Source: Escherichia coli
Lineage (GTDB): Bacteria; Pseudomonadota; Gammaproteobacteria; Enterobacterales; Enterobacteriaceae
NCBI RefSeq assembly: GCF_003019035.1
Contig: NZ_CP027447.1
Length of the DNA stretch: 64,000 nucleotides
Reading direction: 5' to 3' (one strand)
Part shown: positions 1-64,000 of the stretch, one piece after another
Layout of the letters: the number at the start of each line of letters is the position of its first letter
How positions within the stretch are numbered: the first letter of the stretch is position 1
Notes under the pieces: generated by a model
The model's database searches: none
The model's input: the letters and a program-made list of their open reading frames with translations, nothing else
Told to the model about the DNA's origin: nothing
Program-made: the position numbers and the translations under genes

Positions 1-897
1 GATAATGCCGATATTTTCCAGGGTGTGGTAAGCCAGCAGGCGCTGGATGTTGTGTTCCATCAACGCATACAGACCACCGACGAACGCGGTGATCATACCG
101 AGCACCAGCAGCGCGATCCCCCACCACAGCGGTGCGTTACCGCCCAGCAGTGACAGGGTTAAAATGCCCAGCAGGCCAATTTTCATGACTACCGTAGAAA
201 ACAACGCGGCAGCTGGCGCAGAGGCGTTAGCATGTGCCTGCGGCACCCAGCCGTGCAGCGGAATAATCCCTGCCAGCAGACCAAAGCCAATCACACCGAG
301 CAGCCAGATATCGGAACCGAGCGGCAGCTGTTGCATACGCATATCCAGCAGGCGCAGATCCAGCGTGCCGTAACGCTGCCACAGCAGCCAGCAAGCAATC
401 GCCAGCAGCAGAGTGCCAAGACGCCCCAGCGCAAACCACAGTTTGCCCTCTTTGCTGTTGCTGGTGAGGAACACCGCACACAGGGCCATGATTTCGGCCA
501 TTACCACGAACATGCCGAGGTTGCTGGCGATGACGGCACAGACGGCGGCAGCCATCAACATATTGATCTGCAAGCCGTTGCACTTCACCTGCGCGTGGCG
601 ATGCCAGTCAATGTTGTAGAGGCTGACAAACAGACCGCACATACCGAGCGTAATCAGCCAAATCGCGTTAAGCGGAGAGATTTGCACATCGTAGCTTACC
701 AGCGACAGCGCACCGCTCACGCCAACCGCGCCAGTCAGCACAGTAAAGCCCGCGGCTGCCGTATACAGGCTACCCACCGCGCCGCCAATTCCGGCTATCC
801 AGCCACTTAGCGCTTTTTGAAAAGAAAAGAGAAATGCCAGAACAGCGGCGGCGACAAACCACGCCACGCCGCTATTGATCAGGGAAATTGCGCTCAT
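1..897 (-). CDS. hycC: Formate hydrogenlyase membrane subunit HycC (NuoL/ND5-like), N-terminal ~299 codons; gene continues beyond window start
   Basis: Minus-strand frame open from ATG at 897 to window edge; own translation MSAISLINSGVAWFVAAAVLAFLFSFQKALSGW... is hydrophobic antiporter-like; overlaps hycB stop; operon context. Confidence 0.85.
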   Translation of the reverse strand, partial: MSAISLINSGVAWFVAAAVLAFLFSFQKALSGWIAGIGGAVGSLYTAAAGFTVLTGAVGVSGALSLVSYDVQISPLNAIWLITLGMCGLFVSLYNIDWHRHAQVKCNGLQINMLMAAAVCAVIASNLGMFVVMAEIMALCAVFLTSNSKEGKLWFALGRLGTLLLAIACWLLWQRYGTLDLRLLDMRMQQLPLGSDIWLLGVIGFGLLAGIIPLHGWVPQAHANASAPAAALFSTVVMKIGLLGILTLSLLGGNAPLWWGIALLVLGMITAFVGGLYALMEHNIQRLLAYHTLENIGII

Positions 898-1505
898 TTA
901 GCCTCTCCACTTTGAGCCTGCTGAAACAAGGTGAGATCGCCAAAGTCCGTGTTAAAGGTCAGCTCACGCTTACGTTTGCTGACGCGGGCGATATCGGTGT
1001 TATCCACCAGATGCAGGGCTTTAGTCGGGCACATCCGCACGCAGGCCGGACCTTGTTCATCAAAACTGCAAAGGTCACATTTGACGGCGATCGCGCGAAT
1101 ACCTGGCACCCAGTCAAGCAATGTGCTGACACGCGCCGGAGCAGGCGGTGCCGGTGGCGCTTTCGGGGTATTGGCGTTTGCCGGAATATCCAGCGGACGG
1201 CTGCCGGAAAATTCAATTGCGCCAAACGGGCAGGCGATGCCGCACAGTTTGCAGCTTACGCACAGACTTTCATTCAACTGCACGGCCCCATCAACGCGGG
1301 TGATGGCGTTAACCGGGCAAACCACCGCACAGGGCGCATCTTCACAGTGGTGACAGAGCTGCGGCGCAGATTCTTTTTCATTGAGCATCACTCGCAGGCG
1401 CGGCATTGATTGCAGGCCGTGCTGGCGATGCGTCTCTGAACAGGCAGCCTCACAAGTGTGGCAGCCGATACAGAGCGTGGAGTCAGCAATTACAAAACGA
1501 TTCAC
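894..1505 (-). CDS. hycB: Formate hydrogenlyase Fe-S subunit HycB (4Fe-4S ferredoxin-type, 203 aa)
   Basis: ORF 203 aa with multiple CxxCxxCxxxCP motifs; position between hycA and hycC. Confidence 0.93.
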   Translation of the reverse strand: MNRFVIADSTLCIGCHTCEAACSETHRQHGLQSMPRLRVMLNEKESAPQLCHHCEDAPCAVVCPVNAITRVDGAVQLNESLCVSCKLCGIACPFGAIEFSGSRPLDIPANANTPKAPPAPPAPARVSTLLDWVPGIRAIAVKCDLCSFDEQGPACVRMCPTKALHLVDNTDIARVSKRKRELTFNTDFGDLTLFQQAQSGEAK

Positions 1506-1629
1506 CAGGCATTCCTCAGGTGATTGTCATTTTTGACGAAAACATGCCGATGAAATGTCATTTTCGACACTCATCGACACGCCCATCCCCAAACAGGCGT
1601 AACGCCTGCAAAACGGGCAAAGCCTCAGC

Positions 1630-2091
1630 TCATGCTGCCGGGCTTTGTCCCTTTACCAGTTGGCTTAAATTCACCGGCACATTGTTTTCAATGGCGGTAT
1701 ATAAGCTGTCGTAAACGCCAGCGATTTTTTCGAGATAGTGTTCCAGAACCTGTTCGCGATCGCGGATGTTGACCTTGCCATCAATCATGCCGTCAATGCT
1801 CAGTTGCGCCTGCGCAATCCGCTGTTTGTCTTCACCCTCTTTCGTTTCGACGTAATACTCGATGGTGTGGCTGTTAAAGCCATCCGCCAGGGTGACGTAA
1901 ATACGAAAATGTTCAAAAAGGACGAAACAGAGTTCTTTGTCCGGCGCGCAGCTCATGGCGTGATGCAGGCGCGCTTTCGATAACGTGATCCCCTGAACCA
2001 GCGAATTACAGTAGATGTGCCACTGGTCCTGTAGGCGACGATGCCGCTGTGCGATGTAATCGGCTTTCTCGCTTATTTCCCAAATAGTCAT
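1630..2091 (-). CDS. hycA: Formate hydrogenlyase regulatory protein HycA (153 aa)
   Basis: ORF of 153 aa, first gene of hyc operon, divergent from hypA. Confidence 0.88.
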   Translation of the reverse strand: MTIWEISEKADYIAQRHRRLQDQWHIYCNSLVQGITLSKARLHHAMSCAPDKELCFVLFEHFRIYVTLADGFNSHTIEYYVETKEGEDKQRIAQAQLSIDGMIDGKVNIRDREQVLEHYLEKIAGVYDSLYTAIENNVPVNLSQLVKGQSPAA

Positions 2092-2127
2092 TGTCAGGTT
2101 ACCCGTTTAACAGAGATGCCAGCTTTA

Positions 2128-2143
2128 AGCATTTTTTATGCCA
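2128..2143 (-). promoter_or_regulatory. Sigma-54 -24/-12 promoter element for hyc operon (TGGCAT-N-TGCT on minus strand)
   Basis: Reverse complement reads TGGCATAAAAAATGCT with GG-N10-GC spacing, ~35 nt upstream of hycA start; FhlA-dependent operon. Confidence 0.5.
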
Positions 2144-2256
2144 ACTTTTAATTCATTGTTATTAAAACGATTTTTAAGCTAAAGATGAATTTCGTCGCCG
2201 TGTCGACGTGTCATTTCGACATCATCGACATTATTTACCGCAGGGATAATCAATGC

Positions 2257-2272
2257 TGGCACAATTATTGCT
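2257..2272 (+). promoter_or_regulatory. Sigma-54 -24/-12 promoter for hyp operon (TGGCAC-N5-TTGCT)
   Basis: Exact match to TGGCAC-N5-TTGC consensus ~30 nt upstream of hypA ATG. Confidence 0.6.
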
Positions 2273-2302
2273 TGTAGCTGGCAATAGTTAATGGGAGGCG
2301 AT

Positions 2303-2653
2303 ATGCACGAAATAACCCTCTGCCAACGGGCACTGGAATTGATCGAACAGCAGGCCGCAAAACACGGCGCAAAACGCGTAACTGGGGTCTGGCTCAAAAT
2401 TGGCGCATTTTCTTGTGTCGAAACCAGCTCTCTTGCCTTTTGTTTTGATCTGGTTTGCCGCGGCAGCGTGGCGGAAGGTTGTAAACTGCACCTCGAAGAA
2501 CAAGAGGCCGAATGCTGGTGTGAAACATGCCAACAGTATGTGACGCTACTGACCCAGCGCGTCCGCCGCTGTCCACAGTGTCATGGTGACATGCTACAGA
2601 TTGTGGCAGACGACGGTTTACAGATTCGGCGGATAGAAATAGACCAGGAGTGA
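2303..2653 (+). CDS. hypA: Hydrogenase nickel incorporation protein HypA (116 aa)
   Basis: ORF with CxxC...CxxC zinc motif; start chosen at MHEITLCQ; operon context. Confidence 0.9.
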   Translation: MHEITLCQRALELIEQQAAKHGAKRVTGVWLKIGAFSCVETSSLAFCFDLVCRGSVAEGCKLHLEEQEAECWCETCQQYVTLLTQRVRRCPQCHGDMLQIVADDGLQIRRIEIDQE

Positions 2654-2656
2654 GCG

Positions 2657-3529
2657 ATGTGTACAACATGCGGTTGCGGTGAAGGCAACCTGTATATCGA
2701 GGGTGATGAACATAACCCTCATTCCGCGTTTCGTAGCGCGCCATTTGCCCCGGCGGCACGCCCGAAGATGAAAATCACCGGCATTAAAACGTCTGAATTT
2801 ACCCCCAGCCAGACTGAAGAAGGCGACCTGCATTACGGTCATGGCGAAGCGGGCACTCACGCGCCGGGCATGAGCCAGCGTCGGATGCTGGAAGTCGAAA
2901 TTGACGTGCTGGACAAAAATAACCGTCTGGCTGAACGCAACCGCGCGCGCTTTGCTGCCCGCAAGCAACTGGTGCTCAACCTGGTTTCCAGCCCTGGTTC
3001 CGGTAAAACCACCCTGCTGACGGAAACCTTAATGCGCCTGAAAGACAGCGTTCCGTGTGCAGTTATTGAAGGCGACCAGCAAACCGTGAACGATGCCGCG
3101 CGCATTCGCGCTACCGGCACACCAGCGATTCAGGTGAACACCGGTAAAGGCTGCCATCTCGACGCTCAGATGATCGCCGACGCCGCACCGCGCCTGCCAC
3201 TGGCCGATAACGGTATTCTGTTTATCGAAAACGTTGGCAACCTCGTATGTCCGGCGAGCTTCGATCTCGGTGAAAAACACAAAGTGGCGGTGCTTTCCGT
3301 TACCGAAGGTGAAGACAAACCGCTGAAATATCCACATATGTTTGCCGCCGCCTCACTGATGCTGCTCAACAAAGTTGACCTGCTACCGTATCTCAATTTC
3401 GACGTTGAGAAGTGCATCGCCTGCGCCCGTGAAGTCAATCCAGAAATTGAAATCATCCTTATTTCCGCCACCAGCGGCGAAGGGATGGACCAGTGGCTGA
3501 ACTGGCTGGAGACACAGCGATGTGCATAG
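2657..3529 (+). CDS. hypB: Hydrogenase maturation GTPase HypB (290 aa)
   Basis: His-rich N-terminus, P-loop GSGKTT, 290 aa. Confidence 0.95.
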
Positions 3530-3792
3530 GCGTTCCCGGCCAGATCCGCACCATTGACGGCAACCAGGCGAAAGTCGACGTCTGCGGTATTCAGCGCGAC
3601 GTCGACCTAACGTTAGTCGGCAGCTGCGATGAAAACGGTCAGCCACGTGTGGGCCAGTGGGTACTGGTTCACGTTGGCTTTGCCATGAGCATAATTAATG
3701 AAGCCGAAGCGCGCGACACTCTCGACGCCTTACAAAATATGTTTGACGTTGAGCCGGATGTCGGCGCGCTGTTGTATGGCGAGGAAAAATAA
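3520..3792 (+). CDS. hypC: Hydrogenase maturation factor HypC (90 aa)
   Basis: Starts MCIGVPGQI (conserved Cys2), 90 aa, overlaps hypB end. Confidence 0.9.
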
Positions 3793-4913
3793 TGCGTTTT
3801 GTTGATGAATATCGCGCGCCGGAACAGGTGATGCAGTTAATTGAGCATCTACGCGAACGTGCTTCACATCTCTCTTACACCGCTGAACGCCCTCTGCGAA
3901 TTATGGAAGTGTGCGGCGGCCATACCCACGCCATTTTTAAATTCGGCCTCGACCAGTTACTGCCGGAGAACGTTGAGTTTATCCACGGTCCGGGTTGCCC
4001 GGTATGTGTACTGCCGATGGGAAGAATCGACACCTGCGTGGAGATTGCCAGCCATCCGGAAGTCATCTTCTGTACCTTTGGCGACGCCATGCGCGTACCA
4101 GGGAAACAGGGGTCGTTGTTACAGGCAAAAGCGCGCGGTGCCGATGTGCGCATCGTTTACTCGCCAATGGATGCGTTAAAACTGGCGCAGGAGAATCCAA
4201 CCCGCAAAGTGGTGTTCTTCGGCTTAGGTTTTGAAACCACCATGCCGACCACCGCCATCACTCTGCAACAGGCAAAAGCCCGCGATGTGCAGAATTTTTA
4301 CTTCTTCTGCCAGCACATTACGCTCATCCCAACACTGCGCAGTTTGCTGGAACAGCCGGATAACGGTATCGACGCGTTCCTCGCGCCCGGCCACGTCAGT
4401 ATGGTTATCGGCACCGACGCCTATAATTTTATCGCCAGCGATTTTCATCGTCCGCTGGTGGTGGCTGGTTTCGAACCGCTTGATCTACTGCAAGGCGTGG
4501 TCATGCTGGTGGAGCAGAAAATAGCAGCCCACAGCAAGGTAGAGAATCAGTATCGTCGGGTGGTGCCGGATGCCGGTAACCTGCTGGCGCAACAGGCGAT
4601 TGCCGATGTGTTCTGTGTCAACGGCGACAGCGAATGGCGCGGCTTAGGCGTGATTGAATCTTCTGGTGTACACCTGACGCCGGATTATCAACGATTCGAT
4701 GCCGAAGCGCATTTCCGCCCGGCACCGCAGCAGGTCTGCGATGACCCGCGCGCACGTTGTGGCGAAGTATTAACGGGCAAATGTAAGCCGCATCAATGCC
4801 CGCTGTTTGGTAACACCTGTAATCCTCAAACCGCGTTTGGTGCGCTGATGGTTTCCTCCGAAGGAGCGTGCGCCGCGTGGTATCAGTATCGTCAGCAGGA
4901 GAGTGAAGCGTGA
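3792..4913 (+). CDS. hypD: Hydrogenase maturation factor HypD (373 aa)
   Basis: 373-aa ORF with CGxH and CPVC motifs, operon position. Confidence 0.95.
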   Translation: MRFVDEYRAPEQVMQLIEHLRERASHLSYTAERPLRIMEVCGGHTHAIFKFGLDQLLPENVEFIHGPGCPVCVLPMGRIDTCVEIASHPEVIFCTFGDAMRVPGKQGSLLQAKARGADVRIVYSPMDALKLAQENPTRKVVFFGLGFETTMPTTAITLQQAKARDVQNFYFFCQHITLIPTLRSLLEQPDNGIDAFLAPGHVSMVIGTDAYNFIASDFHRPLVVAGFEPLDLLQGVVMLVEQKIAAHSKVENQYRRVVPDAGNLLAQQAIADVFCVNGDSEWRGLGVIESSGVHLTPDYQRFDAEAHFRPAPQQVCDDPRARCGEVLTGKCKPHQCPLFGNTCNPQTAFGALMVSSEGACAAWYQYRQQESEA

Positions 4914-5920
4914 ATAATATCCAACTCGCCCACGGTAGCGGCGGCCAGGCGATGCAGCAATTAATCAACAGCCTGTTTATGGAAGCCTTTGCCAACCCGT
5001 GGCTGGCAGAACAGGAAGACCAGGCGCGCCTTGATCTGGCGCAACTGGTGGCGGAAGGCGACCGTCTGGCGTTCTCCACCGACAGTTACGTTATTGACCC
5101 GCTGTTCTTCCCTGGCGGTAATATCGGCAAGCTGGCGATTTGCGGCACCGCGAATGACGTTGCGGTCAGTGGCGCTATTCCGCGCTATCTCTCCTGTGGC
5201 TTTATCCTCGAAGAAGGATTGCCGATGGAGACACTGAAAGCCGTAGTGACCAGCATGGCAGAAACCGCCCGCGCGGCAGGCATTGCCATCGTTACTGGCG
5301 ATACTAAAGTGGTGCAGCGCGGCGCGGCAGATAAACTGTTTATCAACACCGCTGGCATGGGCGCAATTCCGGCGAATATTCACTGGGGCGCACAAACGCT
5401 AACCGCAGGCGATGTTCTGCTGGTGAGTGGAACTCTCGGCGACCACGGGGCGACTATCCTTAACCTGCGTGAGCAGCTGGGGCTGGATGGCGAACTGGTC
5501 AGCGACTGTGCGGTACTAACGCCGGTTATTCAGACGCTGCGTGACATTCCCGGCGTGAAAGCGCTGCGTGATGCCACCCGTGGTGGAGTGAACGCGGTAG
5601 TTCATGAGTTCGCGGCAGCCTGCGGTTGTGGTATTGAAATTTCAGAAGCGGCACTGCCGGTTAAACCTGCTGTACGCGGCGTTTGCGAACTGCTGGGACT
5701 GGACGCCCTTAATTTTGCCAACGAAGGCAAACTGGTGATCGCCGTTGAACGCAACGCAGCAGAGCAAGTGCTGGCGGCGTTACATTCCCATCCATTGGGA
5801 AAAGACGCGGCGCTGATTGGTGAAGTGGTGGAACGTAAAGGTGTTCGTCTTGCCGGTCTGTATGGCGTGAAACGAACCCTCGATTTACCACACGCCGAAC
5901 CGCTTCCGCGTATATGCTAA
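4910..5920 (+). CDS. hypE: Hydrogenase maturation factor HypE (336 aa, AIR-synthase-like)
   Basis: 336 aa ending ...PRIC, overlaps hypD stop. Confidence 0.95.
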   Translation: MNNIQLAHGSGGQAMQQLINSLFMEAFANPWLAEQEDQARLDLAQLVAEGDRLAFSTDSYVIDPLFFPGGNIGKLAICGTANDVAVSGAIPRYLSCGFILEEGLPMETLKAVVTSMAETARAAGIAIVTGDTKVVQRGAADKLFINTAGMGAIPANIHWGAQTLTAGDVLLVSGTLGDHGATILNLREQLGLDGELVSDCAVLTPVIQTLRDIPGVKALRDATRGGVNAVVHEFAAACGCGIEISEAALPVKPAVRGVCELLGLDALNFANEGKLVIAVERNAAEQVLAALHSHPLGKDAALIGEVVERKGVRLAGLYGVKRTLDLPHAEPLPRIC

Positions 5921-5993
5921 TAAAATTCTAAATCTCCTATAGTTAGTCAATGACCTTTTGCACCGCTTTGCGGTGCTTTCCTGGAAGAACAAA

Positions 5994-8072
5994 ATGTCAT
6001 ATACACCGATGAGTGATCTCGGACAACAAGGGTTGTTCGACATCACTCGGACACTATTGCAGCAGCCCGATCTGGCCTCGCTGTGTGAGGCTCTTTCGCA
6101 ACTGGTAAAGCGTTCTGCGCTCGCCGACAACGCGGCTATTGTGTTGTGGCAAGCGCAGACTCAACGTGCGTCTTATTACGCGTCGCGTGAAAAAGACACC
6201 CCCATTAAATATGAAGACGAAACTGTTCTGGCACACGGTCCGGTACGCAGCATTTTGTCGCGCCCTGATACGCTGCATTGCAGTTACGAAGAATTTTGTG
6301 AAACCTGGCCGCAGCTGGCCGCAGGTGGACTATACCCCAAATTTGGTCACTATTGCCTGATGCCACTGGCGGCGGAAGGGCATATTTTTGGTGGCTGTGA
6401 ATTTATTCGTTATGACGATCGCCCCTGGAGCGAAAAAGAGTTCAATCGTCTGCAAACATTTACGCAGATCGTTTCGGTCGTCACCGAACAAATCCAGAGC
6501 CGCGTCGTTAACAATGTCGACTATGAGTTGTTATGCCGGGAGCGCGATAACTTCCGCATCCTGGTTGCCATTACCAACGCGGTGCTTTCCCGCCTGGATA
6601 TGGACGAACTGGTCAGCGAAGTCGCCAAAGAAATCCATTACTACTTCGACATTGACGATATCAGCATCGTCTTACGCAGCCACCGTAAAAACAAACTCAA
6701 CATCTACTCCACTCACTATCTTGATAAACAGCATCCCGCCCACGAACAGAGCGAAGTCGATGAAGCCGGAACCCTCACCGAACGCGTCTTCAAAAGTAAA
6801 GAGATGCTGTTGATTAATCTCCACGAGCGGGACGATTTAGCCCCCTATGAACGCATGTTGTTCGACACCTGGGGCAACCAGATTCAAACCTTGTGCCTGT
6901 TACCGCTGATGTCTGGCGACACCATGCTGGGCGTGCTGAAACTGGCGCAATGCGAAGAGAAAGTATTTACCACTACCAATCTGAGCTTACTGCGCCAGAT
7001 TGCCGAACGTGTGGCAATCGCTGTCGATAACGCCCTCGCCTATCAGGAAATTCATCGTCTGAAAGAACGGCTGGTTGATGAAAACCTCGCCCTGACCGAG
7101 CAGCTCAACAATGTTGATAGTGAATTTGGCGAGATTATTGGCCGCAGCGAAGCCATGTACAGCGTACTTAAACAAGTTGAAATGGTGGCGCAAAGTGACA
7201 GTACCGTTCTGATCCTCGGTGAAACTGGTACAGGTAAAGAGCTGATTGCCCGCGCGATCCATAATCTCAGTGGGCGTAATAATCGCCGCATGGTCAAAAT
7301 GAACTGCGCGGCGATGCCTGCCGGATTGCTGGAGAGCGATCTATTTGGTCATGAGCGTGGGGCTTTTACCGGTGCCAGCGCTCAGCGCATTGGTCGTTTT
7401 GAACTGGCGGATAAAAGCTCACTATTCCTCGATGAAGTGGGCGATATGCCGCTGGAGTTACAGCCGAAGTTGCTGCGTGTATTACAGGAACAGGAGTTTG
7501 AACGTCTTGGCAGCAACAAAATCATTCAGACGGACGTACGTTTAATTGCCGCGACTAACCGCGATCTGAAAAAAATGGTCGCAGACCGAGAGTTCCGTAG
7601 CGATCTCTATTACCGCCTGAACGTATTCCCGATCCACCTGCCGCCACTACGCGAGCGTCCGGAAGATATTCCGCTGCTGGCGAAAGCCTTTACCTTCAAA
7701 ATTGCCCGTCGTCTGGGGCGCAATATCGACAGCATTCCTGCCGAGACGCTGCGCATCCTGAGCAACATGGAATGGCCGGGCAACGTGCGTGAGCTGGAAA
7801 ACGTCATCGAGCGCGCGGTATTGCTGACACGTGGCAACGTGCTGCAGCTGTCATTGCCTGATATTGCTTTACCAGAACCTGAAACGCCGCCTGCCGCAAC
7901 GGTTGTCGCTCAGGAGGGCGAAGATGAATATCAGTTGATTGTTCGCGTGCTGAAAGAAACTAACGGCGTGGTTGCCGGACCTAAAGGCGCTGCGCAACGT
8001 CTGGGGCTGAAACGCACGACCCTGCTGTCACGGATGAAGCGACTGGGAATTGATAAATCGGCATTGATTTAA
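5994..8072 (+). CDS. fhlA: Formate hydrogenlyase transcriptional activator FhlA (sigma-54 enhancer-binding protein, 692 aa)
   Basis: GAF domains plus AAA+ sigma-54 activator motifs (GETGTGKE, GAFTGA) and C-terminal HTH; start at MSYTPMSD. Confidence 0.95.
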   Translation: MSYTPMSDLGQQGLFDITRTLLQQPDLASLCEALSQLVKRSALADNAAIVLWQAQTQRASYYASREKDTPIKYEDETVLAHGPVRSILSRPDTLHCSYEEFCETWPQLAAGGLYPKFGHYCLMPLAAEGHIFGGCEFIRYDDRPWSEKEFNRLQTFTQIVSVVTEQIQSRVVNNVDYELLCRERDNFRILVAITNAVLSRLDMDELVSEVAKEIHYYFDIDDISIVLRSHRKNKLNIYSTHYLDKQHPAHEQSEVDEAGTLTERVFKSKEMLLINLHERDDLAPYERMLFDTWGNQIQTLCLLPLMSGDTMLGVLKLAQCEEKVFTTTNLSLLRQIAERVAIAVDNALAYQEIHRLKERLVDENLALTEQLNNVDSEFGEIIGRSEAMYSVLKQVEMVAQSDSTVLILGETGTGKELIARAIHNLSGRNNRRMVKMNCAAMPAGLLESDLFGHERGAFTGASAQRIGRFELADKSSLFLDEVGDMPLELQPKLLRVLQEQEFERLGSNKIIQTDVRLIAATNRDLKKMVADREFRSDLYYRLNVFPIHLPPLRERPEDIPLLAKAFTFKIARRLGRNIDSIPAETLRILSNMEWPGNVRELENVIERAVLLTRGNVLQLSLPDIALPEPETPPAATVVAQEGEDEYQLIVRVLKETNGVVAGPKGAAQRLGLKRTTLLSRMKRLGIDKSALI

Positions 8073-8116
8073 CAGATGTGGTTATACTCGATCAACATTC
8101 AATGAAAGGAGGCAGT

Positions 8117-8545
8117 ATGGCAGTTTCAGCAAGAAATCAATTAACCGGAACAGTTAGCGCAGTAGCAATGGGCGCTGTGAATGACGAAGTAGAACTGACG
8201 CTGGCAGGTGGTGCAAAGCTGGTGGCAATTGTGACTCACAGCAGCCAGCAAGCGCTGGGTCTGGCGAAAGGGAAAGAAGCGATTGCCCTGATTAAAGCCC
8301 CGTGGGTAACGCTGGCAACGGAAGACTGTGGACTGAAATTCTCTGCTCGCAACCAGTTTGCTGGCAGCGTGTCGACAATCACCGAAGGCGCAGTGAACGC
8401 CACTGTCCATATCAAAACGGATGCGGGTTTTGAAATTGTGGCAGTGGTAACAAATGAAAGTCAGGATGAAATGAAACTCACCACTGGCTCGCGCGTTATT
8501 GCATTGATCAAAGCATCAGCCATCCTGATTGCCACCAAAGCGTAA
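8117..8545 (+). CDS. Tandem Mop/TOBE-domain molybdate-binding protein (molbindin-like, 142 aa)
   Basis: Two repeated ~70-aa units each beginning SARNQ(L/F)xG(T/S)V; strong GGAGG RBS 5 nt upstream of ATG 8117; E. coli-like codon usage. Confidence 0.8.
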   Translation: MAVSARNQLTGTVSAVAMGAVNDEVELTLAGGAKLVAIVTHSSQQALGLAKGKEAIALIKAPWVTLATEDCGLKFSARNQFAGSVSTITEGAVNATVHIKTDAGFEIVAVVTNESQDEMKLTTGSRVIALIKASAILIATKA

Positions 8546-8556
8546 GCGCCTTATTT

Positions 8557-8579
8557 GCCGGAGAGTATGGCTCTCCGGC
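8557..8579 (+). terminator. Hairpin (9-bp stem GCCGGAGAG/CTCTCCGGC) after the Mop gene, followed by T-rich tract
   Basis: Perfect inverted repeat with 5-nt loop read directly. Confidence 0.4.
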
Positions 8580-8583
8580 AGAT

Positions 8584-8928
8584 TTATTTCTTTGGACGAT
8601 ATTTTTCTGGCAACTCCGGCACCGGACGCTTGTCATCGATGAGATGACGCACGGTTAAGATCGGATGACGCCACAGCATTCTCGGCCCGGCCCAACGCAT
8701 AATCTGTTTCATCTCTTCACGCTTTGCAGGCTGGTAACAGTGCACCGGACACTGCTTACAGGCTGGTTTCTCTTCGCCGAACACACATTTATCCAGCCGC
8801 TTTTGCGCGTAGGCAAACAGCGCGTCGTAATGCTCCGGCTCCGCTGACGCCTGCGGGCATTTCGCTTGATAAAGATCGATCATTTTTTTAATCGTCAGTT
8901 TTTCACGAGAGATACGCTTGCCGGACAT
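8584..8928 (-). CDS. ygbA: Small Cys-rich protein YgbA (114 aa)
   Basis: 114-aa ORF divergent from mutS, conserved Cys residues; matches remembered YgbA position. Confidence 0.8.
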   Translation of the reverse strand: MSGKRISREKLTIKKMIDLYQAKCPQASAEPEHYDALFAYAQKRLDKCVFGEEKPACKQCPVHCYQPAKREEMKQIMRWAGPRMLWRHPILTVRHLIDDKRPVPELPEKYRPKK

Positions 8929-9214
8929 GCTGCCTCCATACTCTTAAGGTGTATTTATATTACAACTTAATTTGAAAGGGGACTATGGCTCTGAAGGAGG
9001 AGGTTTATTCAACCGACGCAATTTTGCGTACTTGCTTCATAAGCATCACGCAAAAGCTGCAAAACAGCATCTTTCCCGGAATCACCATCAAGAACTCGCC
9101 GTTCGCTTCTTCCCCTGAAATGATTAACTCCGGTATCATGTGCGCCTTATGTGATTACAACGAAAATAAAAACCATCACACCCCATTTAATATCAGGGAA
9201 CCGGACATAACCCC

Positions 9215-11776
9215 ATGAGTGCAATAGAAAATTTTGATGCCCATACGCCCATGATGCAGCAGTATCTCAAGCTGAAAGCCCAGCATCCCGAGATCCTGCT
9301 GTTCTATCGGATGGGTGACTTTTACGAACTGTTTTATGACGACGCGAAACGCGCCTCGCAGCTGCTGGATATTTCACTGACCAAACGCGGTGCTTCCGCG
9401 GGAGAGCCGATCCCGATGGCGGGGATCCCCTACCATGCGGTGGAAAACTATCTCGCCAAACTGGTGAATCAGGGCGAGTCCGTTGCCATCTGCGAACAAA
9501 TTGGCGATCCGGCGACCAGCAAAGGTCCGGTTGAGCGCAAAGTTGTGCGTATCGTTACGCCGGGCACCATCAGCGATGAAGCGCTGTTGCAGGAGCGTCA
9601 GGATAACCTGCTGGCAGCTATCTGGCAGGACAGCAAAGGGTTCGGCTACGCGACGCTGGATATCAGTTCCGGGCGTTTTCGCCTGAGCGAACCGGCTGAC
9701 CGGGAAACGATGGCGGCAGAACTGCAACGCACTAATCCGGCGGAACTGCTGTATGCAGAAGATTTTGCTGAAATGTCGTTAATTGAAGGTCGTCGCGGTC
9801 TGCGCCGTCGTCCGCTGTGGGAGTTTGAAATCGACACCGCGCGCCAGCAGTTGAATCTGCAATTTGGCACCCGCGATCTGGTCGGTTTTGGCGTCGAGAA
9901 CGCGCCGCGCGGACTTTGTGCTGCCGGTTGTCTGTTGCAGTATGCGAAAGATACCCAACGTACGACTCTGCCGCATATTCGTTCCATCACCATGGAACGT
10001 GAGCAGGACAGCATCATTATGGATGCCGCGACGCGTCGTAATCTGGAAATCACCCAGAACCTGGCGGGCGGTGCGGAAAACACGCTGGCTTCAGTGCTCG
10101 ACTGCACCGTCACGCCGATGGGCAGCCGTATGCTGAAACGCTGGCTGCATATGCCAGTGCGCGATACCCGCGTGTTGCTTGAGCGCCAGCAAACTATTGG
10201 CGCATTGCAGGATTTCACCGCCGAGCTGCAGCCGGTACTGCGTCAGGTCGGCGACCTGGAACGTATTCTGGCGCGTCTGGCTTTACGAACTGCTCGCCCA
10301 CGCGATCTGGCCCGTATGCGTCACGCTTTCCAGCAACTGCCGGAGCTGCGTGCGCTATTAGAAAATGTCGATAGCGCTCCGGTACAGGCGTTGCGTGAAA
10401 AAATGGGCGAGTTTGCCGAGCTGCGCGATCTGCTGGAGCGAGCAATCATCGACACACCGCCAGTGCTGGTACGCGACGGTGGTGTTATCGCACCGGGCTA
10501 TAACGAAGAGCTGGATGAGTGGCGCGCGCTGGCTGACGGCGCGACCGATTATCTGGAGCGTCTGGAAGTCCGCGAGCGTGAACGTACTGGCCTGGACACG
10601 CTGAAAGTCGGCTTTAACGCGGTTCATGGTTATTACATTCAGATCAGCCGTGGACAAAGCCATCTGGCACCCATCAATTACATGCGTCGCCAGACGCTGA
10701 AAAACGCCGAGCGCTACATTATTCCAGAGCTAAAAGAGTACGAAGATAAAGTTCTCACCTCAAAAGGCAAAGCACTGGCACTGGAAAAACAGCTTTATGA
10801 AGAGCTGTTCGACCTGCTGTTGCCGCATCTGGAAGCGTTGCAACAGAGCGCAAGCGCACTGGCAGAACTTGATGTGCTGGTTAACCTGGCGGAGCGGGCC
10901 TATACCCTGAACTACACCTGCCCGACCTTTATTGATAAACCGGGTATTCGCATCACCGAAGGCCGCCATCCGGTGGTTGAACAGGTACTGAACGAGCCAT
11001 TTATCGCCAACCCGCTGAACCTGTCGCCGCAGCGCCGCATGTTGATCATCACCGGTCCGAACATGGGCGGTAAAAGTACCTATATGCGCCAGACCGCGTT
11101 GATTGCGCTGATGGCCTATATCGGCAGCTACGTACCGGCGCAAAAAGTCGAGATTGGGCCGATCGACCGTATCTTCACGCGCGTAGGAGCAGCGGACGAT
11201 CTGGCATCCGGGCGTTCAACCTTTATGGTGGAAATGACCGAAACCGCCAATATTTTACATAACGCCACCGAGTACAGTCTGGTGCTGATGGATGAGATTG
11301 GGCGCGGAACCTCCACTTACGATGGTCTGTCGCTGGCGTGGGCGTGCGCGGAAAATCTGGCGAATAAGATTAAAGCGTTGACGTTGTTTGCCACCCACTA
11401 TTTCGAGCTAACCCAGTTACCGGAGAAAATGGAAGGCGTCGCCAACGTGCATCTTGATGCACTGGAGCACGGCGACACCATTGCCTTTATGCACAGCGTG
11501 CAGGATGGCGCGGCGAGCAAAAGCTACGGCCTGGCGGTTGCTGCTCTGGCGGGCGTGCCAAAAGAGGTTATTAAGCGCGCACGGCAAAAACTGCGTGAGC
11601 TGGAAAGCATTTCGCCGAACGCCGCCGCTACGCAAGTGGATGGTACGCAAATGTCTTTGCTGTCAGTGCCAGAAGAAACGTCGCCTGCGGTCGAGGCACT
11701 GGAAAACCTGGACCCGGATTCACTCACCCCGCGTCAGGCGCTGGAATGGATTTATCGCTTGAAGAGTCTGGTGTAA
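9215..11776 (+). CDS. mutS: DNA mismatch repair protein MutS (853 aa)
   Basis: 853 aa, Walker [10 protein letters not shown], characteristic N-terminal mismatch-binding region. Confidence 0.97.
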
Positions 11777-11881
11777 TAACAATTCCCGATAGTCTTTTGC
11801 TATCGGGAATATTAACGACAACTGACGAATCAAATAAAAATACCCTGTATAATAGGAAAGCTTATTTTACAGGGTAAAACC

Positions 11882-12538
11882 ATGCCATCTACACGCTATC
11901 AAAAAATCAATGCCCATCACTATCGCCATATATGGGCCGTTGGTGATATTCATGGTGACTATCAATTATTACAATCCCGCTTACATCAACTCTCTTTTTG
12001 CCCTGAAACCGACTTACTTATTTCTGTCGGCGATAATATTGATCGTGGGCCGGAGAGTCTTAACGTACTACGCCTGTTAAACCAGCCCTGGTTTACATCG
12101 GTTAAAGGCAACCATGAAGCGATGGCGCTTGATGCATTCGAAACTGGCGATGGAAATATGTGGCTTGCCAGCGGTGGTGACTGGTTTTTCGATTTAAATG
12201 ATTCAGAGCAACAAGAGGCAATAAATCTGTTGCTGAAATTTCATCGCCTTCCACATATTATTGAAATCACTAACGACATAATAAAATATGTCATCGCACA
12301 TGCAGATTATCCGGAGAATGAATATCTCTTTGGCAAAGAAATAGCGGAGAGCGAATTACTCTGGCCTGTTGATCGTGTGCAGAAATCACTTAATAGCGAA
12401 TTACAAAAAATAAACGGTGCCGACTTCTTTATATTTGGTCATATGATGTTTGATAACACTCAGACGTTCGCTAACCAGATTTATATTGATACCGGATCGC
12501 CGAAAAGCGGGCGGCTGTCATTTTATAAAATAAAGTAG
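11882..12538 (+). CDS. pphB: Serine/threonine protein phosphatase 2 (PPP family, 218 aa)
   Basis: GDIHG and GNHE metallophosphatase motifs, 218 aa. Confidence 0.9.
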   Translation: MPSTRYQKINAHHYRHIWAVGDIHGDYQLLQSRLHQLSFCPETDLLISVGDNIDRGPESLNVLRLLNQPWFTSVKGNHEAMALDAFETGDGNMWLASGGDWFFDLNDSEQQEAINLLLKFHRLPHIIEITNDIIKYVIAHADYPENEYLFGKEIAESELLWPVDRVQKSLNSELQKINGADFFIFGHMMFDNTQTFANQIYIDTGSPKSGRLSFYKIK

Positions 12539-12563
12539 TCTCATGCTTCTTCTGTGAAGCATG
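12539..12563. terminator. Bidirectional hairpin between convergent pphB and ygbI (TCATGCTTC...GAAGCATGA)
   Basis: 9-bp inverted repeat immediately after pphB stop. Confidence 0.4.
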
Positions 12564-12588
12564 AGTAACCCGGTGTTATTGCAGGCCA

Positions 12589-13386
12589 TTATTCATTTTT
12601 CGCTACCAGCAAAGAGAGATCCTGCTTCGCCAGCGCGCGACTGGCACTCTCCGGCAAACCGTCGTCTGTAATAATCTGATCAAACTCGCTTAATGGTAAC
12701 GCCAGCCATGTCGCCACCTGACCATATTTCGTCGCATCACAGACCAAAACTCGCTGGCGGCTGGCACTGGCAATCGCCCGTTTCACCGTGACTTTATCTT
12801 CCGCTGGCGTAGAAATCCCCCGCACACTCCATGACGATGCAGAAATAAAAGCCTGATCAATCATCAGGCTGCGCAGCATGGTCGCAGCGGCTTCCCCGAC
12901 ACAGGAACGGTTTTCCCGACACACTGCACCGCCAGTGTGAATAATTGTGCAATTACTGTTGTCGAGCAAGTAGTCCGCAATAACGAAATCGTTTGTGACC
13001 ACAGTCAGTGACTCCATGTGAATCAGATGCTGTGCTATCGCTAGCGTGGTCGTTCCCGCATCCAGATAGATACAACTTCCCGGCTGAACAAGACTTGCCG
13101 CCAGCTTGCCAATAGCCGCTTTTTGCGTCATTGCCAGCGCAGTTTTTACCTGATGAGAAGGTTCATGCGCCACGCGTCCCGGAGACTGGACGCCTCCGGA
13201 CACCAGCACAACGGCTCCCTGCTGCTCCAGTTTTTGTAAATCCCGACGAATGGTCATATGTGACACATTCATTCTGTCCGTTAGTTCAGCAATACTGACA
13301 ATGCCTTTTTCAGCTACCATCTCAAGGATGATTTGGCGACGCTCTACGGGTATCAACTTTTGCTCCTTCCTTTGTCCTGCTGACAT
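12589..13386 (-). CDS. ygbI: DeoR-family transcriptional regulator of the adjacent tetronate operon
   Basis: N-terminal HTH and C-terminal DeoR sugar-binding fold; start uncertain (reference protein is ~10 aa shorter). Confidence 0.85.
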   Translation of the reverse strand: MSAGQRKEQKLIPVERRQIILEMVAEKGIVSIAELTDRMNVSHMTIRRDLQKLEQQGAVVLVSGGVQSPGRVAHEPSHQVKTALAMTQKAAIGKLAASLVQPGSCIYLDAGTTTLAIAQHLIHMESLTVVTNDFVIADYLLDNSNCTIIHTGGAVCRENRSCVGEAAATMLRSLMIDQAFISASSWSVRGISTPAEDKVTVKRAIASASRQRVLVCDATKYGQVATWLALPLSEFDQIITDDGLPESASRALAKQDLSLLVAKNE

Positions 13387-13464
13387 TCTACGCTATTTGC
13401 CTGCGAAACGTGCGCGGCGCAACTAACGCTTAGTTCACATAAAATAACACACAATGTTAATTTT

Positions 13465-13480
13465 TGTGAATCAGCTCACC
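13465..13480. promoter_or_regulatory. CRP-like site TGTGA-N6-TCACC in ygbI/ltnD divergent promoter
   Basis: Match to TGTGA-N6-TCACA half sites read in sequence. Confidence 0.35.
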
Positions 13481-13551
13481 ATATCGTTATCTTCCAGCGC
13501 TTATATTCACAATATCAAACAAAATATCACTTAAATTAACAAGGAGAACAG

Positions 13552-14460
13552 ATGAAAACGGGATCTGAGTTTCATGTCGGTATCGTTGGCTTAGGGTCAA
13601 TGGGAATGGGAGCAGCACTGTCATGTGTCCGCGCAGGTCTTTCTACCTGGGGCGCAGACCTGAACAGCAATGCCTGCGCTACGTTGAAAGAGGCAGGTGC
13701 TTGCGGGGTTTCTGATAACGCCGCGACGTTTGCCGAAAAACTGGACGCTCTGCTGGTGCTGGTGGTCAATGCGGCCCAGGTTAAACAGGTGCTGTTTGGT
13801 GAAACAGGCGTTACACAACATCTGAAACCCGGTACGGCAGTAATGGTTTCTTCCACTATCGCTAGTGCTGATGCGCAAGAAATTGCTACCGCTCTGGCTG
13901 GATTCGATCTGGAAATGCTGGATGCGCCAGTTTCTGGTGGTGCAGTAAAAGCCGCTAACGGTGAAATGACTGTCATGGCCTCCGGTAGCGATATTGCCTT
14001 TGAACGACTGGCACCCGTGCTGGAAGCCGTTGCCGGAAAAGTTTATCGCATAGGTGCAGAACCGGGACCAGGTTCGACCGTAAAAATTATTCACCAGTTG
14101 TTAGCGGGCGTACATATTGCTGCCGGAGCCGAAGCGATGGCACTTGCAGCCCGTGCGGGGATCCCGCTGGATGTGATGTATGACGTCGTGACCAATGCCG
14201 CCGGAAATTCCTGGATGTTCGAAAACCGGATGCGTCATGTGGTGGATGGCGATTACACCCCGCATTCAGCCGTCGATATTTTTGTTAAGGATCTTGGTCT
14301 GGTTGCCGATACAGCCAAAGCCCTGCACTTCCCGCTGCCATTGGCCTCAACAGCATTGAATATGTTCACCAGCGCCAGTAACGCGGGTTACGGGAAAGAA
14401 GACGATAGCGCAGTTATCAAGATTTTCTCTGGCATCACTCTACCGGGAGCGAAATCATGA
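13552..14460 (+). CDS. ltnD: L-threonate dehydrogenase (3-hydroxyisobutyrate dehydrogenase family, 302 aa)
   Basis: N-terminal Rossmann GxxGxxG (VGIVGLGSMGMG); corresponds to ygbJ. Confidence 0.88.
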   Translation: MKTGSEFHVGIVGLGSMGMGAALSCVRAGLSTWGADLNSNACATLKEAGACGVSDNAATFAEKLDALLVLVVNAAQVKQVLFGETGVTQHLKPGTAVMVSSTIASADAQEIATALAGFDLEMLDAPVSGGAVKAANGEMTVMASGSDIAFERLAPVLEAVAGKVYRIGAEPGPGSTVKIIHQLLAGVHIAAGAEAMALAARAGIPLDVMYDVVTNAAGNSWMFENRMRHVVDGDYTPHSAVDIFVKDLGLVADTAKALHFPLPLASTALNMFTSASNAGYGKEDDSAVIKIFSGITLPGAKS

Positions 14461-15719
14461 TCAAGATTGGCGTTATCGCCGATGATTTTACCGGCGCGAC
14501 GGATATCGCCAGTTTTCTGGTGGAAAACGGTCTACCAACGGTACAAATTAACGGTGTTCCAACAGGTAAAATGCCGGAAGCAATCGACGCACTGGTGATC
14601 AGCCTGAAAACGCGTTCCTGTCCGGTGGTTGAAGCCACACAGCAATCGCTGGCGGCTCTGAGCTGGTTGCAACAGCAAGGTTGCAAACAGATCTATTTCA
14701 AATACTGCTCTACTTTCGACAGTACGGCGAAAGGTAATATCGGCCCGGTTACCGATGCATTAATGGATGCTCTCGACACGCCGTTTACGGTCTTCTCTCC
14801 GGCCCTGCCGGTCAACGGACGTACGGTTTATCAGGGGTATTTGTTCGTAATGAATCAACTGCTGGCCGAATCCGGGATGCGCCATCACCCGGTAAATCCC
14901 ATGACCGACAGCTATCTTCCTCGTCTGGTTGAAGCGCAATCCACAGGGCGCTGCGGCGTCGTTTCGGCACATGTTTTCGAACAAGGTGTGGATGCCGTTC
15001 GTCAAGAGCTGGCTCGCTTACAGCAAGAGGGCTACCGCTACGCGGTGCTTGATGCGCTGACCGAATACCATCTGGAAATTCAGGGAGAAGCCTTGCGCGA
15101 TGCCCCACTGGTAACGGGCGGTTCTGGTCTGGCGATTGGCCTTGCCCGGCAGTGGGCGCAAGAAAACGGTAACCAGGCTCGCAAAGCAGGGCATCCGCTC
15201 GCTGGGCGCGGCGTAGTGCTCTCCGGTTCATGCTCTCAAATGACCAACCGCCAGGTAGCACATTACCGTCAAATTGCACCAGCCCGTGAAGTTGATGTGG
15301 CACGCTGCCTCTCAATTGAAACTCTGGCCGCTTATGCACACGAACTGGCAGAGTGGGTTCTGGGCCAGGAAAGTGTACTTGCTCCACTGGTTTTTGCCAC
15401 CGCAAGCACTGACGCATTGGCAGCAATTCAACAGCAATACGGTGCACAAAAAGCCAGTCAGGCAGTAGAAACACTGTTTTCTCAACTAGCGGCGCGGTTA
15501 GCAGCGGAAGGCGTGACACGCTTTATTGTCGCAGGCGGTGAGACCTCCGGCGTAGTCACACAGAGCCTGGGAATAAAAGGGTTTCATATTGGCCCAACCA
15601 TTTCCCCTGGCGTGCCGTGGGTAAACGCACTGGATAAGCCTGTCTCACTCGCCCTTAAATCTGGCAACTTCGGTGATGAAGCCTTTTTTTCACGAGCCCA
15701 AAGAGAGTTTTTATCATGA
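14457..15719 (+). CDS. otnK: 3-oxo-tetronate kinase (DUF1537 family, 420 aa)
   Basis: 420 aa, overlapping start/stop with neighbours; corresponds to ygbK. Confidence 0.85.
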   Translation: MIKIGVIADDFTGATDIASFLVENGLPTVQINGVPTGKMPEAIDALVISLKTRSCPVVEATQQSLAALSWLQQQGCKQIYFKYCSTFDSTAKGNIGPVTDALMDALDTPFTVFSPALPVNGRTVYQGYLFVMNQLLAESGMRHHPVNPMTDSYLPRLVEAQSTGRCGVVSAHVFEQGVDAVRQELARLQQEGYRYAVLDALTEYHLEIQGEALRDAPLVTGGSGLAIGLARQWAQENGNQARKAGHPLAGRGVVLSGSCSQMTNRQVAHYRQIAPAREVDVARCLSIETLAAYAHELAEWVLGQESVLAPLVFATASTDALAAIQQQYGAQKASQAVETLFSQLAARLAAEGVTRFIVAGGETSGVVTQSLGIKGFHIGPTISPGVPWVNALDKPVSLALKSGNFGDEAFFSRAQREFLS

Positions 15720-16354
15720 GCGATTTCGCAAAAGTAGAGCAGTCTTTGCGAGAGGAGATGACGCGGATTGCCAGTTCATTCTTTCAGCGCGGCTATGCAA
15801 CCGGTTCGGCTGGCAATCTGTCGCTGCTTTTACCTGACGGGAATTTACTGGCGACACCGACAGGTTCATGCCTGGGCAATCTCGATCCGCAGCGGCTTTC
15901 CAAAGTCGCCGCGGATGGCGAATGGTTAAGTGGTGACAAACCCTCGAAAGAGGTGCTCTTTCATCTGGCGCTGTATCGCAACAATCCGCGCTGTAAAGCG
16001 GTGGTGCATTTGCACAGCACATGGTCGACGGCGCTTTCCTGCCTGCAAGGGCTGGACAGCAGCAACGTTATTCGTCCGTTCACACCATACGTGGTGATGC
16101 GGATGGGAAATATCCCGCTGGTGCCTTATTACCGACCGGGCGATAAACGCATCGCACAGGATCTGGCGGAACTGGCAGCAGACAATCAGGCTTTTTTACT
16201 GGCAAATCATGGCCCAGTGGTTTGCGGTGAAAGCCTGCAAGAAGCCGCCAACAATATGGAAGAGCTGGAGGAAACGGCAAAGCTGATTTTTATTCTCGGT
16301 GACCGCCCGATCCGTTATCTGACCGCAGGTGAAATTGCGGAATTAAGGAGTTAA
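15716..16354 (+). CDS. otnC: 3-oxo-tetronate 4-phosphate decarboxylase (class II aldolase/adducin family, 212 aa)
   Basis: Class II aldolase-like sequence; corresponds to ygbL. Confidence 0.85.
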
Positions 16355-16358
16355 TGCA

Positions 16359-17135
16359 ATGCCTCGTTTTGCAGCTAATTTATCCATGATGTTCACCGAA
16401 GTGCCTTTTATTGAACGCTTCGCCGCAGCGCGAAAAGCCGGGTTCGATGCTGTGGAATTTCTGTTTCCCTATAACTACTCCACCCTGCAAATCCAAAAGC
16501 AACTGGAGCAAAACCATCTGACACTGGCGCTGTTCAATACCGCTCCCGGAGATATTAATGCGGGGGAATGGGGATTATCCGCCCTTCCCGGACGTGAGCA
16601 CGAAGCACACGCAGACATCGACCTGGCACTGGAATATGCATTGGCGCTCAATTGTGAACAAGTCCATGTGATGGCAGGCGTCGTGCCCGCTGGCGAAGAT
16701 GCTGAACGGTACAGGGCAGTATTTATCGATAATCTCCGCTACGCTGCCGACCGCTTTGCGCCACACGGCAAGCGAATATTAGTTGAAGCACTCAGCCCCG
16801 GCGTTAAGCCTCATTATCTCTTCTCCAGCCAGTATCAGGCACTGGCTATTGTTGAAGAAGTTGCGCGAGATAACGTGTTTATTCAACTAGATACTTTTCA
16901 TGCGCAAAAAGTAGATGGCAACCTGACGCATTTAATCCGCGACTACGCCGGGAAATATGCGCACGTACAAATTGCCGGACTACCTGATCGACATGAACCG
17001 GACGATGGAGAAATCAACTATCCGTGGCTGTTCCGCCTGTTCGATGAGGTGGGATATCAGGGCTGGATCGGTTGTGAATATAAACCTCGTGGCCTCACCG
17101 AAGAAGGGCTTGGCTGGTTTGACGCCTGGCGCTAA
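16359..17135 (+). CDS. otnI: 2-oxo-tetronate isomerase (hydroxypyruvate isomerase/TIM-barrel family, 258 aa)
   Basis: Xylose isomerase-like TIM barrel; corresponds to ygbM. Confidence 0.85.
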
Positions 17136-17223
17136 TTCGTTAAATCCCTAATTACAACGTACCCATACATCCCCCCATCTACGGATGGGGTAGGTTAACT
17201 ATAACTTTCAGACAGGGTTTCCC

Positions 17224-18588
17224 ATGTCCACAATTACATTGTTATGCATTGCGTTAACTGGCGTAATCATGCTGTTGCTGCTGGTCATCAAGGCAAAGGT
17301 ACAACCATTCGTTGCTCTGCTCCTCGTCAGCCTGTTAGTCGCACTTGCGGCGGGTATACCGGCGGGCGAAGTGGGTAAAGTGATGATCGCCGGGATGGGC
17401 GGTGTGCTTGGTTCCGTCACTATTATTATTGGTCTGGGCGCTATGCTGGGGCGTATGATCGAACACTCTGGTGGTGCAGAGTCACTGGCTAATTATTTCA
17501 GTCGCAAGTTAGGTGACAAACGAACTATCGCTGCACTGACTCTGGCAGCGTTCTTCCTCGGTATCCCCGTCTTCTTTGATGTCGGCTTTATTATTCTTGC
17601 GCCAATCATTTACGGTTTTGCCAAGGTTGCCAAAATATCGCCACTCAAATTTGGCCTGCCTGTCGCTGGGATCATGCTCACTGTTCATGTGGCGGTACCG
17701 CCGCATCCAGGCCCTGTCGCCGCAGCGGGGTTACTCCACGCAGACATCGGCTGGCTAACCATCATCGGTATTGCGATTTCTATTCCCGTAGGGATTGTTG
17801 GCTACTTTGCAGCGAAAATAATCAATAAGCGCCAATATGCAATGTCGGTGGAAGTACTGGAACAGATGCAACTGGCTCCGACCAGTGAGGAAGGCGCGAC
17901 AAAATTAAGCGATAAAATAAATCCACCGGGCGTCGCGCTGGTCACCTCGCTAATTGTTATTCCTATCGCGATTATCATGGCGGGTACGGTTTCCGCAACA
18001 CTGATGCCGCCTTCGCATCCCCTGCTTGGTACGCTACAGCTGATCGGCTCACCAATGGTAGCTCTAATGATTGCGCTGGTGCTGGCATTCTGGTTATTGG
18101 CTTTACGTCGCGGCTGGAGCTTACAACACACCAGCGACATTATGGGCTCAGCCCTTCCCACCGCGGCGGTAGTGATTTTGGTTACTGGTGCTGGAGGGGT
18201 ATTTGGCAAAGTGCTGGTGGAATCGGGCGTCGGCAAAGCCCTTGCCAACATGCTACAAATGATTGACCTGCCTCTGTTACCAGCCGCATTTATTATTTCA
18301 CTGGCGCTGCGTGCATCGCAGGGGTCAGCAACCGTAGCAATCCTGACAACCGGCGGGTTACTCTCAGAAGCGGTGATGGGATTGAATCCGATTCAGTGCG
18401 TATTGGTGACGCTGGCAGCCTGCTTTGGTGGGCTTGGCGCGTCACATATTAATGACTCAGGGTTCTGGATTGTGACCAAATATCTGGGGTTGTCGGTAGC
18501 AGACGGTCTGAAAACCTGGACAGTGTTAACGACCATTCTCGGTTTTACCGGATTCTTAATTACCTGGTGCGTATGGGCGGTAATTTGA
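17224..18588 (+). CDS. ygbN: GntP-family acid-sugar permease (454 aa)
   Basis: Highly hydrophobic 454-aa ORF with GntP-like topology. Confidence 0.88.
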   Translation: MSTITLLCIALTGVIMLLLLVIKAKVQPFVALLLVSLLVALAAGIPAGEVGKVMIAGMGGVLGSVTIIIGLGAMLGRMIEHSGGAESLANYFSRKLGDKRTIAALTLAAFFLGIPVFFDVGFIILAPIIYGFAKVAKISPLKFGLPVAGIMLTVHVAVPPHPGPVAAAGLLHADIGWLTIIGIAISIPVGIVGYFAAKIINKRQYAMSVEVLEQMQLAPTSEEGATKLSDKINPPGVALVTSLIVIPIAIIMAGTVSATLMPPSHPLLGTLQLIGSPMVALMIALVLAFWLLALRRGWSLQHTSDIMGSALPTAAVVILVTGAGGVFGKVLVESGVGKALANMLQMIDLPLLPAAFIISLALRASQGSATVAILTTGGLLSEAVMGLNPIQCVLVTLAACFGGLGASHINDSGFWIVTKYLGLSVADGLKTWTVLTTILGFTGFLITWCVWAVI

Positions 18589-18595
18589 CCTTAAT

Positions 18596-18626
18596 AAAAA
18601 GGTCCGATGGGCATCGGACCTTTTAT
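18596..18626. terminator. Bidirectional rho-independent terminator between convergent ygbN and the decarboxylase small-subunit gene
   Basis: AAAAGGTCCGATG..CATCGGACCTTTT inverted repeat flanked by A/T runs. Confidence 0.55.
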
Positions 18627-18863
18627 TTAGCGCTTACCTTCCGCCAGCAGCGGCGGGATGCTCGGCACCATCGGCGCGTCATCAATATCTTTCTGCGTCA
18701 TGCGGAACGCTTCGGGATAATGTTCGCGGCTGGTGCGGCGCAGCGGTTCGGTATCGCGCCAGGTATAGAGGCAATGCTGGCACTGGTAGACCGTCCAGAC
18801 ATCTTTTACCGGCGATTTCGCCATCACTTCAATCTGTTCATCAGCACAACGTGGACAAATCAT
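18627..18863 (-). CDS. Small subunit of UbiD/UbiX-type aromatic acid decarboxylase (EcdD/KpdD/BsdD-like, 78 aa), zinc-ribbon CPRC...CQHC
   Basis: 78-aa ORF with two Cys pairs, AAGGAG RBS, immediately downstream of UbiD-like gene. Confidence 0.75.
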   Translation of the reverse strand: MICPRCADEQIEVMAKSPVKDVWTVYQCQHCLYTWRDTEPLRRTSREHYPEAFRMTQKDIDDAPMVPSIPPLLAEGKR

Positions 18864-18873
18864 CTTGTTCTCC

Positions 18874-20325
18874 TTATTGACGTGCGGCCAGCATAGCGGT
18901 CAGTTTTTCAGCCCAGGCTTTGGTTTCCGGTAAATCCACCACCGGCTGACTGTAGTGACCGCGGTTGTCCGGGGCGACAGGCGTGGTGGCGTCGATAATC
19001 AGCTTGTCGGTGATCCCCGCCGGGCTTGAGCCTGGGTCGAGTTCCAGCACGGACATATTCGGCAACTGCACCAAATCCCCTGCCGGGTTCACTTTCGAGG
19101 AGAGCGCCCACATCACCTGCGGCAGGTTGAACGGATCAACGTCTTCATCGACCATAATCACCATCTTCACATAGCCCAGACCGTGCGGCGTGGTCATCGC
19201 ACGGAGGCCCACCGCGCGGGCAAAGCCACCGTAGCGTTTTTTGGTGGAGATAATCGCCAGCAGGCCGTGGGTGTACATGGCGTTTACCGCCTGCACTTCC
19301 GGGAACTCGGCTTTCAGTTGCTGATACAGCGGCACGCAGGTGGCTGGCCCCATCAGGTAGTCGATTTCCGTCCACGGCATCCCGAGATAGAGCGATTCAA
19401 AAATGGGTTTGCTGCGATAAGAGACGTTATCGATGCGCACCACGGTCATGTTGCGCCCGCCGGAGTAGTGCCCGGTAAACTCACCGAACGGCCCTTCGAT
19501 TTCACGTTTACGGCTTTCGATGACACCTTCGAGGATCACTTCTGAACCCCACGGCACATCAAAACCAGTCAGCGGGGCGGTGGCGATCGGGTACGGGCTT
19601 TCACGCAGCGCGCCTGCCATTTCGTACTCGGACTGATCATATTTCAGCGGCGTGGCCCCCATCAGCGTGATGATCGGATCGTTACCGAGGGTGATCGCAA
19701 TCGGCAGATCTTCACCGCGCTCTTCCGCTTTATGCAGATGCAGGGCGATATCGTGCATCGGCACCGGTTGCAGGCCGAGCTTACGTTTGCCCTTCACTTC
19801 CATGCGGTAGATACCGACGTTCTGCTTGCCGAAGTTATCCGGATCAAGCGGATCGCGGGAAACCACGCACGCTTTGTCGAGATAGAAACCGCCATCGCCA
19901 TCGTTTAAACGAAACAGCGGCAGGATATCGAACAGGTTGATCTCGTCTCCATCGACGGTGTTCTGCGCCCAGGCTGGATTGGCTCGGCGTTCCGGGGCAA
20001 TCGGGAAGTTGTCCCAGCGGCGGATAAACTCATCGATCTGTTTTTTAACCGGGGTATTTGGCGGCAGGCCGAGGGAAATCGCGTGGTTCTGCCAGGAACC
20101 GATGGTGTTCATCGCCACGCGGGCATCGGTAAAGCCGCGAATATTATCAAACCACAGCGCTGGCGCGCCGTCGCCGATACGCCCGGTGGCGTTGGCTGCG
20201 GCTGCCAGATCCGGTTCTGCGTTCACCTCTTCGCTGATTTTCAGCAATTGCCCATGGTCGTCGAGCGCCCTACCAGGCCATCGGCGTAACCGGCACGGAT
20301 ACCGGCGAGCGTTTTCATACTGCAC
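18874..20325 (-). CDS. UbiD-family (prenyl-FMN dependent) decarboxylase, EcdC/KpdC-like; N-terminal ~18 codons are non-homologous read-through from a deletion junction, start codon uncertain
   Basis: ~465 residues of UbiD-family sequence; ORF begins at GTG 20325 inside the upstream UbiX-like fragment. Confidence 0.7.
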   Translation of the reverse strand: MQYENARRYPCRLRRWPGRALDDHGQLLKISEEVNAEPDLAAAANATGRIGDGAPALWFDNIRGFTDARVAMNTIGSWQNHAISLGLPPNTPVKKQIDEFIRRWDNFPIAPERRANPAWAQNTVDGDEINLFDILPLFRLNDGDGGFYLDKACVVSRDPLDPDNFGKQNVGIYRMEVKGKRKLGLQPVPMHDIALHLHKAEERGEDLPIAITLGNDPIITLMGATPLKYDQSEYEMAGALRESPYPIATAPLTGFDVPWGSEVILEGVIESRKREIEGPFGEFTGHYSGGRNMTVVRIDNVSYRSKPIFESLYLGMPWTEIDYLMGPATCVPLYQQLKAEFPEVQAVNAMYTHGLLAIISTKKRYGGFARAVGLRAMTTPHGLGYVKMVIMVDEDVDPFNLPQVMWALSSKVNPAGDLVQLPNMSVLELDPGSSPAGITDKLIIDATTPVAPDNRGHYSQPVVDLPETKAWAEKLTAMLAARQ

Positions 20326-20579
20326 GGAATAACGATCATGCCGTCGGTACGAAAGGAACCTGAGGAGATGGTCGCCGCCTGATCCGCCGAGTTATGGCTG
20401 AAGTCTGCGAGGGCAGCAACATCGCGAGCGCTGTAAGGCGTTTCCAGTTCAATGGTGGTTTTCGCCCACGTCGACATCACCAGATGAGTCTCGACATTCG
20501 GCATCTCCCGCAGCGCTTGCAGTAATGCCACACCAAGAGGCGCACCGGTAGCCCCTGTCATCCCGACGATCAGTTTCAT
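20241..20579 (-). pseudogene. Truncated UbiX/Pad1-family flavin prenyltransferase (EcdB/KpdB-like): only N-terminal ~105 residues remain, then frameshifted tail and stop
   Basis: Translation matches UbiX through ...DGLVGR then diverges (STTMGNC*); full UbiX is ~190 aa; 3' end overlaps UbiD-like ORF. Confidence 0.75.
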
Positions 20580-20596
20580 TGCTTACTCTCTTAATT

Positions 20597-20610
20597 GTTC
20601 GTATACGAAC
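20597..20610. promoter_or_regulatory. Perfect 14-bp palindrome GTTCGTATACGAAC in divergent promoter region; candidate MarR-family operator
   Basis: Read directly; lies between divergently oriented decarboxylase genes and MarR-family gene. Confidence 0.35.
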
Positions 20611-20725
20611 GTTATTATTAACATACTCCTTCATTTCCACAGCGGCAAGGATTGAAAAGTAACAACATCTTCTTCGTCACTGAAAAACCGCTATGATAGC
20701 GACAGAGAATTAGCCCGGAGTTTAC

Positions 20726-21133
20726 ATGGCGTTACGAAATAAAGCGTTCCATCAGTTACGACAGCTTTTTCAGCAGCATACGGCCCGCTGGCAGCACGAG
20801 TTACCTGACCTGACCAAACCACAGTACGCGGTGATGCGCGCCATTGCTGATAAGCCTGGTATCGAACAGGTGGCACTGATAGAAGCAGCAGTCAGCACCA
20901 AAGCAACGCTGGCAGAAATGTTGGCAAGAATGGAAAATCGTGGCTTAGTCAGACGTGAACATGACGCCGCTGATAAGCGGCGACGCTTTGTCTGGCTGAC
21001 TGCCGAAGGAGAAAAGGTACTTGCTGCGGCGATACCGATTGGCGACAGTGTGGATGAGGAATTTTTGGGGCGTTTGAGTGGAGAAGAGCAGGAGCTGTTT
21101 ATGCAGCTGGTGCGCAAGATGATGAGCAAATAG
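20726..21133 (+). CDS. MarR/SlyA-family transcriptional regulator (135 aa)
   Basis: Winged-helix MarR-like sequence, divergent from decarboxylase genes. Confidence 0.8.
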   Translation: MALRNKAFHQLRQLFQQHTARWQHELPDLTKPQYAVMRAIADKPGIEQVALIEAAVSTKATLAEMLARMENRGLVRREHDAADKRRRFVWLTAEGEKVLAAAIPIGDSVDEEFLGRLSGEEQELFMQLVRKMMSK

Positions 21134-21207
21134 GATGTTGATTGCCGGATGGGACGCTGACGTGTCTTATCCAGGCGACAAAACACACCGACTCCCAAAT
21201 AAAAGAA

Positions 21208-21240
21208 AAAGGCCAGCCTCGCTTGAGACTGGCCTTTCTG
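21208..21240 (-). terminator. rpoS rho-independent terminator (AAAGGCCAG...CTGGCCTTT hairpin followed by T-run on minus strand)
   Basis: Inverted repeat with adjacent A-run on plus strand just downstream of rpoS stop. Confidence 0.55.
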
Positions 21241-21252
21241 ACAGATGCTTAC

Positions 21253-22245
21253 TTATTCGCGGAACAGCGCTTCGATATTCAGCCCCTGCGTTTGCAGGAT
21301 TTCGCGCAAACGGCGCAGGCCTTCAACCTGAATCTGGCGAACACGTTCACGGGTGAGGCCAATTTCACGACCTACATCTTCCAGTGTTGCCGCTTCGTAC
21401 CCCAGCAAACCGAATCGACGTGCCAGTACTTCACGCTGTTTGGCGTTCAGCTCGAACAGCCATTTGACGATGCTCTGCTTCATATCGTCATCTTGCGTGG
21501 TATCTTCCGGACCGTTCTCTTTTTCATCGGCCAGGATGTCCAGCAACGCTTTTTCGGAATCACCACCCAGCGGGGTGTCTACCGAGGTAATGCGCTCGTT
21601 AAGACGAAGCATACGGCTGACGTCATCAACTGGCTTATCCAGTTGCTCTGCGATCTCTTCCGCACTTGGTTCATGGTCCAGTTTATGGGACAACTCGCGT
21701 GCGGTTCGCAGGTAAACGTTCAGCTCCTTTACGATGTGAATCGGCAAACGAATAGTACGGGTTTGGTTCATAATCGCCCGTTCGATCGTCTGGCGAATCC
21801 ACCAGGTTGCGTATGTTGAGAAGCGGAAACCACGTTCCGGGTCAAACTTCTCTACCGCGCGGATCAGCCCCAGGTTGCCCTCTTCGATAAGATCCAGCAA
21901 AGCCAGACCACGATTGCCATAACGGCGGGCAATTTTTACCACCAGGCGCAAGTTACTCTCGATCATCCGGCGGCGAGAGGCAACATCTCCACGCAGTGCG
22001 CGACGCGCAAAATAAACTTCTTCTTCGGCCGTTAACAGTGGTGAATAACCAATCTCACCAAGGTAAAGCTGAGTCGCGTCCAGCACACGCTGTGTGGCTC
22101 CCTGCGATAACAGTTCCTCTTCGGCCAAATCGTTATCACTGGGTTCCTCTTCTACTAAGGCCTTTTCGTCAAAAACCTCAACTCCGTTCTCATCAAATTC
22201 CGCATCTTCATTTAAATCATGAACTTTCAGCGTATTCTGACTCAT
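21253..22245 (-). CDS. rpoS: RNA polymerase sigma factor RpoS (sigma-38, 330 aa)
   Basis: Sigma-70 family regions 2-4; start [14 protein letters not shown]; codon 33 is GAG (Glu), no amber. Confidence 0.97.
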
Positions 22246-22307
22246 AAGGTGGCTCCTACCCGTGATCCCTTGACGGAACATTCAAGCAAAAGCCTGGTTC
22301 CGCCGAT

Positions 22308-23447
22308 TTATCGCTGCGGCAAATAACGCAGCGGGTTTACGGATTTCCCCTTGTAACGAATTTCAAAATGCAAGCGTGTTGAACTGGTTCCGGTGCTACC
22401 CATGGTTGCTATTTTTTGCCCCGCCTTCACTTCTTGTTGTTCCCGGACCAGCATTGTGTCGTTATGGGCGTAGGCACTCAGGTAATCATCATTATGTTTG
22501 ATGATAATCAGATTACCGTAGCCGCGCAGCGCGTTACCGGCATAAACAACGCGGCCATCTGCAGTCGCGATAATTGCCTGTCCTTTGCTGCCTGCGATAT
22601 CAATCCCCTTGTTGCCCCCCTCAGAAGCGCCAAAGGTTTCGATCACTTTGCCCTCAGTCGGCCAGCGCCAGGTGGAGATAGGCGTACTGGTTGATGTACT
22701 GCTGACAGTCGGCTCGGTTGTGCTTGCTGTTGGTACCGTTACAGGCGCTGTGACCGTGGTCGCAGTTGGCTTGTTGTTCGGCAACATTTTGTTAGCACTC
22801 TGTTCACCCGAAGACTCAGAATACGTAATTGTCGGTTGCGACGCAACAGCAACGGTGGAATTTTGTGCAGGCTTGATCACAACTCCTTGCTCTGCTGCGT
22901 CGGCCTGGGTAATGGCATTTCCGCCAGTGATTGGCGTACCGGAAGCATTCCCCACCTGTAAGGTCTGACCGACGTTCAGCGCGTATGGTGCCTGAATATT
23001 GTTGCGCTGAGCAAGGTCACGGAAATCGTTGCCAGTAATCCAGGCGATATAGAAAAGTGTGTCGCCTTTTTTCACTGTATAGGTACTGCCGCTATAACTG
23101 CCTTTCGGAATGTTCCCATACTGACGGTTATAGACGATGCGTCCGTTTTCCATCTGTACCGGCTGCTGAGCTACTGGCTGCACCGGCTGGATTTGCGGTT
23201 GTTGAGTGGCCTGAATTTGTGGCTGCTGTACCGGCTGAATTTGCGGTTGCTGCGCTGTAGACGTCGTCCCCATTTTCGGCGGCGGCGTAATCAACATACC
23301 AGAATTGGTATTTGCAGGCGCATTGCCATTAACGGAGCTGACCGGGGCCGGTGGATTTGAAGTGTCAGAACAGCCTGCCAGCCATAGCGAAACCAGTGAC
23401 AAAGCCGCAATGCGGCGAACGGTGAATTTTGGGCTTCCCGCGCTCAT
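22308..23447 (-). CDS. nlpD: Murein hydrolase activator lipoprotein NlpD (LysM + LytM/M23 domains, 379 aa)
   Basis: Lipobox LAGC, LysM, C-terminal M23-like domain. Confidence 0.95.
23154..23252 (-). repeat. In-frame imperfect tandem repeat inside nlpD encoding QQPQIQ(P/A)(V/T) units
   Basis: Three ~24-27-bp repeats visible in DNA and protein. Confidence 0.6.
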
Positions 23448-23586
23448 TTATCCCCCAGGAAAAATTGGTTAATAACCAGTGACATAATTACCGTGCAAGG
23501 CACCATACTGAACACTGGAAAAGATGTTCACGATACGCTGACCTGCGGCAAAATAACCAGGAAAAATCCAGGTATTTCCTCACGTT

Positions 23587-24948
<1,362 letters not shown>

Positions 24949-24968
<20 letters not shown>

Positions 24969-25998
24969 AATCACCTGTTGTGTTGATAAGTTCCCTGACA
25001 ACGCTGGTTGCAAAACTACCCGCCGGAAGCCAGAAACGGATTTCTACGGTGACGTCATCCCACCAGTTCCAGCTTAATTGTTGCGGATACAGCAGCATCG
25101 CTCTGCGCGCGGCTTCAACTTTTTCGCGCACCAGTAAGGCTTGTAATTCAGTTTCTGCGGCGACAGCTGCTTGTTCGAATGCCAGCGCTTCACGCTGAGT
25201 TCCCCATTCGCCACTGCCCGGCAATGCGGCGGTTATCATTAGCTCTTTATCGTTGACGCGACACTGTAATTCCGCCAGTTCTTCGGTGGTTGCGACAAAC
25301 CAGCTACCACGTCCGGCTAATTGTAGCGCATCGCCGTCAACAACTTGATTAACGTCTGCTTTTTTGAGGCGCTCAGCAACAATCTGATTAAACAACGCAC
25401 TGCGGGCTGCCGACAACCAAAAACTCCGTTTATTGCGATCGCGCACCGGAGTATTGGTTTGCGCCCAGCGCAGCGCGCCCTGCAAGTTGCTACCGCCAAT
25501 CCCAAAACGTTGGGCACCGAAGTAGTTCGGTACACCTTTTACGCAAATATCGATCAGACGTTGTTCAACGTCATCGCGATTGCTCACTTCGCGTAGTACC
25601 AGGGTAAAGGCGTTACCTTTCAGCGCCCCTAAACGCAGCTTGCGCTTGTGCCGCGCATACTCCAGCACCTGGCAGCCTTCCAGTTGAAAGGCGCTCAGAT
25701 CGGGCATCTCTTTGCCCGGCACGCGAGCGCATAACCACTGTTCCGTAACAGCATGTTTGTCTTTTTGCCCAGCGAAGCTGACTTCACGGGAATGAATTTT
25801 CAGGAATTTCGCCAGTGCATCCGCCACAAAACGGGTATTGCAGCCGTTTTTGAGGATTCTAACCAGAATATGCTCACCTTCACCATCAGGCTCAAAGCCC
25901 AAATCTTCCACCACCACAAAGTCTTCCGGATTGGCTTTCAGCAGCCCGGTGCCTTGCGGTTTACCGTGGAGGTAAGTGAGATTATCAAACTCAATCAT
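24949..25998 (-). CDS. truD: tRNA pseudouridine-13 synthase TruD (349 aa)
   Basis: 349 aa, conserved context. Confidence 0.93.
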
Positions 25999-26474
25999 TT
26001 TGTTGCCTTAATGAGTAGCGCCACCGCTTCACAGGCAATCCCTTCCCCACGTCCGGTAAATCCAAGTTTTTCCGTAGTAGTGGCTTTCACGTTAACATCA
26101 TCCATATGGCAGCCGAGATCTTCGGCAATAAACACGCGCATTTGTGGAATGTGCGGCAACATCTTCGGTGCCTGAGCGATGATAGTGACATCGACGTTGC
26201 CAAGGGTATAACCCTTCGCCTGAATACGACGCCAGGCTTCGCGTAGCAGCTCGCGGCTGTCGGCACCTTTAAATGCCGGATCGGTATCCGGGAACAGCTT
26301 GCCGATATCTCCCAGCGCCGCCGCGCCAAGCAATGCATCGGTCAACGCATGGAGCGCCACATCGCCATCAGAATGCGCCAGCAATCCTTTTTCGTAAGGA
26401 ATGCGTACGCCACCAATGATAATTGGGCCTTCACCGCCAAAGGCGTGTACGTCAAAACCGTGTCCAATTCGCAT
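25995..26474 (-). CDS. ispF: 2-C-methyl-D-erythritol 2,4-cyclodiphosphate synthase IspF (159 aa)
   Basis: [12 protein letters not shown]... His/Asp zinc motif. Confidence 0.96.
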
Positions 26475-27184
26475 TATGTATTCTCCTGATGGATGGTTCG
26501 GGTGAGGTAAAACTCGGCCAGTGCCAAATCTTCCGGGCGCGTGACTTTAATGTTATCCGCGCGGCCTTCGACCAACTGCGGATGAAATCCGCAATATTCC
26601 AGCGCCGAGGCTTCGTCGGTAATGGTAGCGCCTTCATTTAGAGCGCGCGTCAGGCAGTCATGTAACAGCTCACGAGGGAAAAATTGCGGCGTCAGCGCGT
26701 GCCATAAGCCGTTGCGATCAACGGTATGAGCAATGGCATTTTTGCCCGGTTCGGCACGTTTCATCGTATCGCGCACTGGTGCGGCGAGGATCCCCCCCGT
26801 GCGGCTGGTTTCGCTCAACGCCAACAGGCGCGCGAGGTCATCCTGATGCAGACAAGGACGAGCGGCGTCATGCACCAATACCCACTGCGCGTCGCCAGCG
26901 GCTTTCAGACCTGCCAGCACGGAATCGGCACGCTCTTCACCACCATCAACAACCGTGATTTGTGGATGATTCGCCAGAGGAAGTTGTGCAAAACGGCTAT
27001 CGCCAGGACTTATGGCAATGACGACATGTTTCACCCGGGGATGCGCCAGCAGCGCATGCACCGAGTGTTCAAGAATGGTTTGATTACCGATTGAGAGATA
27101 TTGCTTAGGACATTCCGTTTGCATTCGACGGCCAAATCCGGCCGCCGGAACCACGGCGCAAACATCCAAATGAGTGGTTGCCAT
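26474..27184 (-). CDS. ispD: 2-C-methyl-D-erythritol 4-phosphate cytidylyltransferase IspD (236 aa)
   Basis: PAAGFGRRM motif, 236 aa, overlaps ispF. Confidence 0.96.
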
Positions 27185-27202
27185 GTTAATTCCTGGGCTG
27201 AT

Positions 27203-27514
27203 TTATCGATTGTTTTGCCCCGCAGACTGTGCGCGCTTCGACGCGTCAGGCACCAGACGATAAAAAGTTTCGCCCGGCCTGGTCATGCTGAGTTCATTAC
27301 GCGCACGCTCTTCGAGCGCCTCCTGGCCGCCATTGAGATCGTCAATTTCGGCAAAAAGTTGATCGTTTCGCGCTTTAAGTTTCGCGTTTGTAGCTTGCTG
27401 TGCCGCCACATCATCATTGACGCGGGTATAGTCATGTATACCGTTCTTACCGAACCACAGCGAATACTGTAGCCAGACCAGAATAGCCAGCAACAGCAGC
27501 GTTAGTTTACCCAT
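27203..27514 (-). CDS. ftsB: Cell division protein FtsB (103 aa)
   Basis: TM helix + coiled coil, 103 aa. Confidence 0.93.
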
Positions 27515-27707
27515 CCTGCCCCCTGAAAAACGGCATCATCATCCCATGCATCCGAAGACGACTCTACATCCTCTGTTGGGGATACCGCGACAACGCGGGC
27601 AAATGTACCACATTTGTCCATTGTTACGTATACCCAGGGCGTGCAGAACATAATCTCATTATTAGTTACGGTTTGAATTATGAACAGAGGAGACAAGAAA
27701 GTACAAA

Positions 27708-28031
27708 TTAGCCCAGTAGCCACATAAACAGTGCGCCAAACATAATGCCTACTGTCACCAGGGTGAAAACAATACTGTAGCGTAGCTTTCCGTCCATCAA
27801 TGAATGCAGCGCAATCCCCACCACTACCGCGACAGGCATCAGTGCCAGAAAGAAAGGCCAGGTGTAGATAAAGAAGAACAGCGTGTTAGAGCCATAAATC
27901 AACATCGGCATCGCCAGCGCAAATAACCATGAGATAAAACCGACCACGGCACCAGGCAGTGACCATGTGGTTTCTTCATCCTCAGTAAGGCTGTCGTTAT
28001 TTGTTAGTGTAATGTTATGGCTATTACGCAT
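27708..28031 (-). CDS. ygbE: Small inner-membrane protein YgbE (DUF3561-like, 107 aa)
   Basis: 107-aa hydrophobic ORF in conserved position. Confidence 0.8.
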   Translation of the reverse strand: MRNSHNITLTNNDSLTEDEETTWSLPGAVVGFISWLFALAMPMLIYGSNTLFFFIYTWPFFLALMPVAVVVGIALHSLMDGKLRYSIVFTLVTVGIMFGALFMWLLG

Positions 28032-28080
28032 ATTTGATCCTGTTACTTTGACGAACCGGGCATGGAAACCCGGTGGTGTC

Positions 28081-28686
28081 TCAGGATCTGATAATATCGT
28101 TCTGTCTCAACAGATCTAATAATTGCTGTACCAAATTTGTTACTAATTGTTCACCATTGAGATGAATTTCTGCCGATTCAGGCGCTTCGTAAACGGAATC
28201 TATTCCCGTAAAGTTGCGCAGTTCACCGGCACGCGCTTTCTTATATAAGCCTTTTGGATCGCGGGCTTCGCAAATCGCCAGCGGTGTATCGACAAACACT
28301 TCGATAAAGCGCCCTTCTCCTACGCGTTCGCGAACCATCTGGCGTTCGGCGCGGTGTGGCGAGATAAATGCGGTCAGCACCACCAGTCCGGCTTCAACCA
28401 TCAAATTCGCCACTTCACCGACGCGACGGATATTTTCTTTACGATCGGCATCGCTAAAACCGAGATCGCTGCATAATCCGTGGCGAACATTGTCGCCATC
28501 CAGCAGATACGTACTGACGCCAAGTTTATGTAACGCCTCCTCCAGCGCCCCCGCGACGGTTGATTTACCGGAACCAGAGAGGCCGGTAAACCACAGCACA
28601 ACACCACGATGACCGTGGTGCTGTTCGCGTTGTTGCGGAGTTACTGGGTGGCTATGCCAGACGACGTTTTCGTCATGCAGCGCCAT
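28081..28686 (-). CDS. cysC: Adenylylsulfate kinase CysC (201 aa)
   Basis: P-loop GLSGSGKST. Confidence 0.96.
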
Positions 28687-30113
28687 TATTTATCTCCCAG
28701 TAAATCGCGCGCACCCCAATGCGGGAAATGGCGGCGAACCAGGGCATTCAATTCCAGTTCGAATGCACTGAATTGAGATGGCGCAGCAGTTGCCTGGCTA
28801 ACTGGCTCGTGCACCATACCGGCACCTACGGTCACATTGCTCAGGCGATCGATAAAAATCAGCCCACCGGTCACCGGATTTTGCTGATAACGATCTAACA
28901 CCAGTGGCTCGTCAAAAGTGAGATCCACCAGGCCGATGCCGTTCAGCGGCAGGTTTTCAACTTCGCGTTGGGTAAGGTTATTGATATCAACCTGATAACG
29001 AATGCCATCAACACGAGCACGCGTCTTCTTACCGGCAATTTTGATGTCGTAACTCTGGCCCGGGGAAAGCGGCTGTTCCGCCATCCATACCACATCCACC
29101 GACGCGCTCTGCACAGCCGGTAACGCTTCGTCTGCCGCCAGCAGCAGATCGCCACGGCTGATGTCGATTTCATCCGTCAGCACCAGGGTGATCGCTTCTC
29201 CGGCAAAGGCTTCTTCGCGATCACCATCAAAAGTCACGATCCGCGCGACGTTTGATTCCACACCAGAGGGCAGCACTTTTACACGTTGCCCGACTTCCAC
29301 GCGACCGGATGCCAGCGTTCCGGCGTAGCCACGAAAATCGAGATTCGGACGGTTAACGTACTGCACCGGGAAGCGCATTGGCTGAGCATCCACCACTCGC
29401 TGGATCTCCACGGTTTCCAGCACTTCGAGCAGTGTCGGACCGCTGTACCACGGCATACTTTCACTTTGCGAAGCCACGTTGTCGCCTTCCAGTGCGGAGA
29501 GCGGCACAAAGCGGATATCCAGATTACCCGGCAGCTGCCCGGCAAAAGTCAGATAATCTTCACGAATACGGGTGAACGTCTCTTCACTGTAATCCACCAG
29601 ATCCATTTTGTTGATCGCCACGACCAGATGTTTGATCCCCAACAGTGTGGAGATAAAACTGTGACGACGGGTTTGATCGAGCACGCCTTTACGGGCATCG
29701 ATCAGTAAGATCGCCAGTTCACATGTCGATGCGCCAGTCGCCATATTGCGGGTGTACTGCTCGTGCCCCGGGGTGTCGGCGATAATAAATTTACGCTTCT
29801 CGGTAGAGAAATAGCGGTAGGCCACATCAATAGTGATGCCCTGTTCGCGCTCAGCTTGCAGGCCGTCCACCAGCAGTGCCAGATCCAGCTTTTCGCCCTG
29901 GGTGCCGTGACGCTTACTGTCGTTATGCAGCGATGAGAGCTGATCTTCGTAGATTTGGCGGGTATCGTGTAGCAGGCGACCAATCAGGGTACTTTTGCCG
30001 TCATCGACGCTACCACAGGTCAGAAAACGCAGCAGGCTTTTATGTTGTTGCGCAATCATCCAGGCTTCGACGCCGCCTTCATTGGCGATTTGTTGTGCAA
30101 GTGCGGTGTTCAT
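28686..30113 (-). CDS. cysN: Sulfate adenylyltransferase subunit 1 CysN (GTPase, 475 aa)
   Basis: GTP-binding motifs [18 protein letters not shown]. Confidence 0.96.
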
Positions 30114-30114
30114 C

Positions 30115-31023
30115 TTAAAAATACCCCTGACGTTTTTTCAGCTCCATAGACCCCGCCTGGTCGCGGTCAATCACGCGGCCCTGACGTTCACTGGTGGTGG
30201 AAACCAGCATCTCTTCGATGATCTCCGGCAGTGTTTGTGCATTTGACTCCACCGCACCGGTCAGCGGCCAGCAGCCCAGCGTACGGAAACGCACCATCCG
30301 TTTTTTAATCACTTCGCCCGGTTGCAGGTCGATACGGTTGTCATCAATCATCATCAACATACCGTCGCGTTCCAGAACCGGACGTTCCGCAGCGAGATAC
30401 AGCGGCACAATGTCGATATTTTCCAGCCAGATGTATTGCCAGATATCCTGCTCGGTCCAGTTAGAGAGCGGGAAGACGCGGATGCTTTCGCCTTTGTTAA
30501 TTTGCCCGTTGTAGTTGTGCCACAGCTCCGGGCGCTGATTTTTCGGATCCCAGCGATGGAAGCGGTCACGGAAAGAGTAGATTCGCTCTTTAGCGCGGGA
30601 TTTCTCTTCGTCACGACGTGCGCCACCGAAGGCGGCATCAAAACCGTATTTGTTCAGCGCCTGTTTCAGGCCTTCAGTTTTCATAATATCGGTATGTTTC
30701 GCGCTGCCGTGTACGAATGGATTAATCCCCATCGCCACGCCTTCCGGGTTTTTATGCACCAGCAGCTCGCAGCCGTAGGCTTTCGCCGTACGATCGCGGA
30801 ACTCATACATCTCGCGGAATTTCCAGCCGGTATCGACATGCAGCAACGGGAAAGGCAGCGTACCTGGATAAAACGCCTTGCGCGCCAGATGCAGCATGAC
30901 GCTGGAATCTTTACCGATAGAGTAGAGCATCACCGGATTTGAGAATTCTGCAGCCACCTCGCGAATAATGTGGATGCTTTCCGCCTCCAGTTGCCGCAGG
31001 TGAGTAAGTCGTTTTTGATCCAT
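30115..31023 (-). CDS. cysD: Sulfate adenylyltransferase subunit 2 CysD (302 aa)
   Basis: PAPS reductase-like fold, 302 aa. Confidence 0.96.
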
Positions 31024-31275
31024 AACCGTTCCTTTGCAATACCGCTATTTTCTTGCCATCAGATGTTTCGACTATAGGGAGCGCAGGAGAACGAATGAAA
31101 TTACCAATTAGAATGAGTAGTTCCTTAACGGAATAACGATTTGGCAAAGCTAATATCAAAAAGTGCTTAAGGCACCGGATTTCGGGCGTTTAGGAAGATT
31201 TGAAATTGTTTTAGCGCATCGGCAGTTTCATACTATGGCGGTAAAAAAAATTTGCATGGTATTTAAGGACTCACT

Positions 31276-32313
31276 ATGTTTTCCGCATTGCGCCACCGTA
31301 CCGCTGCCCTGGCGCTCGGCGTATGCTTTATTCTCCCCGTACACGCCTCGTCACCTAAACCTGGCGATTTTGCTAATACCCAGGCACGACATATTGCTAC
31401 TTTCTTTCCGGGACGCATGACCGGAACTCCAGCAGAAATGTTATCTGCCGATTATATTCGCCAACAGTTTCAGCAAATGGGTTATCGCAGTGATATTCGG
31501 ACATTTAATAGTCGGTATATTTATACCGCCCGCGATAATCGCAAGAGCTGGCATAACGTGACGGGAAGTACGGTGATTGCCGCTCATGAAGGCAAAGCGC
31601 CGCAGCAGATCATCATTATGGCGCATCTGGATACTTACGCCCCGCTGAGCGATGCTGACGCCGATGCCAATCTCGGCGGGCTGACGTTACAAGGAATGGA
31701 TGATAACGCCGCAGGTTTAGGTGTCATGCTGGAATTGGCAGAACGCCTGAAAAATACGCCTACCGAGTATGGTATTCGATTTGTGGCGACCAGCGGCGAA
31801 GAGGAAGGGAAATTAGGCGCTGAGAATTTACTCAAGCGGATGAGTGACTCCGAAAAGAAAAATACACTGCTGGTGATTAATCTCGATAACTTAATTGTTG
31901 GCGATAAATTGTATTTCAACAGCGGTGTAAAAACCCCTGAAGCAGTAAGGAAATTAACGCGCGACAGGGCGCTGGCAATTGCGCGTAGTCATGGAATTGC
32001 CGCAACGACCAATCCGGGTTTGAATAAAAATTATCCGAAAGGCACTGGGTGTTGTAATGACGCAGAAATATTCGACAAAGCGGGCATTGCTGTACTTTCG
32101 GTTGAAGCGACTAACTGGAATCTTGGGAATAAGGATGGTTATCAGCAACGCGCAAAAACAGCCGCATTCCCTGCAGGAAATAGCTGGCATGACGTAAGAC
32201 TGGATAATCAACAACATATTGATAAGGCACTTCCTGGAAGAATAGAACGTCGCTGCCGTGACGTTATGCGGATAATGCTACCTCTGGTGAAGGAGCTGGC
32301 GAAGGCGTCTTGA
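31276..32313 (+). CDS. iap: Alkaline phosphatase isozyme conversion aminopeptidase Iap (M28 family, 345 aa)
   Basis: Signal peptide, M28 metal ligands, position adjacent to CRISPR array. Confidence 0.9.
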   Translation: MFSALRHRTAALALGVCFILPVHASSPKPGDFANTQARHIATFFPGRMTGTPAEMLSADYIRQQFQQMGYRSDIRTFNSRYIYTARDNRKSWHNVTGSTVIAAHEGKAPQQIIIMAHLDTYAPLSDADADANLGGLTLQGMDDNAAGLGVMLELAERLKNTPTEYGIRFVATSGEEEGKLGAENLLKRMSDSEKKNTLLVINLDNLIVGDKLYFNSGVKTPEAVRKLTRDRALAIARSHGIAATTNPGLNKNYPKGTGCCNDAEIFDKAGIAVLSVEATNWNLGNKDGYQQRAKTAAFPAGNSWHDVRLDNQQHIDKALPGRIERRCRDVMRIMLPLVKELAKAS

Positions 32314-32394
32314 TGGGTTTGAAAATGGGAGCTGCGAGTTCTACCGCAGGGGCGGGGAATTCTAAGTGATATCCATCATCGCATCCAGTGCGCC

Positions 32395-33094
32395 CGGTTT
32401 ATCCCCGCTGGCGCGGGGAACACTTGCAGTAGCACTTCAGTTCTGTTTTTGTCACCGGTTTATCCCCGCTGGCGCGGGGAACACGCCTGATAGCGCCTCC
32501 AGCCTTCGCCCTGGTGCGGTTTATCCCCGCTGGCGCGGGGAACACTGCATAGCTTTGGCTTCTTCTTTAACGGACGCCGGTTTATCCCCGCTGGCGCGGG
32601 GAACACAGTACCACTGTTTTTTCTTCGGTGCCCAGCCACGGTTTATCCCCGCTGGCGCGGGGAACACGTTTACATATTTATACCTACACGCTCAATCGAC
32701 GGTTTATCCCCGCTGGCGCGGGGAACACCCGTTTTCGATTGAACAGAAAGATTTCAACACCGGTTTATCCCCGCTGGCGCGGGGAACACAATACAGACCC
32801 GTTGTACGGTTTTTGCGAGCACGGTTTATCCCCGCTGGCGCGGGGAACACTTGGAAATCACCTCCCCGATCTCCGCGCTGTCCGGTTTATCCCCGCTGGC
32901 GCGGGGAACACCCCTCGGCAAAAATGCCTTTTTCCTCGTCGGTCGGTTTATCCCCGCTGGCGCGGGGAACACCACGGGCCAGACGGTAGCAACAATTTTA
33001 CGGCCGGTTTATCCCCGCTGGCGCGGGGAACACCAAAACGGAAGTGCCAGTATTGCCAGAATCACCGGTTTATCCCCGCTGGCGCGGGGAACAC
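32395..33094 (-). CRISPR. CRISPR array 1 (type I-E): 12 identical 29-bp repeats CGGTTTATCCCCGCTGGCGCGGGGAACAC (plus-strand reading), 11 spacers of 32 bp; leader at high-coordinate end
   Basis: Repeat starts at 32395, 32456, 32517, 32578, 32639, 32700, 32761, 32822, 32883, 32944, 33005, 33066; perfect 61-bp periodicity. Confidence 0.98.
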
Positions 33095-33190
33095 ACTAAG
33101 CATACGTATCTGTTTTTAAACAATTTTATTCCACATCAACAATCTACCAACTAAATTCAAACATTTCCTTATTTTTAAAGAACGGGTAAC
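33095..33190 (-). other. CRISPR leader of array 1 (AT-rich, contains CAATCTACCAACT motif shared with array 2 leader)
   Basis: AT-rich sequence between last repeat and cas2 stop; motif recurs downstream of array 2. Confidence 0.6.
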
Positions 33191-34400
<1,210 letters not shown>

Positions 34401-34404
<4 letters not shown>

Positions 34405-35051
34405 GCCTCTGCTCCAGGTTTGATCAGCATCAGACCACAACCGAACGCCCGGCTTTTGCCATACCCCTGACTGAGACGTTGCAGAAATAACCCAGGATCG
34501 GTGACCGTAAGCATCCCCGTATAATCCACGCTACTGAACTGGATCAGTTGCCGGGAGTTTTCCCGCCGCAGTTGCTGTTGTCGGTAGGCATCAACCGAAG
34601 TATCCAGCAGTGTAAAACCGCTTCTCTCCCCCTGCGCTGCCAGCCAGTCCAGCGCCGCCTGTTGTTGATGCAACCAGACATTTCTTCCTTCCGCCTGCCC
34701 CCTCACCTGCCGTTTCGCCTCCATCAGCAGATCGTGGCGCTTACCCGCTTTACAGACTGTTGGATTCGCCCGCAGGTTGAAACAAAGGGATTGTCCGGTA
34801 TGCAGTTCAGGCGCAAATGACCGGCATTCGATGGTGAACGTTTCACTTTCCGCCGGGCGTTCCTGCGACAGGACAAAAAAGCGAAACGCGCCCTGGAGTT
34901 CTTCCCGACGATAAAGAAATTGCCTTTCTTTGCCGCCAGGAAAAAGATCCCACAGCCACTGATGCATCACATATTCACCGCGATCCACCAAATGCAGCAA
35001 CTGCGCAGGCGAAAGCTGACCGGTATGTAAGGTTATTCTTGAGAGGTACAT
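34401..35051 (-). CDS. cas6e: Cas6e (CasE/Cse3) crRNA endoribonuclease
   Basis: ~216 aa starting MYLSRITL, C-terminal G-rich loop GYGKSRAFGCGLM; position in operon. Confidence 0.85.
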
Positions 35052-35779
35052 GGTTCCTCCTTGCTGAGCCACGGCCCCTGATTGACGGTGCGTTCCCCAA
35101 ACAGCCACTGCTGACGATTTAAAGGAACATCCCGGCGGCGTAATATTTTGCTCGAGACCAGGCCATCGTGCTCCCCTTCCCACCAGCATTCATCCTGAAG
35201 TTTCGGGAGTGAGACTTTCAGTTCGTGGAAACGATCCTGATACTGTTGGTATGCGTTACGTAAGGCATCAGACGCGTTACCTTCAAGCAGTAACGGCGCA
35301 AGGGGTAATGCCAGCGGATGGCTTTTTCGCCCCAGATAAAGCGGAAAAGCCGGATGGCGTAAACCTTCCTGCAACTGTTCGAGGCTGTAAGGCGCATCAG
35401 CTGTTGTTGCCACGGCCACCATCCACCAGGCATCGGTGTAGTAGTCGCGCCGGGAGATAATCGCGCTTAGAAGATCAGGGTCGCTCAACTCTTCGCGACG
35501 GCTGAAATAACGCGCTTTACGCACCTCTTTTGGCATCTGGACCGTGTGATAATCCCGTGCCCAGCGCGGGTTACGGCTGGCGCAAACCACCAGTGAATAG
35601 TGGCGATTAAACGCGTTTAAGCATTCGGTGTCATCACGCCGTATCCCTACCCCGGCAGCCAGCAGCCCCAGCAATGCTGAACGCGAAGGCAGTTCATGGG
35701 TATGACGCACCTCACCGGGTGCATCAACGCCCCAGGATGCCATTGGCCCATGAAGCTGAAAAATCAGATATTGGCTCAT
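35033..35779 (-). CDS. cas5: Cas5e (CasD) Cascade subunit
   Basis: 248-aa ORF with Cas5 N-terminal signature LHGPMASWG; operon position. Confidence 0.85.
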   Translation of the reverse strand: MSQYLIFQLHGPMASWGVDAPGEVRHTHELPSRSALLGLLAAGVGIRRDDTECLNAFNRHYSLVVCASRNPRWARDYHTVQMPKEVRKARYFSRREELSDPDLLSAIISRRDYYTDAWWMVAVATTADAPYSLEQLQEGLRHPAFPLYLGRKSHPLALPLAPLLLEGNASDALRNAYQQYQDRFHELKVSLPKLQDECWWEGEHDGLVSSKILRRRDVPLNRQQWLFGERTVNQGPWLSKEEPCTSQE

Positions 35780-35789
35780 AAGCCGCCCC

Positions 35790-36845
35790 TTACGCGCAGA
35801 TAAAGTCCAGCACGTCCTTCATGCTTCCCTGTTTGTTCATCACGTCAAAACTTGCGCATTCGGTCTTCTGTTCGTAAACCGTATTCATGTTTTCGCGAAG
35901 CGTTGTAATACGCTGCACCGCCACATCTAACTGACGTGTGCCATTAATGGGTTCATAGAAAGCCGCCGCCAGAGAACGCGGTTGTTCGGTGCCTTTTTCT
36001 GCCAGCGCCCAGGAGGCGTAGGCACGGCTGGCAAAGCTGTTTTGTTTACCGGTTGGGGAAACTTTAAACGCTGCTTCCGTAAAGGCGCGCAGGGTCTGAT
36101 TAGCTAATGCTTCGTCACCGCCGAGGTTTTCGACCAGCAGATCTTTATCAATGCAGATATAGGTGTAGAACAGCGCAGAACCAAATCCAGTTTCACCAAG
36201 ATGCCCTGCACCAGCATCTTCAGAGGCCTGGCGCAAATCATCAACGGCGGTGAAAAAATCATCTTCGACAATCGTTTCACTGACACCAAATGCATGCGCG
36301 ACCTGGCAGGCGGCTTCAACATTAAATTCGGGTTTATTCGCCAGCATACGACCAAACATAGCGATATCTACCGCCATGCGATCTTTACGTAACAAAGCGA
36401 GATCTTCCTCTTTTGGCGCGCGCTTTTCTTCGGCCAGTTGATGGGCCAGCGCTTTTACGGCGTCAAATTCTGCCGGGCTGATATGGACGAGCTGTTCAGT
36501 TTCGGCGTTAGTGAGCGGATCTTTTGGTTTTTTGTCGTTTTTAGCTTTCCCAAGATAATCCGCAATTTTTGCCGCCCATTCGATGGCTTTTTTCTCTTCG
36601 ATGCCTTTCTCAATCAGGATAGTTGCCGCCTCACGCGCAATACGCCCACTGCGAATACCAATATGGCCCGCCAGTGCCTGTTCAAAAAGTGCAGAAGTGC
36701 GCCACGCACGTTTCAGACTTTGCGAGGAAACGCGCAGACGCGTTGCTCCACCCAGCACCACGGTTTTCGGCGCACCGGTGTCATCACGGTTAAGGTTGGC
36801 TGCAGGGTAAGCGGTTAACAAATGAAGCTGAATAAATGTCGTCAT
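35790..36845 (-). CDS. cas7: Cas7e (CasC/Cse4) Cascade backbone subunit
   Basis: 351 aa, operon position between cse2 and cas5. Confidence 0.85.
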   Translation of the reverse strand: MTTFIQLHLLTAYPAANLNRDDTGAPKTVVLGGATRLRVSSQSLKRAWRTSALFEQALAGHIGIRSGRIAREAATILIEKGIEEKKAIEWAAKIADYLGKAKNDKKPKDPLTNAETEQLVHISPAEFDAVKALAHQLAEEKRAPKEEDLALLRKDRMAVDIAMFGRMLANKPEFNVEAACQVAHAFGVSETIVEDDFFTAVDDLRQASEDAGAGHLGETGFGSALFYTYICIDKDLLVENLGGDEALANQTLRAFTEAAFKVSPTGKQNSFASRAYASWALAEKGTEQPRSLAAAFYEPINGTRQLDVAVQRITTLRENMNTVYEQKTECASFDVMNKQGSMKDVLDFICA

Positions 36846-36859
36846 GAGATAGTCCTTTA

Positions 36860-37396
36860 TTAATTTTGTTCGTTATCGGCGTCGCCAGCCTGGTAATATT
36901 CCAGCGCCCAGCGGATACGGATAAATTCTGTTGGCCGCTGCTGACGGCGGTGATGGTTGAGCAGGTCGTCACTCTCCTGGCACCAGCGGAAAATATCGTC
37001 TGCCAAAGAGATAAGATTGACGGAACCGTTTAATAATTTGACCGCGCGACGTAACTGGCGCAGTAAATCATCCGGCGTTTTGACTGCCGACAGGCGAGTA
37101 AAACGCCCCTCAGACATTACCGCCGCCAACTGCGCGGCAAAAGGCTGCCGTTCATCAATGGCTTTTACATTGGCGGCAACGGCGGCAACCAGCGCCAGTG
37201 CGGTAAAACGCCACTCCTGTGATTCAATTTTCCACAACGTGTGGGTCTGCATCAGCAGAGAACGAAAACCTTCTGACAGACAAACATCATTAACCGTTGT
37301 GCTACGCCGCAGACTGGCACGATTGCCGCGTTTTTCCTGCAACTCTTCGAGCCATTTACGCAGCGTGGCTTTGTGCTCCTCTTTTACAATACTCAT
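36860..37396 (-). CDS. cse2: Cse2 (CasB) Cascade small subunit
   Basis: 178-aa helical ORF, operon position. Confidence 0.82.
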   Translation of the reverse strand: MSIVKEEHKATLRKWLEELQEKRGNRASLRRSTTVNDVCLSEGFRSLLMQTHTLWKIESQEWRFTALALVAAVAANVKAIDERQPFAAQLAAVMSEGRFTRLSAVKTPDDLLRQLRRAVKLLNGSVNLISLADDIFRWCQESDDLLNHHRRQQRPTEFIRIRWALEYYQAGDADNEQN

Positions 37397-38961
37397 TCAG
37401 CAGCCTCCTGCTTTTTCTCCCTGGCGGCTTTAGCACTTTGCTTCTCCGCCGATGTTGTAAAATATTTCTTGCGCGCGGTCATGACGCGTTTCAAATCAAC
37501 GGGCTCATAAGGATTGGTGAATACCCGCTCGTCAAAATCCTGACGCGCGAATAACCACATTTCCTTTTGCCATTTGCTGAGTAATTCATCCGGCTCCTGA
37601 CCTTCTTCAATTTGACGCACTAACCTCAGGAAGCGATGCTGAGTTTTGTTCCAAAAGTCGATATCCACAAAACTGAAATCACCCCGTGCACCTTTTGGAT
37701 CGGAGAACCATGCTTCTTTCAATGCACTCCGTAACAGACTTAGAATCCGTGAAGCCGTTTGCGCAGCCAGCCGCAGCTTTGGTATCTGGCCTTCTTTTTT
37801 ATTGAGCAGCAGCGGGAAATGGTGTTCGTACCAACAGCGCGCTTTCATGTTGTCAAAATCATAACCAAATCCCCATAGGCCCACTTTTGCCTGTTTCAGA
37901 CTGCTGGCATTAAAGAGTTTCACCACCAGCGCGGGAAGTTCCGTATTGTTTTCTGATTTACCCGTTTCGATAAGGCCTAACCAGTCGCGCCAGATTAAAC
38001 CGCCCGGTTGTGGTTTAACGGAGTAAAACTCGCCACCCTCTTTAAGTGGTACACGGTAAGGCGTTAAGGGATGCTGCCACATGGCATAATTGGCACCATA
38101 ATTTTTGGTCGTCATCAGGCTCAGGAGCGCGTCGTTCTGCTCGTCGCAAATATCGCAGTTGCCGACTGTCGTGGTATTAAAATCAATACGTATACGCCGC
38201 GGCATTCCCCAGTACGCCTGGAGTTTATTGACCTGATCATGGGTTACCACCGCACCGGCCAGTTCGCTGGTACGCGTCGGGCCTAGCCAGGGGAAAATCA
38301 GATCGTCAAATTTTTTGGGTAGCGGTAAGTCGGCTTCATCCTGCGGCATCACGTTGAGCCACAGTTTGCGCCACAAGGGTGTTTGTTGATTGCCCTGATA
38401 TTCCTGTAATTCAATGAGAGTCGTCATCGGCCCACCGCCGCGTAAACCGGTGCGATAGCCTTTGCCGCCCGCGGGTGCATTCAACTGTAAAGAGAACAAG
38501 GCCAATGCTAAGCAATGGGGGCACAGATATTCCGTTACACCCCGCTTGATAAAATGGTCTTTATTAAACTTCGTCGTTTGAAAGCCGGGAATCTCAGGCA
38601 GTAGCGAAGCGACCGGAACTTTATCTCCCGTGAGCGCCTCAAAATCCTGCATAAATGAAGATGAATCAGGCCCAAACTGGAAAGCATGTTCTAAAGACAG
38701 CAATGCTTCTCGTAGCTTTTCAGCTTCCAGTCCGTCTTCCCAGATATCATCCCAACGACGATGATCTTTTGGCGCGAAGCTGGTTTGTAGTAGTCCCAGC
38801 AAAAACTGCCAGGCCGCACCTTGTAAATCTGCTCGCGGTGCGGCGATATCGACAACATTCTCATCAGCCAGATCGACTGATGCCAGCTTGCCTGTCGTTC
38901 CGTCTTTGAAACGAACAGGCAACCACGGGGTTGTCAGAAGTGAAAACGAGTTCATACGCAT
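37393..38961 (-). CDS. cse1: Cse1 (CasA) Cascade large subunit
   Basis: 522 aa, operon position directly after cas3; called from size and position (not the K-12 sequence variant as recalled). Confidence 0.82.
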   Translation of the reverse strand: MRMNSFSLLTTPWLPVRFKDGTTGKLASVDLADENVVDIAAPRADLQGAAWQFLLGLLQTSFAPKDHRRWDDIWEDGLEAEKLREALLSLEHAFQFGPDSSSFMQDFEALTGDKVPVASLLPEIPGFQTTKFNKDHFIKRGVTEYLCPHCLALALFSLQLNAPAGGKGYRTGLRGGGPMTTLIELQEYQGNQQTPLWRKLWLNVMPQDEADLPLPKKFDDLIFPWLGPTRTSELAGAVVTHDQVNKLQAYWGMPRRIRIDFNTTTVGNCDICDEQNDALLSLMTTKNYGANYAMWQHPLTPYRVPLKEGGEFYSVKPQPGGLIWRDWLGLIETGKSENNTELPALVVKLFNASSLKQAKVGLWGFGYDFDNMKARCWYEHHFPLLLNKKEGQIPKLRLAAQTASRILSLLRSALKEAWFSDPKGARGDFSFVDIDFWNKTQHRFLRLVRQIEEGQEPDELLSKWQKEMWLFARQDFDERVFTNPYEPVDLKRVMTARKKYFTTSAEKQSAKAAREKKQEAAE

Positions 38962-39044
38962 CCTCTCGTAAAAAAGACCATCCCTGGTCGGTTGTCCATC
39001 CTTTTTTGTGTATCAACTATTCAGAGAATCCTGTCGCAGACATC

Positions 39045-41744
39045 TCAACCAACCTTGCCAATCAATCCCTCCGTAGCCGAATACCCACAACTTTCGTCAT
39101 CGGTGACTAAAATCACGTTTGCCATCTCCGGATCATGCCGCTGTTCAACGCACCACTGCCTGAACGCATCCCCTTCCAGTAAAGAAAACTCATCCCGATG
39201 TTTTTTCCACCAGCTTCGGCGCACTCTGACAACGCTCATTTCCCATGCGTGTGCACCTGTGGCATAAGGCTTCACCACACCGTCAATACAGGTAGCCAGC
39301 CACAGGGAAACAGACTCTTCAGCCAGACGTGTCGACAGTTTTTCCGGGAGGTAATCGTTGATATTGGCGGCATAGCCGGGCCTGAAGTTCAGTACAAACT
39401 TTTTAGCCATTGCGCGATCGCAGTAATATTTGCCCACTTGCTCCTGCTCGCTGCGGGCAAACCCTTCCGGCATTACTACGTCCTCACCGTAGACTGATTC
39501 AATCAGAAGCCGGGCTGAGTGTGGCATCTGAATAGCACCTTGCTCACGCAGCACACGCTGCGTCAGCCAGATTCGCCCATGATCGGGATAGACAAATGCA
39601 CTGTTACGCATGGCACTGCCAAACCATTCGTCACCCGGAGAGTCGTCCCAGACGGGGGCCAGAATCAGCAATTCAGGAGGGTGACGCTCGTCTTTACCGT
39701 CACGCTTTAACTGGCCATTCATATCGCGGATATGTCGCTGTAATCGCCCTGCTCGCTGGATCAGTAAATCAACAGGGGCAAAGTCGGAAATCATTTCGTC
39801 CAGGTCGCAGTCAACGCTCTGCTCCAGGACTTGAGTACAAATGAGGACTTTTCCGGCACGCTGTGAACAGTCTTCTTTACCAAAGCGTGCCAGCGTCTCC
39901 GTTTCAATTCGCTGGCGATCGCTAAAAGCAAAGCGGCTATGAAAAAGTGAAAGGCTGGAAGCAGGAATGACGCCGCGGGCAAGTAACTGACGATGAACCT
40001 GGATGGCGTCATCGACAGAATTTCGGATCCAGGCGATACATTTCCCCTGACTTACCGCCGATTCGATACGCGCAATACACTCTTGTTCGCTATGAAGCCA
40101 ACCCACACTCACGCTGCGCTCAACGTCTTTGCGCGTCGCTACCCGGTGTGAATGCACATCGGATTTCGTAACGTGCGTCAGCCAGGGGTAATCATCCTTT
40201 TCCAGGAACGGAGCTTCTTGCTGGCCCTCTATACCACGCGCAAAGGCAGCAACGAGTTTGTCGCGCTGCTGTTGAGATAACGTGGCAGAAAGCAAAATGA
40301 CGCTGTTTCCGCCACGCGCCTGCCGCTCGATCAGCCCTTCAAGAATGCATGACATGTAAGCGTCACAGGCATGGATCTCATCAGCCAGCAGGATTTTGTT
40401 ACTCAGTCCCAGAAGCCGCAGATTATTATGTTTGAACGGCATCACAGCCATCATCGCCTGATCCAGCGTGCCGACGCCAATTTCAGCCAGTAGCGCCTTC
40501 TTGTTACTGTCGGCAAACCAGGCCGCACATCCCTGACTGCACGTTTGTTCATCCGGTTCTTCTGACCCGACTAAATCACCGGACCAGAGTGATTCATTAA
40601 AGCGGTCCATTAATGTTCGGGCACTGTGTGCCAGCACCAGGCTGGGGCGGGACTCTGGCGAATAGAAAGCAAGCCAGGTTTTGACCAGTCGATCGTACAT
40701 GGCATTGGCCGTTGCCATTGTTGGCAGGCCAAAAAACAAACCCTGCGCTTTCCCCGCAGCCATCAACCTGTGCGCCAGGATAAGCGCCGCTTCTGTTTTA
40801 CCTGCGCCGGTTACATCCTCCAGAATAAATAACTGTGGTCCCGGCTGGCTGATATCCAGATCCAGCACCTTTTGCTGTAGCGGTGTCGGATTCTCAATAA
40901 AAGGAAACAGCGTATTAATTCCGGTGAAAGGCGCGCTTTCTGCTTTTGGAGGAAAGACGGTTAAGGCGTTTTGAGCCTGAACTAAAGTTTTCTGCCAGTA
41001 ATCTTCAATATCCATTGTCTGTGCGACGCGTGGAAAATATCGCGTTGACGATCCCGTCCAGTCTGCAAGTACGACGGTTGCAGAGATATACCAGGAAAGT
41101 TGTTTTATAAGTTCAACGCCCTCGTCATCATCCCAGAATGTGGGGATCTCTATGAGCGGAAACAGTACCTTGATTGCAAGGAGAAAATCTCGTGCGGCAC
41201 CTTTGTCTTCAGGCAGAAAATTATCCAGTTCATCCATACGCTCAGGGGGTCGACCATGATGCCCGGTAGTCATGGGCATCCACATCTCCATCACCCGTTT
41301 AAGTTTGCGCGGAGAGAGTGAAGATGAAGGAAGCAACTCCTGACATTCACTTAAATAATGGTTCCACAACCAGTAGCCCAGCGTTGAATGAGAGATCTTT
41401 TCGTAATTCTTTCTTGCGCCTTCCGGAACCTTGAGTTGTGGGTGCAGGTAAAGTTGCTGAAAAGAGCGGGCAAATTTTCCAATATCGTGCCAGCACAGCA
41501 GCCAGGCGAAAAATTGTGCTGCCAGCTCCGTGTCAGCGAAACCTAATTGACGAAAATAGTCAGCCAGTCCGAAGCAATTGCTTTTAACCATTAAATAGCC
41601 CATCGCGGCTACATCCAGCGAATGCCAGCAAAGAAGGTGATAGTCGTCACCACCCTCTTTCTCGCCGCGTCGGGTTTTTCCCCAGAAATCAAAAAAAGTC
41701 ACAATATTTTTATCCTTCAGTAAACTTAAAGGATATTTACGCAT
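39045..41744 (-). CDS. cas3: Cas3 HD nuclease/SF2 helicase (type I signature, 899 aa)
   Basis: N-terminal HD domain, DEAD-box helicase motifs (GAGKTE, DEIH). Confidence 0.92.
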   Translation of the reverse strand: MRKYPLSLLKDKNIVTFFDFWGKTRRGEKEGGDDYHLLCWHSLDVAAMGYLMVKSNCFGLADYFRQLGFADTELAAQFFAWLLCWHDIGKFARSFQQLYLHPQLKVPEGARKNYEKISHSTLGYWLWNHYLSECQELLPSSSLSPRKLKRVMEMWMPMTTGHHGRPPERMDELDNFLPEDKGAARDFLLAIKVLFPLIEIPTFWDDDEGVELIKQLSWYISATVVLADWTGSSTRYFPRVAQTMDIEDYWQKTLVQAQNALTVFPPKAESAPFTGINTLFPFIENPTPLQQKVLDLDISQPGPQLFILEDVTGAGKTEAALILAHRLMAAGKAQGLFFGLPTMATANAMYDRLVKTWLAFYSPESRPSLVLAHSARTLMDRFNESLWSGDLVGSEEPDEQTCSQGCAAWFADSNKKALLAEIGVGTLDQAMMAVMPFKHNNLRLLGLSNKILLADEIHACDAYMSCILEGLIERQARGGNSVILLSATLSQQQRDKLVAAFARGIEGQQEAPFLEKDDYPWLTHVTKSDVHSHRVATRKDVERSVSVGWLHSEQECIARIESAVSQGKCIAWIRNSVDDAIQVHRQLLARGVIPASSLSLFHSRFAFSDRQRIETETLARFGKEDCSQRAGKVLICTQVLEQSVDCDLDEMISDFAPVDLLIQRAGRLQRHIRDMNGQLKRDGKDERHPPELLILAPVWDDSPGDEWFGSAMRNSAFVYPDHGRIWLTQRVLREQGAIQMPHSARLLIESVYGEDVVMPEGFARSEQEQVGKYYCDRAMAKKFVLNFRPGYAANINDYLPEKLSTRLAEESVSLWLATCIDGVVKPYATGAHAWEMSVVRVRRSWWKKHRDEFSLLEGDAFRQWCVEQRHDPEMANVILVTDDESCGYSATEGLIGKVG

Positions 41745-41912
41745 ATATTAAAAATTATCTGTGATATATATCGTTCAATAAAATATTTACATTATGAATA
41801 ATCAAATAATTTTCATCCGTAATATATATGAATAATAAACATAGGCATAATATTCACATAAACAATATAAATTAAAAAAGGGTGCAGGAGACCAAACCAT
41901 CACAATTCAGTA

Positions 41913-41932
41913 CGCGGGGTTTTACCCCCGCG
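41913..41932 (-). terminator. Hairpin CGCGGGG-TTTTA-CCCCGCG just downstream of hok-like ORF stop
   Basis: 7-bp GC-rich inverted repeat read directly. Confidence 0.45.
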
Positions 41933-41938
41933 TGGTGG

Positions 41939-42091
41939 CTACTTCTTCGATTCGTAAGCGAGAACCGCCTTAAACTCCATACCACGTTCTCTGATACTCA
42001 ACTCACACAACGAGTCGCCTACCATCAGCGTGAATCCCAGTACTGTAAAACACAGCACTATGATTGCCACAAGGGCATATTTTGTCAGCAT
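41939..42091 (-). CDS. hokX: Hok/Gef-family type I toxin (50 aa), likely hokX of the hokX-sokX locus
   Basis: Own translation [52 protein letters not shown] helix + conserved LCE...AYES Hok signature; GGAGG RBS; below 60-aa cutoff so absent from ORF track. Confidence 0.8.
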
Positions 42092-42355
42092 GTCTTGCCT
42101 CCCTGCAAAGAAGAGACTAACATTCGAATTGTTTGGGTTCGAACGCTGGCCTCAGGTTGATAGAAATATCGCCTGGGGCTTTTGTCCATCTGGAACCTCG
42201 CGAATGCTTAACGCCAGACAGCCTCAAGCACCCAACGCCATTCTATACCTGTTAATTCTTCCAACGACGTTCACGTTTAAAATCAGGAATGCTGCTCGCA
42301 AAATAAAAACGCCCCCATCATTTCTGACAGAGGCGTTTAATTTATCCGGCAATAT

Positions 42356-43090
42356 TTACCCTTCGTGTAATCCACATTCCCTTTTTAAGCCAAAGAAACG
42401 CGTTTCTTCTTCCGCCATGCCGGGTTCCCATTTACGGGTTGTATGGGTATCGCCCACCGATAAATATCCTTCATCCCATAATGGGTGATATTTCAGGCCA
42501 TGTTTTTGCAGGTACTGATAAATAGTTCGGTTATCCCAGTCGATAATCGGCAACACTTTAAATACACCACGCTGGATAGCCAGCACCGGTAAATTAGCAC
42601 GGCTGCCGGATTGTTCACGGCGCAGGCCAGCAAACCAGGTTTGCGCATTCAGTTCTTTCAGCGCCCGGTTCATCGGTTCGACTTTGTTGATGTCATTGTA
42701 CTTTTCAATGCCTTCAACGCCCTGCTCCCACAGTTTGCCGTAGCGTGCTTCCTGCCAGGCGGCGCTTTCAGTAGCACGGTACACTTTCAGGTTGAGCTTG
42801 AGTTTATCCGTTAACTCGTCAATAAAGCGGTAGGTTTCCGGGAACAGATAACCGGTATCGGTGAGGATCACCGGAATATCCGGGTGAATCTGATTCACCA
42901 GATGCAGGCTCACCGCCGCCTGAATGCCGAAGCTGGAAGAAAGCACATATTCACCGGGCAGATTATCCAGCGCCCAGGCAACGCGGCCTTCAGCGTCCAG
43001 TTTTTCCAGTTCGGCGTTAGTTTCCGCCAGCGCCAGAATGCGATCTACCTTCGGCAGTTCGTTCAGGGCGTTTAGATCGAGTTTGGACAT
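42356..43090 (-). CDS. cysH: Phosphoadenosine phosphosulfate reductase CysH (244 aa)
   Basis: Starts [15 protein letters not shown]-terminal ECGLH motif. Confidence 0.96.
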
Positions 43091-43111
43091 AGATTCCTCA
43101 CTGTTTGCCTT

Positions 43112-43150
43112 GCCTGATGCGACGCTCACGCGTCTTATCAGGCCTACAAG
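43112..43150. repeat. REP (repetitive extragenic palindromic) element between cysI and cysH
   Basis: GCCTGATGCGACGC...GCGTCTTATCAGGCCTACAAG, typical REP palindrome. Confidence 0.6.
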
Positions 43151-43163
43151 ACCGGGCTGATGG

Positions 43164-44876
43164 TTAATCCCACAAATCGCGCGCCGGATCGAGCACCGGG
43201 CGAATGATGCCCGCACGCACCGTAAAGTCGCCGAAGCCTTCACCCGCTTCGCGCTCTTTCGCCCAGCGCCCTATCAGTTCATCAAGCGACGCCAGGATTT
43301 CCGGTTCGGTGATGTTTTCTTTATACATCCGTGGGATACGTGTCCCAATGCGGTTGCCGCCAAGATGCAGGTTGTAGCGACCCGGCGCTTTACCCACCAG
43401 GCCCACTTCCGCCAGCATCGCGCGACCACAACCGTTCGGGCAGCCTGTTACACGCATCACGATATGCTCATCGCTGACACCATGTTTCGCCATTAAATTA
43501 TCGATGTTGTCGATAAAAGACGGCAGGAAACGCTCCGCTTCCGCCATCGCCAGCGGGCAAGTCGGGAATGACACGCAGGCCATTGAGTTTTCACGCTGCG
43601 GCGTGACGGCATTCATTAACCCGCTTTCTTTGGCGATCTTCTCGATCTTCGCTTTCTCGCTTTCCGGCACGCCGGCGATGATCAGATTCTGGTTCGCCGT
43701 AATGCGGAAATCACCTTTGTGGATCTTCGCGATCTCCAGCAAGCCGGTTTTCAGCGGACGCCCCGGATAATCAAGGATGCGACCATTTTCGATAAACAGC
43801 GTCAGGTGCCAGTTATCATCAATGCCCTTAACCCAGCCAATACGATCGCCGCGTCCGGTAAACTCATACGGGCGAATCGGCTCGAATTTGATCCCCGCGC
43901 GACGCTCAACTTCCGCTTTAAACGTCTCAACCCCTACGCGCTCCAGCGTGTATTTGGTTTTGGCATTTTTACGATCGGTTCGGTTACCCCAGTCACGCTG
44001 AGTTGTCACGACGGCTTCCGCCACCGCCAGCGTATGCTCCAGCGGCAGATAGCCAAACTCACTCGCCGTGCGGGCGTAGGTTTTCTTGTTGCCATGTTCG
44101 ATGGAAAGCCCACCGCCCACCAGCAGGTTAAAGCCCACCAGCTTGCCGTTTTCGGCGATCGCCACGAAGTTCATGTCGTTGGCGTGCAGATCGATATCGT
44201 TCTGCGGCGGGATCACTACCGTGGTTTTGAATTTACGCGGCAAATAAGTCTGACCGAGGATCGGTTCTTCATCGGTGGTGGCGACTTTTTCCTGATCGAG
44301 CCAGATCTCCGCATACGCGCGGGTACGCGGCAGCAGATGTTCAGATATTTTCTTAGCCCATTCATAGGCTTCCGCGTGCAGCTGCGACTCGTAAGGGTTC
44401 GAGGTGCAGAGTACGTTACGGTTCATGTCGTTAGCAGTCGCCAGCGCATCAAGACCGACCGAGTGCAGCATCTGGTGCACCGGTTTGACGTTCTTTTTCA
44501 GAATGCCGTGGAACTGAAACGTCTGGCGGTTGGTCAGGCGAATGCTGCCATAGATGGTGTTTTCACCGGCAAATTTGTCTATCGCCTGCCACTGTTTGGT
44601 GGTGATCACGCCACCCGGCAGACGGCAGCGCAACAGCATCGCGTGGCGCGGCTCCAGCTTCTGTTCAGCACGTTCGGCGCGGATGTCGCGGTCATCCTGC
44701 TGATACATGCCGTGGAAGCGGATCAGCAGGAAGTTGTCGCCCTTAAAGCCGCCGGTCAGACCGTCGTTTAAATCTTCCGCAATGGTGCCGCGCAGGTAGT
44801 TGCTTTCAAGCTTCATGCGCTCGGCGTCTGTCAGTTTTCCTTCGACCACTAAAGGCCCTGGATGCTTTTCGTTCAT
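43164..44876 (-). CDS. cysI: Sulfite reductase hemoprotein beta subunit CysI (570 aa)
   Basis: 570 aa, siroheme/4Fe-4S Cys cluster. Confidence 0.96.
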
Positions 44877-46675
44877 TAGTAGACATCTCGCTGATAACGG
44901 CGCTCTACGCGCAGCTCACTTAAAAATTCATCCGCCGCTTCGGTGTCCATGCCACCAAATTCGGCAATCACTTCCAGAAGTGCCTGTTCAACGTCTTTCG
45001 CCATGCGATTAGCGTCGCCGCAGACATAAATGTGGGCACCGTCATTGATCCAGCGCCACAGCTCTGCGCCCTGTTCGCGCAGTTTGTCTTGTACGTAAAC
45101 TTTTTCTTTTTGATCGCGCGACCAGGCAAGATCGATGCGGCTCAATACGCCTTCTTTCACGTAGCGCTGCCACTCCACCTGGTAGAGGAAATCTTCCGTA
45201 AAGTGCGGGTTGCCAAAGAACAACCAGTTTTTACCCGGCGCTTCGTCAGCAGCACGTTGCTGCATAAAGGCGCGGAACGGCGCAATACCGGTGCCTGGGC
45301 CAATCATAATCACCGGGGTTTCCGGGTTGGCTGGCAGGCGGAAGTTGTCGTTATGTTCGATAAAGACGCGAACTTCGCCCTCTTCTTCCACACGATCCGC
45401 GAGGAAACTAGAGGCACCACCGGCACGGGCGCGGCCTTCCACGTCGTAACGCACCACACCAACGGTGACGTGTACTTCGTTCTCGACTTCCGCCTGCGAG
45501 GAGGCGATGGAATACAGGCGCGGCGTCAGCGGGCGCAGCAAGTTAATGAGGGCTTCAGCGTCAAGCTGTGCCGGAGAGAAACGCACCATGTCAACAATCG
45601 GCGTCGTCGCGGCGTAATGCTGCAACTTCGCTTTATCGCCCACCAGCGGCAGCAGCGTTTCGCTGCGGGTAAGCGTGGCATAGTTCTCAACAATGTTGGC
45701 GGTGTTGACGGTCAGTTCGAAGTGCCACTGTAGCGCTTCGTTCAGAGGCAACGTTTTGCCCTCAACGGTGACAGGTTCATCGCCTTTCAGCCACAGCAGT
45801 TCGACAAGTTCTTTCACCAGTGCCGGATCGTTCTGATACCAGACGCCCAGCGCGTCACCCGGCTGGTAACGCAGGCCCGAGTCACCTAAGTCAATTTCGA
45901 TATGGCGAACGTCTTTTTCAGAGTTACGCCCGGTAATTTTCTGGTTAACAGAGAGGCTCGCCACCAGCGGCGCGTCTTTGCTATACGGGCTGGTGTGGAT
46001 TTCATTTACCGTGCCAGTAGCGACGGATTGCGAAGGTGCCGCGACAGGCGCACGCGATTTAAGCGCATCAACCACGCGGGCGCGCCACTCGCTGGCAGCG
46101 GCCTGATATTCAACATCGGCATCGACACGGTCGAGCAGGCGTTCACCGCCCAGTTCCGCCAGCTTGCTGTCAAAATCTTTCCCGGACTGGCAGAAAAATT
46201 CATAAGAGCTATCGCCGAGGCTAAACACGGCAAATGCGGTGTTTTCCAGCTTCGGCGCTTTTTTGGAGAACAGGAACTTATGCAGCGCGACGGCTTCTTC
46301 CGGCGGTTCCCCTTCCCCTTGCGTTGACGTCACCACGATAAGCAGTTTTTCGCTGGCGATTTGTTTGAATTTATAGTCGCCCGCGTTCACCAGCTTAACG
46401 TTTAGTTTTGCCGCTAATAAGTCATCGCGTAACGCTTCAGCAACCCGGCGCGCATTGCCGGTTTGCGAGGCGGAGATAATAGTTATACCCGGCATTTCTG
46501 CGGCGGGCGCTGGCGTCGCTGCAAGCGCAGCAGGCTGCTGGTTGAGCACGCCCCAGAAATAGCCAGAAACCCAGGCAAGCTGGGTGGGAGTTAAATCGGT
46601 CGTGGCCGCCTGAAGGCGTGCCAGTTGCTCCGGGTTCAACGGAAGCAACGCGGAAGGTGAGACCTGTGTCGTCAT
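44876..46675 (-). CDS. cysJ: Sulfite reductase flavoprotein alpha subunit CysJ (599 aa)
   Basis: Flavodoxin + FAD/NADPH reductase domains, 599 aa. Confidence 0.96.
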
Positions 46676-46990
46676 GCGTCGTTATGTTCCAGTAAGCAAA
46701 GCTGTTTCTGCGCCCTGTCAGCGCCCATAAAACAGAAGAGAAGGTAAGGTTAACGGGGTGAACGGTGTGGATTAAAGACGGGATAGCGATAACTAATAAC
46801 CAAATCGACTAACCTGTTTTAGCAATAGTCTTTAACAACAAAATAGATTACTCAACCCAATGAAAAACAAGTGAATTTAGCCAATCATTAAGATAAATCA
46901 GCGATTTTGCGCAACAAAGTCGTTTTAGATAATGCGAAAAAACAGCCTTTCCGGTACTCTACGGCGGTTTTATCGTCCTGTAGAGAAATT

Positions 46991-47356
46991 ATGATGTCCA
47001 CCACGTTATTTAAAGATTTCACCTTCGAAGCCGCTCACCGCTTACCACACGTCCCGGAAGGACATAAATGTGGTCGCCTGCACGGGCATTCCTTTATGGT
47101 GCGACTGGAAATTACCGGGGAAGTCGATCCGCATACGGGCTGGATTATCGATTTCGCTGAACTGAAAGCAGCGTTTAAACCAACCTATGATCGCCTCGAT
47201 CACTATTATCTCAATGATATTCCTGGCCTGGAAAACCCGACCAGCGAGGTTTTAGCAAAATGGATTTGGGATCAGGTTAAACCGGTTGTTCCGCTGTTAA
47301 GTGCGGTGATGGTGAAAGAAACCTGCACCGCAGGTTGCATCTATCGCGGCGAATGA
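46991..47356 (+). CDS. queD: 6-carboxy-5,6,7,8-tetrahydropterin synthase QueD (121 aa)
   Basis: Starts [18 protein letters not shown], conserved CxxxHGH motif. Confidence 0.92.
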
Positions 47357-47433
47357 TAAGAGTGTGTCGGCGGTCAATTTCCCTTAAGTAACGCTATGTT
47401 AGGGTGTTGCGCTCTGGATATCTGGGGCATGAC

Positions 47434-48705
47434 ATGGAAGACGACTGCGACATTATTATTATTGGTGCCGGTATAGCAGGCACCGCTTGTGCTTTACGCT
47501 GCGCGCGGGCAGGTTTATCCGTTCTGTTACTGGAACGCGCTGAAATTCCCGGCAGTAAAAACCTTTCCGGCGGGCGTTTATATACCCAGGCGCTCGCGGA
47601 ACTCCTCCCTCAGTTTCACCTGACCGCGCCTCTTGAACGACGCATCACTCACGAAAGTCTTTCTCTGCTAACGCCGGATGGCGCAACGACGTTTTCCAGC
47701 TTACAGCCCGGCGGTGAATCCTGGAGCGTATTACGTGCACGGTTCGATCCGTGGCTGGTTGCCGAAGCCGAAAAAGAAGGTGTCGAATGCATCCCTGGTG
47801 CGACGGTAGATGCGCTGTATGAAGAAAACGGCAGGGTGTGTGGTGTCATTTGTGGTGACGATATTCTCCGCGCCCGTTATGTGGTGCTGGCAGAAGGTGC
47901 CAACAGCGTCCTGGCTGAGCGTCACGGGTTAGTGACTCGTCCTGCTGGCGAAGCGATGGCGTTGGGGATCAAAGAAGTGCTGTCGCTGGAAACATCCGCT
48001 ATTGAAGAACGTTTTCATCTGGAGAATAACGAAGGCGCAGCGTTGCTGTTCAGCGGCGGGATCTGTGATGACTTACCCGGCGGCGCATTTCTTTATACTA
48101 ATCAACAAACGCTCTCGTTAGGGATTGTTTGCCCGCTCTCTTCCCTTACGCAAAGTCGTGTTCCGGCAAGCGAGCTGCTGGCTCGCTTTAAAACGCATCC
48201 GGCAGTGCGCCCGCTTATCAAAAACACGGAATCACTGGAGTATGGTGCGCATCTGGTGCCAGAAGGTGGCTTGCACAGTATGCCGGTGCAATACGCCGGT
48301 AACGGCTGGCTGCTGGTGGGCGATGCGTTGCGCAGTTGCGTCAATACCGGAATTTCCGTGCGCGGCATGGATATGGCGCTGACTGGCGCGCAGGCGGCGG
48401 CACAAACGCTGATAAGCGCCTGCCAGCACCGCGAGCCGCAAAATCTGTTTGCGCTTTATCATCACAACGTAGAGCGCAGCCTGCTATGGGATGTTCTACA
48501 ACGTTATCAGCATGTTCCGGCGCTTTTGCAACGCCCTGGATGGTACCGTGCGTGGCCTGCGTTAATGCAGGATATTTCCCGCGATTTATGGGATCAGGGT
48601 GATAAACCTGTTCCACCGCTGCGCCAGTTATTCTGGCGTCATTTACGTCGTCATGGCCTGTGGCATCTGGCGGGCGATGTTATCAGGAGTCTGCGATGTC
48701 TGTAG
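47434..48705 (+). CDS. ygcN: FixC-like FAD-dependent oxidoreductase (ETF-quinone oxidoreductase family, 423 aa)
   Basis: N-terminal dinucleotide-binding motif DIIIIGAGIAG; start chosen at MEDDCD. Confidence 0.85.
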   Translation: MEDDCDIIIIGAGIAGTACALRCARAGLSVLLLERAEIPGSKNLSGGRLYTQALAELLPQFHLTAPLERRITHESLSLLTPDGATTFSSLQPGGESWSVLRARFDPWLVAEAEKEGVECIPGATVDALYEENGRVCGVICGDDILRARYVVLAEGANSVLAERHGLVTRPAGEAMALGIKEVLSLETSAIEERFHLENNEGAALLFSGGICDDLPGGAFLYTNQQTLSLGIVCPLSSLTQSRVPASELLARFKTHPAVRPLIKNTESLEYGAHLVPEGGLHSMPVQYAGNGWLLVGDALRSCVNTGISVRGMDMALTGAQAAAQTLISACQHREPQNLFALYHHNVERSLLWDVLQRYQHVPALLQRPGWYRAWPALMQDISRDLWDQGDKPVPPLRQLFWRHLRRHGLWHLAGDVIRSLRCL

Positions 48706-48956
48706 CCCGTAATCTCTGGCGCGTTGCCGATGCGCCGCACATTGTTCCGGCTGACTCCGTTGAGCGTCAGACGGTACAACGGTTGATTAACGCCTGTCCG
48801 GCTGGTCTTTTTTCGCTCACACCAGAAGGTGACTTACGTATTGACTATCGCAGTTGCCTGGAGTGTGGCACCTGCCGTTTGCTGTGCGACGAAAAAACAC
48901 TACAACAGTGGCGCTATCCACCTTCCGGATTCGGCATCACCTACCGCTTTGGATAA
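48696..48956 (+). CDS. ygcO: FixX-like ferredoxin (86 aa)
   Basis: Cys cluster CLECGTCRLLCD; overlaps ygcN end. Confidence 0.82.
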   Translation: MSVARNLWRVADAPHIVPADSVERQTVQRLINACPAGLFSLTPEGDLRIDYRSCLECGTCRLLCDEKTLQQWRYPPSGFGITYRFG

Positions 48957-48972
48957 ATAACAAGGATAATTT

Positions 48973-49548
48973 ATGTCCCTCTTACACCTGCTCCGCCAGA
49001 ATCCGGTGATTGCTGCCGTTAAAGATAATGCCAGCCTGCAACTGGCAATCGATTCTGAATGCCAGTTTATTTCCGTGCTATACGGCAATATCTGCACCAT
49101 CAGTCAAATCGTCAAAAAGATTAAAAACGCCGGGAAATATGCCTTTATTCATGTCGATTTGCTGGAAGGCGCGTCAAATAAAGAAGTGGTGATTCAGTTT
49201 TTGAAACTGGTGACTGAGGCGGACGGCATTATCAGTACCAAAGCCTCAATGTTGAAAGCGGCAAGAGCGGAAGGTTTTTTCTGTATTCATCGCCTGTTTA
49301 TTGTTGATTCAATTTCGTTTCACAACATTGATAAGCAAGTTGCGCAATCGAATCCGGATTGTATTGAGATCCTGCCAGGCTGTATGCCCAAAGTGCTGGG
49401 CTGGGTGACGGAGAAAATCCGCCAACCGCTGATTGCTGGCGGGCTGGTGTGCGATGAAGAAGATGCGCGTAATGCGATTAACGCGGGTGTTGTGGCGCTT
49501 TCCACCACGAATACTGGGGTCTGGACGTTAGCGAAAAAATTGCTTTGA
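48973..49548 (+). CDS. ygcP: GlpP-family glycerol-3-phosphate-responsive antiterminator-like regulator (191 aa)
   Basis: 191-aa ORF of GlpP/G3P-antiterminator family length and architecture. Confidence 0.8.
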   Translation: MSLLHLLRQNPVIAAVKDNASLQLAIDSECQFISVLYGNICTISQIVKKIKNAGKYAFIHVDLLEGASNKEVVIQFLKLVTEADGIISTKASMLKAARAEGFFCIHRLFIVDSISFHNIDKQVAQSNPDCIEILPGCMPKVLGWVTEKIRQPLIAGGLVCDEEDARNAINAGVVALSTTNTGVWTLAKKLL

Positions 49549-49583
49549 CGGGATAATCGTAACAAGTTGAATTTGGTGTGATT

Positions 49584-49656
49584 TGTAGGCTGCACGCCAC
49601 ATCCGACATTCAGCGCCTGATGCGACGCTTGACGCGTCTTATCAGGCCTACAAGTC
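49584..49656. repeat. REP/BIME element between convergent ygcP and ygcQ
   Basis: GCCTGATGCGACGCTTGACGCGTCTTATCAGGCCTACAAG plus inverted partial copy upstream. Confidence 0.6.
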
Positions 49657-49695
49657 CCCAGGCCAGAACCGTAGGCAGGATCATCCGGCAACACG

Positions 49696-50556
49696 TTATT
49701 GGCAATCTGCGTGAATGTTTGTCACCAGTGCCTCCAGCACCACTTTCCAGTCATCAACCACGCCAACATCTGCCTGTGAAAATACCGCTGCGCTGGCGTC
49801 ATGATTAATCGCCACCACAAACTTGCTATTGCATACGCCCGCCATTAACGCTGCTGCGCCAGAAGCGCCAACAACAATACACACCTCAGGTGCCAGCAGA
49901 TGTCCGGAAATACCAATCACTTTTTCAGCATCAACGCCACCGTTCATCACTCGCGCCCGACTGTAGCCCACTTCGGCTCCCAGCTTTTCTGCCAGCATAG
50001 CGATTTCCTGGTTATCTGCCTCTCCGCCCTGCCCCACCACCAGCACCCGTCTGGCCTCAGCTAATGGGTCACGGGTAACATTTTTCAGATCCTCTGTGCT
50101 AACCAGCCAGTCGGGAAGCGCGCCGGGGACAATGTTCAGTTGCTGCATACCAGAGGGCAATGTGGCGTTTTTCACTGCTCCCGCCTGGCGGGCAAGGGAA
50201 AGGCATAGCGGGCGTTTTTCTGTTTGCAGCGTCGCCGTTAGCGCATTTCCCCAGTGGGATTTGCGCACGCTTACGGTTGAAATATCTAACGAAGTCACCT
50301 GGCAGATGCTTGCACCATGTAAACGCCAGGCCAGCCGTGTCGACAGTTCATCACCAAACGTTCCCGGCGGAAAGAGAACAACGTCCGCTGGCGTTCGCTG
50401 CCACTGTTCCACCAGCGCATCCAGCACCTGTTCCGCCACTACGGGCTGAGGTTCAATCTGCCAGTGTGCCAGGGTACAACCGCTGAAATCCTGTTCTGCC
50501 AGACAGCTCGCTATTGCGGCATTCTCCTGATTTATTGTCACAATTGCGATATTCAT
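49696..50556 (-). CDS. ygcQ: Electron transfer flavoprotein alpha subunit-like (FixB family, 286 aa)
   Basis: ETF alpha C-terminal FAD-binding region; start at MNIAIVTIN. Confidence 0.85.
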   Translation of the reverse strand: MNIAIVTINQENAAIASCLAEQDFSGCTLAHWQIEPQPVVAEQVLDALVEQWQRTPADVVLFPPGTFGDELSTRLAWRLHGASICQVTSLDISTVSVRKSHWGNALTATLQTEKRPLCLSLARQAGAVKNATLPSGMQQLNIVPGALPDWLVSTEDLKNVTRDPLAEARRVLVVGQGGEADNQEIAMLAEKLGAEVGYSRARVMNGGVDAEKVIGISGHLLAPEVCIVVGASGAAALMAGVCNSKFVVAINHDASAAVFSQADVGVVDDWKVVLEALVTNIHADCQ

Positions 50557-51338
50557 GGCTGCATCCTTTGGCGTAAATAGTCCTGCCATAGCTTTTGCGC
50601 TTTTTCTGCTACCGTTTGCCCATCAATCAGCGTCGCTCCGCGTTGTTGCTCTGCTCTTGCCAGTTGCAGACACAGCATCGCTGGCGATTCGGCAGCAACA
50701 GTTTTACGGATAATTTCTGCTTTCCCCGCCGCCATTCGCTGACGCATTCCCGGTACTGGCAAGGCCACTTCACCACACTGACGCACGGCAATCACCGCAG
50801 GCAAGCGAACCCGGCAACAGCGCAGCCCGTTTTCAGTACGCTGTTCAAGGGTGATAAACGGCGCGTCGAGAGTAAAACGCTCCACCTGGGTGAAGCAGGG
50901 CCAGCCCAGCATTTCCGCCAGCAAAAATGGCGTTTGCCCATTCTGCCCTTCGCTGCTTTGGCAGCCGGTAATGATCAGATCCAGCGGATTCTGACGCTGC
51001 CATTCGGCAATATGGCGAGCGACAAATTCCGGCGCAAAGCGCAGATCTGCCACCGTCTCCAGCAATACAGCGTCCTCAAACCCAAGAGCCATGAGATAGC
51101 GCAGCCAGTGCAACGCCCGTTCATCCCCCATGCTCAACGCGGTTAAAGACATCGGCGTACCGTTTTTTCTCTGCGCTAACAGAAGCGCGGCAGCCGCCTG
51201 TTCATCAGCACCGAGTAAACTTCGCAGCAGCGAAACATCCGGTCCGCAATTACCCTGAGCCGCCACCTGCCACTCTTTTTCTGCCAGCATTCCGGCATCC
51301 GGTTCGGCTTTAAACGCTAACAGAATGTTCATTCGCAC
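50553..51338 (-). CDS. ygcR: Electron transfer flavoprotein beta subunit-like (FixA family)
   Basis: ETF beta-like ORF overlapping ygcQ start; exact start uncertain. Confidence 0.83.
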   Translation of the reverse strand: MRMNILLAFKAEPDAGMLAEKEWQVAAQGNCGPDVSLLRSLLGADEQAAAALLLAQRKNGTPMSLTALSMGDERALHWLRYLMALGFEDAVLLETVADLRFAPEFVARHIAEWQRQNPLDLIITGCQSSEGQNGQTPFLLAEMLGWPCFTQVERFTLDAPFITLEQRTENGLRCCRVRLPAVIAVRQCGEVALPVPGMRQRMAAGKAEIIRKTVAAESPAMLCLQLARAEQQRGATLIDGQTVAEKAQKLWQDYLRQRMQP

Positions 51339-52647
51339 CTCCTACATTTCCCGCCGCCACCAGCGGGAGTGCTTTGGTTTCTGGCGCCCATAACCAGGTA
51401 ACAACAAAACCAACCAACAACACTGCCGCCAGAAGCAATAAAGTGACCGGCATCCCCCACTGCGCCAGCACCCACGGCAGCAGGCCAGTACTTACCGCCG
51501 CCCCCAACCGACTCATGGCGGTGGCAAAACCGACGCCCAGCGAGCGAATGTCAGTAGGAAAACTTTCCGCAGGCAAAATGCCCACCAGATTACTGACTGC
51601 AGAAATGGTGGTGCTGAAGAGAACAAAAAGCAGCAGCGTTAATGAACTGCCGGAAGGCAAACAGGCCATCACTACCAGCGTTGCCGCCAGCAGCAAAAAA
51701 CTTCCCAGCAAAAACTTGCGATGTGCCAGCAGGTGCGTCAGAACTAATCCCAGCAGCGCGCCCACAATTAACAACGCATTAAGCATCAGGCTGGCGGTCA
51801 GCGCATCCTCCAGACCAATAGTCTGGGCGATGGTCGGCAGCCAGGTATAAATCACAAACCATGGGATTACGAGGCAGACAAAGAAGACGCTGTTAAACGC
51901 CGTGCGTCGCCAGTAGCGCGAAGAGAACAAGGTTTTGATGTGTTTATGGGTCGCCGCTGCCACTTCATCGCCCAGTAAAACATGTGGCCCCAAATAGCGA
52001 TGCACAATAGCGTGAGCTTCAGCAAAACGTCCCTGACGCATCAGCCAGCGTGGCGATTCTGGCGTTCCCCAGCGTAATAACGTAATCAACAATGCGGGCA
52101 GAGCTGCCGATGCCAACAGCCAGCGCCAGGCCTCCGGGTTTTCGGAAATAAAGTGATGTCCAGCAATACTTGCCAGCACATAGCCTACGGTCCACACCAC
52201 GCTGAATGCGCCCAGCAAAATACCGCGATGGCGGCGCGGGGAAAATTCAGCCAGCAAGGTGTGACCGACTGAGTAATCGCCTCCCAGACCAATGCCGATC
52301 AAAATGCGCAATCCAATAAGATGCTCTGGCGTGGTGGCAAAAAATTGCAAGAACGAAGCGAGCGTAATCAGCATAAAACTGAAGGTGAAAATTTTTTGCC
52401 GCCCGATATGGTCGGAGATCCACCCCAAAACCAGGCTGCCAAGAAACAAACCAAGTAACGCCGAGCCGCCGATCATTCCCGCCATAAACGGCGTCAGTTG
52501 CATGGCTGGAGTAAGCTGAATAATGGCGTAACCAATGACGCCGAGGACATAACCGTCGGTCAGGTGCGCACCGAAAGTGAGCGCAGCAATTCGACAGTGA
52601 AAACGGTTAAGCGGTAAATCATCCATTCGCACCGGTGAAGTGTTCAT
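51310..52647 (-). CDS. ygcS: MFS transporter (445 aa)
   Basis: 12-TM MFS topology; start at MNTSPVRMDDLPLNRFH. Confidence 0.83.
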   Translation of the reverse strand: MNTSPVRMDDLPLNRFHCRIAALTFGAHLTDGYVLGVIGYAIIQLTPAMQLTPFMAGMIGGSALLGLFLGSLVLGWISDHIGRQKIFTFSFMLITLASFLQFFATTPEHLIGLRILIGIGLGGDYSVGHTLLAEFSPRRHRGILLGAFSVVWTVGYVLASIAGHHFISENPEAWRWLLASAALPALLITLLRWGTPESPRWLMRQGRFAEAHAIVHRYLGPHVLLGDEVAAATHKHIKTLFSSRYWRRTAFNSVFFVCLVIPWFVIYTWLPTIAQTIGLEDALTASLMLNALLIVGALLGLVLTHLLAHRKFLLGSFLLLAATLVVMACLPSGSSLTLLLFVLFSTTISAVSNLVGILPAESFPTDIRSLGVGFATAMSRLGAAVSTGLLPWVLAQWGMPVTLLLLAAVLLVGFVVTWLWAPETKALPLVAAGNVGGANEHSVSV

Positions 52648-52740
52648 CTTTACCCCTTCATTGTCCGGTAATAAGAACGGCTTCTCGCCTGAGAAGCCGA
52701 AAAGGCAACGCCCCGACATCACGGGACGCTGCCTGACACA

Positions 52741-54195
52741 TTATTTTTCAATCGGATAGATAGTACCCGTATTCATAATGCCGTTAGGATCGAACTGCTT
52801 TTTCAGCCCTTCCAGCAACGCCCACGCGCTGCCGTGTTCCAGTTTGCTCCAGTGAACGCGATGTTTACCGATACCGTGGTGGTGCACCATCGAACCGCCG
52901 AGGCGAATGGTTTCTTCGCAGATGATTTTGTTGAGCGGATTGTGGTACTTGTCGATTTCCTCTTCCGGCTTACAGTCAACGACGTTGTAGTCGTAGACGA
53001 AGTACATGTTGGTGCCGTTCTGATAGCTATGAGAGGAGTGACCGCCCAGCATGGTGATGTCGTCGGCGTGCGCGAACTCGGTACGAATACGGTTAATAAC
53101 GCTTTCGTAGATTTCGTGGATGCAGCTCCAGCAGCCGGACACTTCGGTGGTAAAGCCCATGTTGCCGGTTTTGAGGATCTGCACACGTTCAGCGGCCACT
53201 TTATCCGGCCCCCAGTTCAGGTGATTAAACCAGGTTTCGATCAGCTTGCTGTCCACGCGCTGGCATTGCGGGTAACGTGCCACGATTTCAGCAATCCCTT
53301 CGCCCGTCGCCTTCGCAATGCGAGGGTTACCTTCAGCCATAAAGATCAGCACACATTTACCATCGGCAAAATGGGTGAAGTGTTGGGTGCCATCTTCAGC
53401 GTCATACAAACGAGCGATCGACGGACGATACCCTTCCACCATGATTTCACGCAGGATGTTGAAGCCGGTTTTCATGTCTTCCAGGATATAGCCGTAGAAG
53501 AGGTTGTTTTCCGGGGTGAACTTAAAGATTTTCACTGTTACTTCAGTGATATAGCACAATGCACCTTCGTTGCCGATGATAATGTGACGAATGTCCGGGC
53601 CTGCCGCGCGGCGTGGTACGTTTTTAATACGTGTGACGGTGCCATCAGCCAATACTGCTTCCAGACCAACGACCATATCTTCGATTGCGCCGTAGAGTGT
53701 GGAGAACTGCCCGATACTGCGGGTTGCTACCAGGCCGCCCATCTGCGCCAGCGGTTTTGATTGCGGTGAATGCCCCGTGGTGTAACCTTTTTCACGCAAC
53801 GTGTTTTCCAGCACCTCCAGCGGAACACCACATTGCGCCGTGGCCTGCATATTCTCAATATCAATATTAATGATTTGATTCATGGCAGAGCCGTCGAGCA
53901 CCACCGAGTTTTCCACAACGGTTTCCAGCCCACCTTCGGTAGCGGAAGCACCGGTACGCGGCACACCGTTAATTTTGTGCGCATTCATAAAATTCAGCAC
54001 ACGGGATACTTGTTCTGTGGAACCGAGTTTTACGACCGATGCCGGAATCGGCAAAGTATAAATGCCATGAATATCCGGAAATTTGCGAAAACGGTCAATA
54101 CTGTTTTTCTTTAATACTGTTTCATCGGTAATTACGCGATCTGCACCAACAATTTCCTTTAGCTGGTCGACAATCGCTGCGCGGGATAAAGACAT
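52741..54195 (-). CDS. ygcU: FAD-linked oxidase (PCMH/GlcD-like, alkyl-DHAP synthase family, 484 aa)
   Basis: FAD-binding PCMH-type domain sequence, 484 aa. Confidence 0.88.
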   Translation of the reverse strand: MSLSRAAIVDQLKEIVGADRVITDETVLKKNSIDRFRKFPDIHGIYTLPIPASVVKLGSTEQVSRVLNFMNAHKINGVPRTGASATEGGLETVVENSVVLDGSAMNQIINIDIENMQATAQCGVPLEVLENTLREKGYTTGHSPQSKPLAQMGGLVATRSIGQFSTLYGAIEDMVVGLEAVLADGTVTRIKNVPRRAAGPDIRHIIIGNEGALCYITEVTVKIFKFTPENNLFYGYILEDMKTGFNILREIMVEGYRPSIARLYDAEDGTQHFTHFADGKCVLIFMAEGNPRIAKATGEGIAEIVARYPQCQRVDSKLIETWFNHLNWGPDKVAAERVQILKTGNMGFTTEVSGCWSCIHEIYESVINRIRTEFAHADDITMLGGHSSHSYQNGTNMYFVYDYNVVDCKPEEEIDKYHNPLNKIICEETIRLGGSMVHHHGIGKHRVHWSKLEHGSAWALLEGLKKQFDPNGIMNTGTIYPIEK

Positions 54196-54264
54196 AGTAA
54201 TTCCTTCCTGATAATAAAAATGGAATAGTCATTAATAAGAGAAAACAGAAACCACCGTTATGGA

Positions 54265-55050
54265 TTAGCGCACTAAATAACCGCCATCGACCACTAATAA
54301 ATGCCCGTTAACATAATTTGAAGCCGGACTTGCGAGGAATACGGCTGCGCCCATTAAATCCTGAGTATCACCCCAACGGTTTGCCGGTATATGATCAAGA
54401 ACGCGCTGATTGGTTTCTGGATTACTGCGTGTTGCCAGCGTAATATCGGTTGCATAATATCCCGGGGCAATACCATTCACCTGAATATTATATTGACCTA
54501 ATTCATCGCAATAGGCTTTGGTGAATCCAGCAAGAGCATGTTTAGTGGCAGAATAAGCAGGTGACCATTGTCCACCTAAGTAAGAGAACAATGAACAGAT
54601 ATTAATGATTTTACCGCTTTTCTGCGGGATCATAATTTTTGCTGCTTCGTAGCTTAACTCGAATGCGGCGGTCAGGTTCACATCAATCATCGGGTCCCAG
54701 TCGGCACGACCGAAGTCCAGCACCTTATTCAGCTTACAAATACCGGCATTGTTAACCAGAATATCTACGGTACCGAAGCGCTCACAGCAGGCAGCGATAA
54801 TCTTCTGCGGCGCGCCTTCTGCGGTGATATCCACCTGCATAAAATCAACTTCGACACCCTGTTTTTCAATCATTTCCTTTGTTTCGCCGTTATCTTTGAC
54901 GAAGCTAGGGATAAAGACATTTGCGCCAGCTTTGGCCAACGCCATGGCAAATGCCTGGCCTAAACCGCTATTCCCGCCGGTAACAATTGCTGTTTTACCT
55001 TTCAGGGAGAAAAAATCCATTGAGAACGCATTGAGAGATTCGATTGACAT
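54265..55050 (-). CDS. ygcW: Short-chain dehydrogenase/reductase (KduD/gluconate 5-dehydrogenase-like, 261 aa)
   Basis: TGGNSGLG cofactor motif and YxxxK catalytic motif. Confidence 0.9.
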   Translation of the reverse strand: MSIESLNAFSMDFFSLKGKTAIVTGGNSGLGQAFAMALAKAGANVFIPSFVKDNGETKEMIEKQGVEVDFMQVDITAEGAPQKIIAACCERFGTVDILVNNAGICKLNKVLDFGRADWDPMIDVNLTAAFELSYEAAKIMIPQKSGKIINICSLFSYLGGQWSPAYSATKHALAGFTKAYCDELGQYNIQVNGIAPGYYATDITLATRSNPETNQRVLDHIPANRWGDTQDLMGAAVFLASPASNYVNGHLLVVDGGYLVR

Positions 55051-55074
55051 AGTTAGCTCCAATTTCCGTAAGGC

Positions 55075-55120
55075 AAAAAAAAGAAAGGTAACTTCCCCCG
55101 CGAGAGGGAAGTTACCTTTC
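55075..55120 (-). terminator. Strong intrinsic terminator-like hairpin (15-bp perfect stem GAAAGGTAACTTCCC / GGGAAGTTACCTTTC, 8-nt loop) followed by U8 on minus strand, located in the 5' leader ~25 nt upstream of ygcW start; candidate attenuator
   Basis: Inverted repeat 55083-55097 / 55106-55120 and A8 run 55075-55082 on plus strand read directly. Confidence 0.6.
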
Positions 55121-55366
55121 TCATTATCTCTGGTAACTGGATATAATTTTTAGCATAAGGGCATAAGCGCTAATGTGATCGTAATCACAGTGTGATATTC
55201 GTATTATCAAATAATTTTAAAAAGCAGAAGCGTGACTACTCTCACACAACACCACTGCTTTCCATGTTATTTCTTATTGCAATTACTAGAGACCTGAGAA
55301 AAGTAATCCACCTGAAAGGGCGGCTTACTTTTCTCTTTTTTTGTCTATTACAAATGGGAATACGAT

Positions 55367-56644
55367 ATGCAACACAACTCATATCGCCGTTGGATAACCC
55401 TCGCGATAATTAGTTTTAGCGGCGGCGTTAGTTTCGACCTGGCTTATTTACGTTATATTTATCAAATTCCCATGGCGAAATTTATGGGATTCAGCAATAC
55501 CGAGATAGGTTTAATAATGAGTACCTTTGGTATTGCAGCTATTATTCTTTATGCGCCCAGTGGCGTTATTGCCGATAAATTCTCACATCGCAAAATGATT
55601 ACTTCCGCGATGATCATTACCGGATTACTGGGTCTGTTAATGGCAACTTATCCACCGCTGTGGGTAATGCTCTGTATTCAGGTTGCCTTTGCGATAACGA
55701 CGATTTTAATGCTGTGGTCGGTGTCGATTAAAGCCGCATCGTTGCTGGGCGATCATAGCGAGCAAGGGAAAATTATGGGCTGGATGGAAGGGCTGCGCGG
55801 CGTCGGTGTAATGTCGCTGGCGGTGTTTACCATGTGGGTCTTTTCTCGCTTTGCACCGGATGACAGCGCCAGCCTGAAAACGGTCATTATCATCTACAGT
55901 GTGGTCTACATTTTATTGGGGATTCTGTGCTGGTTTTTTGTTAGCGATAACAACAACCTGCGCAATACCAATAACAAAGAAAAACAGTCATTCCAGCTTA
56001 GCGACATCCTGGCCGTTTTGCGCATCAGCACCACCTGGTATTGCAGCATGGTGATTTTTGGTGTCTTCACCATCTACGCCATTCTGAGTTACTCCACCAA
56101 CTATCTCACCGAAATGTACGGCATGTCGCTGGTGGCGGCGAGCTACATGGGGATTGTGATCAACAAAATATTCCGCGCGCTGTGTGGTCCACTTGGCGGC
56201 ATTATCACCACCTACAGTAAAGTGAAATCCCCTACCCGCGTGATCCAAATCCTTTCCGTACTCGGCTTGCTGGCGTTAACTGCCCTGCTCGTCACGAACT
56301 CTAACCCGCAATCGGTCGCGATGGGGATTGGCCTGATTTTACTGCTGGGATTCACCTGTTACGCCTCACGCGGGCTGTACTGGGCCTGCCCTGGCGAAGC
56401 GAGAACACCGTCTTACATTATGGGCACCACGGTAGGTATTTGTTCGGTGATTGGATTCCTGCCGGATGTCTTCGTTTACCCGATTATCGGCTACTGGCAA
56501 GACACCCTGCCCGCTGCAGAAGCCTACCGCAATATGTGGCTGATGGGCATGGCGGCGCTTGCCATGGTGATCGTCTTTACCTTTTTGCTGTTCCAAAAAA
56601 TTCGTACTGCTGATAGCGCCCCTGCTATGGCTAGCAGCAAGTAA
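55367..56644 (+). CDS. yqcE: MFS transporter (425 aa)
   Basis: Hydrophobic 12-TM ORF. Confidence 0.85.
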   Translation: MQHNSYRRWITLAIISFSGGVSFDLAYLRYIYQIPMAKFMGFSNTEIGLIMSTFGIAAIILYAPSGVIADKFSHRKMITSAMIITGLLGLLMATYPPLWVMLCIQVAFAITTILMLWSVSIKAASLLGDHSEQGKIMGWMEGLRGVGVMSLAVFTMWVFSRFAPDDSASLKTVIIIYSVVYILLGILCWFFVSDNNNLRNTNNKEKQSFQLSDILAVLRISTTWYCSMVIFGVFTIYAILSYSTNYLTEMYGMSLVAASYMGIVINKIFRALCGPLGGIITTYSKVKSPTRVIQILSVLGLLALTALLVTNSNPQSVAMGIGLILLLGFTCYASRGLYWACPGEARTPSYIMGTTVGICSVIGFLPDVFVYPIIGYWQDTLPAAEAYRNMWLMGMAALAMVIVFTFLLFQKIRTADSAPAMASSK

Positions 56645-56670
56645 GTCCAGAAAATTACAGGAGAAAAATC

Positions 56671-58149
56671 ATGTCGAAAAAATACATCATAGGGATTGAT
56701 GGCGGAAGTCAGAGCACAAAAGTGGTGATGTATGATCTGGAAGGTAATGTGGTTTGCGAAGGCAAAGGCTTATTGCAGCCGATGCACACGCCAGATGCCG
56801 ATACCGCAGAACATCCTGACGACGATTTATGGGCATCATTATGTTTTGCCGGTCACGATTTGATGAGTCAGTTTGCCGGAAATAAAGAAGATATTGTCGG
56901 CATTGGTCTGGGATCCATCCGTTGCTGCCGTGCGTTATTGAAAGCCGATGGCACACCAGCTGCGCCGTTGATTAGCTGGCAGGATGCACGCGTTACACGC
57001 CCTTACGAACATACGAATCCTGACGTGGCATATGTCACCTCTTTTTCGGGTTATCTGACGCATCGCTTAACCGGCGAGTTTAAAGACAATATCGCCAACT
57101 ATTTTGGTCAGTGGCCGGTGGATTATAAGACCTGGGCATGGAGCGAAGATACCGCGGTAATGGAGAAGTTTAATATTCCCCGACAGATGCTTTTTGATGT
57201 GCAAATGCCGGGCACTGTTCTTGGGCATATCACTCGTCAAGCCGCGCTGGCGACACATTTCCCGGCTGGGCTGCCGGTTGTTTGTACCACCAGTGATAAA
57301 CCGGTAGAAGCTCTGGGAGCCGGATTACTGGATGATGAAACGGCGGTGATTTCTCTTGGCACCTACATCGCGCTGATGATGAACGGTAAAGCACTGCCGA
57401 AAGATCCGGTAGCGTACTGGCCGATTATGTCTTCTATTCCGCAAACCTTGCTGTATGAAGGTTACGGTATCCGCAAAGGCATGTGGACGGTGAGCTGGCT
57501 ACGCGACATGCTAGGCGAGTCGTTAATTCAGGATGCCAAAGCACAGGATCTTTCACCGGAAGATTTGCTCAACAAAAAAGCGTCTTGTGTGCCGCCTGGC
57601 TGTAATGGTCTGATGACGGTGCTGGACTGGCTGACCAATCCGTGGGAACCATACAAACGCGGGATTATGATCGGCTTTGATTCCAGCATGGATTACGCAT
57701 GGATATATCGTTCGATACTGGAAAGCGTGGCGCTGACGCTGAAGAACAATTACGACAATATGTGTAATGAAATGAATCACTTTGCAAAGCATGTGATCAT
57801 TACTGGCGGCGGTTCGAACAGCGATCTGTTTATGCAGATTTTTGCCGACGTGTTCAACCTTCCGGCACGCCGTAACGCCATTAATGGTTGTGCAAGTCTG
57901 GGGGCAGCGATCAATACGGCGGTAGGTCTGGGGCTATACCCGGATTACGCAACGGCTGTCGACAAAATGGTTCGCGTGAAAGATATCTTTATGCCTGTTG
58001 AGAGCAACGCCAAACGCTACGACGCGATGAATAAAGGCATTTTCAAAGACCTAACCAAACACACTGATGTGATCCTGAAAAAATCGTATGAAGTGATGCA
58101 TGGTGAGCTGGGGAATGAAGATTCGATCCAGAGCTGGTCGAATGCGTAA
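56671..58149 (+). CDS. ygcE: FGGY-family carbohydrate kinase (492 aa)
   Basis: FGGY kinase N-terminal motif IGIDGGSQSTK, 492 aa. Confidence 0.9.
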   Translation: MSKKYIIGIDGGSQSTKVVMYDLEGNVVCEGKGLLQPMHTPDADTAEHPDDDLWASLCFAGHDLMSQFAGNKEDIVGIGLGSIRCCRALLKADGTPAAPLISWQDARVTRPYEHTNPDVAYVTSFSGYLTHRLTGEFKDNIANYFGQWPVDYKTWAWSEDTAVMEKFNIPRQMLFDVQMPGTVLGHITRQAALATHFPAGLPVVCTTSDKPVEALGAGLLDDETAVISLGTYIALMMNGKALPKDPVAYWPIMSSIPQTLLYEGYGIRKGMWTVSWLRDMLGESLIQDAKAQDLSPEDLLNKKASCVPPGCNGLMTVLDWLTNPWEPYKRGIMIGFDSSMDYAWIYRSILESVALTLKNNYDNMCNEMNHFAKHVIITGGGSNSDLFMQIFADVFNLPARRNAINGCASLGAAINTAVGLGLYPDYATAVDKMVRVKDIFMPVESNAKRYDAMNKGIFKDLTKHTDVILKKSYEVMHGELGNEDSIQSWSNA

Positions 58150-58196
58150 GTGAGGAAGACCGGGCGGGAAACTGCCCGGCCTGAACATACCTGAAT

Positions 58197-58334
58197 GGTT
58201 ATCCCCGCTGACGCGGGGAACATAAGTTCGACAACTTAAAAAATGATAACAAGTCCGGTTTATCCCCGCTGATGCAGGGAACATAATAAAAACTTTAACT
58301 AGTTCGGTTTATCCCTGTTTTTACAAGGAATATT
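58197..58334 (-). CRISPR. Degenerate CRISPR remnant: three decayed repeats (…GGGGAACAT, …GCAGGGAACAT, …CAAGGAATAT) with one 32-bp and one 20-bp spacer
   Basis: Repeat-like units at 58197-58224, 58257-58285, 58306-58334 with accumulating mismatches. Confidence 0.7.
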
Positions 58335-58786
58335 AACTACACTCGATGTCTTTAGAATAAAAGACAATACGAATCGCACTTTATCAATTTTCACTTAAAG
58401 TATGAACTGGATATCTTTATTCATAAGAACTATTCATCAACAGCCTATAGAGGCGGTTATGTAAAACCACTCATTAGCCTCAAAACAAAGACAAATTTCC
58501 AGATTTATTACTTAATCAATGAATAACAAGCTTAAAAAATACACTGTTATTCTAAAGAAAAAATTAACAGGCATTAATTAATATTAAAAAAATAATAGAT
58601 TAAAATTTCTTAACGGTTTAAGGATTATACAAATAACACTTTGATTAAATTTGATTTTTTGTATCGATAATTGTGAACTTATCTGGCATGGAGAACTATT
58701 TTGAACATGAGGTGTTATGTGGATATGTTGCTTATTACAAGTACAGCTAATATAAAAACTTGAGAAAGAGATAACGGGTTATATGG

Positions 58787-59059
58787 TGGTTTATCCCCGC
58801 TGGTGCGGGGAACTCTTGGCATAGGCGCTATAGCGGCGCTCTGTGTCCGGTTTATCCCCGCTGGCACGGGGAACTCGTTGGTGCCGTTGTTGTAACCGTA
58901 GAAACCGACGGTTTATCCCCGCTGACGTGGGGAACTCGCAGGTCAACACGGGCGATAAACCCGGCTGACCGGTTTATCCCCGCTGACGTGGGGAACTCGA
59001 TAAGCAGATTGCAGAACTACAGGCGAAGGACGGTTTATCCCCGCTGACGTGGGGAACTC
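58787..59059 (-). CRISPR. CRISPR array 2 (type I-E repeats, 5 repeats / 4 spacers of 32 bp); repeat variants ending AACTC; leader at high-coordinate end
   Basis: Repeats at 58787, 58848, 58909, 58970, 59031; R1 TGG…GCTGGTGCGGGG, R2 …GCTGGCACGGGG, R3-R5 …GCTGACGTGGGG. Confidence 0.93.
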
Positions 59060-59250
59060 TCTAAACATAACCTATTATTAATTAATGATTTTTTAAGCCA
59101 GTCACAATCTACCAACTTTACAGGATCACACAAACAACACATCCATTATGTTAAAGAACACTTAATCCATTGATTAAAAAAGTAAATATTTAAAATAACT
59201 CTATACCCACTAAAATCTACCAAACTTTACCGCAATAATTTTCACTCCAA
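59060..59250 (-). other. Putative leader of CRISPR array 2 (AT-rich, shares CAATCTACCAACT motif with array 1 leader)
   Basis: Motif at the same distance (~60 nt) from the last repeat in both arrays. Confidence 0.5.
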
Positions 59251-59397
59251 CGAAAAATTAACGCCACAGAATTTGTAGAGAATGATAATGATTAGCCCAG
59301 AATGGGCAAAATGGAGTTTTTTCAGAGGCGACAAAGAATATAAATAAGTGGAAGTCTTTACAGGTTCCACCCATTTATAACGCTTATAAATGTTTAA

Positions 59398-60069
59398 TCA
59401 GGCAATATTCAAATATTTATGTGTCTGCATCGACAAACGCCAGTTGCGCGCTATGCAGGTATCGATACATAAACGCGTAGCATCTTCCTTCTGGCTAATT
59501 GGCTGAAGTGCAATGACTCGCGGTTTATCATCGGTCAGCGTCGCAAGCAATTCATCCAGTGCTTCGATATCACGTACGCGTCCCACTGGATGCTTGATTT
59601 CGTTGGCTCGCTCCAGTGCCTGTGACAACACTTCATAGCCGCCGCGCATATTCAGCTTTGGCGATACGGTAACCCAGGTATTCGGTGTGCAGCGTACTTC
59701 ATGAGTACCACTGGTTTCGATCTGGCAGCTAAAACCGTTCTTTTCGAGCTGGTCAGTCAGTGGCAGCAAATCATGAATGCAAGGCTCACCACCCGTAATC
59801 ACCACATGCCGTGCGGTGTATCCCTGGCGACCAATGACAGCCAGCAAATCTTCACTGCTCGCAGCCCCCCACTTATCACTCTCTTTGGTCTTCGCCAGAA
59901 TGCTGAAAAGGGAAACTTCCCGATCCTCAAGCTTTTCCCAGGTGTGTTTGGTGTCGCACCAGGCACAGCCAACCGGGCATCCCTGTAAACGAATAAAAAT
60001 GGCGGGGACGCCGGTAAAGTAACCCTCACCTTGCAGGGTCTGGAACATCTCGTTAATCGGGTACTGCAT
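59398..60069 (-). CDS. queE: 7-carboxy-7-deazaguanine synthase QueE (radical SAM, 223 aa)
   Basis: Starts MQYPINEMFQTLQGEG, radical SAM Cys motif CPVGCAWCDT. Confidence 0.95.
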   Translation of the reverse strand: MQYPINEMFQTLQGEGYFTGVPAIFIRLQGCPVGCAWCDTKHTWEKLEDREVSLFSILAKTKESDKWGAASSEDLLAVIGRQGYTARHVVITGGEPCIHDLLPLTDQLEKNGFSCQIETSGTHEVRCTPNTWVTVSPKLNMRGGYEVLSQALERANEIKHPVGRVRDIEALDELLATLTDDKPRVIALQPISQKEDATRLCIDTCIARNWRLSMQTHKYLNIA

Positions 60070-60241
60070 AGCATTCTCTGTGAAGTGGATAATTGTTAAT
60101 TATTGCAGATCCTGCCACAACAATCATGTCTTATTAACATTCTGTTACAGGCAGGTTTAAGGCAAAAAGTGGATGAGATCATAAAGAATAAAATGAAGCG
60201 GCGTATTATGTTTTAAGGAATTAATTAAAAGGGACATAGAC

Positions 60242-60844
60242 ATGCTCAGGATATTCATCGTAATTATATTTATTGTCAATTTATCAGGCTGTGGATATAA
60301 CGATATTCAAACCTATGATGAGCAGGTTAACGCCTCCTGGTCTGAGGTATTGAATCAATATCAACGTCGCGCCGATCTTATTCCTAATCTTGTCGCCAGT
60401 ATTAAAGGTTATTCCAGCCATGAACAAGAGGTACTGGAAGCCGTAACATTGGCACGTAGCCAGGCTAATCGCGCCAGTAGCGATCTTCAGCAAGCTCCGG
60501 GAGATGCGCAAAAATTACAAGCCTGGCAACAAGCCCAGGCGCAGGTGTCTCGCACTCTCGGTCAGTTAACGATAATTAGTGAACGTTACCCTGAGTTAAA
60601 AGCTCAGGAACTCTATCAAAACTTAATGGTACAGCTCGAAGGAAGTGAAAATAGAATTGCCGTTGCGCGAGGAAGATATATTAAAGCCATTGAACAATAT
60701 AATGTCACTATCCGCAAATTCCCCGCTGTATTAACCGCAAAGGTCATGGATTACACACCAAAGAAAAATTATTTGCCGGATGATGTCACCGCAGTAAGTA
60801 AAGCCCCAACAATAGATTTTAGCCAGAATGCTAATGCGCATTAA
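60242..60844 (+). CDS. LemA-family lipoprotein (200 aa)
   Basis: Lipobox LSGC, LemA-like helical region; RBS present; AT-rich. Confidence 0.85.
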   Translation: MLRIFIVIIFIVNLSGCGYNDIQTYDEQVNASWSEVLNQYQRRADLIPNLVASIKGYSSHEQEVLEAVTLARSQANRASSDLQQAPGDAQKLQAWQQAQAQVSRTLGQLTIISERYPELKAQELYQNLMVQLEGSENRIAVARGRYIKAIEQYNVTIRKFPAVLTAKVMDYTPKKNYLPDDVTAVSKAPTIDFSQNANAH

Positions 60845-60857
60845 GCGGGGAAGTTCT

Positions 60858-61751
60858 ATGCGAAATTTTATCTTCCTTATGGCTTTCTTCTGTTCATCTG
60901 TGTTTGCCACACAAATTCCAGTACCTGAATCCCCCAAGTATGTGAATGACTTAACCGGCACATTAACAAACAGCGAAGTAAACACCCTGACCAACCAGAT
61001 TAAAGCCCTGACGCAAAAAAACCACGCACAGTTGGTCGTGTTAGTGGTTGATACAACAGGCGATGAAACCATCGAGCAGTACGCAACGCGGGTATTCGAT
61101 AGCTGGAAACCGGGTGATAAAGACCGCGATGATGGCGTTCTACTGTTAGTCGCCTGGCAGGATCATACCGTGCGTATTGAAATCGGTTACGGACTGGAAG
61201 GTATTATTACGGATGCACAGTCCGGGAAAATTATTCGCAACAGTATTATTCCGGCATTTAAAAAAGGCGACCTGGCTGGTGGTTTACAAAAGGGGATCAA
61301 CGATATTGAAAGTCGCCTGACGGGGAATAATTCAGCAACGATAACACCGACCGATCACCCTTTGCCCTTTAGCGGTTGGTGGGCTTTGTTAGTCTGGGCG
61401 ATAATACTGACGTTTATTTCTGCCAGAGGATATATCAAAACGCTGGGACTGATTTGCTTCGCAGCTATTGTACTGGCCTTTGTTTTACCTATAGCAGGTT
61501 TCAGCGGAAGCTGGGGAGTGCTCGCAACATTACTCTGCTTCGCCACACCGTTCCTGGCTGTCGCCATCGCTTTTACTCCCTTCGGCAAAAAGGTTCGGGA
61601 TTCGATGCGTAATACCAACCAGCCATCACGCCATACAAGAAGTAATTCTTCCTCCCACTATTCGTCATCGTCATCCTCTTCATTCGACAATGACAATTTC
61701 CGCGGTGGTGGCGGTTCATCTGGTGGCGGTGGCGCTTCCGGACGCTGGTAA
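60858..61751 (+). CDS. TPM-domain (YgcG-like) membrane protein paralog 1 with Gly-rich C-terminal tail ...[16 protein letters not shown]
   Basis: Signal peptide, TPM domain, TM segment, Gly-rich tail; start at MRNFIFL. Confidence 0.8.
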   Translation: MRNFIFLMAFFCSSVFATQIPVPESPKYVNDLTGTLTNSEVNTLTNQIKALTQKNHAQLVVLVVDTTGDETIEQYATRVFDSWKPGDKDRDDGVLLLVAWQDHTVRIEIGYGLEGIITDAQSGKIIRNSIIPAFKKGDLAGGLQKGINDIESRLTGNNSATITPTDHPLPFSGWWALLVWAIILTFISARGYIKTLGLICFAAIVLAFVLPIAGFSGSWGVLATLLCFATPFLAVAIAFTPFGKKVRDSMRNTNQPSRHTRSNSSSHYSSSSSSSFDNDNFRGGGGSSGGGGASGRW

Positions 61752-61765
61752 CAAAAGGAATTGAT

Positions 61766-62914
61766 ATGCGTATTTTTCTCTTACTTCTGATGCTATGCGG
61801 TTTTCAGGTATTCGCTGAACAATTGCCTTCAGTAACTGACTTAACCGGGACATTAACGACAGAAGAACAAACTGCTTTAAATCAACAATTACAGACTCTC
61901 GAGCAGCAAAACCACTTCCAGGTGGCCGTGTTGGTTACGCCGACTACAGGGGGCAAAAACATTAAACTTGCAGCCTCGCAGAGATACGGGTTATATCACT
62001 GGAAACCCGTTGGAGAGAAGCGATATGGCGAAGGTATCTTAATTCTCGTCGTATGGCCGGAAGGGCTGGCGTCAATGAAGATTGGACATGGACTGGAACA
62101 GATGTTGCCGCCAGAACAAGCTGCGCAAATTGTTCGTTACCATATGCAGCCAGAATTCGAAAAAAGCAATCTCTTTGCTGGATTAACGGGCGGAATTGAA
62201 AGCATCGCACAGTTTACCCATATCAAAGCGAACCTTAGCCCTTTGGATGCTTTAGCCAATCATCTGTTTGCTAATCCACAACGTTCGCTGCCATGTCTTG
62301 CCTGGACACTGCTGATGATCGTTGCCATCGTTGTCCTCTGGCGATTTACCAGCCGTCCTGGGCCTGGCATATGGATGATATCGATGATTACCCCTATGGT
62401 CTGGTTTTTCTTCTTTCAGGATGATGTCATCATTCGGCGGGTGTCGATCGTTTGTTTTAGTTTATTGTTAGCAACAACCTGCTGGCAGCGTCTCGCGGTA
62501 GTTTTTAATATGTGCCGCGCATTTCCTATGATGCTGGCCCCCAAAAATAAAAACACTAAAGTGAAAAAACAAAAGAAGACCCAGCAATTTCCTGAATCAG
62601 GACGAAATTCATTGTTTGTCGTGATGCTGATAATTGTTGTGGGATGGTGCCTGGTGTTCGCCAGTAATAAAGATATTGCATTCATCTCAACAATTATTGG
62701 GTTAATTGATCATTTTATCGGCCCAATAACCATTGCTGGCATCGTTCTGCTGATCATTGTGGCCAAATTTACTGGCAATCTTAAACTGGGGTCAGGAGAA
62801 AAAAGCAACAGGAAAACGGGGAATCGTAATGCTCATTCTCGCTCTTCGTCGAAAAATTCTTTCCGCGGTGGCGGCGGTTCTTCAGGAGGCGGCGGTTCAT
62901 CCGACCGTTGGTGA
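61766..62914 (+). CDS. TPM-domain membrane protein paralog 2 with extended multi-TM C-terminal region and Gly-rich tail ...[15 protein letters not shown]
   Basis: ATG with AAGGAA RBS; TPM N-terminal domain similar to neighbours. Confidence 0.8.
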
Positions 62915-62919
62915 TCGTT

Positions 62920-63792
62920 ATGCGTATAATCCTTTTTCTACTCACTTTATGGTGCCTTCCTGTGCTTGCCCAGCAAATTGCTGTGCCGGAGCTGCGCCAA
63001 CAGGTGACCGATATTACTGGTACCTTAAGCACGTCTGAACAACAATCACTAACACAACAGCTGCAGGATATTACACAAAAAACACGGGCACAGGTCGCTG
63101 TATTAATAGTGCCATCCACCGGAGACGATTCTATTGAACAATATGCTACAAGAGTTTTTGACAATTGGCGTTTAGGAGATGCCAAACGTAATGATGGGAT
63201 ACTGATCATTGTTGCCTGGTCGGATCGTACTGTCCGCATCCAGGTAGGTTATGGGCTGGAAGAAAAGGTAACCGATGCTCTGGCTGGCAATATCATCCGT
63301 AGCATCATGATACCCGCCTTTAAAAAACAAAAATTAGCTAAGGGATTAGAATTAGCTATAATCGCTTTGAATAACCAACTCACTTCACAACACCAATATT
63401 CGTCTAATCCTTCAGAAAGTGAATCAGCGTCTTCCAGTGATCATTACTACTTTGCTATTTTTTGGGTATTTGCAGTGATGTTCTTCCCTTTCTGGTTTTT
63501 TCATCAAGGCAATAATTTTTGTCGGGCATTTAAAAGCAGTGTTTGTATTTCAACAGTCTATCTTATAGATTTATTCCTGTTCTCCGATCAAACTTTTTCC
63601 ATTGCTGTATTTTCCTTCTTTTTTACTTTCACCACCATTATGGTCTTTACCTGTTTATGTGTACTTCAGAAAAAAGCATCTGGTAGAAGTTATCATTCAG
63701 ACAACAGCGGTTCCGGTGGCGGCTCAAGTGGCGGCGGATTTAGCGGCGGGGGCGGTTCTTCTGGCGGTGGCGGCGCGTCCGGTCGCTGGTAA
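62920..63792 (+). CDS. ygcG: TPM-domain membrane protein (290 aa), likely the YgcG ortholog adjacent to eno
   Basis: 290 aa from ATG 62920, TPM domain, tail [15 protein letters not shown]; position immediately upstream of eno. Confidence 0.75.
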
Positions 63793-63851
63793 CTCAACCA
63801 TAAAAAATGCCAGCCCGAAGGCTGGCATTTTTAAATCAGATAAAGTCAGAC

Positions 63852-64000
<149 letters not shown>

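Follow-up and report, generated by a model that had tools for sequence, protein, structure and literature searches.

The 211-bp intergenic region between hycA and hypA occupies exactly positions 2092-2302 of the 64-kb stretch of E. coli chromosome analysed in this study (the whole stretch is called the window), and we are confident that it is the canonical control region of the formate regulon, intact, conserved and ordinary. This divergent hyc-hyp control region is already known, and in the whole analysis no evidence contradicting the overall formate-regulon picture was found. To the left of the region lies hycA (1630-2091, minus strand), the first gene of the hyc operon, which encodes an anti-activator of FhlA of 153 amino acids. 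To the right lies hypA (2303-2653, plus strand, 116 amino acids), the first gene of hypABCDE-fhlA, and the genes hypB, hypC, hypD, hypE and fhlA were all found at full length downstream of it in the list of open reading frames. The cognate activator gene is represented at the fhlA position, at the end of the hyp operon, by a full-length frame of the expected 692 amino acids (5994-8072, plus strand, beginning with MSYTPMSD and placed inside an open reading frame of 5958-8072). This frame we take to be the enhancer-binding activator FhlA, on the basis of the familiar E. coli FhlA sequence and of its operon position downstream of hypE.

Of 5,426 complete E. coli genomes only one lacked a match to a segment of 951 bp around the spacer, and in strain SCU-301, where the genes are annotated as hycB, hycA and hypA, the identity was 100% over the 951 bp. 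At least 99% identity over positions 1450-2400 was observed in only 216 of the 5,426 complete genomes and the others showed 95-99%, hence the window comes from a minority E. coli lineage. The gene identities given in a preliminary description made from the letters of the sequence are thus borne out by the open reading frames and by the genome matches, including K-12, and the formate-regulon architecture which it proposed agrees with the sigma-54 data from K-12 and Salmonella and with the conservation described below. Its remark that the regulon is intact holds for hycB, hycA, hypA to hypE and fhlA, which are full length and are the part covered by the window; hycC is cut by the start of the window, and fdhF and hydN-hypF lie outside it.

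Structural features of two sigma-54 promoters placed back to back were identified in the spacer. The hyp operon promoter TGGCACAATTATTGCT spans 2257-2272 on the plus strand, with its GG at 2258-2259 and its GC at 2270-2271, and the hyc operon promoter TGGCATAAAAAATGCT runs on the minus strand from 2143 to 2128, with its GG at 2142-2141 and its GC at 2130-2129. In both sites the two doublets are exactly 10 bp apart in TGGCAC-N5-TTGCW-like elements. A matrix built from 186 published RpoN promoters (PMC7658346 Table 2) scored the hyp site at 18.8 bits and the hyc site at 13.7 bits, which are ranks 1 and 2 among the 128,000 positions on both strands of the window. The degenerate pattern TGGCAYN5WTGCW has just 2 matches in the 64 kb against 0.5 expected, and as 2 or more were also obtained in 10 of 100 shuffles, the count by itself is weak evidence and the placement is what counts. 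Both matches fall in the one 211-bp spacer and diverge from each other, with the TGG 52 nt from the hycA ATG in one case and 46 nt from the hypA ATG in the other, and the distance from TGG to TGG is 114 bp (2257 minus 2143).

The transcription starts are predicted from the -12 geometry, 12 nt after each GC, at A2117 on the minus strand and at A2283 on the plus strand. The predicted leaders, 26 nt for hycA (2092-2117, minus strand) and 20 nt for hypA (2283-2302, plus strand, with the conserved Shine-Dalgarno sequence GGGAGG at 2293-2298), have the same distances as those listed for K-12 hycA and hypA in PMC4591121. A block of the hycA leader at 2100-2117, TACCCGTTTAACAGAGAT (ATCTCTGTTAAACGGGTA in the minus-strand sense), showed a conservation across genera close to that of the promoters. 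It was also observed that 2117-2148 and 2252-2283 are the arms of an inverted repeat (32 nt, 75% complementary) composed of both promoters and an identical GCTGGCA at the predicted +1 positions; the +1 part is conserved only within Escherichia. This second GCTGGCA downstream of each promoter was considered as an extra sigma-54 promoter and rejected, since it has no GC at -12; it is also unconserved outside Escherichia. An overlapping sigma-70 promoter found no support, as the scan gave one weak match, no more than shuffled sequences did.

Published data on the corresponding loci agree with this arrangement. The hyc/hyp promoters were described as 'divergent NtrA-dependent promoters' by Lutz et al. 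1990, as cited in later papers. The sigma-54 ChIP-seq study of K-12 (Bonocora et al. 2015, PMC4591121) reports the motifs TTGGCACAAAAAATGCT for hycA and CTGGCACAATTATTGCT for hypA, and the two motifs found here correspond to these sites, the hyp site being the very K-12 hypA motif. Genomic SELEX with RpoN holoenzyme recovers the hycA/hypA spacer (Shimada et al. 2021, PMC8743547). ChIP-chip in Salmonella LT2 finds the same promoter pair with the TGGs 114 bp apart, and expression of hycABCDEFGHI and hypABCDE is sigma-54-dependent in Salmonella (Samuels et al. 2013, PMC3844500). The back-to-back sigma-54 promoters of the preliminary description are hence well founded, both in the sequence with its matrix ranks and in comparison with the published hyc/hyp promoters. 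Occupancy of both promoters by sigma-54 is a K-12 and Salmonella result, and in the present strain, where the hyp motif is identical to that of K-12 and the hyc motif is one base off, it may be presumed by analogy.

The closest characterised system is the K-12 pair hycAp/hypAp (Lutz et al. 1990; b2725/b2726), which is the same locus, with a 211-bp spacer and the gene order hycB-hycA / hypABCDE-fhlA. The 811 bp from the hycB start to the hypA start are 99% identical to K-12 MG1655 and the spacers are equal in length. In comparison to K-12 the spacer carries 7 substitutions (2138, 2154, 2167-2168, 2236 and 2254-2255) and no structural difference; none of them falls in the hyp motif or in the intergenic enhancer cluster described below as UAS-A, both of which, like the second cluster UAS-B, are identical in K-12. 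The substitution at 2138 alone was judged to touch a functional element, where the hyc -24 sequence TGGCAC of K-12 becomes TGGCAT. This T occurs in 43 of the 186 promoters of the RpoN matrix and in other genera most hyc promoters have it, so altered hyc regulation is not expected. In Salmonella Typhimurium LT2 the hycA (STM2853) and hypA (STM2854) genes also have back-to-back sigma-54 sites with 114 bp between the TGGs, as here, and the LT2 motifs TGGCATGGAAAATGCT and TGGCATAAATATTGCT differ from those of the window in spacer nucleotides. In S. diarizonae UAS-A reads TGTCATTTCGTCATTGTCGACA.

Between the two promoters is located a cluster of TCGAC(A) repeats, TGTCGACGTGTCATTTCGACATCATCGACA at 2201-2230, which is part of a larger FhlA-type enhancer cluster, UAS-A (2186-2231; conserved core 2205-2231). 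UAS-A consists of TTTCGTC followed by an inverted repeat, TGTCGA-N9-TCGACA at 2201-2221, and a direct repeat, TCGACA-tca-TCGACA (TCGACAtcaTCGACA) at 2216-2230, and it includes the FhlA half-site CATTTCG at 2212. Only one other place in the 64 kb has 4 TCGAC/GTCGA within 60 bp. FhlA binds formate, and upstream of fdhF and hyc it binds the DNA on one face (PMC11291172); its site has been published as a consensus, CATTTCGTACGAAATG (given in PMC4987338 after Leonhartsberger et al. 2000), and as a matrix of the form TGWC-RAWRAT-GWCA. The full 16-mer palindrome CATTTCGTACGAAATG was looked for in UAS-A and dropped, as no whole match was found anywhere and the half-site alone matches. A terminator-like hairpin at 2193-2208 proved to be the GTCGAC palindrome of UAS-A and not a terminator. 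The centre of UAS-A lies at about -98 from the predicted hyc start and at about -68 from the predicted hyp start, and this geometry fits an enhancer about 80-150 bp upstream of its promoter in the case of hyc, with a candidate site for IHF in between. The layout is similar to that upstream of K-12 fdhF, hydN-hypF and hyfA, where GTC/GAC-based repeats (fdhF TTTCGTCACGTCAAAACTGACGACAG; hydN TGTCATCGTCAC...GTCGATGACA; hyfA CGACACGGGTGTCGAA) are found about 100 bp upstream of a -24/-12 promoter. These three systems have one promoter and one proximal enhancer each, whereas the hyc-hyp locus has a divergent partner promoter and a remote cluster in the adjacent operon.

The IHF-like site, TAACAATGAATTA, runs from 2161 to 2149 on the minus strand between the hyc promoter and UAS-A and has 1 mismatch to the consensus WATCAANNNNTTR, a perfect copy of which is absent from the spacer. 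It is enclosed by an A+T tract (2144-2195, 79% A+T), and just about 38 bp separate its centre from the predicted hyc start downstream of it, a shorter distance than many sigma-54 promoters have. Across species, the consensus with at most 1 mismatch occurs 17-19 nt upstream of the hyc TGG in 57 of 81, of which 56 are at 18-19 nt and 27 are perfect matches. IHF binding in the hycA/hypA spacer was reportedly seen by Hopper and colleagues in 1994. As a separate observation, the K-12 FNR ChIP-seq summit which is assigned to hyc (Myers et al. 2013) maps by coordinate conversion to about 2320, at the start of hypA. No convincing FNR consensus was found near 2320; there is a TTGAT half-site at 2340, and a match with 2 mismatches at 2152-2165 overlaps the IHF-like site.

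A second FhlA-type cluster, UAS-B, was identified at 1525-1579 in the hycA-hycB spacer, and it comprises TGTCATTTTTGACG at 1525-1538 and TGTCATTTTCGACACTCATCGACA at 1556-1579. Relative to the predicted hyp start the cluster is 704-758 bp upstream (about -730), and it is downstream of the hyc start. Its element TGTCATTTTCGACACTCATCGACA nearly duplicates TGTCATTTCGACATCATCGACA of UAS-A (2209-2230), on the same strand and 650 bp apart, and the extended pattern TGTCATTT(N0-1)CGACA(N0-1)TCATCGACA occurs in the window at 2209-2230 and 1556-1579 only and in 0 of 100 shuffles. The best FhlA matrix scores in the 64 kb are at 1556-1569 (17.3) and 2217-2230 (16.1), and ranks 1, 2, 6, 7 and 8 all fall within 1525-1569 and 2217-2239 (UAS-B taking ranks 1, 6 and 8), a test which is partly circular as the 13 characterised sites of the matrix probably include the K-12 copies of both clusters. 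The proposal of the preliminary description that the TCGAC(A) repeats are FhlA enhancer sites is supported by the top two matrix scores and by conservation, so that they can be regarded as putative FhlA sites. In this account the intergenic cluster was correctly picked out, and UAS-B (1525-1579) and the IHF-like site (2149-2161) were overlooked; the omission of UAS-B bears on which enhancer serves hyp.

The conservation of these elements was studied by scanning for HycA in one genome per species, which gave 80 Enterobacteriaceae loci and, with the window, 81 spacers from Escherichia, Salmonella, Citrobacter, Enterobacter, Klebsiella, Raoultella, Kluyvera, Kosakonia, Lelliottia and other genera. 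In one of the sources, the metagenome-assembled genome 'Citrobacter sp. HRGM_Genome_0066', a contig with HycA 100% identical to the window was observed beside a contig with a Citrobacter-like copy (85%), and the bin looks chimeric. The hypA / hycA-hycB arrangement is kept in all 80 loci and both sigma-54 motifs are present in all 81 spacers, with the TGG 50-53 nt from the ATG for hyc and 44-50 nt for hyp, apart from one outlier at 58. In a MAFFT alignment of the spacers, where columns of at least about 90% identity were taken as conserved, the blocks found were 2128-2143 (the hyc promoter), 2146-2161 (the region of the IHF-like site), 2205-2231 (the UAS-A core), 2257-2272 (the hyp promoter) and 2293-2298 (the hypA Shine-Dalgarno sequence). 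In the same alignment conservation is far lower in the first GTCGAC (2202-2207) and in the A+T-rich middle. The density of TCGWC/GWCGA motifs per 100 bp is 3.5 between the promoters and 3.8 in the hycA-hycB spacers, compared to 0.6 for the loci overall, and the TCGWC units have preferred positions about 10-11 bp apart. The hycA-hycB spacer varies from 67 to 146 nt across the 81 sequences, and within it GTCATTTTTGAC is present in 79 of the 81 and at least 2 TCGWC in 80 of the 81. FhlA-type sites are therefore conserved independently of their flanking sequence, and this test is independent of the FhlA matrix.

These data also dispose of the view that the motifs are chance matches with neither promoter nor enhancer function, to which we give practically no credence. 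In its favour is the frequency with which 2 degenerate sigma-54 matches arise in 64-kb shuffles (10%). It is refuted by the ChIP evidence from two species, K-12 and Salmonella, by the shuffles for the extended enhancer element and by the conservation of the motifs in all 81 loci, with their position and orientation.

The element between hycA and hycB could also act in another way, namely on the hyc mRNA, through hycB translation or processing, and not as a DNA enhancer. It is transcribed within the hyc mRNA, it is nearly invariant across genera, and GTCATTTTTGACGAAA in UAS-B stands 5-6 nt from the hycB Shine-Dalgarno sequence, all of which would suit such a role. Against it, a DNA element of 22-24 nt is shared with UAS-A in the same orientation, the top FhlA matrix score in the window falls on this element, and an Rfam search of the region and its surroundings gave no RNA family. 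The invariant sequence offers no covariation for a structure, and the element may have a dual role, but taken as a substitute for the enhancer function the RNA explanation is very unlikely. Elsewhere in the window, at 42076-42233 on the minus strand, Rfam gave a match to the sok antitoxin RNA (RF01794, 111 bits), which indicates a putative chromosomal hok/sok-type toxin-antitoxin locus.

The remaining question is the assignment of the two clusters, and we consider it probable that UAS-A serves hyc and UAS-B serves hyp. With UAS-A at about -98 and an IHF-like bend in between, the layout predicted for hyc is the classical one. For hyp, the site between hycA and hycB is said to be the enhancer, as reportedly concluded by Schlensog and colleagues and by Hopper and colleagues in 1994 and by Leonhartsberger and colleagues in 2000, and the assignment rests on this reported work. 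A literature search for a hyp enhancer between hycA and hycB found neither confirmation nor contradiction.

The implicit model of the preliminary description was a different one, with UAS-A as the one enhancer that hyc and hyp share and with an auxiliary role, or none, in hyp for the hycA-hycB cluster. UAS-A is indeed positioned between both promoters, and of its two distances the one to the hyp -24 element varies less across genera (46-48 or 58-59 nt). Moreover, the spacing of the promoters varies just in steps of about one helical turn, as if a single phased complex were formed, and central shared enhancers exist at other divergent sigma-54 pairs. One of these is zraP / zraSR (hydHG), for which PMC4987338 cites Leonhartsberger et al. 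2001 and where two divergent sigma-54 promoters lie in one short spacer, the activator gene belongs to one of the operons and a single central ZraR enhancer is thought to serve both promoters. Unlike zraP / zraSR, the hyc-hyp locus has a second, distal cluster, which is reported to serve hyp; footprinting and in vitro work is likewise reported to give the distal site to hyp. Further, just about 68 bp separate the centre of UAS-A from the predicted hyp start, a short stretch for unaided looping, and no IHF-like site was seen on that side. UAS-B is kept in 79-80 of the 81 species even though the spacer around it ranges from 67 to 146 nt, so it needs a function. On balance a single shared enhancer seems somewhat unlikely, and the division of labour between UAS-A for hyc and UAS-B for hyp is preferred.

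The promoter spacing hints at a further level of organisation. From TGG to TGG the 81 sequences show solely 92, 102-103 and 112-116 bp. The classes differ by roughly one or two turns of the helix, a hint that the complex as a whole may be phased rotationally; as they follow clades, the evidence is thin, with just about 3-5 independent indel events behind it. It is doubtful, and we put it forward as a speculation, that a single nucleoprotein complex in helical phase is built on both promoters, the IHF site and UAS-A. If this were true, both promoters would receive a contribution from UAS-A, and the rotational phase would govern the coordinated or competitive firing of hyc and hyp, a step further than the textbook model, which has one enhancer for each promoter.

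In the mechanism proposed with UAS-A assigned to hyc and UAS-B to hyp, RNA polymerase-sigma-54 occupies both divergent promoters, 114 bp apart, as closed complexes, sigma-54 binding being known from ChIP and gSELEX in K-12 and Salmonella (PMC4591121, PMC8743547, PMC3844500). One promoter drives hycABCDEFGHI leftward and the other hypABCDE-fhlA rightward, both operons depend on FhlA as well as on sigma-54, and fhlA is transcribed from PhypA and PhypB. FhlA would bind the TCGAC/GTCAT-type repeats, about one per helical turn, and open the promoters by ATP hydrolysis. Bending at the IHF-like site and the A+T tract would bring FhlA bound at UAS-A to the hyc promoter, and UAS-B would most likely activate hyp by looping from about 0.7 kb. 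As the hyp operon ends in fhlA and the hyc operon begins with the anti-activator gene hycA, the arrangement would couple positive with negative feedback on formate in one loop.

This study has dealt with a textbook case of how sigma-54 and enhancers control hydrogen production in fermentation, which has been known since 1990 and with which the genome-wide ChIP data agree. As a discovery it has small weight; it serves as a positive control, in which a real regulatory architecture was recognised from raw sequence. The comparison across genera gives a compact map of the parts of this control region which have been under selection, namely both promoters, the IHF-like site, the UAS-A core and the hycA-hycB cluster.

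Follow-up and report, generated by a model that had tools for sequence, protein, structure and literature searches.

The window analysed here is a stretch of 64,000 nucleotides of Escherichia coli contig NZ_CP027447.1. A small gene, here called mop, lies in it between fhlA, which in K-12 is the final gene of the hypABCDE-fhlA unit, and the convergent gene ygbA. The features of this part of the window are the following.

5994..8072, plus strand: fhlA, formate hydrogenlyase transcriptional activator, 692-aa product (RefSeq annotation of strain SCU-301, 100% identical over the 1.3 kb compared; open reading frame list)
8073..8116, plus strand: fhlA-mop spacer of 44 nt, with a -10-like TATACT at 8082-8087 and no terminator inside
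8108..8112, plus strand: Shine-Dalgarno sequence GGAGG, 4 nt 5' of the ATG, kept in at least 80% of orthologous loci (intergenic alignment)
8117..8545, plus strand: coding sequence of a putative di-Mop (ModG-like) molbindin of 142 aa, TAA stop included; RefSeq protein WP_000301062.1
8126..8314, plus strand: Mop/TOBE domain 1 (Pfam), residues 4-66, with predicted ligand residues S4, R6, A20-V21-N22, T40, K60 and A61
8342..8527, plus strand: Mop/TOBE domain 2 (Pfam), residues 76-137, with predicted ligand residues S76, R78, A92-V93-N94, T112, K132 and A133
8553..8593, plus strand: intrinsic-terminator-like hairpin and T-rich tail, GCCGGAGAG-tatgg-CTCTCCGGC, between the convergent mop and ygbA
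8584..8928, minus strand: ygbA, nitrous oxide-stimulated promoter family protein, 114 aa here versus 117 aa in K-12

A single convincing open reading frame, 8117-8545 on the plus strand, was found in the interval bounded by the stop of fhlA (8072) and the 3' terminus of ygbA (8584). The original prediction, made from the letters of the window, had placed here a 142-aa frame of two TOBE/Mop repeats with a GGAGG ribosome-binding site. The translation, two Pfam TOBE matches and a match to TIGR00638 in two stretches agree with this, and the ribosome-binding site is present at 8108-8112. The frame does lie directly after fhlA, at a distance of 44 nt, but the span first given to the feature, 8073-8583, is the whole fhlA-ygbA interval. 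The protein begins with MAVSARNQLTGTV and its second repeat with KFSARNQFAGSV. A longer, GTG-initiated version (from 8078) appears in the mechanical list of reading frames; the ATG is the start used by RefSeq and by all orthologs.

The hairpin at 8553-8583 consists of 14 pairs followed by TTATTTCTTT. It folds with -25.2 kcal/mol (z = -3.7), and none of 200 shuffled sequences folded as well. It had been described as a terminator-like structure belonging to mop itself; the hairpin exists, but it is not the gene's own, being the counterpart, at the same aligned position, of the one directly 3' of fhlA in the K-12-type junction.

Two annotation matters were noted in the vicinity. Genomes with mop and K-12-type genomes both have a 44-aa "hypothetical protein" annotated in the ygbA-mutS gap (window 8933-9214, minus strand). 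RefSeq records write the symbol of the formate hydrogenlyase activator as "flhA", which belongs to a flagellar gene, in place of "fhlA", and text searches could be misled by this.

Protein family and ligand residues

Pfam TOBE (PF03459) was matched twice in the mop protein, by residues 4-66 (E 1.6e-17) and by residues 76-137 (E 6.2e-16), and the NCBIfam model TIGR00638 "Mop" scored 142 bits in two stretches (cut-off 55). A Pfam scan of the protein revealed no DNA-binding or helix-turn-helix domain. The best match among solved structures was ModG of Azotobacter vinelandii (1H9J/1H9K/1H9M), whose residues 4-143 align ungapped with residues 1-140 at about 57% identity (E 5e-33). The next structural matches were the di-Mop domain of E. 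coli ModE (E ~1e-15) and then the single-domain proteins Tub, MopII and Sporomusa ovata Mop; the scores against ModG and ModE were 117 and 61 bits, respectively. Based on its sequence, the mop product is a two-domain ModG-type molbindin of the Mop/TOBE family. Its proposed identity as a stand-alone di-Mop protein is thus upheld, since it carries two Mop domains, no other domain, and is collinear with ModG. A chance reading frame or a pseudogene was ruled out by the strong domain E-values together with dN/dS ratios of 0.03-0.11.

The oxyanion sites of this family have been described for Tub, in which a buried type-2 site is formed by Ser4, Arg6, Lys60 and Ala61 of one chain and Ser40 of its neighbour, and a type-1 site on the threefold axis by the backbone of Ala20-Val21-Asn22; these sites were described as resembling those of ModG, Mop and ModE (PMC11980592). 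Ungapped alignments to Tub (9BEB) and ModG place the type-2 residues of the mop protein at S4, R6, T40, K60 and A61 in the first repeat and at S76, R78, T112, K132 and A133 in the second, and the type-1 loops at G19-A20-V21-N22 and G91-A92-V93-N94. The position-40 equivalent is Ser in Tub and Thr in ModG as well as here. In an alignment of 17 orthologs from a dozen genera the ligand residues are invariant or nearly so. A loss of the oxyanion-binding residues of Mop domains would have counted against the molbindin identity; judged by these alignments, and with the roles of the residues taken from PMC11980592, all of them are intact in both repeats.

One Escherichia albertii variant protein lacks 17 residues through an in-frame deletion, among them the IKAPW segment with the ligands Lys60/Ala61 of domain 1, and is probably the product of a defective allele. 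The gene of the E. albertii type strain is intact and 99% identical.

Some sources label the gene "modE" or "molybdate transport system regulatory protein". Assignment to the ModE family was ruled out: the ModE equivalog model NF007957 scored 88 bits against a cut-off of 369, and only its profile positions 124-261 of 263 were covered. Judged on sequence, these labels are mis-annotations, because the protein has no DNA-binding domain, fails the ModE cut-off, and keeps the GAVN loops and SARNQ in both halves.

The labels correspond to a different reading of the gene, in which a free di-Mop protein reports molybdate status as a regulator, through mixed oligomers with ModE or by acting on FhlA, and so tunes hyc, fdhF or mod. 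In its favour are the alignment of the full-length protein with the molybdate-sensing C-terminal half of ModE (E 1e-15; NF007957 positions 124-261), the regulatory labels themselves (PMC7232297), and the adjacency of mop to a transcription factor gene in 36 species. Besides the missing DNA-binding domain and the low equivalog score, three features of the protein stand against it: the GAVN loop of the ModG/Mop/Tub threefold site is kept in both halves, whereas the ModE dimer is without it; the second domain of ModE lacks the Ser/Arg of SARNQ; and the protein is much nearer to ModG than to ModE. K-12, moreover, controls hyc and fdhF without mop. A regulatory role is considered quite improbable, and a store or buffer is preferred.

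Presence, absence and ancestry of mop

The 511-bp fhlA-ygbA interval was compared by megablast with 5426 complete E. coli genomes. The gene was present in 1892 of these, always as a single chromosomal copy (1889 matches were full length), and is labelled there by RefSeq as "TOBE domain-containing protein". A 1301-bp query that included the flanks matched 5419 genomes, contiguously in only 1888; in the others it matched in two pieces lying about 466 bp closer together. A 111-nt probe for the K-12-type junction, counted when full length at 97% identity or more, was found in 3505 genomes of the 5426, including O157:H7 Xuzhou21. The two alleles jointly account for 5397/5426 genomes, and the locus is therefore a clean two-allele polymorphism with a single deletion-type junction.

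The absence of the gene from K-12, suspected in the original prediction, was confirmed. Two genomes, a K-12-type O16:H48 and an unrelated blood isolate, have 9 nt after the fhlA stop, then a hairpin (GCCGGACAG-atctgc-CTGTCCGGC) and ygbA. The gene occurs in B2 and F strains and in the window strain; K-12, O157 and most A/B1 strains lack it.

The alleles differ not just in the length of ygbA (114 aa here, 117 aa in K-12): an 8-9 nt indel lies between the hairpin and the 3' end of ygbA (window 8584-8600); the diverged segment therefore reaches slightly past the mop deletion. In E. coli FDAARGOS_1285 an IS1A element interrupts mop after about codon 46 (positions 1545-2383 of the retrieved locus, L004). 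Beyond this IS1A lies nlpD; the place lacks ygbA, mutS and the entire mutS-rpoS region.

A scan with one genome per species gave 80 loci, which were searched by tblastn with HypE, FhlA, YgbA and MutS. In 42 Enterobacteriaceae loci the product was at least 79% identical to the window protein; in the 38 remaining loci identity was 75% or lower. The gene immediately upstream of mop, on the same strand and at a gap of 31-101 nt, is fhlA in 36/42 Enterobacteriaceae species representatives, among them E. albertii, E. fergusonii, an Escherichia sp. isolate, eight Citrobacter, and members of Pseudocitrobacter, Klebsiella, Raoultella, Kluyvera, Pluralibacter, Enterobacter, Yokenella, Lelliottia and Kosakonia. 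Exact-protein look-ups placed the orthologs of E. fergusonii and Raoultella directly 3' of hypBCDE-fhlA. Three of the other loci (Phytobacter and a Kosakonia) have hypE upstream of mop with an apparent short remnant of the fhlA 3' end, and the last three have other arrangements.

In the former three (L044, L049 and L084) hypE and mop are separated by about 130 nt, and the end of this spacer resembles the last ~12 codons of fhlA (…MGMDKQAMT*). From this likeness, fhlA appears to have been deleted there and mop kept.

Neither hyp nor fhlA was found near mop in any of the 38 loci at 75% identity or lower (Serratia, Hafnia, Edwardsiella, Cedecea, Mangrovibacter, Rouxiella, Caballeronia and others). 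In Serratia, Hafnia, Mangrovibacter, Edwardsiella, Caballeronia, Rouxiella and Buttiauxella the gene lies among those of unrelated transporters, regulators and enzymes, and none of the neighbours is a mod, moa or molybdoenzyme gene. Since orthologs outside the Enterobacteriaceae stand in unrelated neighbourhoods, the link to fhlA is not general to the whole family.

The GC content of mop (50.8%) is close to that of the window (51.5%), and no mobility genes or flanking repeats are visible at its borders in the window sequence. Nei-Gojobori dN/dS ratios of mop against 11 species range from 0.026 to 0.113, a sign of strong purifying selection. The K-12-type hairpin is similar to that found 3' of mop in Citrobacter amalonaticus, as it should be if the ancestor of the K-12 allele contained mop. 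The 36/42 synteny, the normal GC content, the lack of mobility genes or repeats and this hairpin likeness point to the order hyp-fhlA-mop-ygbA as ancestral to the Enterobacteriaceae, with mop lost in the K-12-type lineage, which makes up about 65% of sequenced E. coli. They also point to one deletion as the loss event; it would have removed about 470 bp, with its ends close to the stop codons of fhlA and mop.

The gene had at first been described as wedged between fhlA and ygbA, that is, as an insertion, and this description does not hold against the cross-species synteny of a gene that is ancestral and deleted in K-12-type strains. A recent horizontal insertion, with the K-12 state ancestral, would nevertheless fit some observations: the fhlA-mutS interval is a known hotspot of island gain (PMC7232297), the Salmonella copies lie in an unrelated island beside an IS21 remnant, and the E. 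coli protein is nearer to that of Citrobacter (95% aa identity) than to that of E. fergusonii (90%). Against it, adjacency to fhlA is common to most of the Enterobacteriaceae species representatives, the divergence from other genera scales as for vertical descent, the GC content is normal, the borders are free of repeats and mobility genes, and the K-12-type hairpin is like the one 3' of mop in C. amalonaticus. Insertion is held to be very improbable, and loss in the K-12-type lineage is the preferred explanation.

The two Salmonella enterica copies retrieved (89% identical; L007 and L008) are not beside fhlA. They lie in another region, beside a pair of genes for a YedY-like molybdenum oxidoreductase and a cytochrome b and a CaiF/GrlA-type regulator gene; the IS21 remnant is at one of them (L008). 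This arrangement suggests that Salmonella lost the gene at the fhlA site and that some serovars carry it on an island.

Transcription context and proposed role

A promoter and terminator scan of the fhlA-mop spacer found no consensus promoter, and no plus-strand terminator between 7600 and 8552. The gene has the features of a member of the hypABCDE-fhlA unit, namely the same strand, a gap of 44 nt, no terminator before it and a terminator-like hairpin after it. Because mop lies between fhlA and the counterpart of the K-12 hairpin, with no terminator before its ATG, it is most likely the last cistron of this unit, as far as the sequence allows it to be read.

A motif TGG(Y)TATACT / GGCTATAA (window 8078-8087) closely follows the fhlA stop and lies some 30 nt 5' of the mop ATG. 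Alignment of 37 intergenic regions revealed that it is kept in Escherichia, Citrobacter, Pseudocitrobacter, Kluyvera and Pluralibacter-like genomes despite saturated synonymous sites, and that it is absent from Klebsiella, Raoultella and Kosakonia. Its TATACT may be the -10 element of a separate mop promoter, but no usable -35 is present: the two TTGAT-like candidates stand 13 and 27 nt from it, both unfavourable distances. By eye, no convincing ModE-type palindrome or ModE/FNR-type operator was found in the 44-nt spacer.

In K-12 the hyp-fhlA unit is transcribed from an FhlA/sigma-54 promoter upstream of hypA and from one inside hypA that depends on FNR. As the last gene of a unit read from these promoters, mop would be made under anaerobic, formate-inducing conditions.

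By analogy with ModG (57% identity) and with Mop/Tub, and from the conserved GAVN loops, three di-Mop chains would assemble into a 32-symmetric particle like the ModG trimer or the Mop/Tub hexamer. Such a particle could hold up to eight MoO4(2-) or WO4(2-) ions, six of them buried at the domain interfaces (type 2) and two on the threefold axis (type 1). The type-2 sites would be formed by the Ser/Arg of SARNQ, the Thr of VT-x-S and the Lys-Ala of IKA, and the type-1 sites by backbone atoms of the GAVN loops. The protein would then hold or buffer molybdate during assembly of the molybdoenzyme formate dehydrogenase H and the other parts of formate hydrogenlyase.

The physiological ligand could instead be tungstate, with WO4(2-) either sequestered to protect molybdoenzyme synthesis in the gut or stored, as by Eubacterium limosum Tub. 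The ligand residues correspond to those of Tub, a protein that takes up either oxyanion in vitro and serves as a W store in vivo, and the TudG/ModG architecture is reported to occur in more gut-microbiome species predicted to use W than predicted to use Mo (PMC11980592). Against this, a preference for Mo or W is not readable from sequence alone (PMC11980592), and the conserved neighbours of mop are the machinery of a Mo-dependent pathway. A further point against tungstate is that E. coli and its relatives are not known to have tungstoenzymes. Taken together, a tungstate protein seems unlikely, and molybdate is preferred as the ligand.

The best joint explanation, to which we give a probability of roughly three in four, is that mop encodes a cytoplasmic ModG-type molbindin co-expressed with hyp-fhlA that acts as a molybdate buffer, and that it is an ancestral gene lost in the K-12 lineage. 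A molybdate store or buffer tied to formate hydrogenlyase is plausible, and the tie is strengthened by the conserved linkage to fhlA. K-12 has a fully functional formate hydrogenlyase without the mop gene; any role in this system must therefore be dispensable, as K-12 and about 65% of E. coli lack the gene. A literature search found no experimental papers on this protein or on any enterobacterial ortholog.

A bolder form of this explanation is offered tentatively, and we would sooner doubt it than adopt it. In it, hyp-fhlA-mop would be an ancestral, dedicated molybdate reservoir coupled to the formate regulon, in which Mo for FdhH is banked when formate hydrogenlyase is induced, and the 35%/65% split among E. 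coli genomes would be physiologically real. If so, the anaerobic fitness of strains of the two types should differ where molybdate is scarce or tungstate is present, as might be the case in the inflamed gut or the urinary tract.

Earlier records and comparison with known systems

The gene and its size polymorphism are already known, from the annotation of 1892 RefSeq genomes and from two papers (PMC4209514, PMC7232297). In CFT073 it was recorded as c3292, a "putative molybdenum-pterin-binding protein", where it lengthens the fhlA-mutS amplicon from 1208 bp to 1673 bp (Ewers et al. 2014, PMC4209514), and the long amplicon was tied to B2 "pattern III" strains (PMC4209514). Lerminiaux et al. reported that K-12 has ygbA alone between fhlA and mutS (PMC7232297). 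In the window, the region from ygbN to rpoS (~21000-26500) carries the gene set that Ewers et al. call "pattern IV", made up of a slyA-like MarR regulator gene and the genes for hydroxyarylic acid decarboxylase BCD (equivalent in SCU-301: L091, 22282-25103). A complete type I-E CRISPR-Cas locus lies beyond them. As the window has these "pattern IV" genes near rpoS, mop is not confined to B2 "pattern III" strains.

The protein family (ModG, Mop, Tub, ModE) is likewise structurally characterised already. The importance of the present analysis is modest, since the family is well understood and the gene an ordinary one, with no new kind of biology. It gives the event a direction, loss in K-12, shows how widely mop is linked to fhlA, checks the ligand sites residue by residue and corrects the modE label. 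Molybdate acquisition affects the gut and urinary-tract fitness of enterics, and a lineage-specific cytoplasmic Mo store would for this reason be a testable candidate for physiological differences between ExPEC-type and K-12-type strains.

Among known genes, c3292 of E. coli CFT073 (WP_000301062.1) is the same gene at the same locus, with no structural difference. The C-terminal di-Mop part of E. coli ModE (PDB 1B9M, 1O7L, 1H9R) shares the tandem-Mop fold over residues 3-140 (E ~1e-15), and the first-domain motifs SARNQ, T-x-x-S and KAPW are common to both. Unlike the mop protein, ModE carries a winged-helix DNA-binding domain at its N terminus and functions as a dimer without a threefold site. 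It also has no GAVN loops, and no Ser/Arg ligands in its second Mop domain, both of which the mop protein keeps.

The single-domain Mop/Tub proteins (Clostridium pasteurianum MopII 1GUG, S. ovata Mop 1FR3, Haemophilus influenzae Mop, E. limosum Tub 9BEB), of about 70 aa, align end to end with each half of the mop protein (E 1e-9 to 1e-5) and have the same type-1 and type-2 ligand residues. They differ in being one-domain chains that form hexamers, whereas the mop protein is two fused domains, of which three chains would by analogy give the same particle.

The closest counterpart is ModG of A. vinelandii (PDB 1H9J, 1H9K, 1H9M), which also consists of two tandem Mop/TOBE domains only (145 aa versus 142 aa for the mop protein) and has the SARN, GAVN, VT and KA(P/S) motifs in both halves. 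The two genes differ in their surroundings. The modG gene sits with mod transport and regulation genes and is tied to the supply of Mo to nitrogenase (PMC11980592), whereas mop follows hyp-fhlA in non-diazotrophic enterics. In the window no mod genes were found near mop, in place of the A. vinelandii-style association, and its neighbours are hypBCDE-fhlA and ygbA. The conserved feature of mop is thus its linkage to fhlA, not to mod genes.

Follow-up and report, generated by a model that had tools for sequence, protein, structure and literature searches.

A candidate YgbI operator and a conserved CRP site in the control region of the L-threonate operon of Escherichia coli

The segment at positions 12589-18588 of the 64-kb stretch of DNA analysed here (the window) is the ygbI/ltnD-otnK-otnC-otnI(ygbM)-ygbN locus of E. 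coli for L-threonate breakdown, with its regulator transcribed divergently. The whole 6-kb stretch is 100% identical to the chromosome of E. coli SCU-301, where it is already annotated as ygbI, ltnD, otnK, otnC, ygbM and ygbN, and 4576 of the 5426 complete genomes of the species carry at least 80% of it. This is ordinary core or near-core E. coli sequence with a correctly recognizable acid-sugar operon. The locus, the repressor and the CRP site were all in the literature beforehand, and the preliminary description of this DNA was correct but ordinary. The increment lies in the control region, where we find a specific sequence that is a candidate for the YgbI operator across phyla, together with comparative support for a CRP site known in vitro being functional and in a class II position. 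As a whole, the locus is very probably best explained as an L-threonate pathway encoded in a single operon, with YgbI operators O1-O4 and class II activation by CRP.

The genes were assigned to families using NCBIfam equivalog profiles at their curated cut-offs, together with Pfam domains. On the minus strand, ygbI (12589-13356) encodes a DeoR-family repressor of 255 amino acids that matches NF040890 with 482 bits (cut-off 400) over residues 11-263 of the 265-residue longest open reading frame, has the Pfam domains HTH_DeoR and DeoRC, and is 99.6% identical to the YgbI of K-12. The remaining genes are on the plus strand. The first, ltnD (ygbJ, 13552-14460), encodes L-threonate dehydrogenase (two Pfam domains, NAD_binding_2 plus NAD_binding_11); it scores 472 bits against NF043037 (cut-off 350) over profile positions 3-296 of 297, and the runner-up family, 2-hydroxy-3-oxopropionate reductase, reaches 198 bits, under that family's own cut-off. 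It is followed by otnK (ygbK, 14457-15719), the DUF1537 3-oxo-tetronate kinase of 420 amino acids (SBD_N and NBD_C; NF043035, 598 bits, cut-off 350), which aligns end to end with its full-length relatives in PDB 3DQQ, 1YZY and 5DMH. The product of otnC (ygbL, 15716-16354) is a decarboxylase with the class II aldolase fold (Aldolase_II; NF043034, 335 bits, cut-off 250); models of fuculose-phosphate aldolase give at most 104 bits, under their cut-offs. The 2-oxo-tetronate isomerase encoded by otnI (ygbM, 16359-17135) is a xylose-isomerase-like TIM barrel (AP_endonuc_2; NF043033, 395 bits, cut-off 325) that is essentially identical to PDB 1K77, 'ygbM' of E. coli (E = 2e-179). Lastly, ygbN (17224-18588) encodes a GntP-family permease, presumed to import an acid sugar (NF007332, 827 bits, cut-off 524; GntP_permease, 515 bits). 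Thus annotation, NCBIfam and Pfam agree on the gene identities, gene order, pathway assignment and divergent DeoR regulator of the preliminary description. Its remark that the genes appear intact also holds, because each of the six products covers its equivalog profile end to end with a score above the cut-off.

What does the operon degrade? From equivalog-level homology to the pathway of Zhang et al. we infer that it serves L-threonate breakdown in E. coli. That four-step route, LtnD-OtnI-OtnK-OtnC, was reported in 2016 (PNAS 113:E4161) and is summarised in PMC12540250; all four of the enzyme families given in that summary are present here, in a cluster that also includes a transporter and a regulator. 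L-threonate would be imported by YgbN and oxidized by LtnD to 2-oxo-tetronate, which OtnI would convert to 3-oxo-tetronate; this would be phosphorylated by OtnK, and OtnC would decarboxylate the phosphorylated product to dihydroxyacetone phosphate and CO2. L-threonate is a breakdown product of ascorbate. We rejected the three-step 2-OtnK/2-OtnC bypass, since its decarboxylase is described in PMC12540250 as having an F_bP_aldolase domain, in contrast to the Aldolase_II domain of OtnC here.

D-erythronate had been proposed as a second substrate. The sole dehydrogenase of the locus matches LtnD, with no DenD-type or second dehydrogenase alongside it, and between pphB and the decarboxylase genes no unexplained open reading frame of at least 80 amino acids is found beyond the six named genes. 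Zhang and colleagues are said to have described entry of D-erythronate either by a DenD dehydrogenase or by a D-erythronate kinase plus PdxA2. Thus the L-threonate entry stands, with LtnD present, while the D-erythronate branch is unsupported because LtnD is the only dehydrogenase in the locus.

For this locus, growth phenotypes have been reported on just two substrates, L-tartrate (PMC8464067) and meso-tartrate, and solely after loss of ygbI. A K-12 ygbI deletion acquires growth on L-tartrate, evolution on meso-tartrate selected ygbI mutations twice, and neither an enzyme assay nor a growth test on L-threonate in E. coli was found in the literature searched. The true substrate might on these grounds be another C4 acid such as tartrate, with the L-threonate names an over-annotation by homology. 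Yet all four enzymes pass equivalog models built for the tetronate pathway, and the four-enzyme set is syntenic in several phyla. Tartrate does not support growth of wild-type K-12 and is therefore not an inducer of the operon, and the authors of the tartrate studies themselves call the activity promiscuous. Moreover, the experiments were done in K-12, whose OtnK is truncated. We therefore consider another C4 acid such as tartrate highly unlikely as the true substrate.

The five genes ltnD to ygbN form one transcription unit that extends from the 195-bp spacer to a terminator hairpin at 18597-18630 on the plus strand. There are 4-bp overlaps at ltnD/otnK and otnK/otnC, and a strong terminator is found after ygbN only. 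The hairpin, identified by folding, has a 12-bp stem and a 4-nt loop followed by UUUUAUUU; its free energy is -17.3 kcal/mol (z = -4.65), none of 200 shuffled sequences was equally stable, and it sits between ygbN and a convergent decarboxylase gene. On deletion of ygbI in K-12 the log2 fold changes fall smoothly along the operon, at 5.55, 5.15, 5.09, 4.62 and 3.95 (PMC8464067). The same gene set, order and divergence are found in nine other taxa that extend from the Enterobacterales to the Succinivibrionaceae and Vibrionaceae, namely E. albertii, Entomohabitans, Serratia, Pluralibacter, Pantoea, Anaerobiospirillum, two other Succinivibrionaceae and Enterovibrio, although the last keeps the divergent order without ygbN. 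Rearranged versions of the set occur in Alphaproteobacteria. The dehydrogenase, isomerase, kinase and decarboxylase genes are thus kept together as a conserved unit.

The longest open reading frame of ygbI on the minus strand runs over 12589-13386 (265 amino acids), and 13386 had been taken as its start. This requires correction: RefSeq and the published transcription start place it at 13356. The gene was re-annotated as 10 amino acids shorter in PMC2760140, and the start mapped for its transcript is downstream of 13386. The ygbI promoter spans 13377-13392 on the minus strand, with the transcription start near 13377; its published -10 element CGTAGAAT is the reverse complement of 13385-13392. 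Table 2 of PMC2760140 lists 'atagCGTAGAATgtca', with the start 21 nt upstream of the corrected ygbI ATG.

In K-12 YgbI binds the ygbI-ygbJ spacer in vivo at a single ChIP-exo site, and RNA-seq of a ygbI deletion shows ygbJKLMN raised 15- to 47-fold (PMC8464067). YgbI on the spacer would thus keep the operon off, occupancy and derepression both having been shown in K-12. There is an independent YgbI i-modulon, and laboratory evolution has yielded mutations in ygbI. The suggestion that the regulator binds near the repeats of the spacer is borne out to the extent that ChIP-exo places K-12 YgbI on that spacer (PMC8464067). Because there is only the single site, ChIP-exo could not define the YgbI operator.

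The spacer contains three copies of the hexamer TTCACA/TGTGAA against 0.09 expected, the densest cluster in the window. These hexamers open a longer motif of 16 bp, TTCACA-N5-TAACA, forming its first half; four copies of the motif were found as matches in the spacer. O1 (TTCACATAAAATAACA, 13434-13449, plus strand) forms an inverted pair with O2 (TTCACAAAAATTAACA, 13455-13470, minus strand). O3 (TTCACAATATCAAACA, 13506-13521, plus strand) overlaps the predicted -10 element and start point of ltnD, and O4 (ATCACTTAAATTAACA, 13526-13541, plus strand), which immediately precedes the AAGGAG ribosome site (13541-13546), is conserved better than any other block of the spacer. Allowing one mismatch or fewer, the window has three matches, all of them in the spacer, where about 1.1 would be expected window-wide.

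How general is the motif? It occurs three or four times in most of the ygbI-ltnD spacers examined, is also present ahead of otn operons in other phyla, and is enriched about 50-fold in the ygbI-ltnD spacers of ten taxa; with up to two mismatches there are 33 copies in 2.8 kb of orthologous spacers, compared with 0.22 per kb elsewhere. Its order, orientation and spacing are preserved in E. albertii and Entomohabitans. At loci of Aureimonas, Planctomycetaceae and Enterobacter sp. almost all matches fall within about 300 bp upstream of ltnD or otnK, and in the high-G+C Aureimonas the motif gives the only matches in 13-kb loci. Thus TTCACA-N5-TAACA is likely to be the YgbI operator, judged from this enrichment. 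YgbI would recognise the four 16-bp sites, with O3 and O4 covering the -10 element and start of ltnD and the inverted pair O1/O2 upstream. The hexamer repeats had been read as possible CRP or DeoR-type sites. Motif enrichment favours the second reading, as candidate operators for YgbI; we rejected the first, as extra CRP half-sites, since the repeats belong to the 16-bp copies.

The published ChIP-exo coordinates could be taken to indicate a different operator. Supplementary file 5 of PMC8464067 gives the YgbI peak as 2859304-2859334, numbers that two other sites in the same file show to refer to NC_000913.2; carried over by means of the K-12 annotation and alignment, the peak maps to 13404-13434 in the window, where it abuts O1 and leaves O2-O4 uncovered. 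This segment is G+C rich and contains the palindrome TGCGC-G-GCGCA at 13411-13421. It might be the true operator, leaving the TTCACA-N5-TAACA repeats to serve H-NS, promoter elements or similar. H-NS is listed for the spacer, which is 38% G+C compared with 52% for the window, so that chance A+T-rich matches are favoured there. Against this, neither the segment nor its palindrome is conserved outside Escherichia, while, wherever there is a ygbI homologue, copies of the 16-bp motif are found upstream of the otn operon, Aureimonas included. The ChIP-exo authors further state that their site overlaps the ygbJ promoter (PMC8464067), which fits O3/O4 better than 13404-13434. An operator in the G+C-rich segment is thus improbable, and we retain the TTCACA-N5-TAACA copies as the candidate sites.

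The CRP site TGTGAatcagcTCACC (TGTGA-N6-TCACC) spans 13465-13480, centred at 13472.5, and matches nine of the ten half-site bases of the consensus TGTGA-N6-TCACA. Its core, TGTGA-N6-TCAC, has four occurrences in the 64-kb window, where 0.48 would be expected, and none of 100 shuffles reaches four. Its earlier assignment as a CRP site is upheld by experiment, as the K-12 allele is bound by CRP in vitro with an estimated Kd of 8.4 nM (PMC12871828, Table 1, a 2026 Footprint-seq preprint); that allele has identical half-sites, its two differences from the window being one base in the spacer and one in the flank. The half-sites are also conserved. TGTGA and xCxC are invariant in an alignment of seven Enterobacterales sequences, and the half-sites are kept in Pantoea, in which O2 has a decayed TAACA half.

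From the conserved predicted -10 hexamer TATATT (13502-13507, plus strand), found by reading the sequence and its alignment, the ltnD transcript would start near 13514. The centre of the CRP site would therefore lie at -41.5, giving the class II geometry in which CRP would act as an activator. The same distance from site to -10 element is found in Anaerobiospirillum (TATGATCTAATTCACA ... TATAAT). An alternative prediction for the ygbJ promoter, TTCACA-16-GTTAAT, would put the CRP site at about +4. O2 overlaps the left CRP half-site, which suggests that YgbI and CRP may compete, repressor against activator. Expression would require cAMP-CRP and, in addition, a pathway intermediate that lifts repression by YgbI.

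The same overlap invites a more trivial reading, in which the CRP sequence is a by-product of O2 and CRP binds it in vitro with no regulatory role. The left half-site lies inside O2, which ends in TGTGAA, and given O2, chance need supply only TCAC at the right spacing; the papers searched yielded no in vivo CRP effect on the operon. However, the estimated affinity places the K-12 site among the 77 tightest regions of the genome (PMC12871828), and six genera of Enterobacterales, Pantoea among them, share the right half-site ([TG]C[AG]C) and its spacing. The -10 box likewise stays at a conserved distance, including in Anaerobiospirillum. A by-product is accordingly an unlikely origin for the site, and we favour a functional CRP site.

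The deo, glp, srl and aga operons of E. coli are sugar or sugar-acid operons under a DeoR-family repressor and cAMP-CRP. The present locus resembles them in several respects. Like their repressors, YgbI has an HTH at its N terminus and a DeoRC domain as sensor; the CRP site would be near the -35 position; and several candidate operators are spread over the divergent control region. What sets it apart from those systems is the candidate operator sequence, TTCACA-N5-TAACA, which is particular to YgbI homologues.

The K-12 locus (ygbI/ygbJKLMN, b2735-b2740) has the same genes, order and length of spacer, four positions differ from the window in the 231 bp of control region that were aligned, and its proteins are 99.0-99.6% identical to those of the window, with the exception of OtnK. 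K-12 lacks one T (window position 15608), a 1-bp deletion in otnK; as a consequence its YgbK ends at 388 amino acids and lacks the C-terminal motif that is invariant in the family, and there is a gap of 91 bp ahead of ygbL. The window strain has the intact protein of 420 amino acids with the motif LALKSGNFG..FF, which is absent only in K-12. The downstream hydroxyarylic acid decarboxylase genes of the window strain are also absent from K-12. That TTCACA-N5-TAACA is a YgbI operator in competition with CRP, and in addition that the otnK lesion leaves K-12 with a damaged pathway, is a joint proposal that we advance tentatively, at somewhat less than an even chance. With otnK truncated in K-12, tests of L-threonate use or of operon structure call for a strain in which the gene is intact. 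If the deletion does disable OtnK, the pathway studied in the K-12 literature is a damaged one, which would cover both the 'ygbJK'/'ygbLM' operon split and the tartrate-only phenotypes, and natural E. coli like the window strain would be competent users of L-threonate.

The six-gene tetronate locus (12589-18588) is confirmed. RefSeq names its genes ygbI (DNA-binding repressor), ltnD, otnK, otnC, ygbM (otnI) and ygbN, the ORF list holds the same six, and every product matches an NCBIfam equivalog model end to end with a score above the curated cut-off. The scores are 482 bits for YgbI (cut-off 400; Pfam HTH_DeoR and DeoRC), 472 for LtnD (350; NAD_binding_2 plus NAD_binding_11), 598 for OtnK (350; SBD_N and NBD_C), 335 for OtnC (250; Aldolase_II), 395 for OtnI (16359-17135; 325; AP_endonuc_2) and 827 for YgbN (524; GntP_permease). 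The preliminary description was correct in its gene order and family assignments, and in calling the genes intact. Structures have been solved for E. coli YgbM itself (PDB 1K77) and for full-length relatives of OtnK (PDB 3DQQ, 1YZY and 5DMH). RefSeq labels ygbM 'HPr family phosphocarrier protein', a name that comes from NCBIfam NF007441 and is carried on the listed E. coli genomes. For a TIM-barrel isomerase this is plainly a misnomer; the product scores above the cut-off of the 2-oxo-tetronate isomerase model as well, and it is the protein of PDB 1K77. An Rfam scan of 12000-19500 at E <= 1 gave no match, and nothing in that interval suggested a riboswitch or small RNA.

How general is the locus? 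The chromosome of E. coli SCU-301 is 100% identical to it. Of 5426 complete E. coli genomes, 4576 contain 80% or more of the locus and 824 gave no match at the sensitivity of megablast; in one genome a copy lies on a plasmid. It is flanked by mutS and pphB on one side, and on the other by genes for hydroxyarylic acid decarboxylase, by a MarR gene and by rpoS. The genes for decarboxylase subunits D, C and B and the MarR-family gene lie at ~18627-21400, between ygbN and rpoS, whereas in K-12 these genes are absent and rpoS directly follows ygbN. The interval presumably belongs to the known mutS-rpoS variable region. The same divergent layout is also found in E. albertii, Entomohabitans, Serratia, Pluralibacter, Pantoea, Anaerobiospirillum and two other Succinivibrionaceae, and in Enterovibrio without ygbN. 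The homologue scan, which relied on exact peptide words, recovered only 27 loci, so that the spacers of Salmonella, Klebsiella and Citrobacter fall outside the comparison.

Homology points to a function of the E. coli locus in L-threonate breakdown. We draw the details of the pathway from NCBIfam names and the outline given in a secondary source (PMC12540250, citing Zhang et al. 2016), according to which LtnD converts L-threonate to 2-oxo-tetronate, OtnI converts this to 3-oxo-tetronate, OtnK phosphorylates the latter and OtnC carries out the last step, yielding dihydroxyacetone phosphate. The locus encodes exactly this set of enzymes plus a GntP-type permease. There is no second dehydrogenase in the locus, which therefore supports entry from L-threonate only, and the D-erythronate branch that had also been proposed is not supported. 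The sole published growth phenotypes for the locus are on tartrates, following loss of ygbI (PMC8464067 among the sources).

The 195-bp spacer between ygbI and ltnD (13357-13551) contains the sequence TGTGA-N6-TCACC at 13465-13480, earlier put forward as a putative CRP site. A 2026 preprint records the K-12 allele, taTGTGAatcagaTCACCata, among its 'novel' CRP sites, assigned to the ygbI-ygbJ interval and having an estimated Kd of 8.4 nM (PMC12871828); the window has the same half-sites, with one base changed in the site's spacer and one in its flank. Binding of CRP in vitro is thus established. The core pattern is ~eightfold over-represented in the 64-kb window. Two further TGTGA-N6-TCAC matches lie 58 bp apart at 55174-55189 and 55232-55246; the former is a perfect palindromic-type site, TGTGATTACGATCACA, identical in sequence to the 'novel' ygcW/yqcE site of the Footprint-seq table (estimated Kd 1.7 nM, PMC12871828). 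Seven Enterobacterales spacers, when aligned, show no variation in TGTGA or in the xCxC of the ltnD site's right half. A TATATT conserved at 13502-13507 points to a transcription start at ~13514, which would place the centre of the CRP site at -41.5, and the distance from the site to the -10 box is the same in Anaerobiospirillum. We infer, with good comparative support, that CRP would act here as a class II activator.

The TTCACA/TGTGAA hexamers in the same spacer had been suggested as possible CRP and DeoR-type operator sites. They form the first half of the 16-bp motif TTCACA-N5-TAACA, of which there are four copies: O1 (13434-13449, plus strand), O2 (13455-13470, minus strand), which overlaps the left CRP half-site, O3 (13506-13521, plus) and O4 (13526-13541, plus). 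Allowing at most one mismatch, the 64-kb window has three matches, all inside the spacer. Motif density is 11.6 per kb in ten orthologous spacers against 0.22 per kb in the remainder of the same loci, and order and spacing are kept in closer relatives. In Aureimonas, Planctomycetaceae and an Enterobacter species, where ygbI homologues occur in other gene arrangements, nearly all motif matches in the locus are found no more than ~300 bp upstream of either ltnD or otnK. Its co-occurrence with ygbI homologues marks the motif as the strongest candidate YgbI operator. O3 and O4 overlap the predicted -10 element and start point, in agreement with the published overlap of YgbI binding and the ygbJ promoter (PMC8464067). 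The ChIP-exo interval of that study maps to 13404-13434, a G+C-rich segment that is not conserved outside Escherichia; it touches O1 and misses O2-O4. Its numbering is that of NC_000913.2: with NC_000913.3 the site would fall inside mutS, and two other sites in the file make sense only in NC_000913.2.

The accepted ygbI start at 13356 gives 255 amino acids, and transcription has been mapped to start 21 nt upstream of it, behind the -10 element CGTAGAAT (PMC2760140). The longest ORF (265 amino acids) begins at 13386, upstream of that transcription start. The literature also lists the spacer for H-NS, for binding of RNA polymerase holoenzyme in vitro and for a weak FlhDC SELEX peak, and the reported abundance of YgbI is a mere 2-6 copies per cell.

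The five genes from ltnD to ygbN are best read as a single operon. Four-base-pair overlaps join ltnD to otnK and otnK to otnC, and deletion of ygbI in K-12 raises ygbJ by a log2 value of 5.55, ygbK by 5.15, ygbL by 5.09, ygbM by 4.62 and ygbN by 3.95 (PMC8464067). The only convincing terminator is a hairpin 3′ of ygbN (-17.3 kcal/mol, z = -4.65). A CCCCATC/GATGGGG hairpin at 17173-17190, within the 88 bp that separate otnI from ygbN, falls where derepression drops slightly at ygbN; we rejected it as a terminator, its stability being no better than that of shuffles (z = -1.15). A generic consensus scan for promoters and terminators found no more sites than in shuffles and failed to pick up either the published ygbI promoter or the ygbN terminator, and was therefore not taken as evidence.

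K-12 databases divide the genes into 'ygbJK' and 'ygbLM' operons because of a 91-bp gap between ygbK and ygbL, which exists only because of a frameshift in K-12 ygbK. MG1655 lacks one T at the position matching 15608 in otnK, and its YgbK is therefore 388 rather than 420 amino acids long. It is without the C-terminal GVPW...LALKSGNFG..FF, a segment conserved in all nine other aligned sequences, from E. albertii to Alpha- and Betaproteobacteria. The exact K-12 allele occurs in 371 of the 4580 genomes having the segment, and among the matches listed these are mostly laboratory K-12 derivatives. The lesion leaves the verdict on the locus unchanged.

Subject to minor corrections, our analysis supports the interpretation of the preliminary description. 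Locus, repressor and CRP site have all been described before, and so are already known; the additions are modest, namely a candidate operator motif, support from comparison for a class II CRP promoter, and the K-12 otnK frameshift, which matters when K-12 data serve to judge the pathway.

Follow-up and report, generated by a model that had tools for sequence, protein, structure and literature searches.

Gene content of the ygbN–rpoS interval

Within the 64-kb stretch of Escherichia coli DNA analysed here (hereafter, the window), the interval between the stop codons of ygbN (18588) and rpoS (21253) comprises exactly positions 18589–21252 and carries the genes of a non-oxidative hydroxyarylic acid decarboxylase (HAD; ecdB, ecdC and ecdD), together with hosA, a divergently encoded MarR-family regulator (Table 1). 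Gene identities were assigned from NCBIfam profiles, PDB matches (HosA, 8AGA; Pad1, 1SBZ; VdcCD, 7AE4) and the RefSeq annotation of the intact allele, and we met no evidence that contradicts this identification of the locus. A preliminary description of this DNA had placed a decarboxylase/MarR module between ygbN and rpoS, and the NCBIfam searches recovered all of its elements there.

Table 1 Features of the ygbN–rpoS interval and its edges (window positions)
Feature	Position	Strand	Evidence
Hairpin between convergent ygbN and ecdD	18592–18629		Inverted repeat I1, 18-nt arms, 89% complementary; common to K-12 up to 18627
ecdD (vdcD/kpdD), intact, 78 aa	18627–18863	−	NCBIfam NF041205 VdcD equivalog, 121.2 bits versus cutoff 30
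hosA-ecdBCD segment missing in K-12	18628–21206		blastn of the window versus K-12 locus L002, and junction sequences
'ecdC (vdcC/kpdC/yclC), UbiD-type catalytic subunit	18874–20268	−	NF041204 VdcC, 773.7 bits versus cutoff 650, profile positions 10–466
ecdB' (vdcB/kpdB/pad1), UbiX-type flavin prenyltransferase, truncated	20241–20579	−	NCBIfam VdcB, 161.1 bits versus cutoff 290
Deletion junction	20259–20269		Two blastn segments overlap by 11 bp
HosA operator, perfect 14-bp palindrome GTTCGTATACGAAC	20597–20610		Published HosA oligonucleotides and conservation
Putative sigma-70 promoter of ecdBCD	20620–20648	−	TTGCCG (20648–20643), 17-nt spacer, TATGTT (20625–20620)
Putative hosA −10 hexamer TATGAT	20692–20697	+	Conserved columns, sequence
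hosA, intact, 135 aa, MarR-family repressor	20726–21133	+	PDB 8AGA 'Transcriptional regulator HosA', E = 2e-83; NCBIfam MarR-family matches
rpoS terminator hairpin, right edge of K-12-common sequence	21208–21237	−	Terminator scan, inverted repeat I6, K-12 alignment

The product of ecdD is a zinc-ribbon small subunit that reaches the equivalog cutoff and retains Cys3, Cys6, Cys28 and Cys31 in its translation, which together identify it as subunit D of the VdcBCD family; cysteines at the same four positions bind zinc in ShVdcD (PMC8379154), and chain a (ShdD) of PDB 7AE4 is matched at E = 3e-11. The UbiD-like open reading frame, called at 18874–20325 on the minus strand, scores above the VdcC cutoff yet lacks profile positions 1–9 and the ATG, and is not a full-length subunit C gene with its own start. 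Relative to the intact locus (L001), 'ecdC is without codons 1–11, the start codon and the coupling to ecdB, and codons 12–475 are the same in both alleles; candidate surrogate starts are a TTG at 20247 (457 aa) and a GTG at 20325 (483 aa). EcdB' is not a full-length UbiX-type subunit B either: it covers only profile positions 1–106 of 184 and has 112 residues (105 native followed by 7 out of frame) versus 197 in the intact protein. The intact counterparts have close structural matches, EcdC to PDB 7AE4 (E = 1.5e-159, with the alignment beginning at residue 3) and EcdB, which is nearly identical, to PDB 1SBZ (E = 9e-125). The hairpin that separates ecdD from the convergent ygbN is likely to be a bidirectional terminator.

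The regulator is identical to crystallized HosA (PDB 8AGA) at 132 of 134 aligned residues, and the two positions that differ from the crystallized E2348/69 protein are C-terminal. It matches MarR-family winged helix-turn-helix models in NCBIfam, and Pfam PF01047 and PF12802 were found on its positional counterpart in L003, a locus that shares 100% DNA identity with the window. Three more specific NCBIfam identities were rejected: SlyA (28 bits versus a cutoff of 120), MarR proper (26 versus 240) and the top match, BagL/FevM (88 versus 230). The older name of hosA, 'slyA', is a misnomer.

A 315-bp deletion at the ecdB–ecdC boundary

In blastn alignment with strain SCU-301, the window is 100% identical apart from 315 bp that it lacks (positions 4682–4996 of L001), which encode EcdB residues 106–197 and EcdC residues 1–11, including the start codon. 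At the junction lies an exact GCGCC (20265–20269) within an imperfect 11-mer repeat (CGTCGAGCGCC versus CGCCGCGCGCC), both copies of which are present in L001. One recent 315-bp deletion at this 5-bp microhomology brought codon 105 of ecdB up against codon 12 of ecdC in a different reading frame, and left EcdB without its C-terminal half and ecdC without its start codon and translational coupling. The deletion allele keeps hosA, the operator and ecdD intact. Thus, the 'decayed state' that the preliminary description ascribed to the decarboxylase segment is real and comes down to this one deletion.

In the intact locus, EcdB, a UbiX-type flavin prenyltransferase, would produce prenylated FMN (prFMN), with which the UbiD-type EcdC would reversibly decarboxylate 4-hydroxybenzoate, vanillate and related acids, the zinc ribbon EcdD presumably acting as its obligatory activating subunit. 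This chemistry is taken from the literature: decarboxylase activity was shown for the homologous VdcCD, in which VdcC requires both VdcD and prFMN (PMC8379154), and the B proteins have been proposed to make the same cofactor as UbiX (PMC5779730).

Operator and promoters in the divergent spacer

The palindrome GTTCGTATACGAAC lies between hosA and the decarboxylase operon, with 17 nt between its end and the ecdB start codon downstream, and a search of the 64-kb window that tolerated up to 2 mismatches returned no second copy. Perfect 14-bp palindromes are not unusual in themselves: the window has 3, and first-order Markov simulations gave 5.6 ± 2.1; for the 146-bp divergent spacer, the expectation is about 0.013. 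GTTCGTATACGAAC stands above chance through where it lies and how well it is conserved, with GTTCG-N4-CGAA(C/T) present in 80 of 80 species loci in a spacer that otherwise varies. With its flanking bases, the site reproduces that of published HosA binding-site oligonucleotides, one of which contains the exact TTAATTGTTCGTATACGAACGTTATTA (PMC6261655, supplementary table S1). Published EMSA, BLI and biosensor studies have made use of it, and in EMSA HosA bound the 14-bp palindromic site and was released on addition of 4-hydroxybenzoate (PMC6261655). Among the literature searched, no paper gave the 14-mer in its main text, and it was present only in this supplementary table, a machine-read version of which has three oligonucleotides that read GTTTCG (one extra T) and a fourth with the exact 14-mer. 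The suggestion that the palindrome is the operator of the MarR-family regulator is therefore upheld by the near-identity to 8AGA, the oligonucleotide match and the published EMSA, and the EMSA that had been proposed as a check has already been done, since the HosA operator is published.

We propose one promoter for ecdBCD and a −10 hexamer for hosA on the basis of cross-species conservation; a consensus scan of 18500–21400 returned no promoter at a 9-of-12 threshold, and those proposed here score 8 of 12 or have a weak −35. For ecdBCD, the TTG of the −35 and T1, A2 and T6 of the −10 fall in the small set of conserved spacer columns, and 9 nt lie between the −10 and the operator, which would therefore start at about +1 to +3 and extend to about +15 to +17; a HosA site downstream of the transcription start is also reported in a preprint (bioRxiv 10.1101/2024.04.24.590444). 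The predicted transcription starts are at about 20611–20614 for ecdB' and near 20704 for hosA. The hosA −10 sits in an inverted repeat, CGCTAT-G-ATAGCG (CGCTATGATAGCG, 20689–20701), and the CTAT(G/C)ATAG core of this repeat was found again in most species loci. A scanner called the stretch at 20596–20611 'terminator-like', a call that we rejected because the stretch, the operator palindrome followed by T-rich sequence, is located 3' of the promoter and 5' of the ecdB start codon.

A HosA dimer bound to GTTCGTATACGAAC just 3' of the ecdB transcription start would be expected to block transcription, and binding of 4-hydroxybenzoate would take HosA off the DNA. Repression of the operon by HosA is reported in the literature (Roy and Ranjan 2016, Biochemistry, cited through bioRxiv 10.1101/2024.04.24.590444), as is release of the UMN026 protein from DNA by 4-hydroxybenzoate (the same preprint; PMC6261655).

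Relation to known systems and distribution

The locus has the same divergent arrangement, operator and HosA (132/134) as the HosA–HAD operon known from E. coli UMN026 and E2348/69 (Roy and Ranjan 2016, cited through bioRxiv 10.1101/2024.04.24.590444; PDB 8AGA and related entries), but differs in that its operon is broken by the 315-bp deletion. More broadly, the UbiX-type B, UbiD-type C and zinc-ribbon D subunits, with D cysteines at 3, 6, 28 and 31, are those of VdcBCD, ShdBCD, BsdBCD and KpdBCD (7AE4, PMC8379154), whereas B and C are truncated in the window. The next-best solved relative of the regulator is PcaV from Streptomyces (PDB 4FHT, E = 7e-16). Like HosA, PcaV is a MarR repressor whose release is brought about by a hydroxybenzoate (here protocatechuate), but it is a distant relative that controls a ring-cleavage pathway rather than a decarboxylase. 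The Bacillus bsdBCD operon is under a LysR-type regulator, BsdA, in contrast to the MarR-type HosA at this locus.

The mutS–rpoS region is a documented polymorphic region, in which ygbN (o454) together with kpdD-kpdC-kpdB-slyA/hosA constitutes the o454–nlpD 'pattern IV' (PMC4209514). The window belongs to this pattern, with o454 present and kpdD-kpdC-kpdB-slyA/hosA between o454 and rpoS, in an allele 315 bp shorter, such that the diagnostic o454–nlpD amplicon, published as 4,546 bp (PMC4209514), would be about 315 bp less. The same gene content adjoins rpoS in the rpoS-proximal 2.9-kb segment (pad1, yclC, slyA-like) of O157:H7 and in the EPEC-type pattern IV (PMC4209514), and O157:H7 genomes match the segment at about 95% identity from query base 27 onward. 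Two further claims of the preliminary description agree with these comparisons: a polymorphic hotspot where the ygbI–ygbN and decarboxylase segments coexist corresponds to the published pattern IV (PMC4209514), and absence from K-12 was confirmed by the blastn comparison that it had called for, which delimits the missing part (Table 1). MG1655 aligns up to window position 18627 and resumes at 21207, and just 8 bp (GTGCACAG) separate the two aligned parts.

Interpretation

We hold with high confidence that the interval is the known hosA-hadBCD locus (alias ecdBCD, kpdBCD and pad1-yclC-slyA), that a single 315-bp deletion breaks two of its three enzyme genes, leaving an enzyme that is most probably inactive, and that the module is old at the 3' side of rpoS and was lost in K-12-like E. 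coli. The locus, its regulator, ligand and operator, and its strain-to-strain polymorphism have all been published already.

It is extremely improbable that the 315-bp gap arose through an error of assembly or sequencing. The deletion is absent from all eight complete RefSeq genomes with 99% identity or more over the junction (all match in two pieces spanning 616 bp), which would fit an artefact, but the exact 112-aa EcdB' is encoded on about 99 public contigs (NCBI and Logan assemblies), the same junction recurs in L003 and L004, two independent sequencing runs (SRR27538830 and SRR27538914) yielded contigs 100% identical to the window across it, and the microhomology is typical of a real deletion. 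We rejected an artefact on the identical junction in independent assemblies; the flanks fully identical to SCU-301, the roughly 99 contigs and the lack of the deletion in any close complete RefSeq genome argue instead for a deletion that is real, recent and lineage-restricted. What it leaves could conceivably still function, with a 457-aa EcdC made from the TTG under HosA control, intact EcdD and prFMN from the housekeeping UbiX; this possibility and its alternative, that hosA has been retained for targets outside the decarboxylase operon, are unlikely even when taken together. The 'ecdC TTG overlaps the ecdB' stop codon (TTGCTGA), a 457-aa subunit C is reported by gene callers and NCBI for 63 contigs, a UbiD-type enzyme runs in E. 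coli on UbiX-made cofactor (PMC5779730), and there is no more damage in ecdC codons 12–475 or in ecdD. Moreover, the loci of six other species are naturally hosA-ecdCD without ecdB, for which reason the housekeeping UbiX might supply prFMN, and a working two-gene allele would mirror these loci (Pluralibacter, Superficieibacter, Cedecea and Rahnella). However, the first 18 native residues of EcdC would be absent from such a product, and they belong to a conserved, structured part of the protein, given that EcdC is 89–100% identical over the 72 of 80 loci with a tblastn match spanning at least 472 residues and that the structure match starts at residue 3. In addition, a TTG without a clear Shine–Dalgarno sequence is a weak start, and the lack of further mutations is equally explained by a very recent deletion, the flanks being unchanged from SCU-301. 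We therefore infer loss of function: with the C-terminal half of EcdB, the ecdC start and the coupling gone, the enzyme is most probably inactive, and decarboxylase activity on 4-hydroxybenzoate or vanillate is predicted to be lost in the deletion allele.

The preliminary description had also labelled the segment 'accessory', and its variable presence stands (at least 80% coverage in 2,378 of 5,426 complete E. coli genomes, ~44%), whereas the gain that the word suggests is improbable. A horizontally acquired island inserted between ygbN and rpoS, with K-12 keeping the ancestral empty site, is quite improbable, although the presence of the segment in just 44% of complete genomes would suit it, as would the known mosaic nature of the region (PMC4209514), the title of a preprint that terms HosA 'horizontally acquired', and base composition (GC of ecdC/ecdD about 5 points above the flanks). 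Of the 80 non-E. coli species loci, just one has ygbN next to the module, which points the same way and implies that the arrangement is derived on its ygbN side. Yet the divergent hosA/ecdBCD arrangement is shared by every one of the 80 species loci, and 68 of these, nearly all from Enterobacteriaceae, have rpoS no more than 4 kb away; the 68 include Escherichia albertii, E. whittamii, Citrobacter, Klebsiella, Salmonella, Kluyvera and Enterobacter. The rise in GC content is also only slight (0.57–0.58 versus about 0.52–0.53). Hallmarks of a mobile genomic island were also missing: no mobility genes (integrase or transposase) are annotated in the intact allele, a repeat search found no direct repeats bounding the segment (it did report short two-copy families, apparently chance matches), and the sole Rfam match in the whole window was sok (42076–42233), outside the ygbN–rpoS interval. 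In K-12, one breakpoint coincides with the stop codon of ecdD and the other with the terminator of rpoS, and 8 bp of filler separate them, a pattern that resembles a deletion scar. Because the module is so consistently close to rpoS, its absence from K-12 is better read as loss, and K-12 most likely lost it.

Conservation of the half-sites across 80 species loci provides independent confirmation of the published HosA site, and HosA with GTTCGTATACGAAC is already in use as a 4-hydroxybenzoate biosensor. The 315-bp deletion could serve as a marker of one E. coli lineage, and it constitutes a natural test of the dispensability of EcdB when UbiX is present.

Gene content of the ygbN-rpoS interval

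The interval at 18589-21252 runs exactly from the ygbN stop to the rpoS stop and holds four reading frames (table), counterparts of which are annotated in RefSeq for the intact allele of strain SCU-301 as decarboxylase subunits D, C and B and a 'MarR family winged helix-turn-helix transcriptional regulator', with ygbN and rpoS flanking. Intact EcdB was all but identical to PDB 1SBZ (O157:H7 'Pad1'; E = 9e-125), EcdC matched the phenolic acid decarboxylase VdcC of PDB 7AE4 (E = 1.5e-159), and EcdD matched the small partner of VdcC in the same structure (E = 3e-11), with its cysteines 3, 6, 28 and 31 at the positions of the zinc ligands in ShVdcD. Decarboxylation of 4-hydroxybenzoate and vanillate by VdcC requires VdcD and prenylated FMN (Marshall et al., PMC8379154), and it has been proposed that the B proteins and UbiX produce one and the same cofactor (PMC5779730). 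The regulator was identified as HosA (132 of 134 aligned residues matching PDB 8AGA, 'Transcriptional regulator HosA'; E = 2e-83); it is neither SlyA nor MarR proper, both of which scored far under their NCBIfam cutoffs.

Features of the ygbN-rpoS interval, with species loci that lack ecdB (window coordinates unless given per locus)
Feature	Coordinates	Strand	Basis or description
ygbN	17224-18588	+	ORF
ecdD	18627-18863	-	78 aa; NCBIfam VdcD equivalog 'non-oxidative hydroxyarylic acid decarboxylases subunit D', 121 bits versus cutoff 30
'ecdC	18874-20325	-	NCBIfam VdcC, UbiD-type subunit C, 773.7 bits versus cutoff 650; match from profile position 10
ecdB'	20241-20579	-	112 aa; NCBIfam VdcB, UbiX-type subunit B, profile positions 1-106 of 184, 161 bits versus cutoff 290
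Putative ecdB-side promoter, TTGCCG-17-TATGTT	20648-20620	-	conserved spacer columns
Putative hosA -10, TATGAT	20692-20697		upstream of hosA; conserved columns
hosA	20726-21133	+	135 aa; MarR-family protein (NCBIfam)
rpoS	ORF end at 21253	-	ORF
Loci without ecdB (L052, L069, L070, L075, L080, L084)	about 3780-4000 in each		Pluralibacter MAG, Superficieibacter sp. 1612_C1, S. electus, Cedecea sulfonylureivorans, Rahnella victoriana, Rahnella sp. AA

The HosA operator across species

According to a bioRxiv preprint (10.1101/2024.04.24.590444, after Roy and Ranjan 2016), HosA of E. coli UMN026 reportedly represses both its own gene and the hydroxyarylic acid decarboxylase operon, binds a palindrome located downstream of where transcription begins, and is released by 4-hydroxybenzoate. 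A perfect 14-bp palindrome (20597-20610) lies in the 146-bp hosA-ecdB spacer, where about 0.013 would be expected; such a palindrome is in itself unremarkable across 64 kb (3 observed versus 5.6 +/- 2.1 in Markov simulations), and we therefore compared a set of 80 loci, one for each species, whose HosA relatives share 60-100% identity. The other two in the window, TTAAACGCGTTTAA (35607-35620) and AGAAACGCGTTTCT (42394-42407), have the common core AAACGCGTTT.

In all 80 loci, hosA was divergent from ecdCD (with ecdB also present in 74) and the motif GTTCG-N4-CGAA(C/T) was found. The match was exact in 26, including L073, where the site lies within a longer spacer; variation among the others was confined to the four central bases or, for five Rahnella loci, to the final base. 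Both half-sites were at least 95% conserved in the spacer alignment, and most neighbouring columns were not. Together with published oligonucleotides, this conservation bears out the proposal in the preliminary description that the palindrome is the operator of the MarR-family protein, and the mobility-shift assay suggested there is already in the literature: Yao et al. (PMC6261655) studied a '14-bp TFBS of HosA' by EMSA and biolayer interferometry and built biosensors with it. Their oligonucleotide T_H (supplement) contains TTAATTGTTCGTATACGAACGTTATTA, identical to window 20590-20616, and the flanks of DNA-HosA-F0 are those of the window minus strand (TAATAATAAC ... AATTAAGAGA); three oligonucleotides in their table, as machine-read, show one extra T (GTTTCG...), which may be a reading error.

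The remaining conserved spacer columns would be compatible with two promoters (table). The -10 of the putative minus-strand promoter ends 9 nt ahead of the operator, a placement consistent with the published HosA site downstream of the start. A second inverted repeat, CGCTAT-G-ATAGCG (20689-20701), overlaps the putative hosA -10 and has no sequence kinship with the operator; its core, CTAT(G/C)ATAG, was kept in most of the 80 loci, and the repeat might be the -10 plus context alone, or might serve autoregulation or bind another factor.

Several loci were irregular. The MAG 'Citrobacter sp. HRGM_Genome_0066' has two copies, L005 and L021. In one, a 6-kb contig, HosA is 100% identical to that of E. 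coli, and this short contig probably entered the MAG by mis-binning of E. coli DNA; in the other, a contig of 133 kb, HosA is Citrobacter-like and 77% identical. EcdC tblastn matches were fragmented or short in Citrobacter amalonaticus AUH_CA_2023_1 (L032, 246 aa), Enterobacter sp. EA-1 (L033, 361 aa; EcdB, EcdD and RpoS matches poor too) and Kluyvera genomosp. 3 (L066, 325 aa), which could reflect independent decay or frameshift-rich assemblies.

Presence, absence and origin of the module

At least 80% of the interval was found in 2,378 of 5,426 complete E. coli genomes, always on the chromosome (megablast). K-12 MG1655 aligned at the two edges only, with identity up to 18627 and again from 21207; 8 bp (GTGCACAG) replace the segment, leaving a ygbN-rpoS gap of 93 bp. 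The left breakpoint lies at the ecdD stop codon, just beyond a hairpin common to both alleles (18592-18629), and the right one at the rpoS terminator hairpin (21208-21237). Within the K-12-absent segment, the hosA-rpoS spacer carries TGCCGGATGGGACGCTGACGTGTCTTATCCAGGC (21146-21176), which resembles a repetitive extragenic palindrome (REP) in degenerate form. The absence from K-12, the polymorphism of the region and the joint carriage of ygbN and the decarboxylase segment had all been anticipated, and all three hold: Ewers et al. (PMC4209514) defined four o454(ygbN)-nlpD patterns, of which pattern IV, typified by EPEC E2348/69 with 'kpdD, kpdC, kpdB and slyA' between o454 and rpoS, is the arrangement of the window; in pattern I (O157:H7) this module occurs but ygbN does not, in pattern II (K-12) there is neither the module nor another insert, and in pattern III (phylogroup B2 strains) the insert is a different one.

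Such a distribution could arise by gain or by loss. Most simply, the module is ancestral at the rpoS position and was lost in K-12-like strains, because rpoS lies less than 4 kb from hosA-ecdBCD in 68 of the 80 loci (among them Escherichia albertii, E. whittamii, cryptic Escherichia clades, Citrobacter, Klebsiella, Salmonella, Kluyvera, Enterobacter and Kosakonia), no mobility genes are annotated in the module of the intact SCU-301 allele, a repeat search found no direct repeats bounding the segment, and module GC is only ~5 points higher than that of the flanks. The ygbN side is the derived junction, since ygbN adjoins the module in only one other species locus.

Arrangement around rpoS also varied. 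The whole module is inverted, with rpoS adjoining ecdD and not hosA, in L017, L019, L037, L044, L065 and L071 (Salmonella enterica subsp. diarizonae and arizonae, three Phytobacter species and Kosakonia sp. S29), and an additional ~2.6 kb lies between hosA and rpoS in the Klebsiella oxytoca group and in many loci of Enterobacter, Leclercia and Lelliottia. Elsewhere in the window, a sok antitoxin RNA (42076-42233, minus strand; 111 bits, Rfam) lies beside a hok/gef gene, and synteny with SCU-301 (L085) predicts, at ~30000-42000, a type I-E CRISPR-Cas locus running from cas3 to cas2, together with CRISPR arrays that lie between cysH and iap.

A 315-bp deletion in ecdB and ecdC

The decarboxylase segment had been described as decayed, and comparison with SCU-301 traces this to a 315-bp deletion hitting ecdB and ecdC (positions 4682-4996 of the intact locus, L001). 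The window was 100% identical to SCU-301 over 15589-20269, and 20259-24252 was identical except for two mismatches, the only differences located being two between copies of an imperfect 11-mer repeat. Within this repeat, the junction has a 5-bp exact microhomology, GCGCC (20265-20269), the signature of slippage or microhomology-mediated deletion. The deletion allele is real: two assemblies from different sequencing runs matched the window with 100% identity over 8.3 and 5.0 kb spanning the junction, and the exact 112-aa EcdB' was found on 99 contigs (NCBI and Logan; longest 5.17 Mb), versus at least 1,000 for intact EcdB. The intact 616-bp version was present in all eight complete RefSeq genomes that match the junction region at 99% identity or more. 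Because the flanks are perfectly identical to those of an intact strain, the comparison indicates a recent event in a single lineage.

Lost to the deletion are EcdB residues 106-197, with 7 out-of-frame residues remaining, and EcdC residues 1-11, including the start codon, whose native position overlaps the ecdB stop; codons 12-475 of ecdC remain unaltered relative to the intact allele. With half of the fold gone, EcdB' is certainly inactive as a prenyltransferase, and 'ecdC would most likely yield little if any protein. From a TTG at 20247 that overlaps the ecdB' stop codon (TTGCTGA), gene callers predict a product of 457 aa, named subunit C by NCBI. In six species loci (table), hosA is divergent from ecdC-ecdD without ecdB, with the operator directly upstream of ecdC, which suggests that a dedicated UbiX-type subunit is dispensable where a housekeeping UbiX exists. 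Residual activity of the deletion allele seems improbable, and would be conceivable because these species have hosA-ecdCD without ecdB and UbiX can provide the cofactor (PMC5779730).

Together, these results confirm the earlier observation and support its interpretation. The interval holds no new kind of system, and its sole new item is this lineage-specific allele with a 315-bp deletion.

Follow-up and report, generated by a model that had tools for sequence, protein, structure and literature searches.

A recent, clonal 315-bp deletion between short direct repeats removes the ecdB/ecdC boundary of the ecdBCD operon in Escherichia coli

What becomes of a decarboxylase operon when the gene for its flavin prenyltransferase runs out of frame into the gene for the decarboxylase itself? 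The question is raised by a stretch of 64,000 nucleotides of E. coli DNA (contig NZ_CP027447.1, assembly GCF_003019035.1), the whole of which we call the window. A sequence-only reading of this DNA had claimed that a UbiX-like gene was fused out of frame to a UbiD-like decarboxylase gene by a deletion of ~0.3 kb with microhomology at its junction, and that the locus was probably non-functional. The analysis presented here supports both that description and its interpretation. We conclude, with a probability of about 0.85, that the ecdBCD allele in the window arose by a recent natural deletion, that its ecdB and ecdC are fresh pseudogenes, and that the active decarboxylase has most likely been lost.

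The gene order of the window and the loci that match it place the deletion site in the mutS-rpoS variable region of E. coli. In the RefSeq annotation of the matching loci, the minus-strand genes are named as 'non-oxidative hydroxyarylic acid decarboxylases subunits B, C and D', and the block in the window is the accessory operon ecdBCD/kpdBCD (pad1-yclC-yclD), situated between ygbN and rpoS (Table 1). An ecdBCD-type block is known as 'pattern IV' of the o454-nlpD region (PMC4209514). The window shares gene order and the ygbN/rpoS position with ecdBCD/kpdBCD loci that carry a slyA/kpdR-like regulator in mutS-rpoS, and it is 94-100% identical in nucleotide sequence to the ecdBCD loci of complete E. 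coli genomes, which we found in 2,381 of 5,426 by searching with a 701-nt query across the site. Unlike the known ecdBCD/kpdBCD loci, it lacks 315 bp across the ecdB/ecdC boundary.

Table 1. Features of the ecdBCD region and its surroundings in the window
Feature	Position	Strand	Remark
ygbM	16359-17135	+	
ygbN	17224-18588	+	
ecdD, subunit D, 78 aa, intact	18627-18863	-	own strong Shine-Dalgarno site (-9.3 kcal/mol)
ecdC remnant, UbiD-family decarboxylase subunit C	18874..20268	-	Ala12 (20268) to stop (18874), 464/475 codons
ecdB', truncated UbiX-family flavin prenyltransferase, subunit B, 112 aa	20241..20579	-	
TTG, substitute ecdC start	20245..20247	-	chosen by gene callers
Deletion junction, sole kept copy of GGCGC	20265..20269	-	
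Intact intergenic control region, regulator gene to ecdB'	20580..20725	.	
MarR-family regulator (slyA/kpdR-like), 135 aa, intact	20726..21133	+	divergent transcription
rpoS	21253-22281	-	
nlpD	22308-23447	-	

The deletion left ecdD, the regulator gene and the intergenic control region unchanged. The ecdD product is a full-length match to NCBIfam NF041205 (VdcD): it scores 121.2 bits, where the cutoff is 30, and covers profile positions 1-70 of 70. Upstream of ecdB, 17 nt from its start and towards the divergent MarR-family gene, lies a perfect 14-bp palindrome, GTTCGTATACGAAC (20597-20610), which is a plausible candidate for an operator site. A promoter scan of 18500-20800 found no sigma-70-like site and was uninformative. 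With the regulator and the promoter region untouched, the operon would most likely still be transcribed.

To fix the end points of the deletion, we aligned the window directly with strain SCU-172 (L001), whose locus is intact. The comparison shows a loss of exactly 315 bp from the window. The left match ends at window position 20265 and the right match starts at 20269, giving a 5-bp overlap, GGCGC. These five bases are present at both end points of the intact locus (L001 3332-3336 and 3647-3651). When the next six bases are included, the flanks are identical at 9 of 11 positions (GGCGCgCGgCG versus GGCGCtCGaCG), with mismatches at window 20264 and 20261. When random deletions of 50-1000 bp were simulated within the intact operon, junction microhomology of at least 5 bp arose in only 0.7% of them. 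The DNA on both sides of the junction is collinear with, and identical to, the intact locus, and the junction is clean, with neither inserted bases nor a mobile element. The locus bears the marks of a microhomology-mediated deletion, namely a direct repeat that was ancestrally present at both ends, one retained copy, and no filler or mobile DNA. Alignment to intact ecdBCD/kpdBCD loci, which the sequence-only reading had suggested, thus confirmed a deletion of about the predicted size and put its end points at GGCGC repeats 315 bp apart. The microhomology had been given as GCGC; a repeat does lie at the junction, but it is one base longer.

The removed segment comprised ecdB codons 106-197 with the stop codon, the ecdC Shine-Dalgarno sequence (AGGAG), the overlapping TAATG stop/start, and ecdC codons 1-11. 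The sequence-only reading had thus been right in predicting that the UbiX-like gene had lost its 3' half and the UbiD-like gene its first codons. The two genes use different frames, so reading on from ecdB across the junction now meets ecdC out of frame and comes to a stop 7 codons later. The ecdB' open reading frame begins MKLIVG...IRAGYADGLVGR, which is EcdB residues 1-105, and continues with STTMGNC and a stop (20264-20241), the out-of-frame tail that had been read from the window at the outset. The length of the deletion is a multiple of 3, and the ecdC frame is kept from Ala12 to its stop codon. A second frame of the junction DNA reads ALDDHGQLLKISEEV..., which is EcdC from Ala12.

Is the junction real? 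The same 46-nt junction is found in five other contigs that we fetched, four from SRA runs (L002, L003, L006 and L007) and one from NCBI (L005, GCA_032174115.2), and over 5-21 kb these differ from the window by 0-1 SNP. Moreover, in a large protein collection the exact 112-aa product is recorded for 99 contigs, up to 5.17 Mb long, that come from NCBI and Logan (SRA-run) assemblies. An error of sequencing or assembly, such as the collapse of a repeat, would be in keeping with the absence of the junction from every complete RefSeq E. coli genome, but a 5-bp repeat is far too short for assembly collapse, and the recurrence of the junction in separate assemblies, together with the 99 product contigs, effectively refutes such an error. 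We leave it next to no weight, although the sequence-only reading had allowed for it. None of our measurements speaks against the deletion.

The protein cluster that contains the 112-aa product has another member, P0003. This 247-aa predicted protein, from a 1,092-bp ENA contig, consists of EcdB residues 1-101 (...IRAGYADG) followed by unrelated membrane-protein sequence, and it breaks 4 residues before the break point in the window. We considered whether it records the same event and rejected this; a chimeric metagenome contig was judged most likely.

How old and how widespread is the deletion? Among the listed matches to the 701-nt query, every locus had the intact length, appearing as two pieces that span ~1,015 bp where the window has 701 bp. 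A second query of 46 nt, centred on the junction, was designed to share no megablast seed word with intact loci, and it matched none of the 5,426 complete E. coli genomes. The 315-bp allele is also not among the size variants listed for 'pattern IV' in PMC4209514. The complete genome nearest to the window is that of SCU-301, a phylogroup F, ST967 strain (PMC11251922) with an intact ecdBCD locus. Across the 44 kb compared, all that separates it from the window is the 315-bp deletion, one SNP, one 61-bp CRISPR unit and one 8-bp tandem copy; the SNP is the only base substitution in window 1-33094, so that the DNA flanking the deletion differs by only ~1 SNP in 33 kb. Since the locus is intact in all of the listed matches from the 2,381 genomes that carry it, including the sister SCU-301, and the junction occurs in no complete genome, the intact form is the ancestral one. 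The deletion itself is a genuine event of very recent date, restricted to a single clone near phylogroup F ST967.

The reverse polarity, in which the short UbiX-like protein is the natural form of the lineage and the 315 bp are an insertion elsewhere, deserves almost no credence. We found nothing in its support. The sequence-only reading had left room for a UbiX-like protein that is naturally ~110 aa long in close relatives, but EcdB has 197 aa in L001, L004 and PDB 1SBZ alike. The intact form encodes this full-length protein, which shares 97% identity with the E. coli O157:H7 Pad1/UbiX-like protein of known crystal structure (1SBZ), and also a 475-aa EcdC whose whole length can be aligned with solved UbiD enzymes. 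By contrast, the short form has a frame-shifted tail and lacks catalytic residues. The intact length of the listed loci from the 2,381 genomes, the match to 1SBZ and the coverage of the family profiles together refute a naturally short UbiX.

Several other features of the window came to light in these comparisons. The SNP lies at 13813, within the ltnD (ygbJ) open reading frame (13552-14460), where the window has A and SCU-301 has G. A type I-E CRISPR array at 32395-33094 contains 12 identical 29-nt repeats; in SCU-301 the array is longer by one 61-bp repeat-spacer unit, situated at its cas-proximal end (window ~33066-33094). A second, degenerate array at 58787-59059 has 5 repeats at 61-bp spacing, with 2-3 mismatches to the repeat of the first. 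Upstream of casA, between the cas3 stop and the casA start (38995-39004), TCCATCCT occurs once in the window but as a tandem pair in SCU-301, an 8-bp difference in copy number. A sok antitoxin RNA (Rfam RF01794, 111 bits) is encoded on the minus strand at 42076-42233, and this known RNA was all that an Rfam scan of the whole window found. Because SCU-301 has a Hok/Gef-family gene at the matching place (cas3/cysH), we take this to be a chromosomal hok/sok locus. Elsewhere in the species, one match to the 701-nt query (H40), in NZ_CP038353.1 of E. coli O157:H7 strain F8797 (1131680-1132632), starts only at query base 63. The annotation there places a 'sigma-70 factor domain-containing protein' beside a UbiX-family gene, which points to another, distinct rearrangement of this operon, on its rpoS/regulator side.

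How did the deletion arise? In E. coli, slipped-strand misalignment and RecA-independent short-homology recombination are classically recognised by a clean junction at which one copy of a short direct repeat survives. Classic lacI deletions between short direct repeats reportedly arose by replication slippage. Like these, the deletion in the window had an ancestral repeat at both ends, kept one copy, left a clean junction and spans a few hundred base pairs. It differs from them in that its repeat is only 5 bp (9/11 when extended) and no hairpin joins the end points. The deleted DNA has no unusual secondary structure (fold z-score 0.26), and among repeats that could bridge the end points, none fits better than GGCGC extended to 9/11. 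Two of the three other differences between the window and SCU-301 are copy-number changes between direct repeats. A single misalignment of the two GGCGC repeats, 315 bp apart, would have removed the intervening segment and one repeat copy, whether by replication slippage or by RecA-independent short-homology recombination. We infer slippage here from one event with a 5-bp repeat.

The consequences for the prenyltransferase can be read against a well-characterised relative. The O157:H7 enzyme (1SBZ, 'O157UbiX') makes prenyl-FMN from DMAP or DMAPP, and in PaUbiX the residues E140, Y169 and position 181 are elements of the phosphate and prenyl site (PMC6541611). O157UbiX H164 is equivalent to PaUbiX F181 (PMC6541611), and we mapped E123 and Y152 of EcdB to PaUbiX E140 and Y169 by the same 17-residue offset. 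Intact EcdB has E, Y and H at 123, 152 and 164, and all three fall in the deleted part. Compared with O157UbiX, EcdB' is nearly identical over residues 1-105, with 2 substitutions there, but has none of residues 106-197. The title of a reference cited in PMC6541611 calls the 1SBZ homologue dodecameric.

Profile searches describe the same loss. Against the full-length VdcB model (NCBIfam NF041206), EcdB' scores 161.1 bits, below the cutoff of 290, and covers positions 1-106 of 184, whereas intact EcdB scores 311.5 bits over positions 1-184. EcdB' is barely above the cutoff of the broad TIGR00421 model (117.0 versus 108.9), with half of the model matched, and spans positions 1-89 of 162 of Pfam Flavoprotein. 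Cut after residue 105 and extended by 7 unrelated residues, the protein has lost the half that holds the prenyl-phosphate site, and EcdB' is predicted to be inactive.

Does the loss of EcdB by itself kill the operon? The sequence-only reading had argued that it probably does, given that UbiD-type enzymes need prenyl-FMN from their UbiX partner. Housekeeping ubiX is present once each in 5,424 of the 5,426 complete E. coli genomes, and the supply of prenyl-FMN is therefore probably kept. Because this housekeeping enzyme should provide the cofactor, the loss of EcdB alone is no proof of a dead locus, and the earlier argument from prenyl-FMN is weaker than it seemed. Its conclusion is better sustained by ecdC, which lost its Shine-Dalgarno sequence, its ATG and a conserved N-terminal segment. 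On sequence grounds, the case for inactivation rests more firmly on the missing ecdC start than on the truncated ecdB.

The native ecdC start had a Shine-Dalgarno interaction of -7.4 kcal/mol, which is now deleted. The in-frame substitutes (GTG 20325, TTG 20247, GTG 20226, GTG 20118 and ATG 20112) all have -2.0 kcal/mol or weaker. One of these, the TTG chosen by gene callers, precedes the ecdB' stop by 1 nt (TTGCTGA) and lacks a Shine-Dalgarno match (-2.0 kcal/mol). Translation from it would give a 457-aa product that lacks residues 1-18; this product scores 761.2 bits against VdcC (NCBIfam NF041204), above the cutoff of 650, and covers positions 17-466 of 467. Intact EcdC aligns with the UbiD-family subunit C of the B. 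subtilis BsdC type (PDB 7AE4) over residues 3-471 (E = 2e-160). Compared with subunit C of the 7AE4/VdcC type, the window ecdC keeps residues 12-475 intact but is without its start codon, its Shine-Dalgarno sequence and its first 11 residues (18 if TTG is the start). The missing N-terminus lies within the family alignments, which begin at residue 4 for VdcC, 6 for TIGR00148, 10 for Pfam UbiD_N and 3 for 7AE4. Because the profiles and 7AE4 align from residues 3-10, the missing segment belongs to the conserved fold. Of the elements that mark a complete UbiD-family gene, the ecdC remnant has lost its ribosome-binding site, its start codon and the N-terminal segment conserved in the family.

Judged from its nucleotides, the ecdC remnant has no credible start codon. 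Without the ribosome-binding site, the ATG and codons 1-11, translation would be inefficient, would begin at TTG or GTG, and would yield a protein whose N-terminal segment is absent. EcdC' is probably made poorly, if at all, and misfolded. The gene list of L005 (GCA_032174115.2, 9522-11374) shows a 457-aa ecdC that starts from the TTG, and the list includes no gene for the 112-aa ecdB'.

Weak termination-reinitiation at the TTG next to the ecdB' UGA is possible, and it is the basis on which the operon could still work. Ribosomes that terminate at the ecdB' UGA would reinitiate at TTG 20247 and make an EcdC without residues 1-18, which would fold, pair with EcdD and receive prenyl-FMN from housekeeping UbiX. 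The arrangement of the site lends itself to this, with the TTG and the ecdB' stop both contained in TTGCTGA, and the near-universal housekeeping ubiX would meet the need for cofactor. The 457-aa product also passes the VdcC cutoff and is listed as a gene on the contig of an NCBI assembly. However, TTG is a weak start codon with no Shine-Dalgarno sequence, at -2.0 against the native -7.4 kcal/mol, and the lost residues belong to an N-terminal segment that is conserved throughout the profiles and the homologue. The lack of further disabling mutations in ecdC and ecdD might seem to speak for a working operon, but it is uninformative when the deletion is so recent. We therefore regard a functional operon as unlikely. 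It is less likely still, and to us far-fetched, that the deletion is something other than simple decay, with a translationally coupled, shortened EcdC served by housekeeping UbiX, or a 112-aa half-UbiX with an effect of its own (such as interference with oligomeric UbiX), helping the clone to spread. Loss of the decarboxylase through a recent deletion remains our preferred reading.

What does this allele mean for E. coli? The operon, the polymorphic region, the enzymes and the type of mutation are all well known. The 315-bp allele itself is new and is a case of ordinary lineage-specific pseudogenisation, one more polymorphism in the variable mutS-rpoS region, with little significance beyond annotation and strain typing. 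For annotation, it illustrates that gene calls can hide the loss of the real ecdC start. For typing, the junction is a clean clonal marker of a recent lineage close to phylogroup F ST967 and could be told from the intact locus by PCR, its product being shorter by 315 bp. If any phenotype were linked to the clone, one candidate would be loss of the decarboxylation of hydroxyarylic acids of the 4-hydroxybenzoate or vanillate type.

Follow-up and report, generated by a model that had tools for sequence, protein, structure and literature searches.

An intact rpoS allele with glutamate at codon 33 in Escherichia coli DNA nearly identical to that of the commensal isolate SCU-301

The rpoS gene of the window, by which we mean the whole 64-kb stretch of DNA analysed here, is an open, full-length frame with GAG at codon 33, and we read it as the functional allele typical of the species, carried here by a natural, non-K-12 E. 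coli almost clonal with strain SCU-301, a reading to which we give a probability of about 0.93. rpoS encodes sigma-S (sigma-38), the alternative sigma factor that steers RNA polymerase to general-stress and stationary-phase promoters. An intact rpoS with glutamate at residue 33 (E33) is already known and ordinary, and the finding makes no open question testable. Its value is one of bookkeeping: the strain can be annotated as a carrier of the standard E33 rpoS, and a K-12 laboratory stock is excluded as the source of the window.

The rpoS coding sequence lies at 21253-22245 on the minus strand, from the ATG at 22245-22243 to the TAA at 21255-21253, and is translated into 330 residues without interruption. 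The preliminary description had given the gene as an open frame of 330 codons at these positions with GAG at codon 33 (22147-22149, minus strand), and both statements hold when the minus strand is read directly. Its further claim, that the gene carries neither an amber codon nor a frameshift, is borne out by exact alignment to rpoS of MG1655 (NC_000913.3, b2741), which is free of gaps over the 993 nt and contains no indel, frameshift or nonsense codon. With its open frame, a sense codon at position 33, an intact cis region and no IS insertion or internal deletion, the gene falls in the wild-type allele class; a consensus assembly such as this one is blind to rpoS-mutant subpopulations.

The list of open reading frames starts the rpoS frame 12 codons earlier, with an ATG at 22281 (21253-22281, 342 aa); were this the true start, the product would have 342 residues and all codon numbers would shift by 12. 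We consider this vanishingly unlikely. RefSeq annotates the start at 22245 in SCU-301, ST648 and MG1655, and the RpoS profile and the solved structures likewise have their first residue at the Met encoded there. The Shine-Dalgarno sequence TAGGAG (22253-22258, minus strand; -13 to -8) places its AGGAG at -12 to -8 of the ATG at 22245 and belongs to a leader segment, -161 to -1, that is identical to K-12, while the ATG at 22281 is predicted to sit within internal stem-loops enclosed by a long leader helix. The upstream start was therefore rejected on the profile, structure and annotation alignments together with the position of the Shine-Dalgarno sequence, and numbering from 22245 is kept throughout.

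The identity of the product is equally well defined. It scored 604.6 bits against the RpoS equivalog model NCBIfam NF004207 (cut-off 394), in an alignment that pairs residues 1-329 with positions 1-329 of the profile, and 480.7 bits against TIGR02394 (cut-off 378.7); the models for RpoD, RpoH and other sigma factors all stayed under their cut-offs for this product. An equivalog score of 604.6 bits for a 993-nt ORF is no chance event. The Pfam sigma-70 regions follow one another in the expected order on the minus strand: region 1.2 (residues 56-88, 21982-22080; PF00140, E = 4.8e-12), region 2 (residues 94-163, 21757-21966; PF04542, E = 3.5e-23), region 3 (residues 174-248, 21502-21726; PF04539, E = 2.6e-22) and region 4 (residues 262-315, 21301-21462; PF04545, E = 5.7e-17), with no RpoD-type region 1.1 or non-conserved-region insert. 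Region 2, which includes residue Ile128, serves core polymerase binding and the recognition and melting of the -10 element, and region 4 carries the helix-turn-helix that binds the -35 element. Residue 173, directly before region 3, is Lys (21727-21729, minus strand), a residue that we take to have a role in turnover by RssB and ClpXP. The gene order surE-pcm-nlpD-rpoS is the same in the window as in SCU-301, ST648 and MG1655, and the nlpD-rpoS operon arrangement is alike in the window, SCU-301 and ST648. On the equivalog models, the order of the regions and the position downstream of nlpD, the product belongs to RpoS, in group 2 of the sigma-70 family. The exact 330-residue protein is present among public proteins on at least 1000 contigs under the name 'MULTISPECIES: RNA polymerase sigma factor RpoS [Enterobacteriaceae]'.

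Comparison with reference rpoS sequences, which had been suggested as a check on the allele, gave Q33E as the sole missense difference from MG1655. There are 11 substitutions between the two genes, of which C97G changes CAG (Gln33) in MG1655 to GAG (Glu33) in the window; the other 10 are synonymous, so that the proteins have the same length and 329 of 330 identical residues. The rpoS of SCU-301 shows 100% DNA identity to the window gene, and that of ST648 aligns without gaps and differs by a single synonymous change at codon 100 (21946, minus strand; CGC in the window, CGT in ST648); both encode WP_000081550.1. The CGC codon is the sole difference from the next-best genomes, which have CGT, and among the matches listed it is shared only by SCU-301. 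Among solved structures, the sigma-S chain of PDB 5ipl, like those of 18 further holoenzyme entries, has E33 as in the window and differs only by S2G and R329L, which we take to be construct changes, whereas the K-12 construct of PDB 6kj6 differs from the window protein at residue 33 only. The rpoS(Am33) of W3110, J53, HMS174 and similar K-12 stocks is the same gene with the same polymorphic codon, but there the codon is TAG and truncates full-length sigma-S.

Codon 33 is known to be polymorphic, being TAG in some K-12 strains and encoding Glu, Tyr or Gln in others; GAG is usual in non-K-12 isolates and was found in all VTEC strains tested (PMC2700278). To place the window allele, 63-mers centred on codon 33 were compared with 5,426 complete E. 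coli genomes and exact matches were counted. The GAG context was found in 4,818 genomes, or about 89%, typically natural isolates, a count that is a lower bound since genomes with another SNP in the 63-mer carry no codon assignment. CAG was found in 173 genomes (MG1655 and its derivatives) and TAG in 121 (W3110, J53, HMS174, S17-1, NCM3722 and other K-12-derived stocks). Non-exact matches to the GAG 63-mer came from 433 and 163 genomes, with the CAG and TAG genomes among them. The statement in the preliminary description that some K-12 lineages have an amber at codon 33 thus agrees both with the 121 genomes and with the literature (PMC2700278). The window gene is the standard E33 allele, as one would expect of a natural isolate; 'wild-type', as applied to it, means the species-typical E33 allele and not the MG1655 reference (CAG/Gln).

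At least 80% of the length of rpoS lies in one place in 5,400 of the 5,426 genomes. Twelve genomes gave no match, and a further 14 fell short of this coverage. The TAG-33 63-mer was also present in BLR(DE3) and in isolates labelled 'chicken', 'chicken meat' and 'mouse gut' (O16:H48), which are presumably K-12-derived recipients or laboratory strains.

As K-12 stocks may carry TAG, CAG, GAG or TAT at codon 33 (PMC2700278), a GAG codon might also arise by pseudo-reversion of the K-12 amber in a laboratory derivative. The remainder of the DNA makes this origin exceedingly improbable. The window gene has the 10 further synonymous differences from MG1655 rpoS; past the terminator it is followed by a MarR/slyA-like gene and ecdBCD, which are absent from K-12; and over all of its 64 kb the window is a near match to SCU-301 (NZ_CP051751.1), isolated from the rectal swab of a healthy student. 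A K-12 amber revertant is ruled out by the synonymous differences and the content of the flanking genes, and we retain the reading of a natural E33 allele.

The activity of the E33 protein can be judged from published work. Iwase et al. built rpoS K-12/Gln33Glu (PMC5405132), and because Q33E is the only missense difference from K-12, the protein of that construct is the one encoded in the window. Substitution at residue 33 left HPII catalase activity and glycogen levels unaffected, and survival of H2O2 with K-12/Gln33Glu did not differ significantly from that with the K-12 allele (PMC5405132). Greater sensitivity to cold stress was seen in residue-128 variants only; a hydrophobic residue is required at position 128, and Ile128Asn abolished RpoS activity (PMC5405132). 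The window protein has Ile at this position and no missense change from K-12 at activity-abolishing residues such as this one, Q33E being its sole missense difference. Ferenci and colleagues likewise describe the Q33E difference as common and functionally similar in activity (PMC3074542).

The cis-acting region was compared with K-12 in the same way. nlpD (22308-23447, minus strand) encodes 379 aa with LysM and M23 domains and lies in an operon with rpoS; its protein is identical to that of K-12, and its DNA has 13 synonymous differences. The rpoS promoter presumably lies inside nlpD, together with most of the long rpoS leader. Upstream of the rpoS ATG, the segments -161 to -1 and -704 to -319 are identical to K-12, as are the promoter region and the terminator, and four leader substitutions were found, at -318, -294, -183 and -162. 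All four fall at third codon positions and are synonymous in nlpD, and ST648 carries all of them; we therefore regard them as ordinary lineage polymorphisms. In the 615-nt stretch before the ATG, identity to the window is at least 99% in 5,383 of 5,420 matching genomes. A scan of 21000-23600 for consensus sigma-70 promoters returned 0 sites against 2.0 expected and is uninformative for the rpoS promoter in nlpD, so the integrity of the promoter rests on its identity to K-12.

Within the leader, the segment from -119 to -97 (GAAATTCGTTACAAGGGGAAATC; 22342-22364, minus strand) is identical to K-12, and we take it both to form the upstream arm of the inhibitory hairpin and to be where the sRNAs DsrA, RprA and ArcZ pair. 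In the minimum-free-energy fold predicted for -150 to +30, this arm is base-paired to the sequence surrounding the start codon (-54.3 kcal/mol, z = -2.2), and the predicted fold fits the known self-inhibited rpoS leader. An (AAN)4 motif at 22430-22441 and an A6 motif at 22412-22417 (together 22412-22441, minus strand), presumably the Hfq-binding elements of the leader, are unchanged with respect to K-12; the substitution at -183 is 2 nt downstream of the first, and that at -162 is 5 nt downstream of the second. An Rfam scan of the whole window at gathering thresholds reported sok only, and the rpoS leader was matched by no curated family. On the other side of the gene, after the stop codon, is a strong intrinsic terminator with a 15-bp stem, 7 G-C pairs and a T-run (21206-21239, minus strand). 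The alignment to K-12 breaks at 21206, right after this terminator, a point known as the boundary of the variable mutS-rpoS region.

Given these features, the window gene would be expressed in the manner described for rpoS of E. coli. Transcription would proceed from the promoter inside nlpD, and the leader hairpin would hold back translation until opened by Hfq-dependent sRNAs. ClpXP would degrade sigma-S following recognition by RssB around K173, and under stress sigma-S would accumulate, bind core RNA polymerase and transcribe the general stress regulon (e.g., katE, glg and osmY). From the sequence, we infer that the strain would produce active sigma-S and be positive for HPII catalase and for glycogen.

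The preliminary description had gone on to predict that the strain is RpoS-proficient. At the level of the genotype this is right, with an intact frame and an E33 protein that is the experimentally active K-12/Gln33Glu (PMC5405132). It is a prediction from one locus, and sigma-S levels are also set by loci outside the window, so the proficient phenotype is likely, held with somewhat less assurance than the reading of the allele itself. RpoS levels vary among strains for reasons beyond the rpoS sequence (PMC3074542), and rssB, hfq, crl, spoT/relA, dsrA/rprA/arcZ and the ira genes all fall outside the 64-kb window. The strain might thus be RpoS-attenuated with its rpoS intact, through ppGpp metabolism, RssB, Hfq, the sRNAs, Crl or the leader polymorphisms at -183 and -162, whose closeness to the (AAN)4 and A6 motifs speaks for the last of these. 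We hold such attenuation to be improbable. Those substitutions are shared with the unrelated ST648 and sit at third codon positions of nlpD, the leader stretch is at least 99% identical in all but a few of the matching genomes, and no change is seen in the motifs, the sRNA pairing site, the hairpin or the Shine-Dalgarno sequence. In addition, RpoS-null strains are rare (about 2%) among carefully handled natural isolates, and those mutations arose in the laboratory (PMC3484664); because of this rarity, an intact rpoS is the default expectation. The species-typical, functional E33 allele accordingly remains our reading of the gene.

A more speculative suggestion, to which we give slightly less credence still than to attenuation, is that the leader variants at -183 and -162 and the CGC at codon 100 may retune sigma-S synthesis in this clade, giving a non-standard RpoS level despite the intact allele. 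If true, such retuning, along with a private deletion in ecdB/ecdC (described below), would be a sign that the hypervariable mutS-rpoS region is still undergoing micro-evolution.

The neighbourhood of the gene also bears on the provenance of the window. Over its whole length, the window differs from SCU-301 in four places, namely the 315-bp ecdB/ecdC deletion, 8 bp, 61 bp and one SNP, none of which is in nlpD-rpoS. Between rpoS and ygbN (18600-21206) are a divergently oriented MarR/SlyA-like regulator (20726-21133, plus strand) and ecdB-ecdC-ecdD. This insert is the 'pattern IV' (E2348/69-like) arrangement of the hypervariable mutS-rpoS region (PMC4209514). K-12 is without the block, and there rpoS runs straight into ygbN, whereas ST648 has the block and is without ygbI-N.

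The 315 bp missing with respect to SCU-301 map to a junction at 20265-20269 (20241-20579, 18874-20325) that is flanked by 5 bp of GGCGC microhomology. As a result, the UbiX-like subunit B (EcdB/KpdB) of a hydroxyarylic acid decarboxylase is cut off after residue 105, leaving a 112-aa ORF that matches positions 1-89 of 162 of the Pfam Flavoprotein model, and the UbiD-like subunit C (EcdC) loses its start together with its first 12 codons. Since the undeleted 615-bp form is present in all of the best 25 of 2,381 matching complete genomes, the deletion looks either private to the source of the window or an assembly artefact.

At about 39003, between cas3 and casA of a type I-E CRISPR-Cas system, 8 bp of SCU-301 (AAGGAT..) are absent from the window, in an intergenic stretch where the cas operon would have its promoter region. 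The CRISPR array at 32423-33065, adjoining cas2e/iap, is 61 bp (one repeat and spacer) shorter than in SCU-301, so the window is a sister isolate or an alternative assembly and not the SCU-301 record itself. A SNP at 13813, in ltnD/ygbJ (L-threonate dehydrogenase), is T in the window and C in SCU-301 on the strand in the orientation of rpoS; about 33 kb on that side of the window contain no other substitution. Between cysH and cas3 (42076-42233, minus strand) is a chromosomal hok/sok-type toxin-antitoxin locus; its Rfam sok match reaches 111.1 bits (gathering score 59), and SCU-301 annotates a Hok/Gef family protein at the same place.
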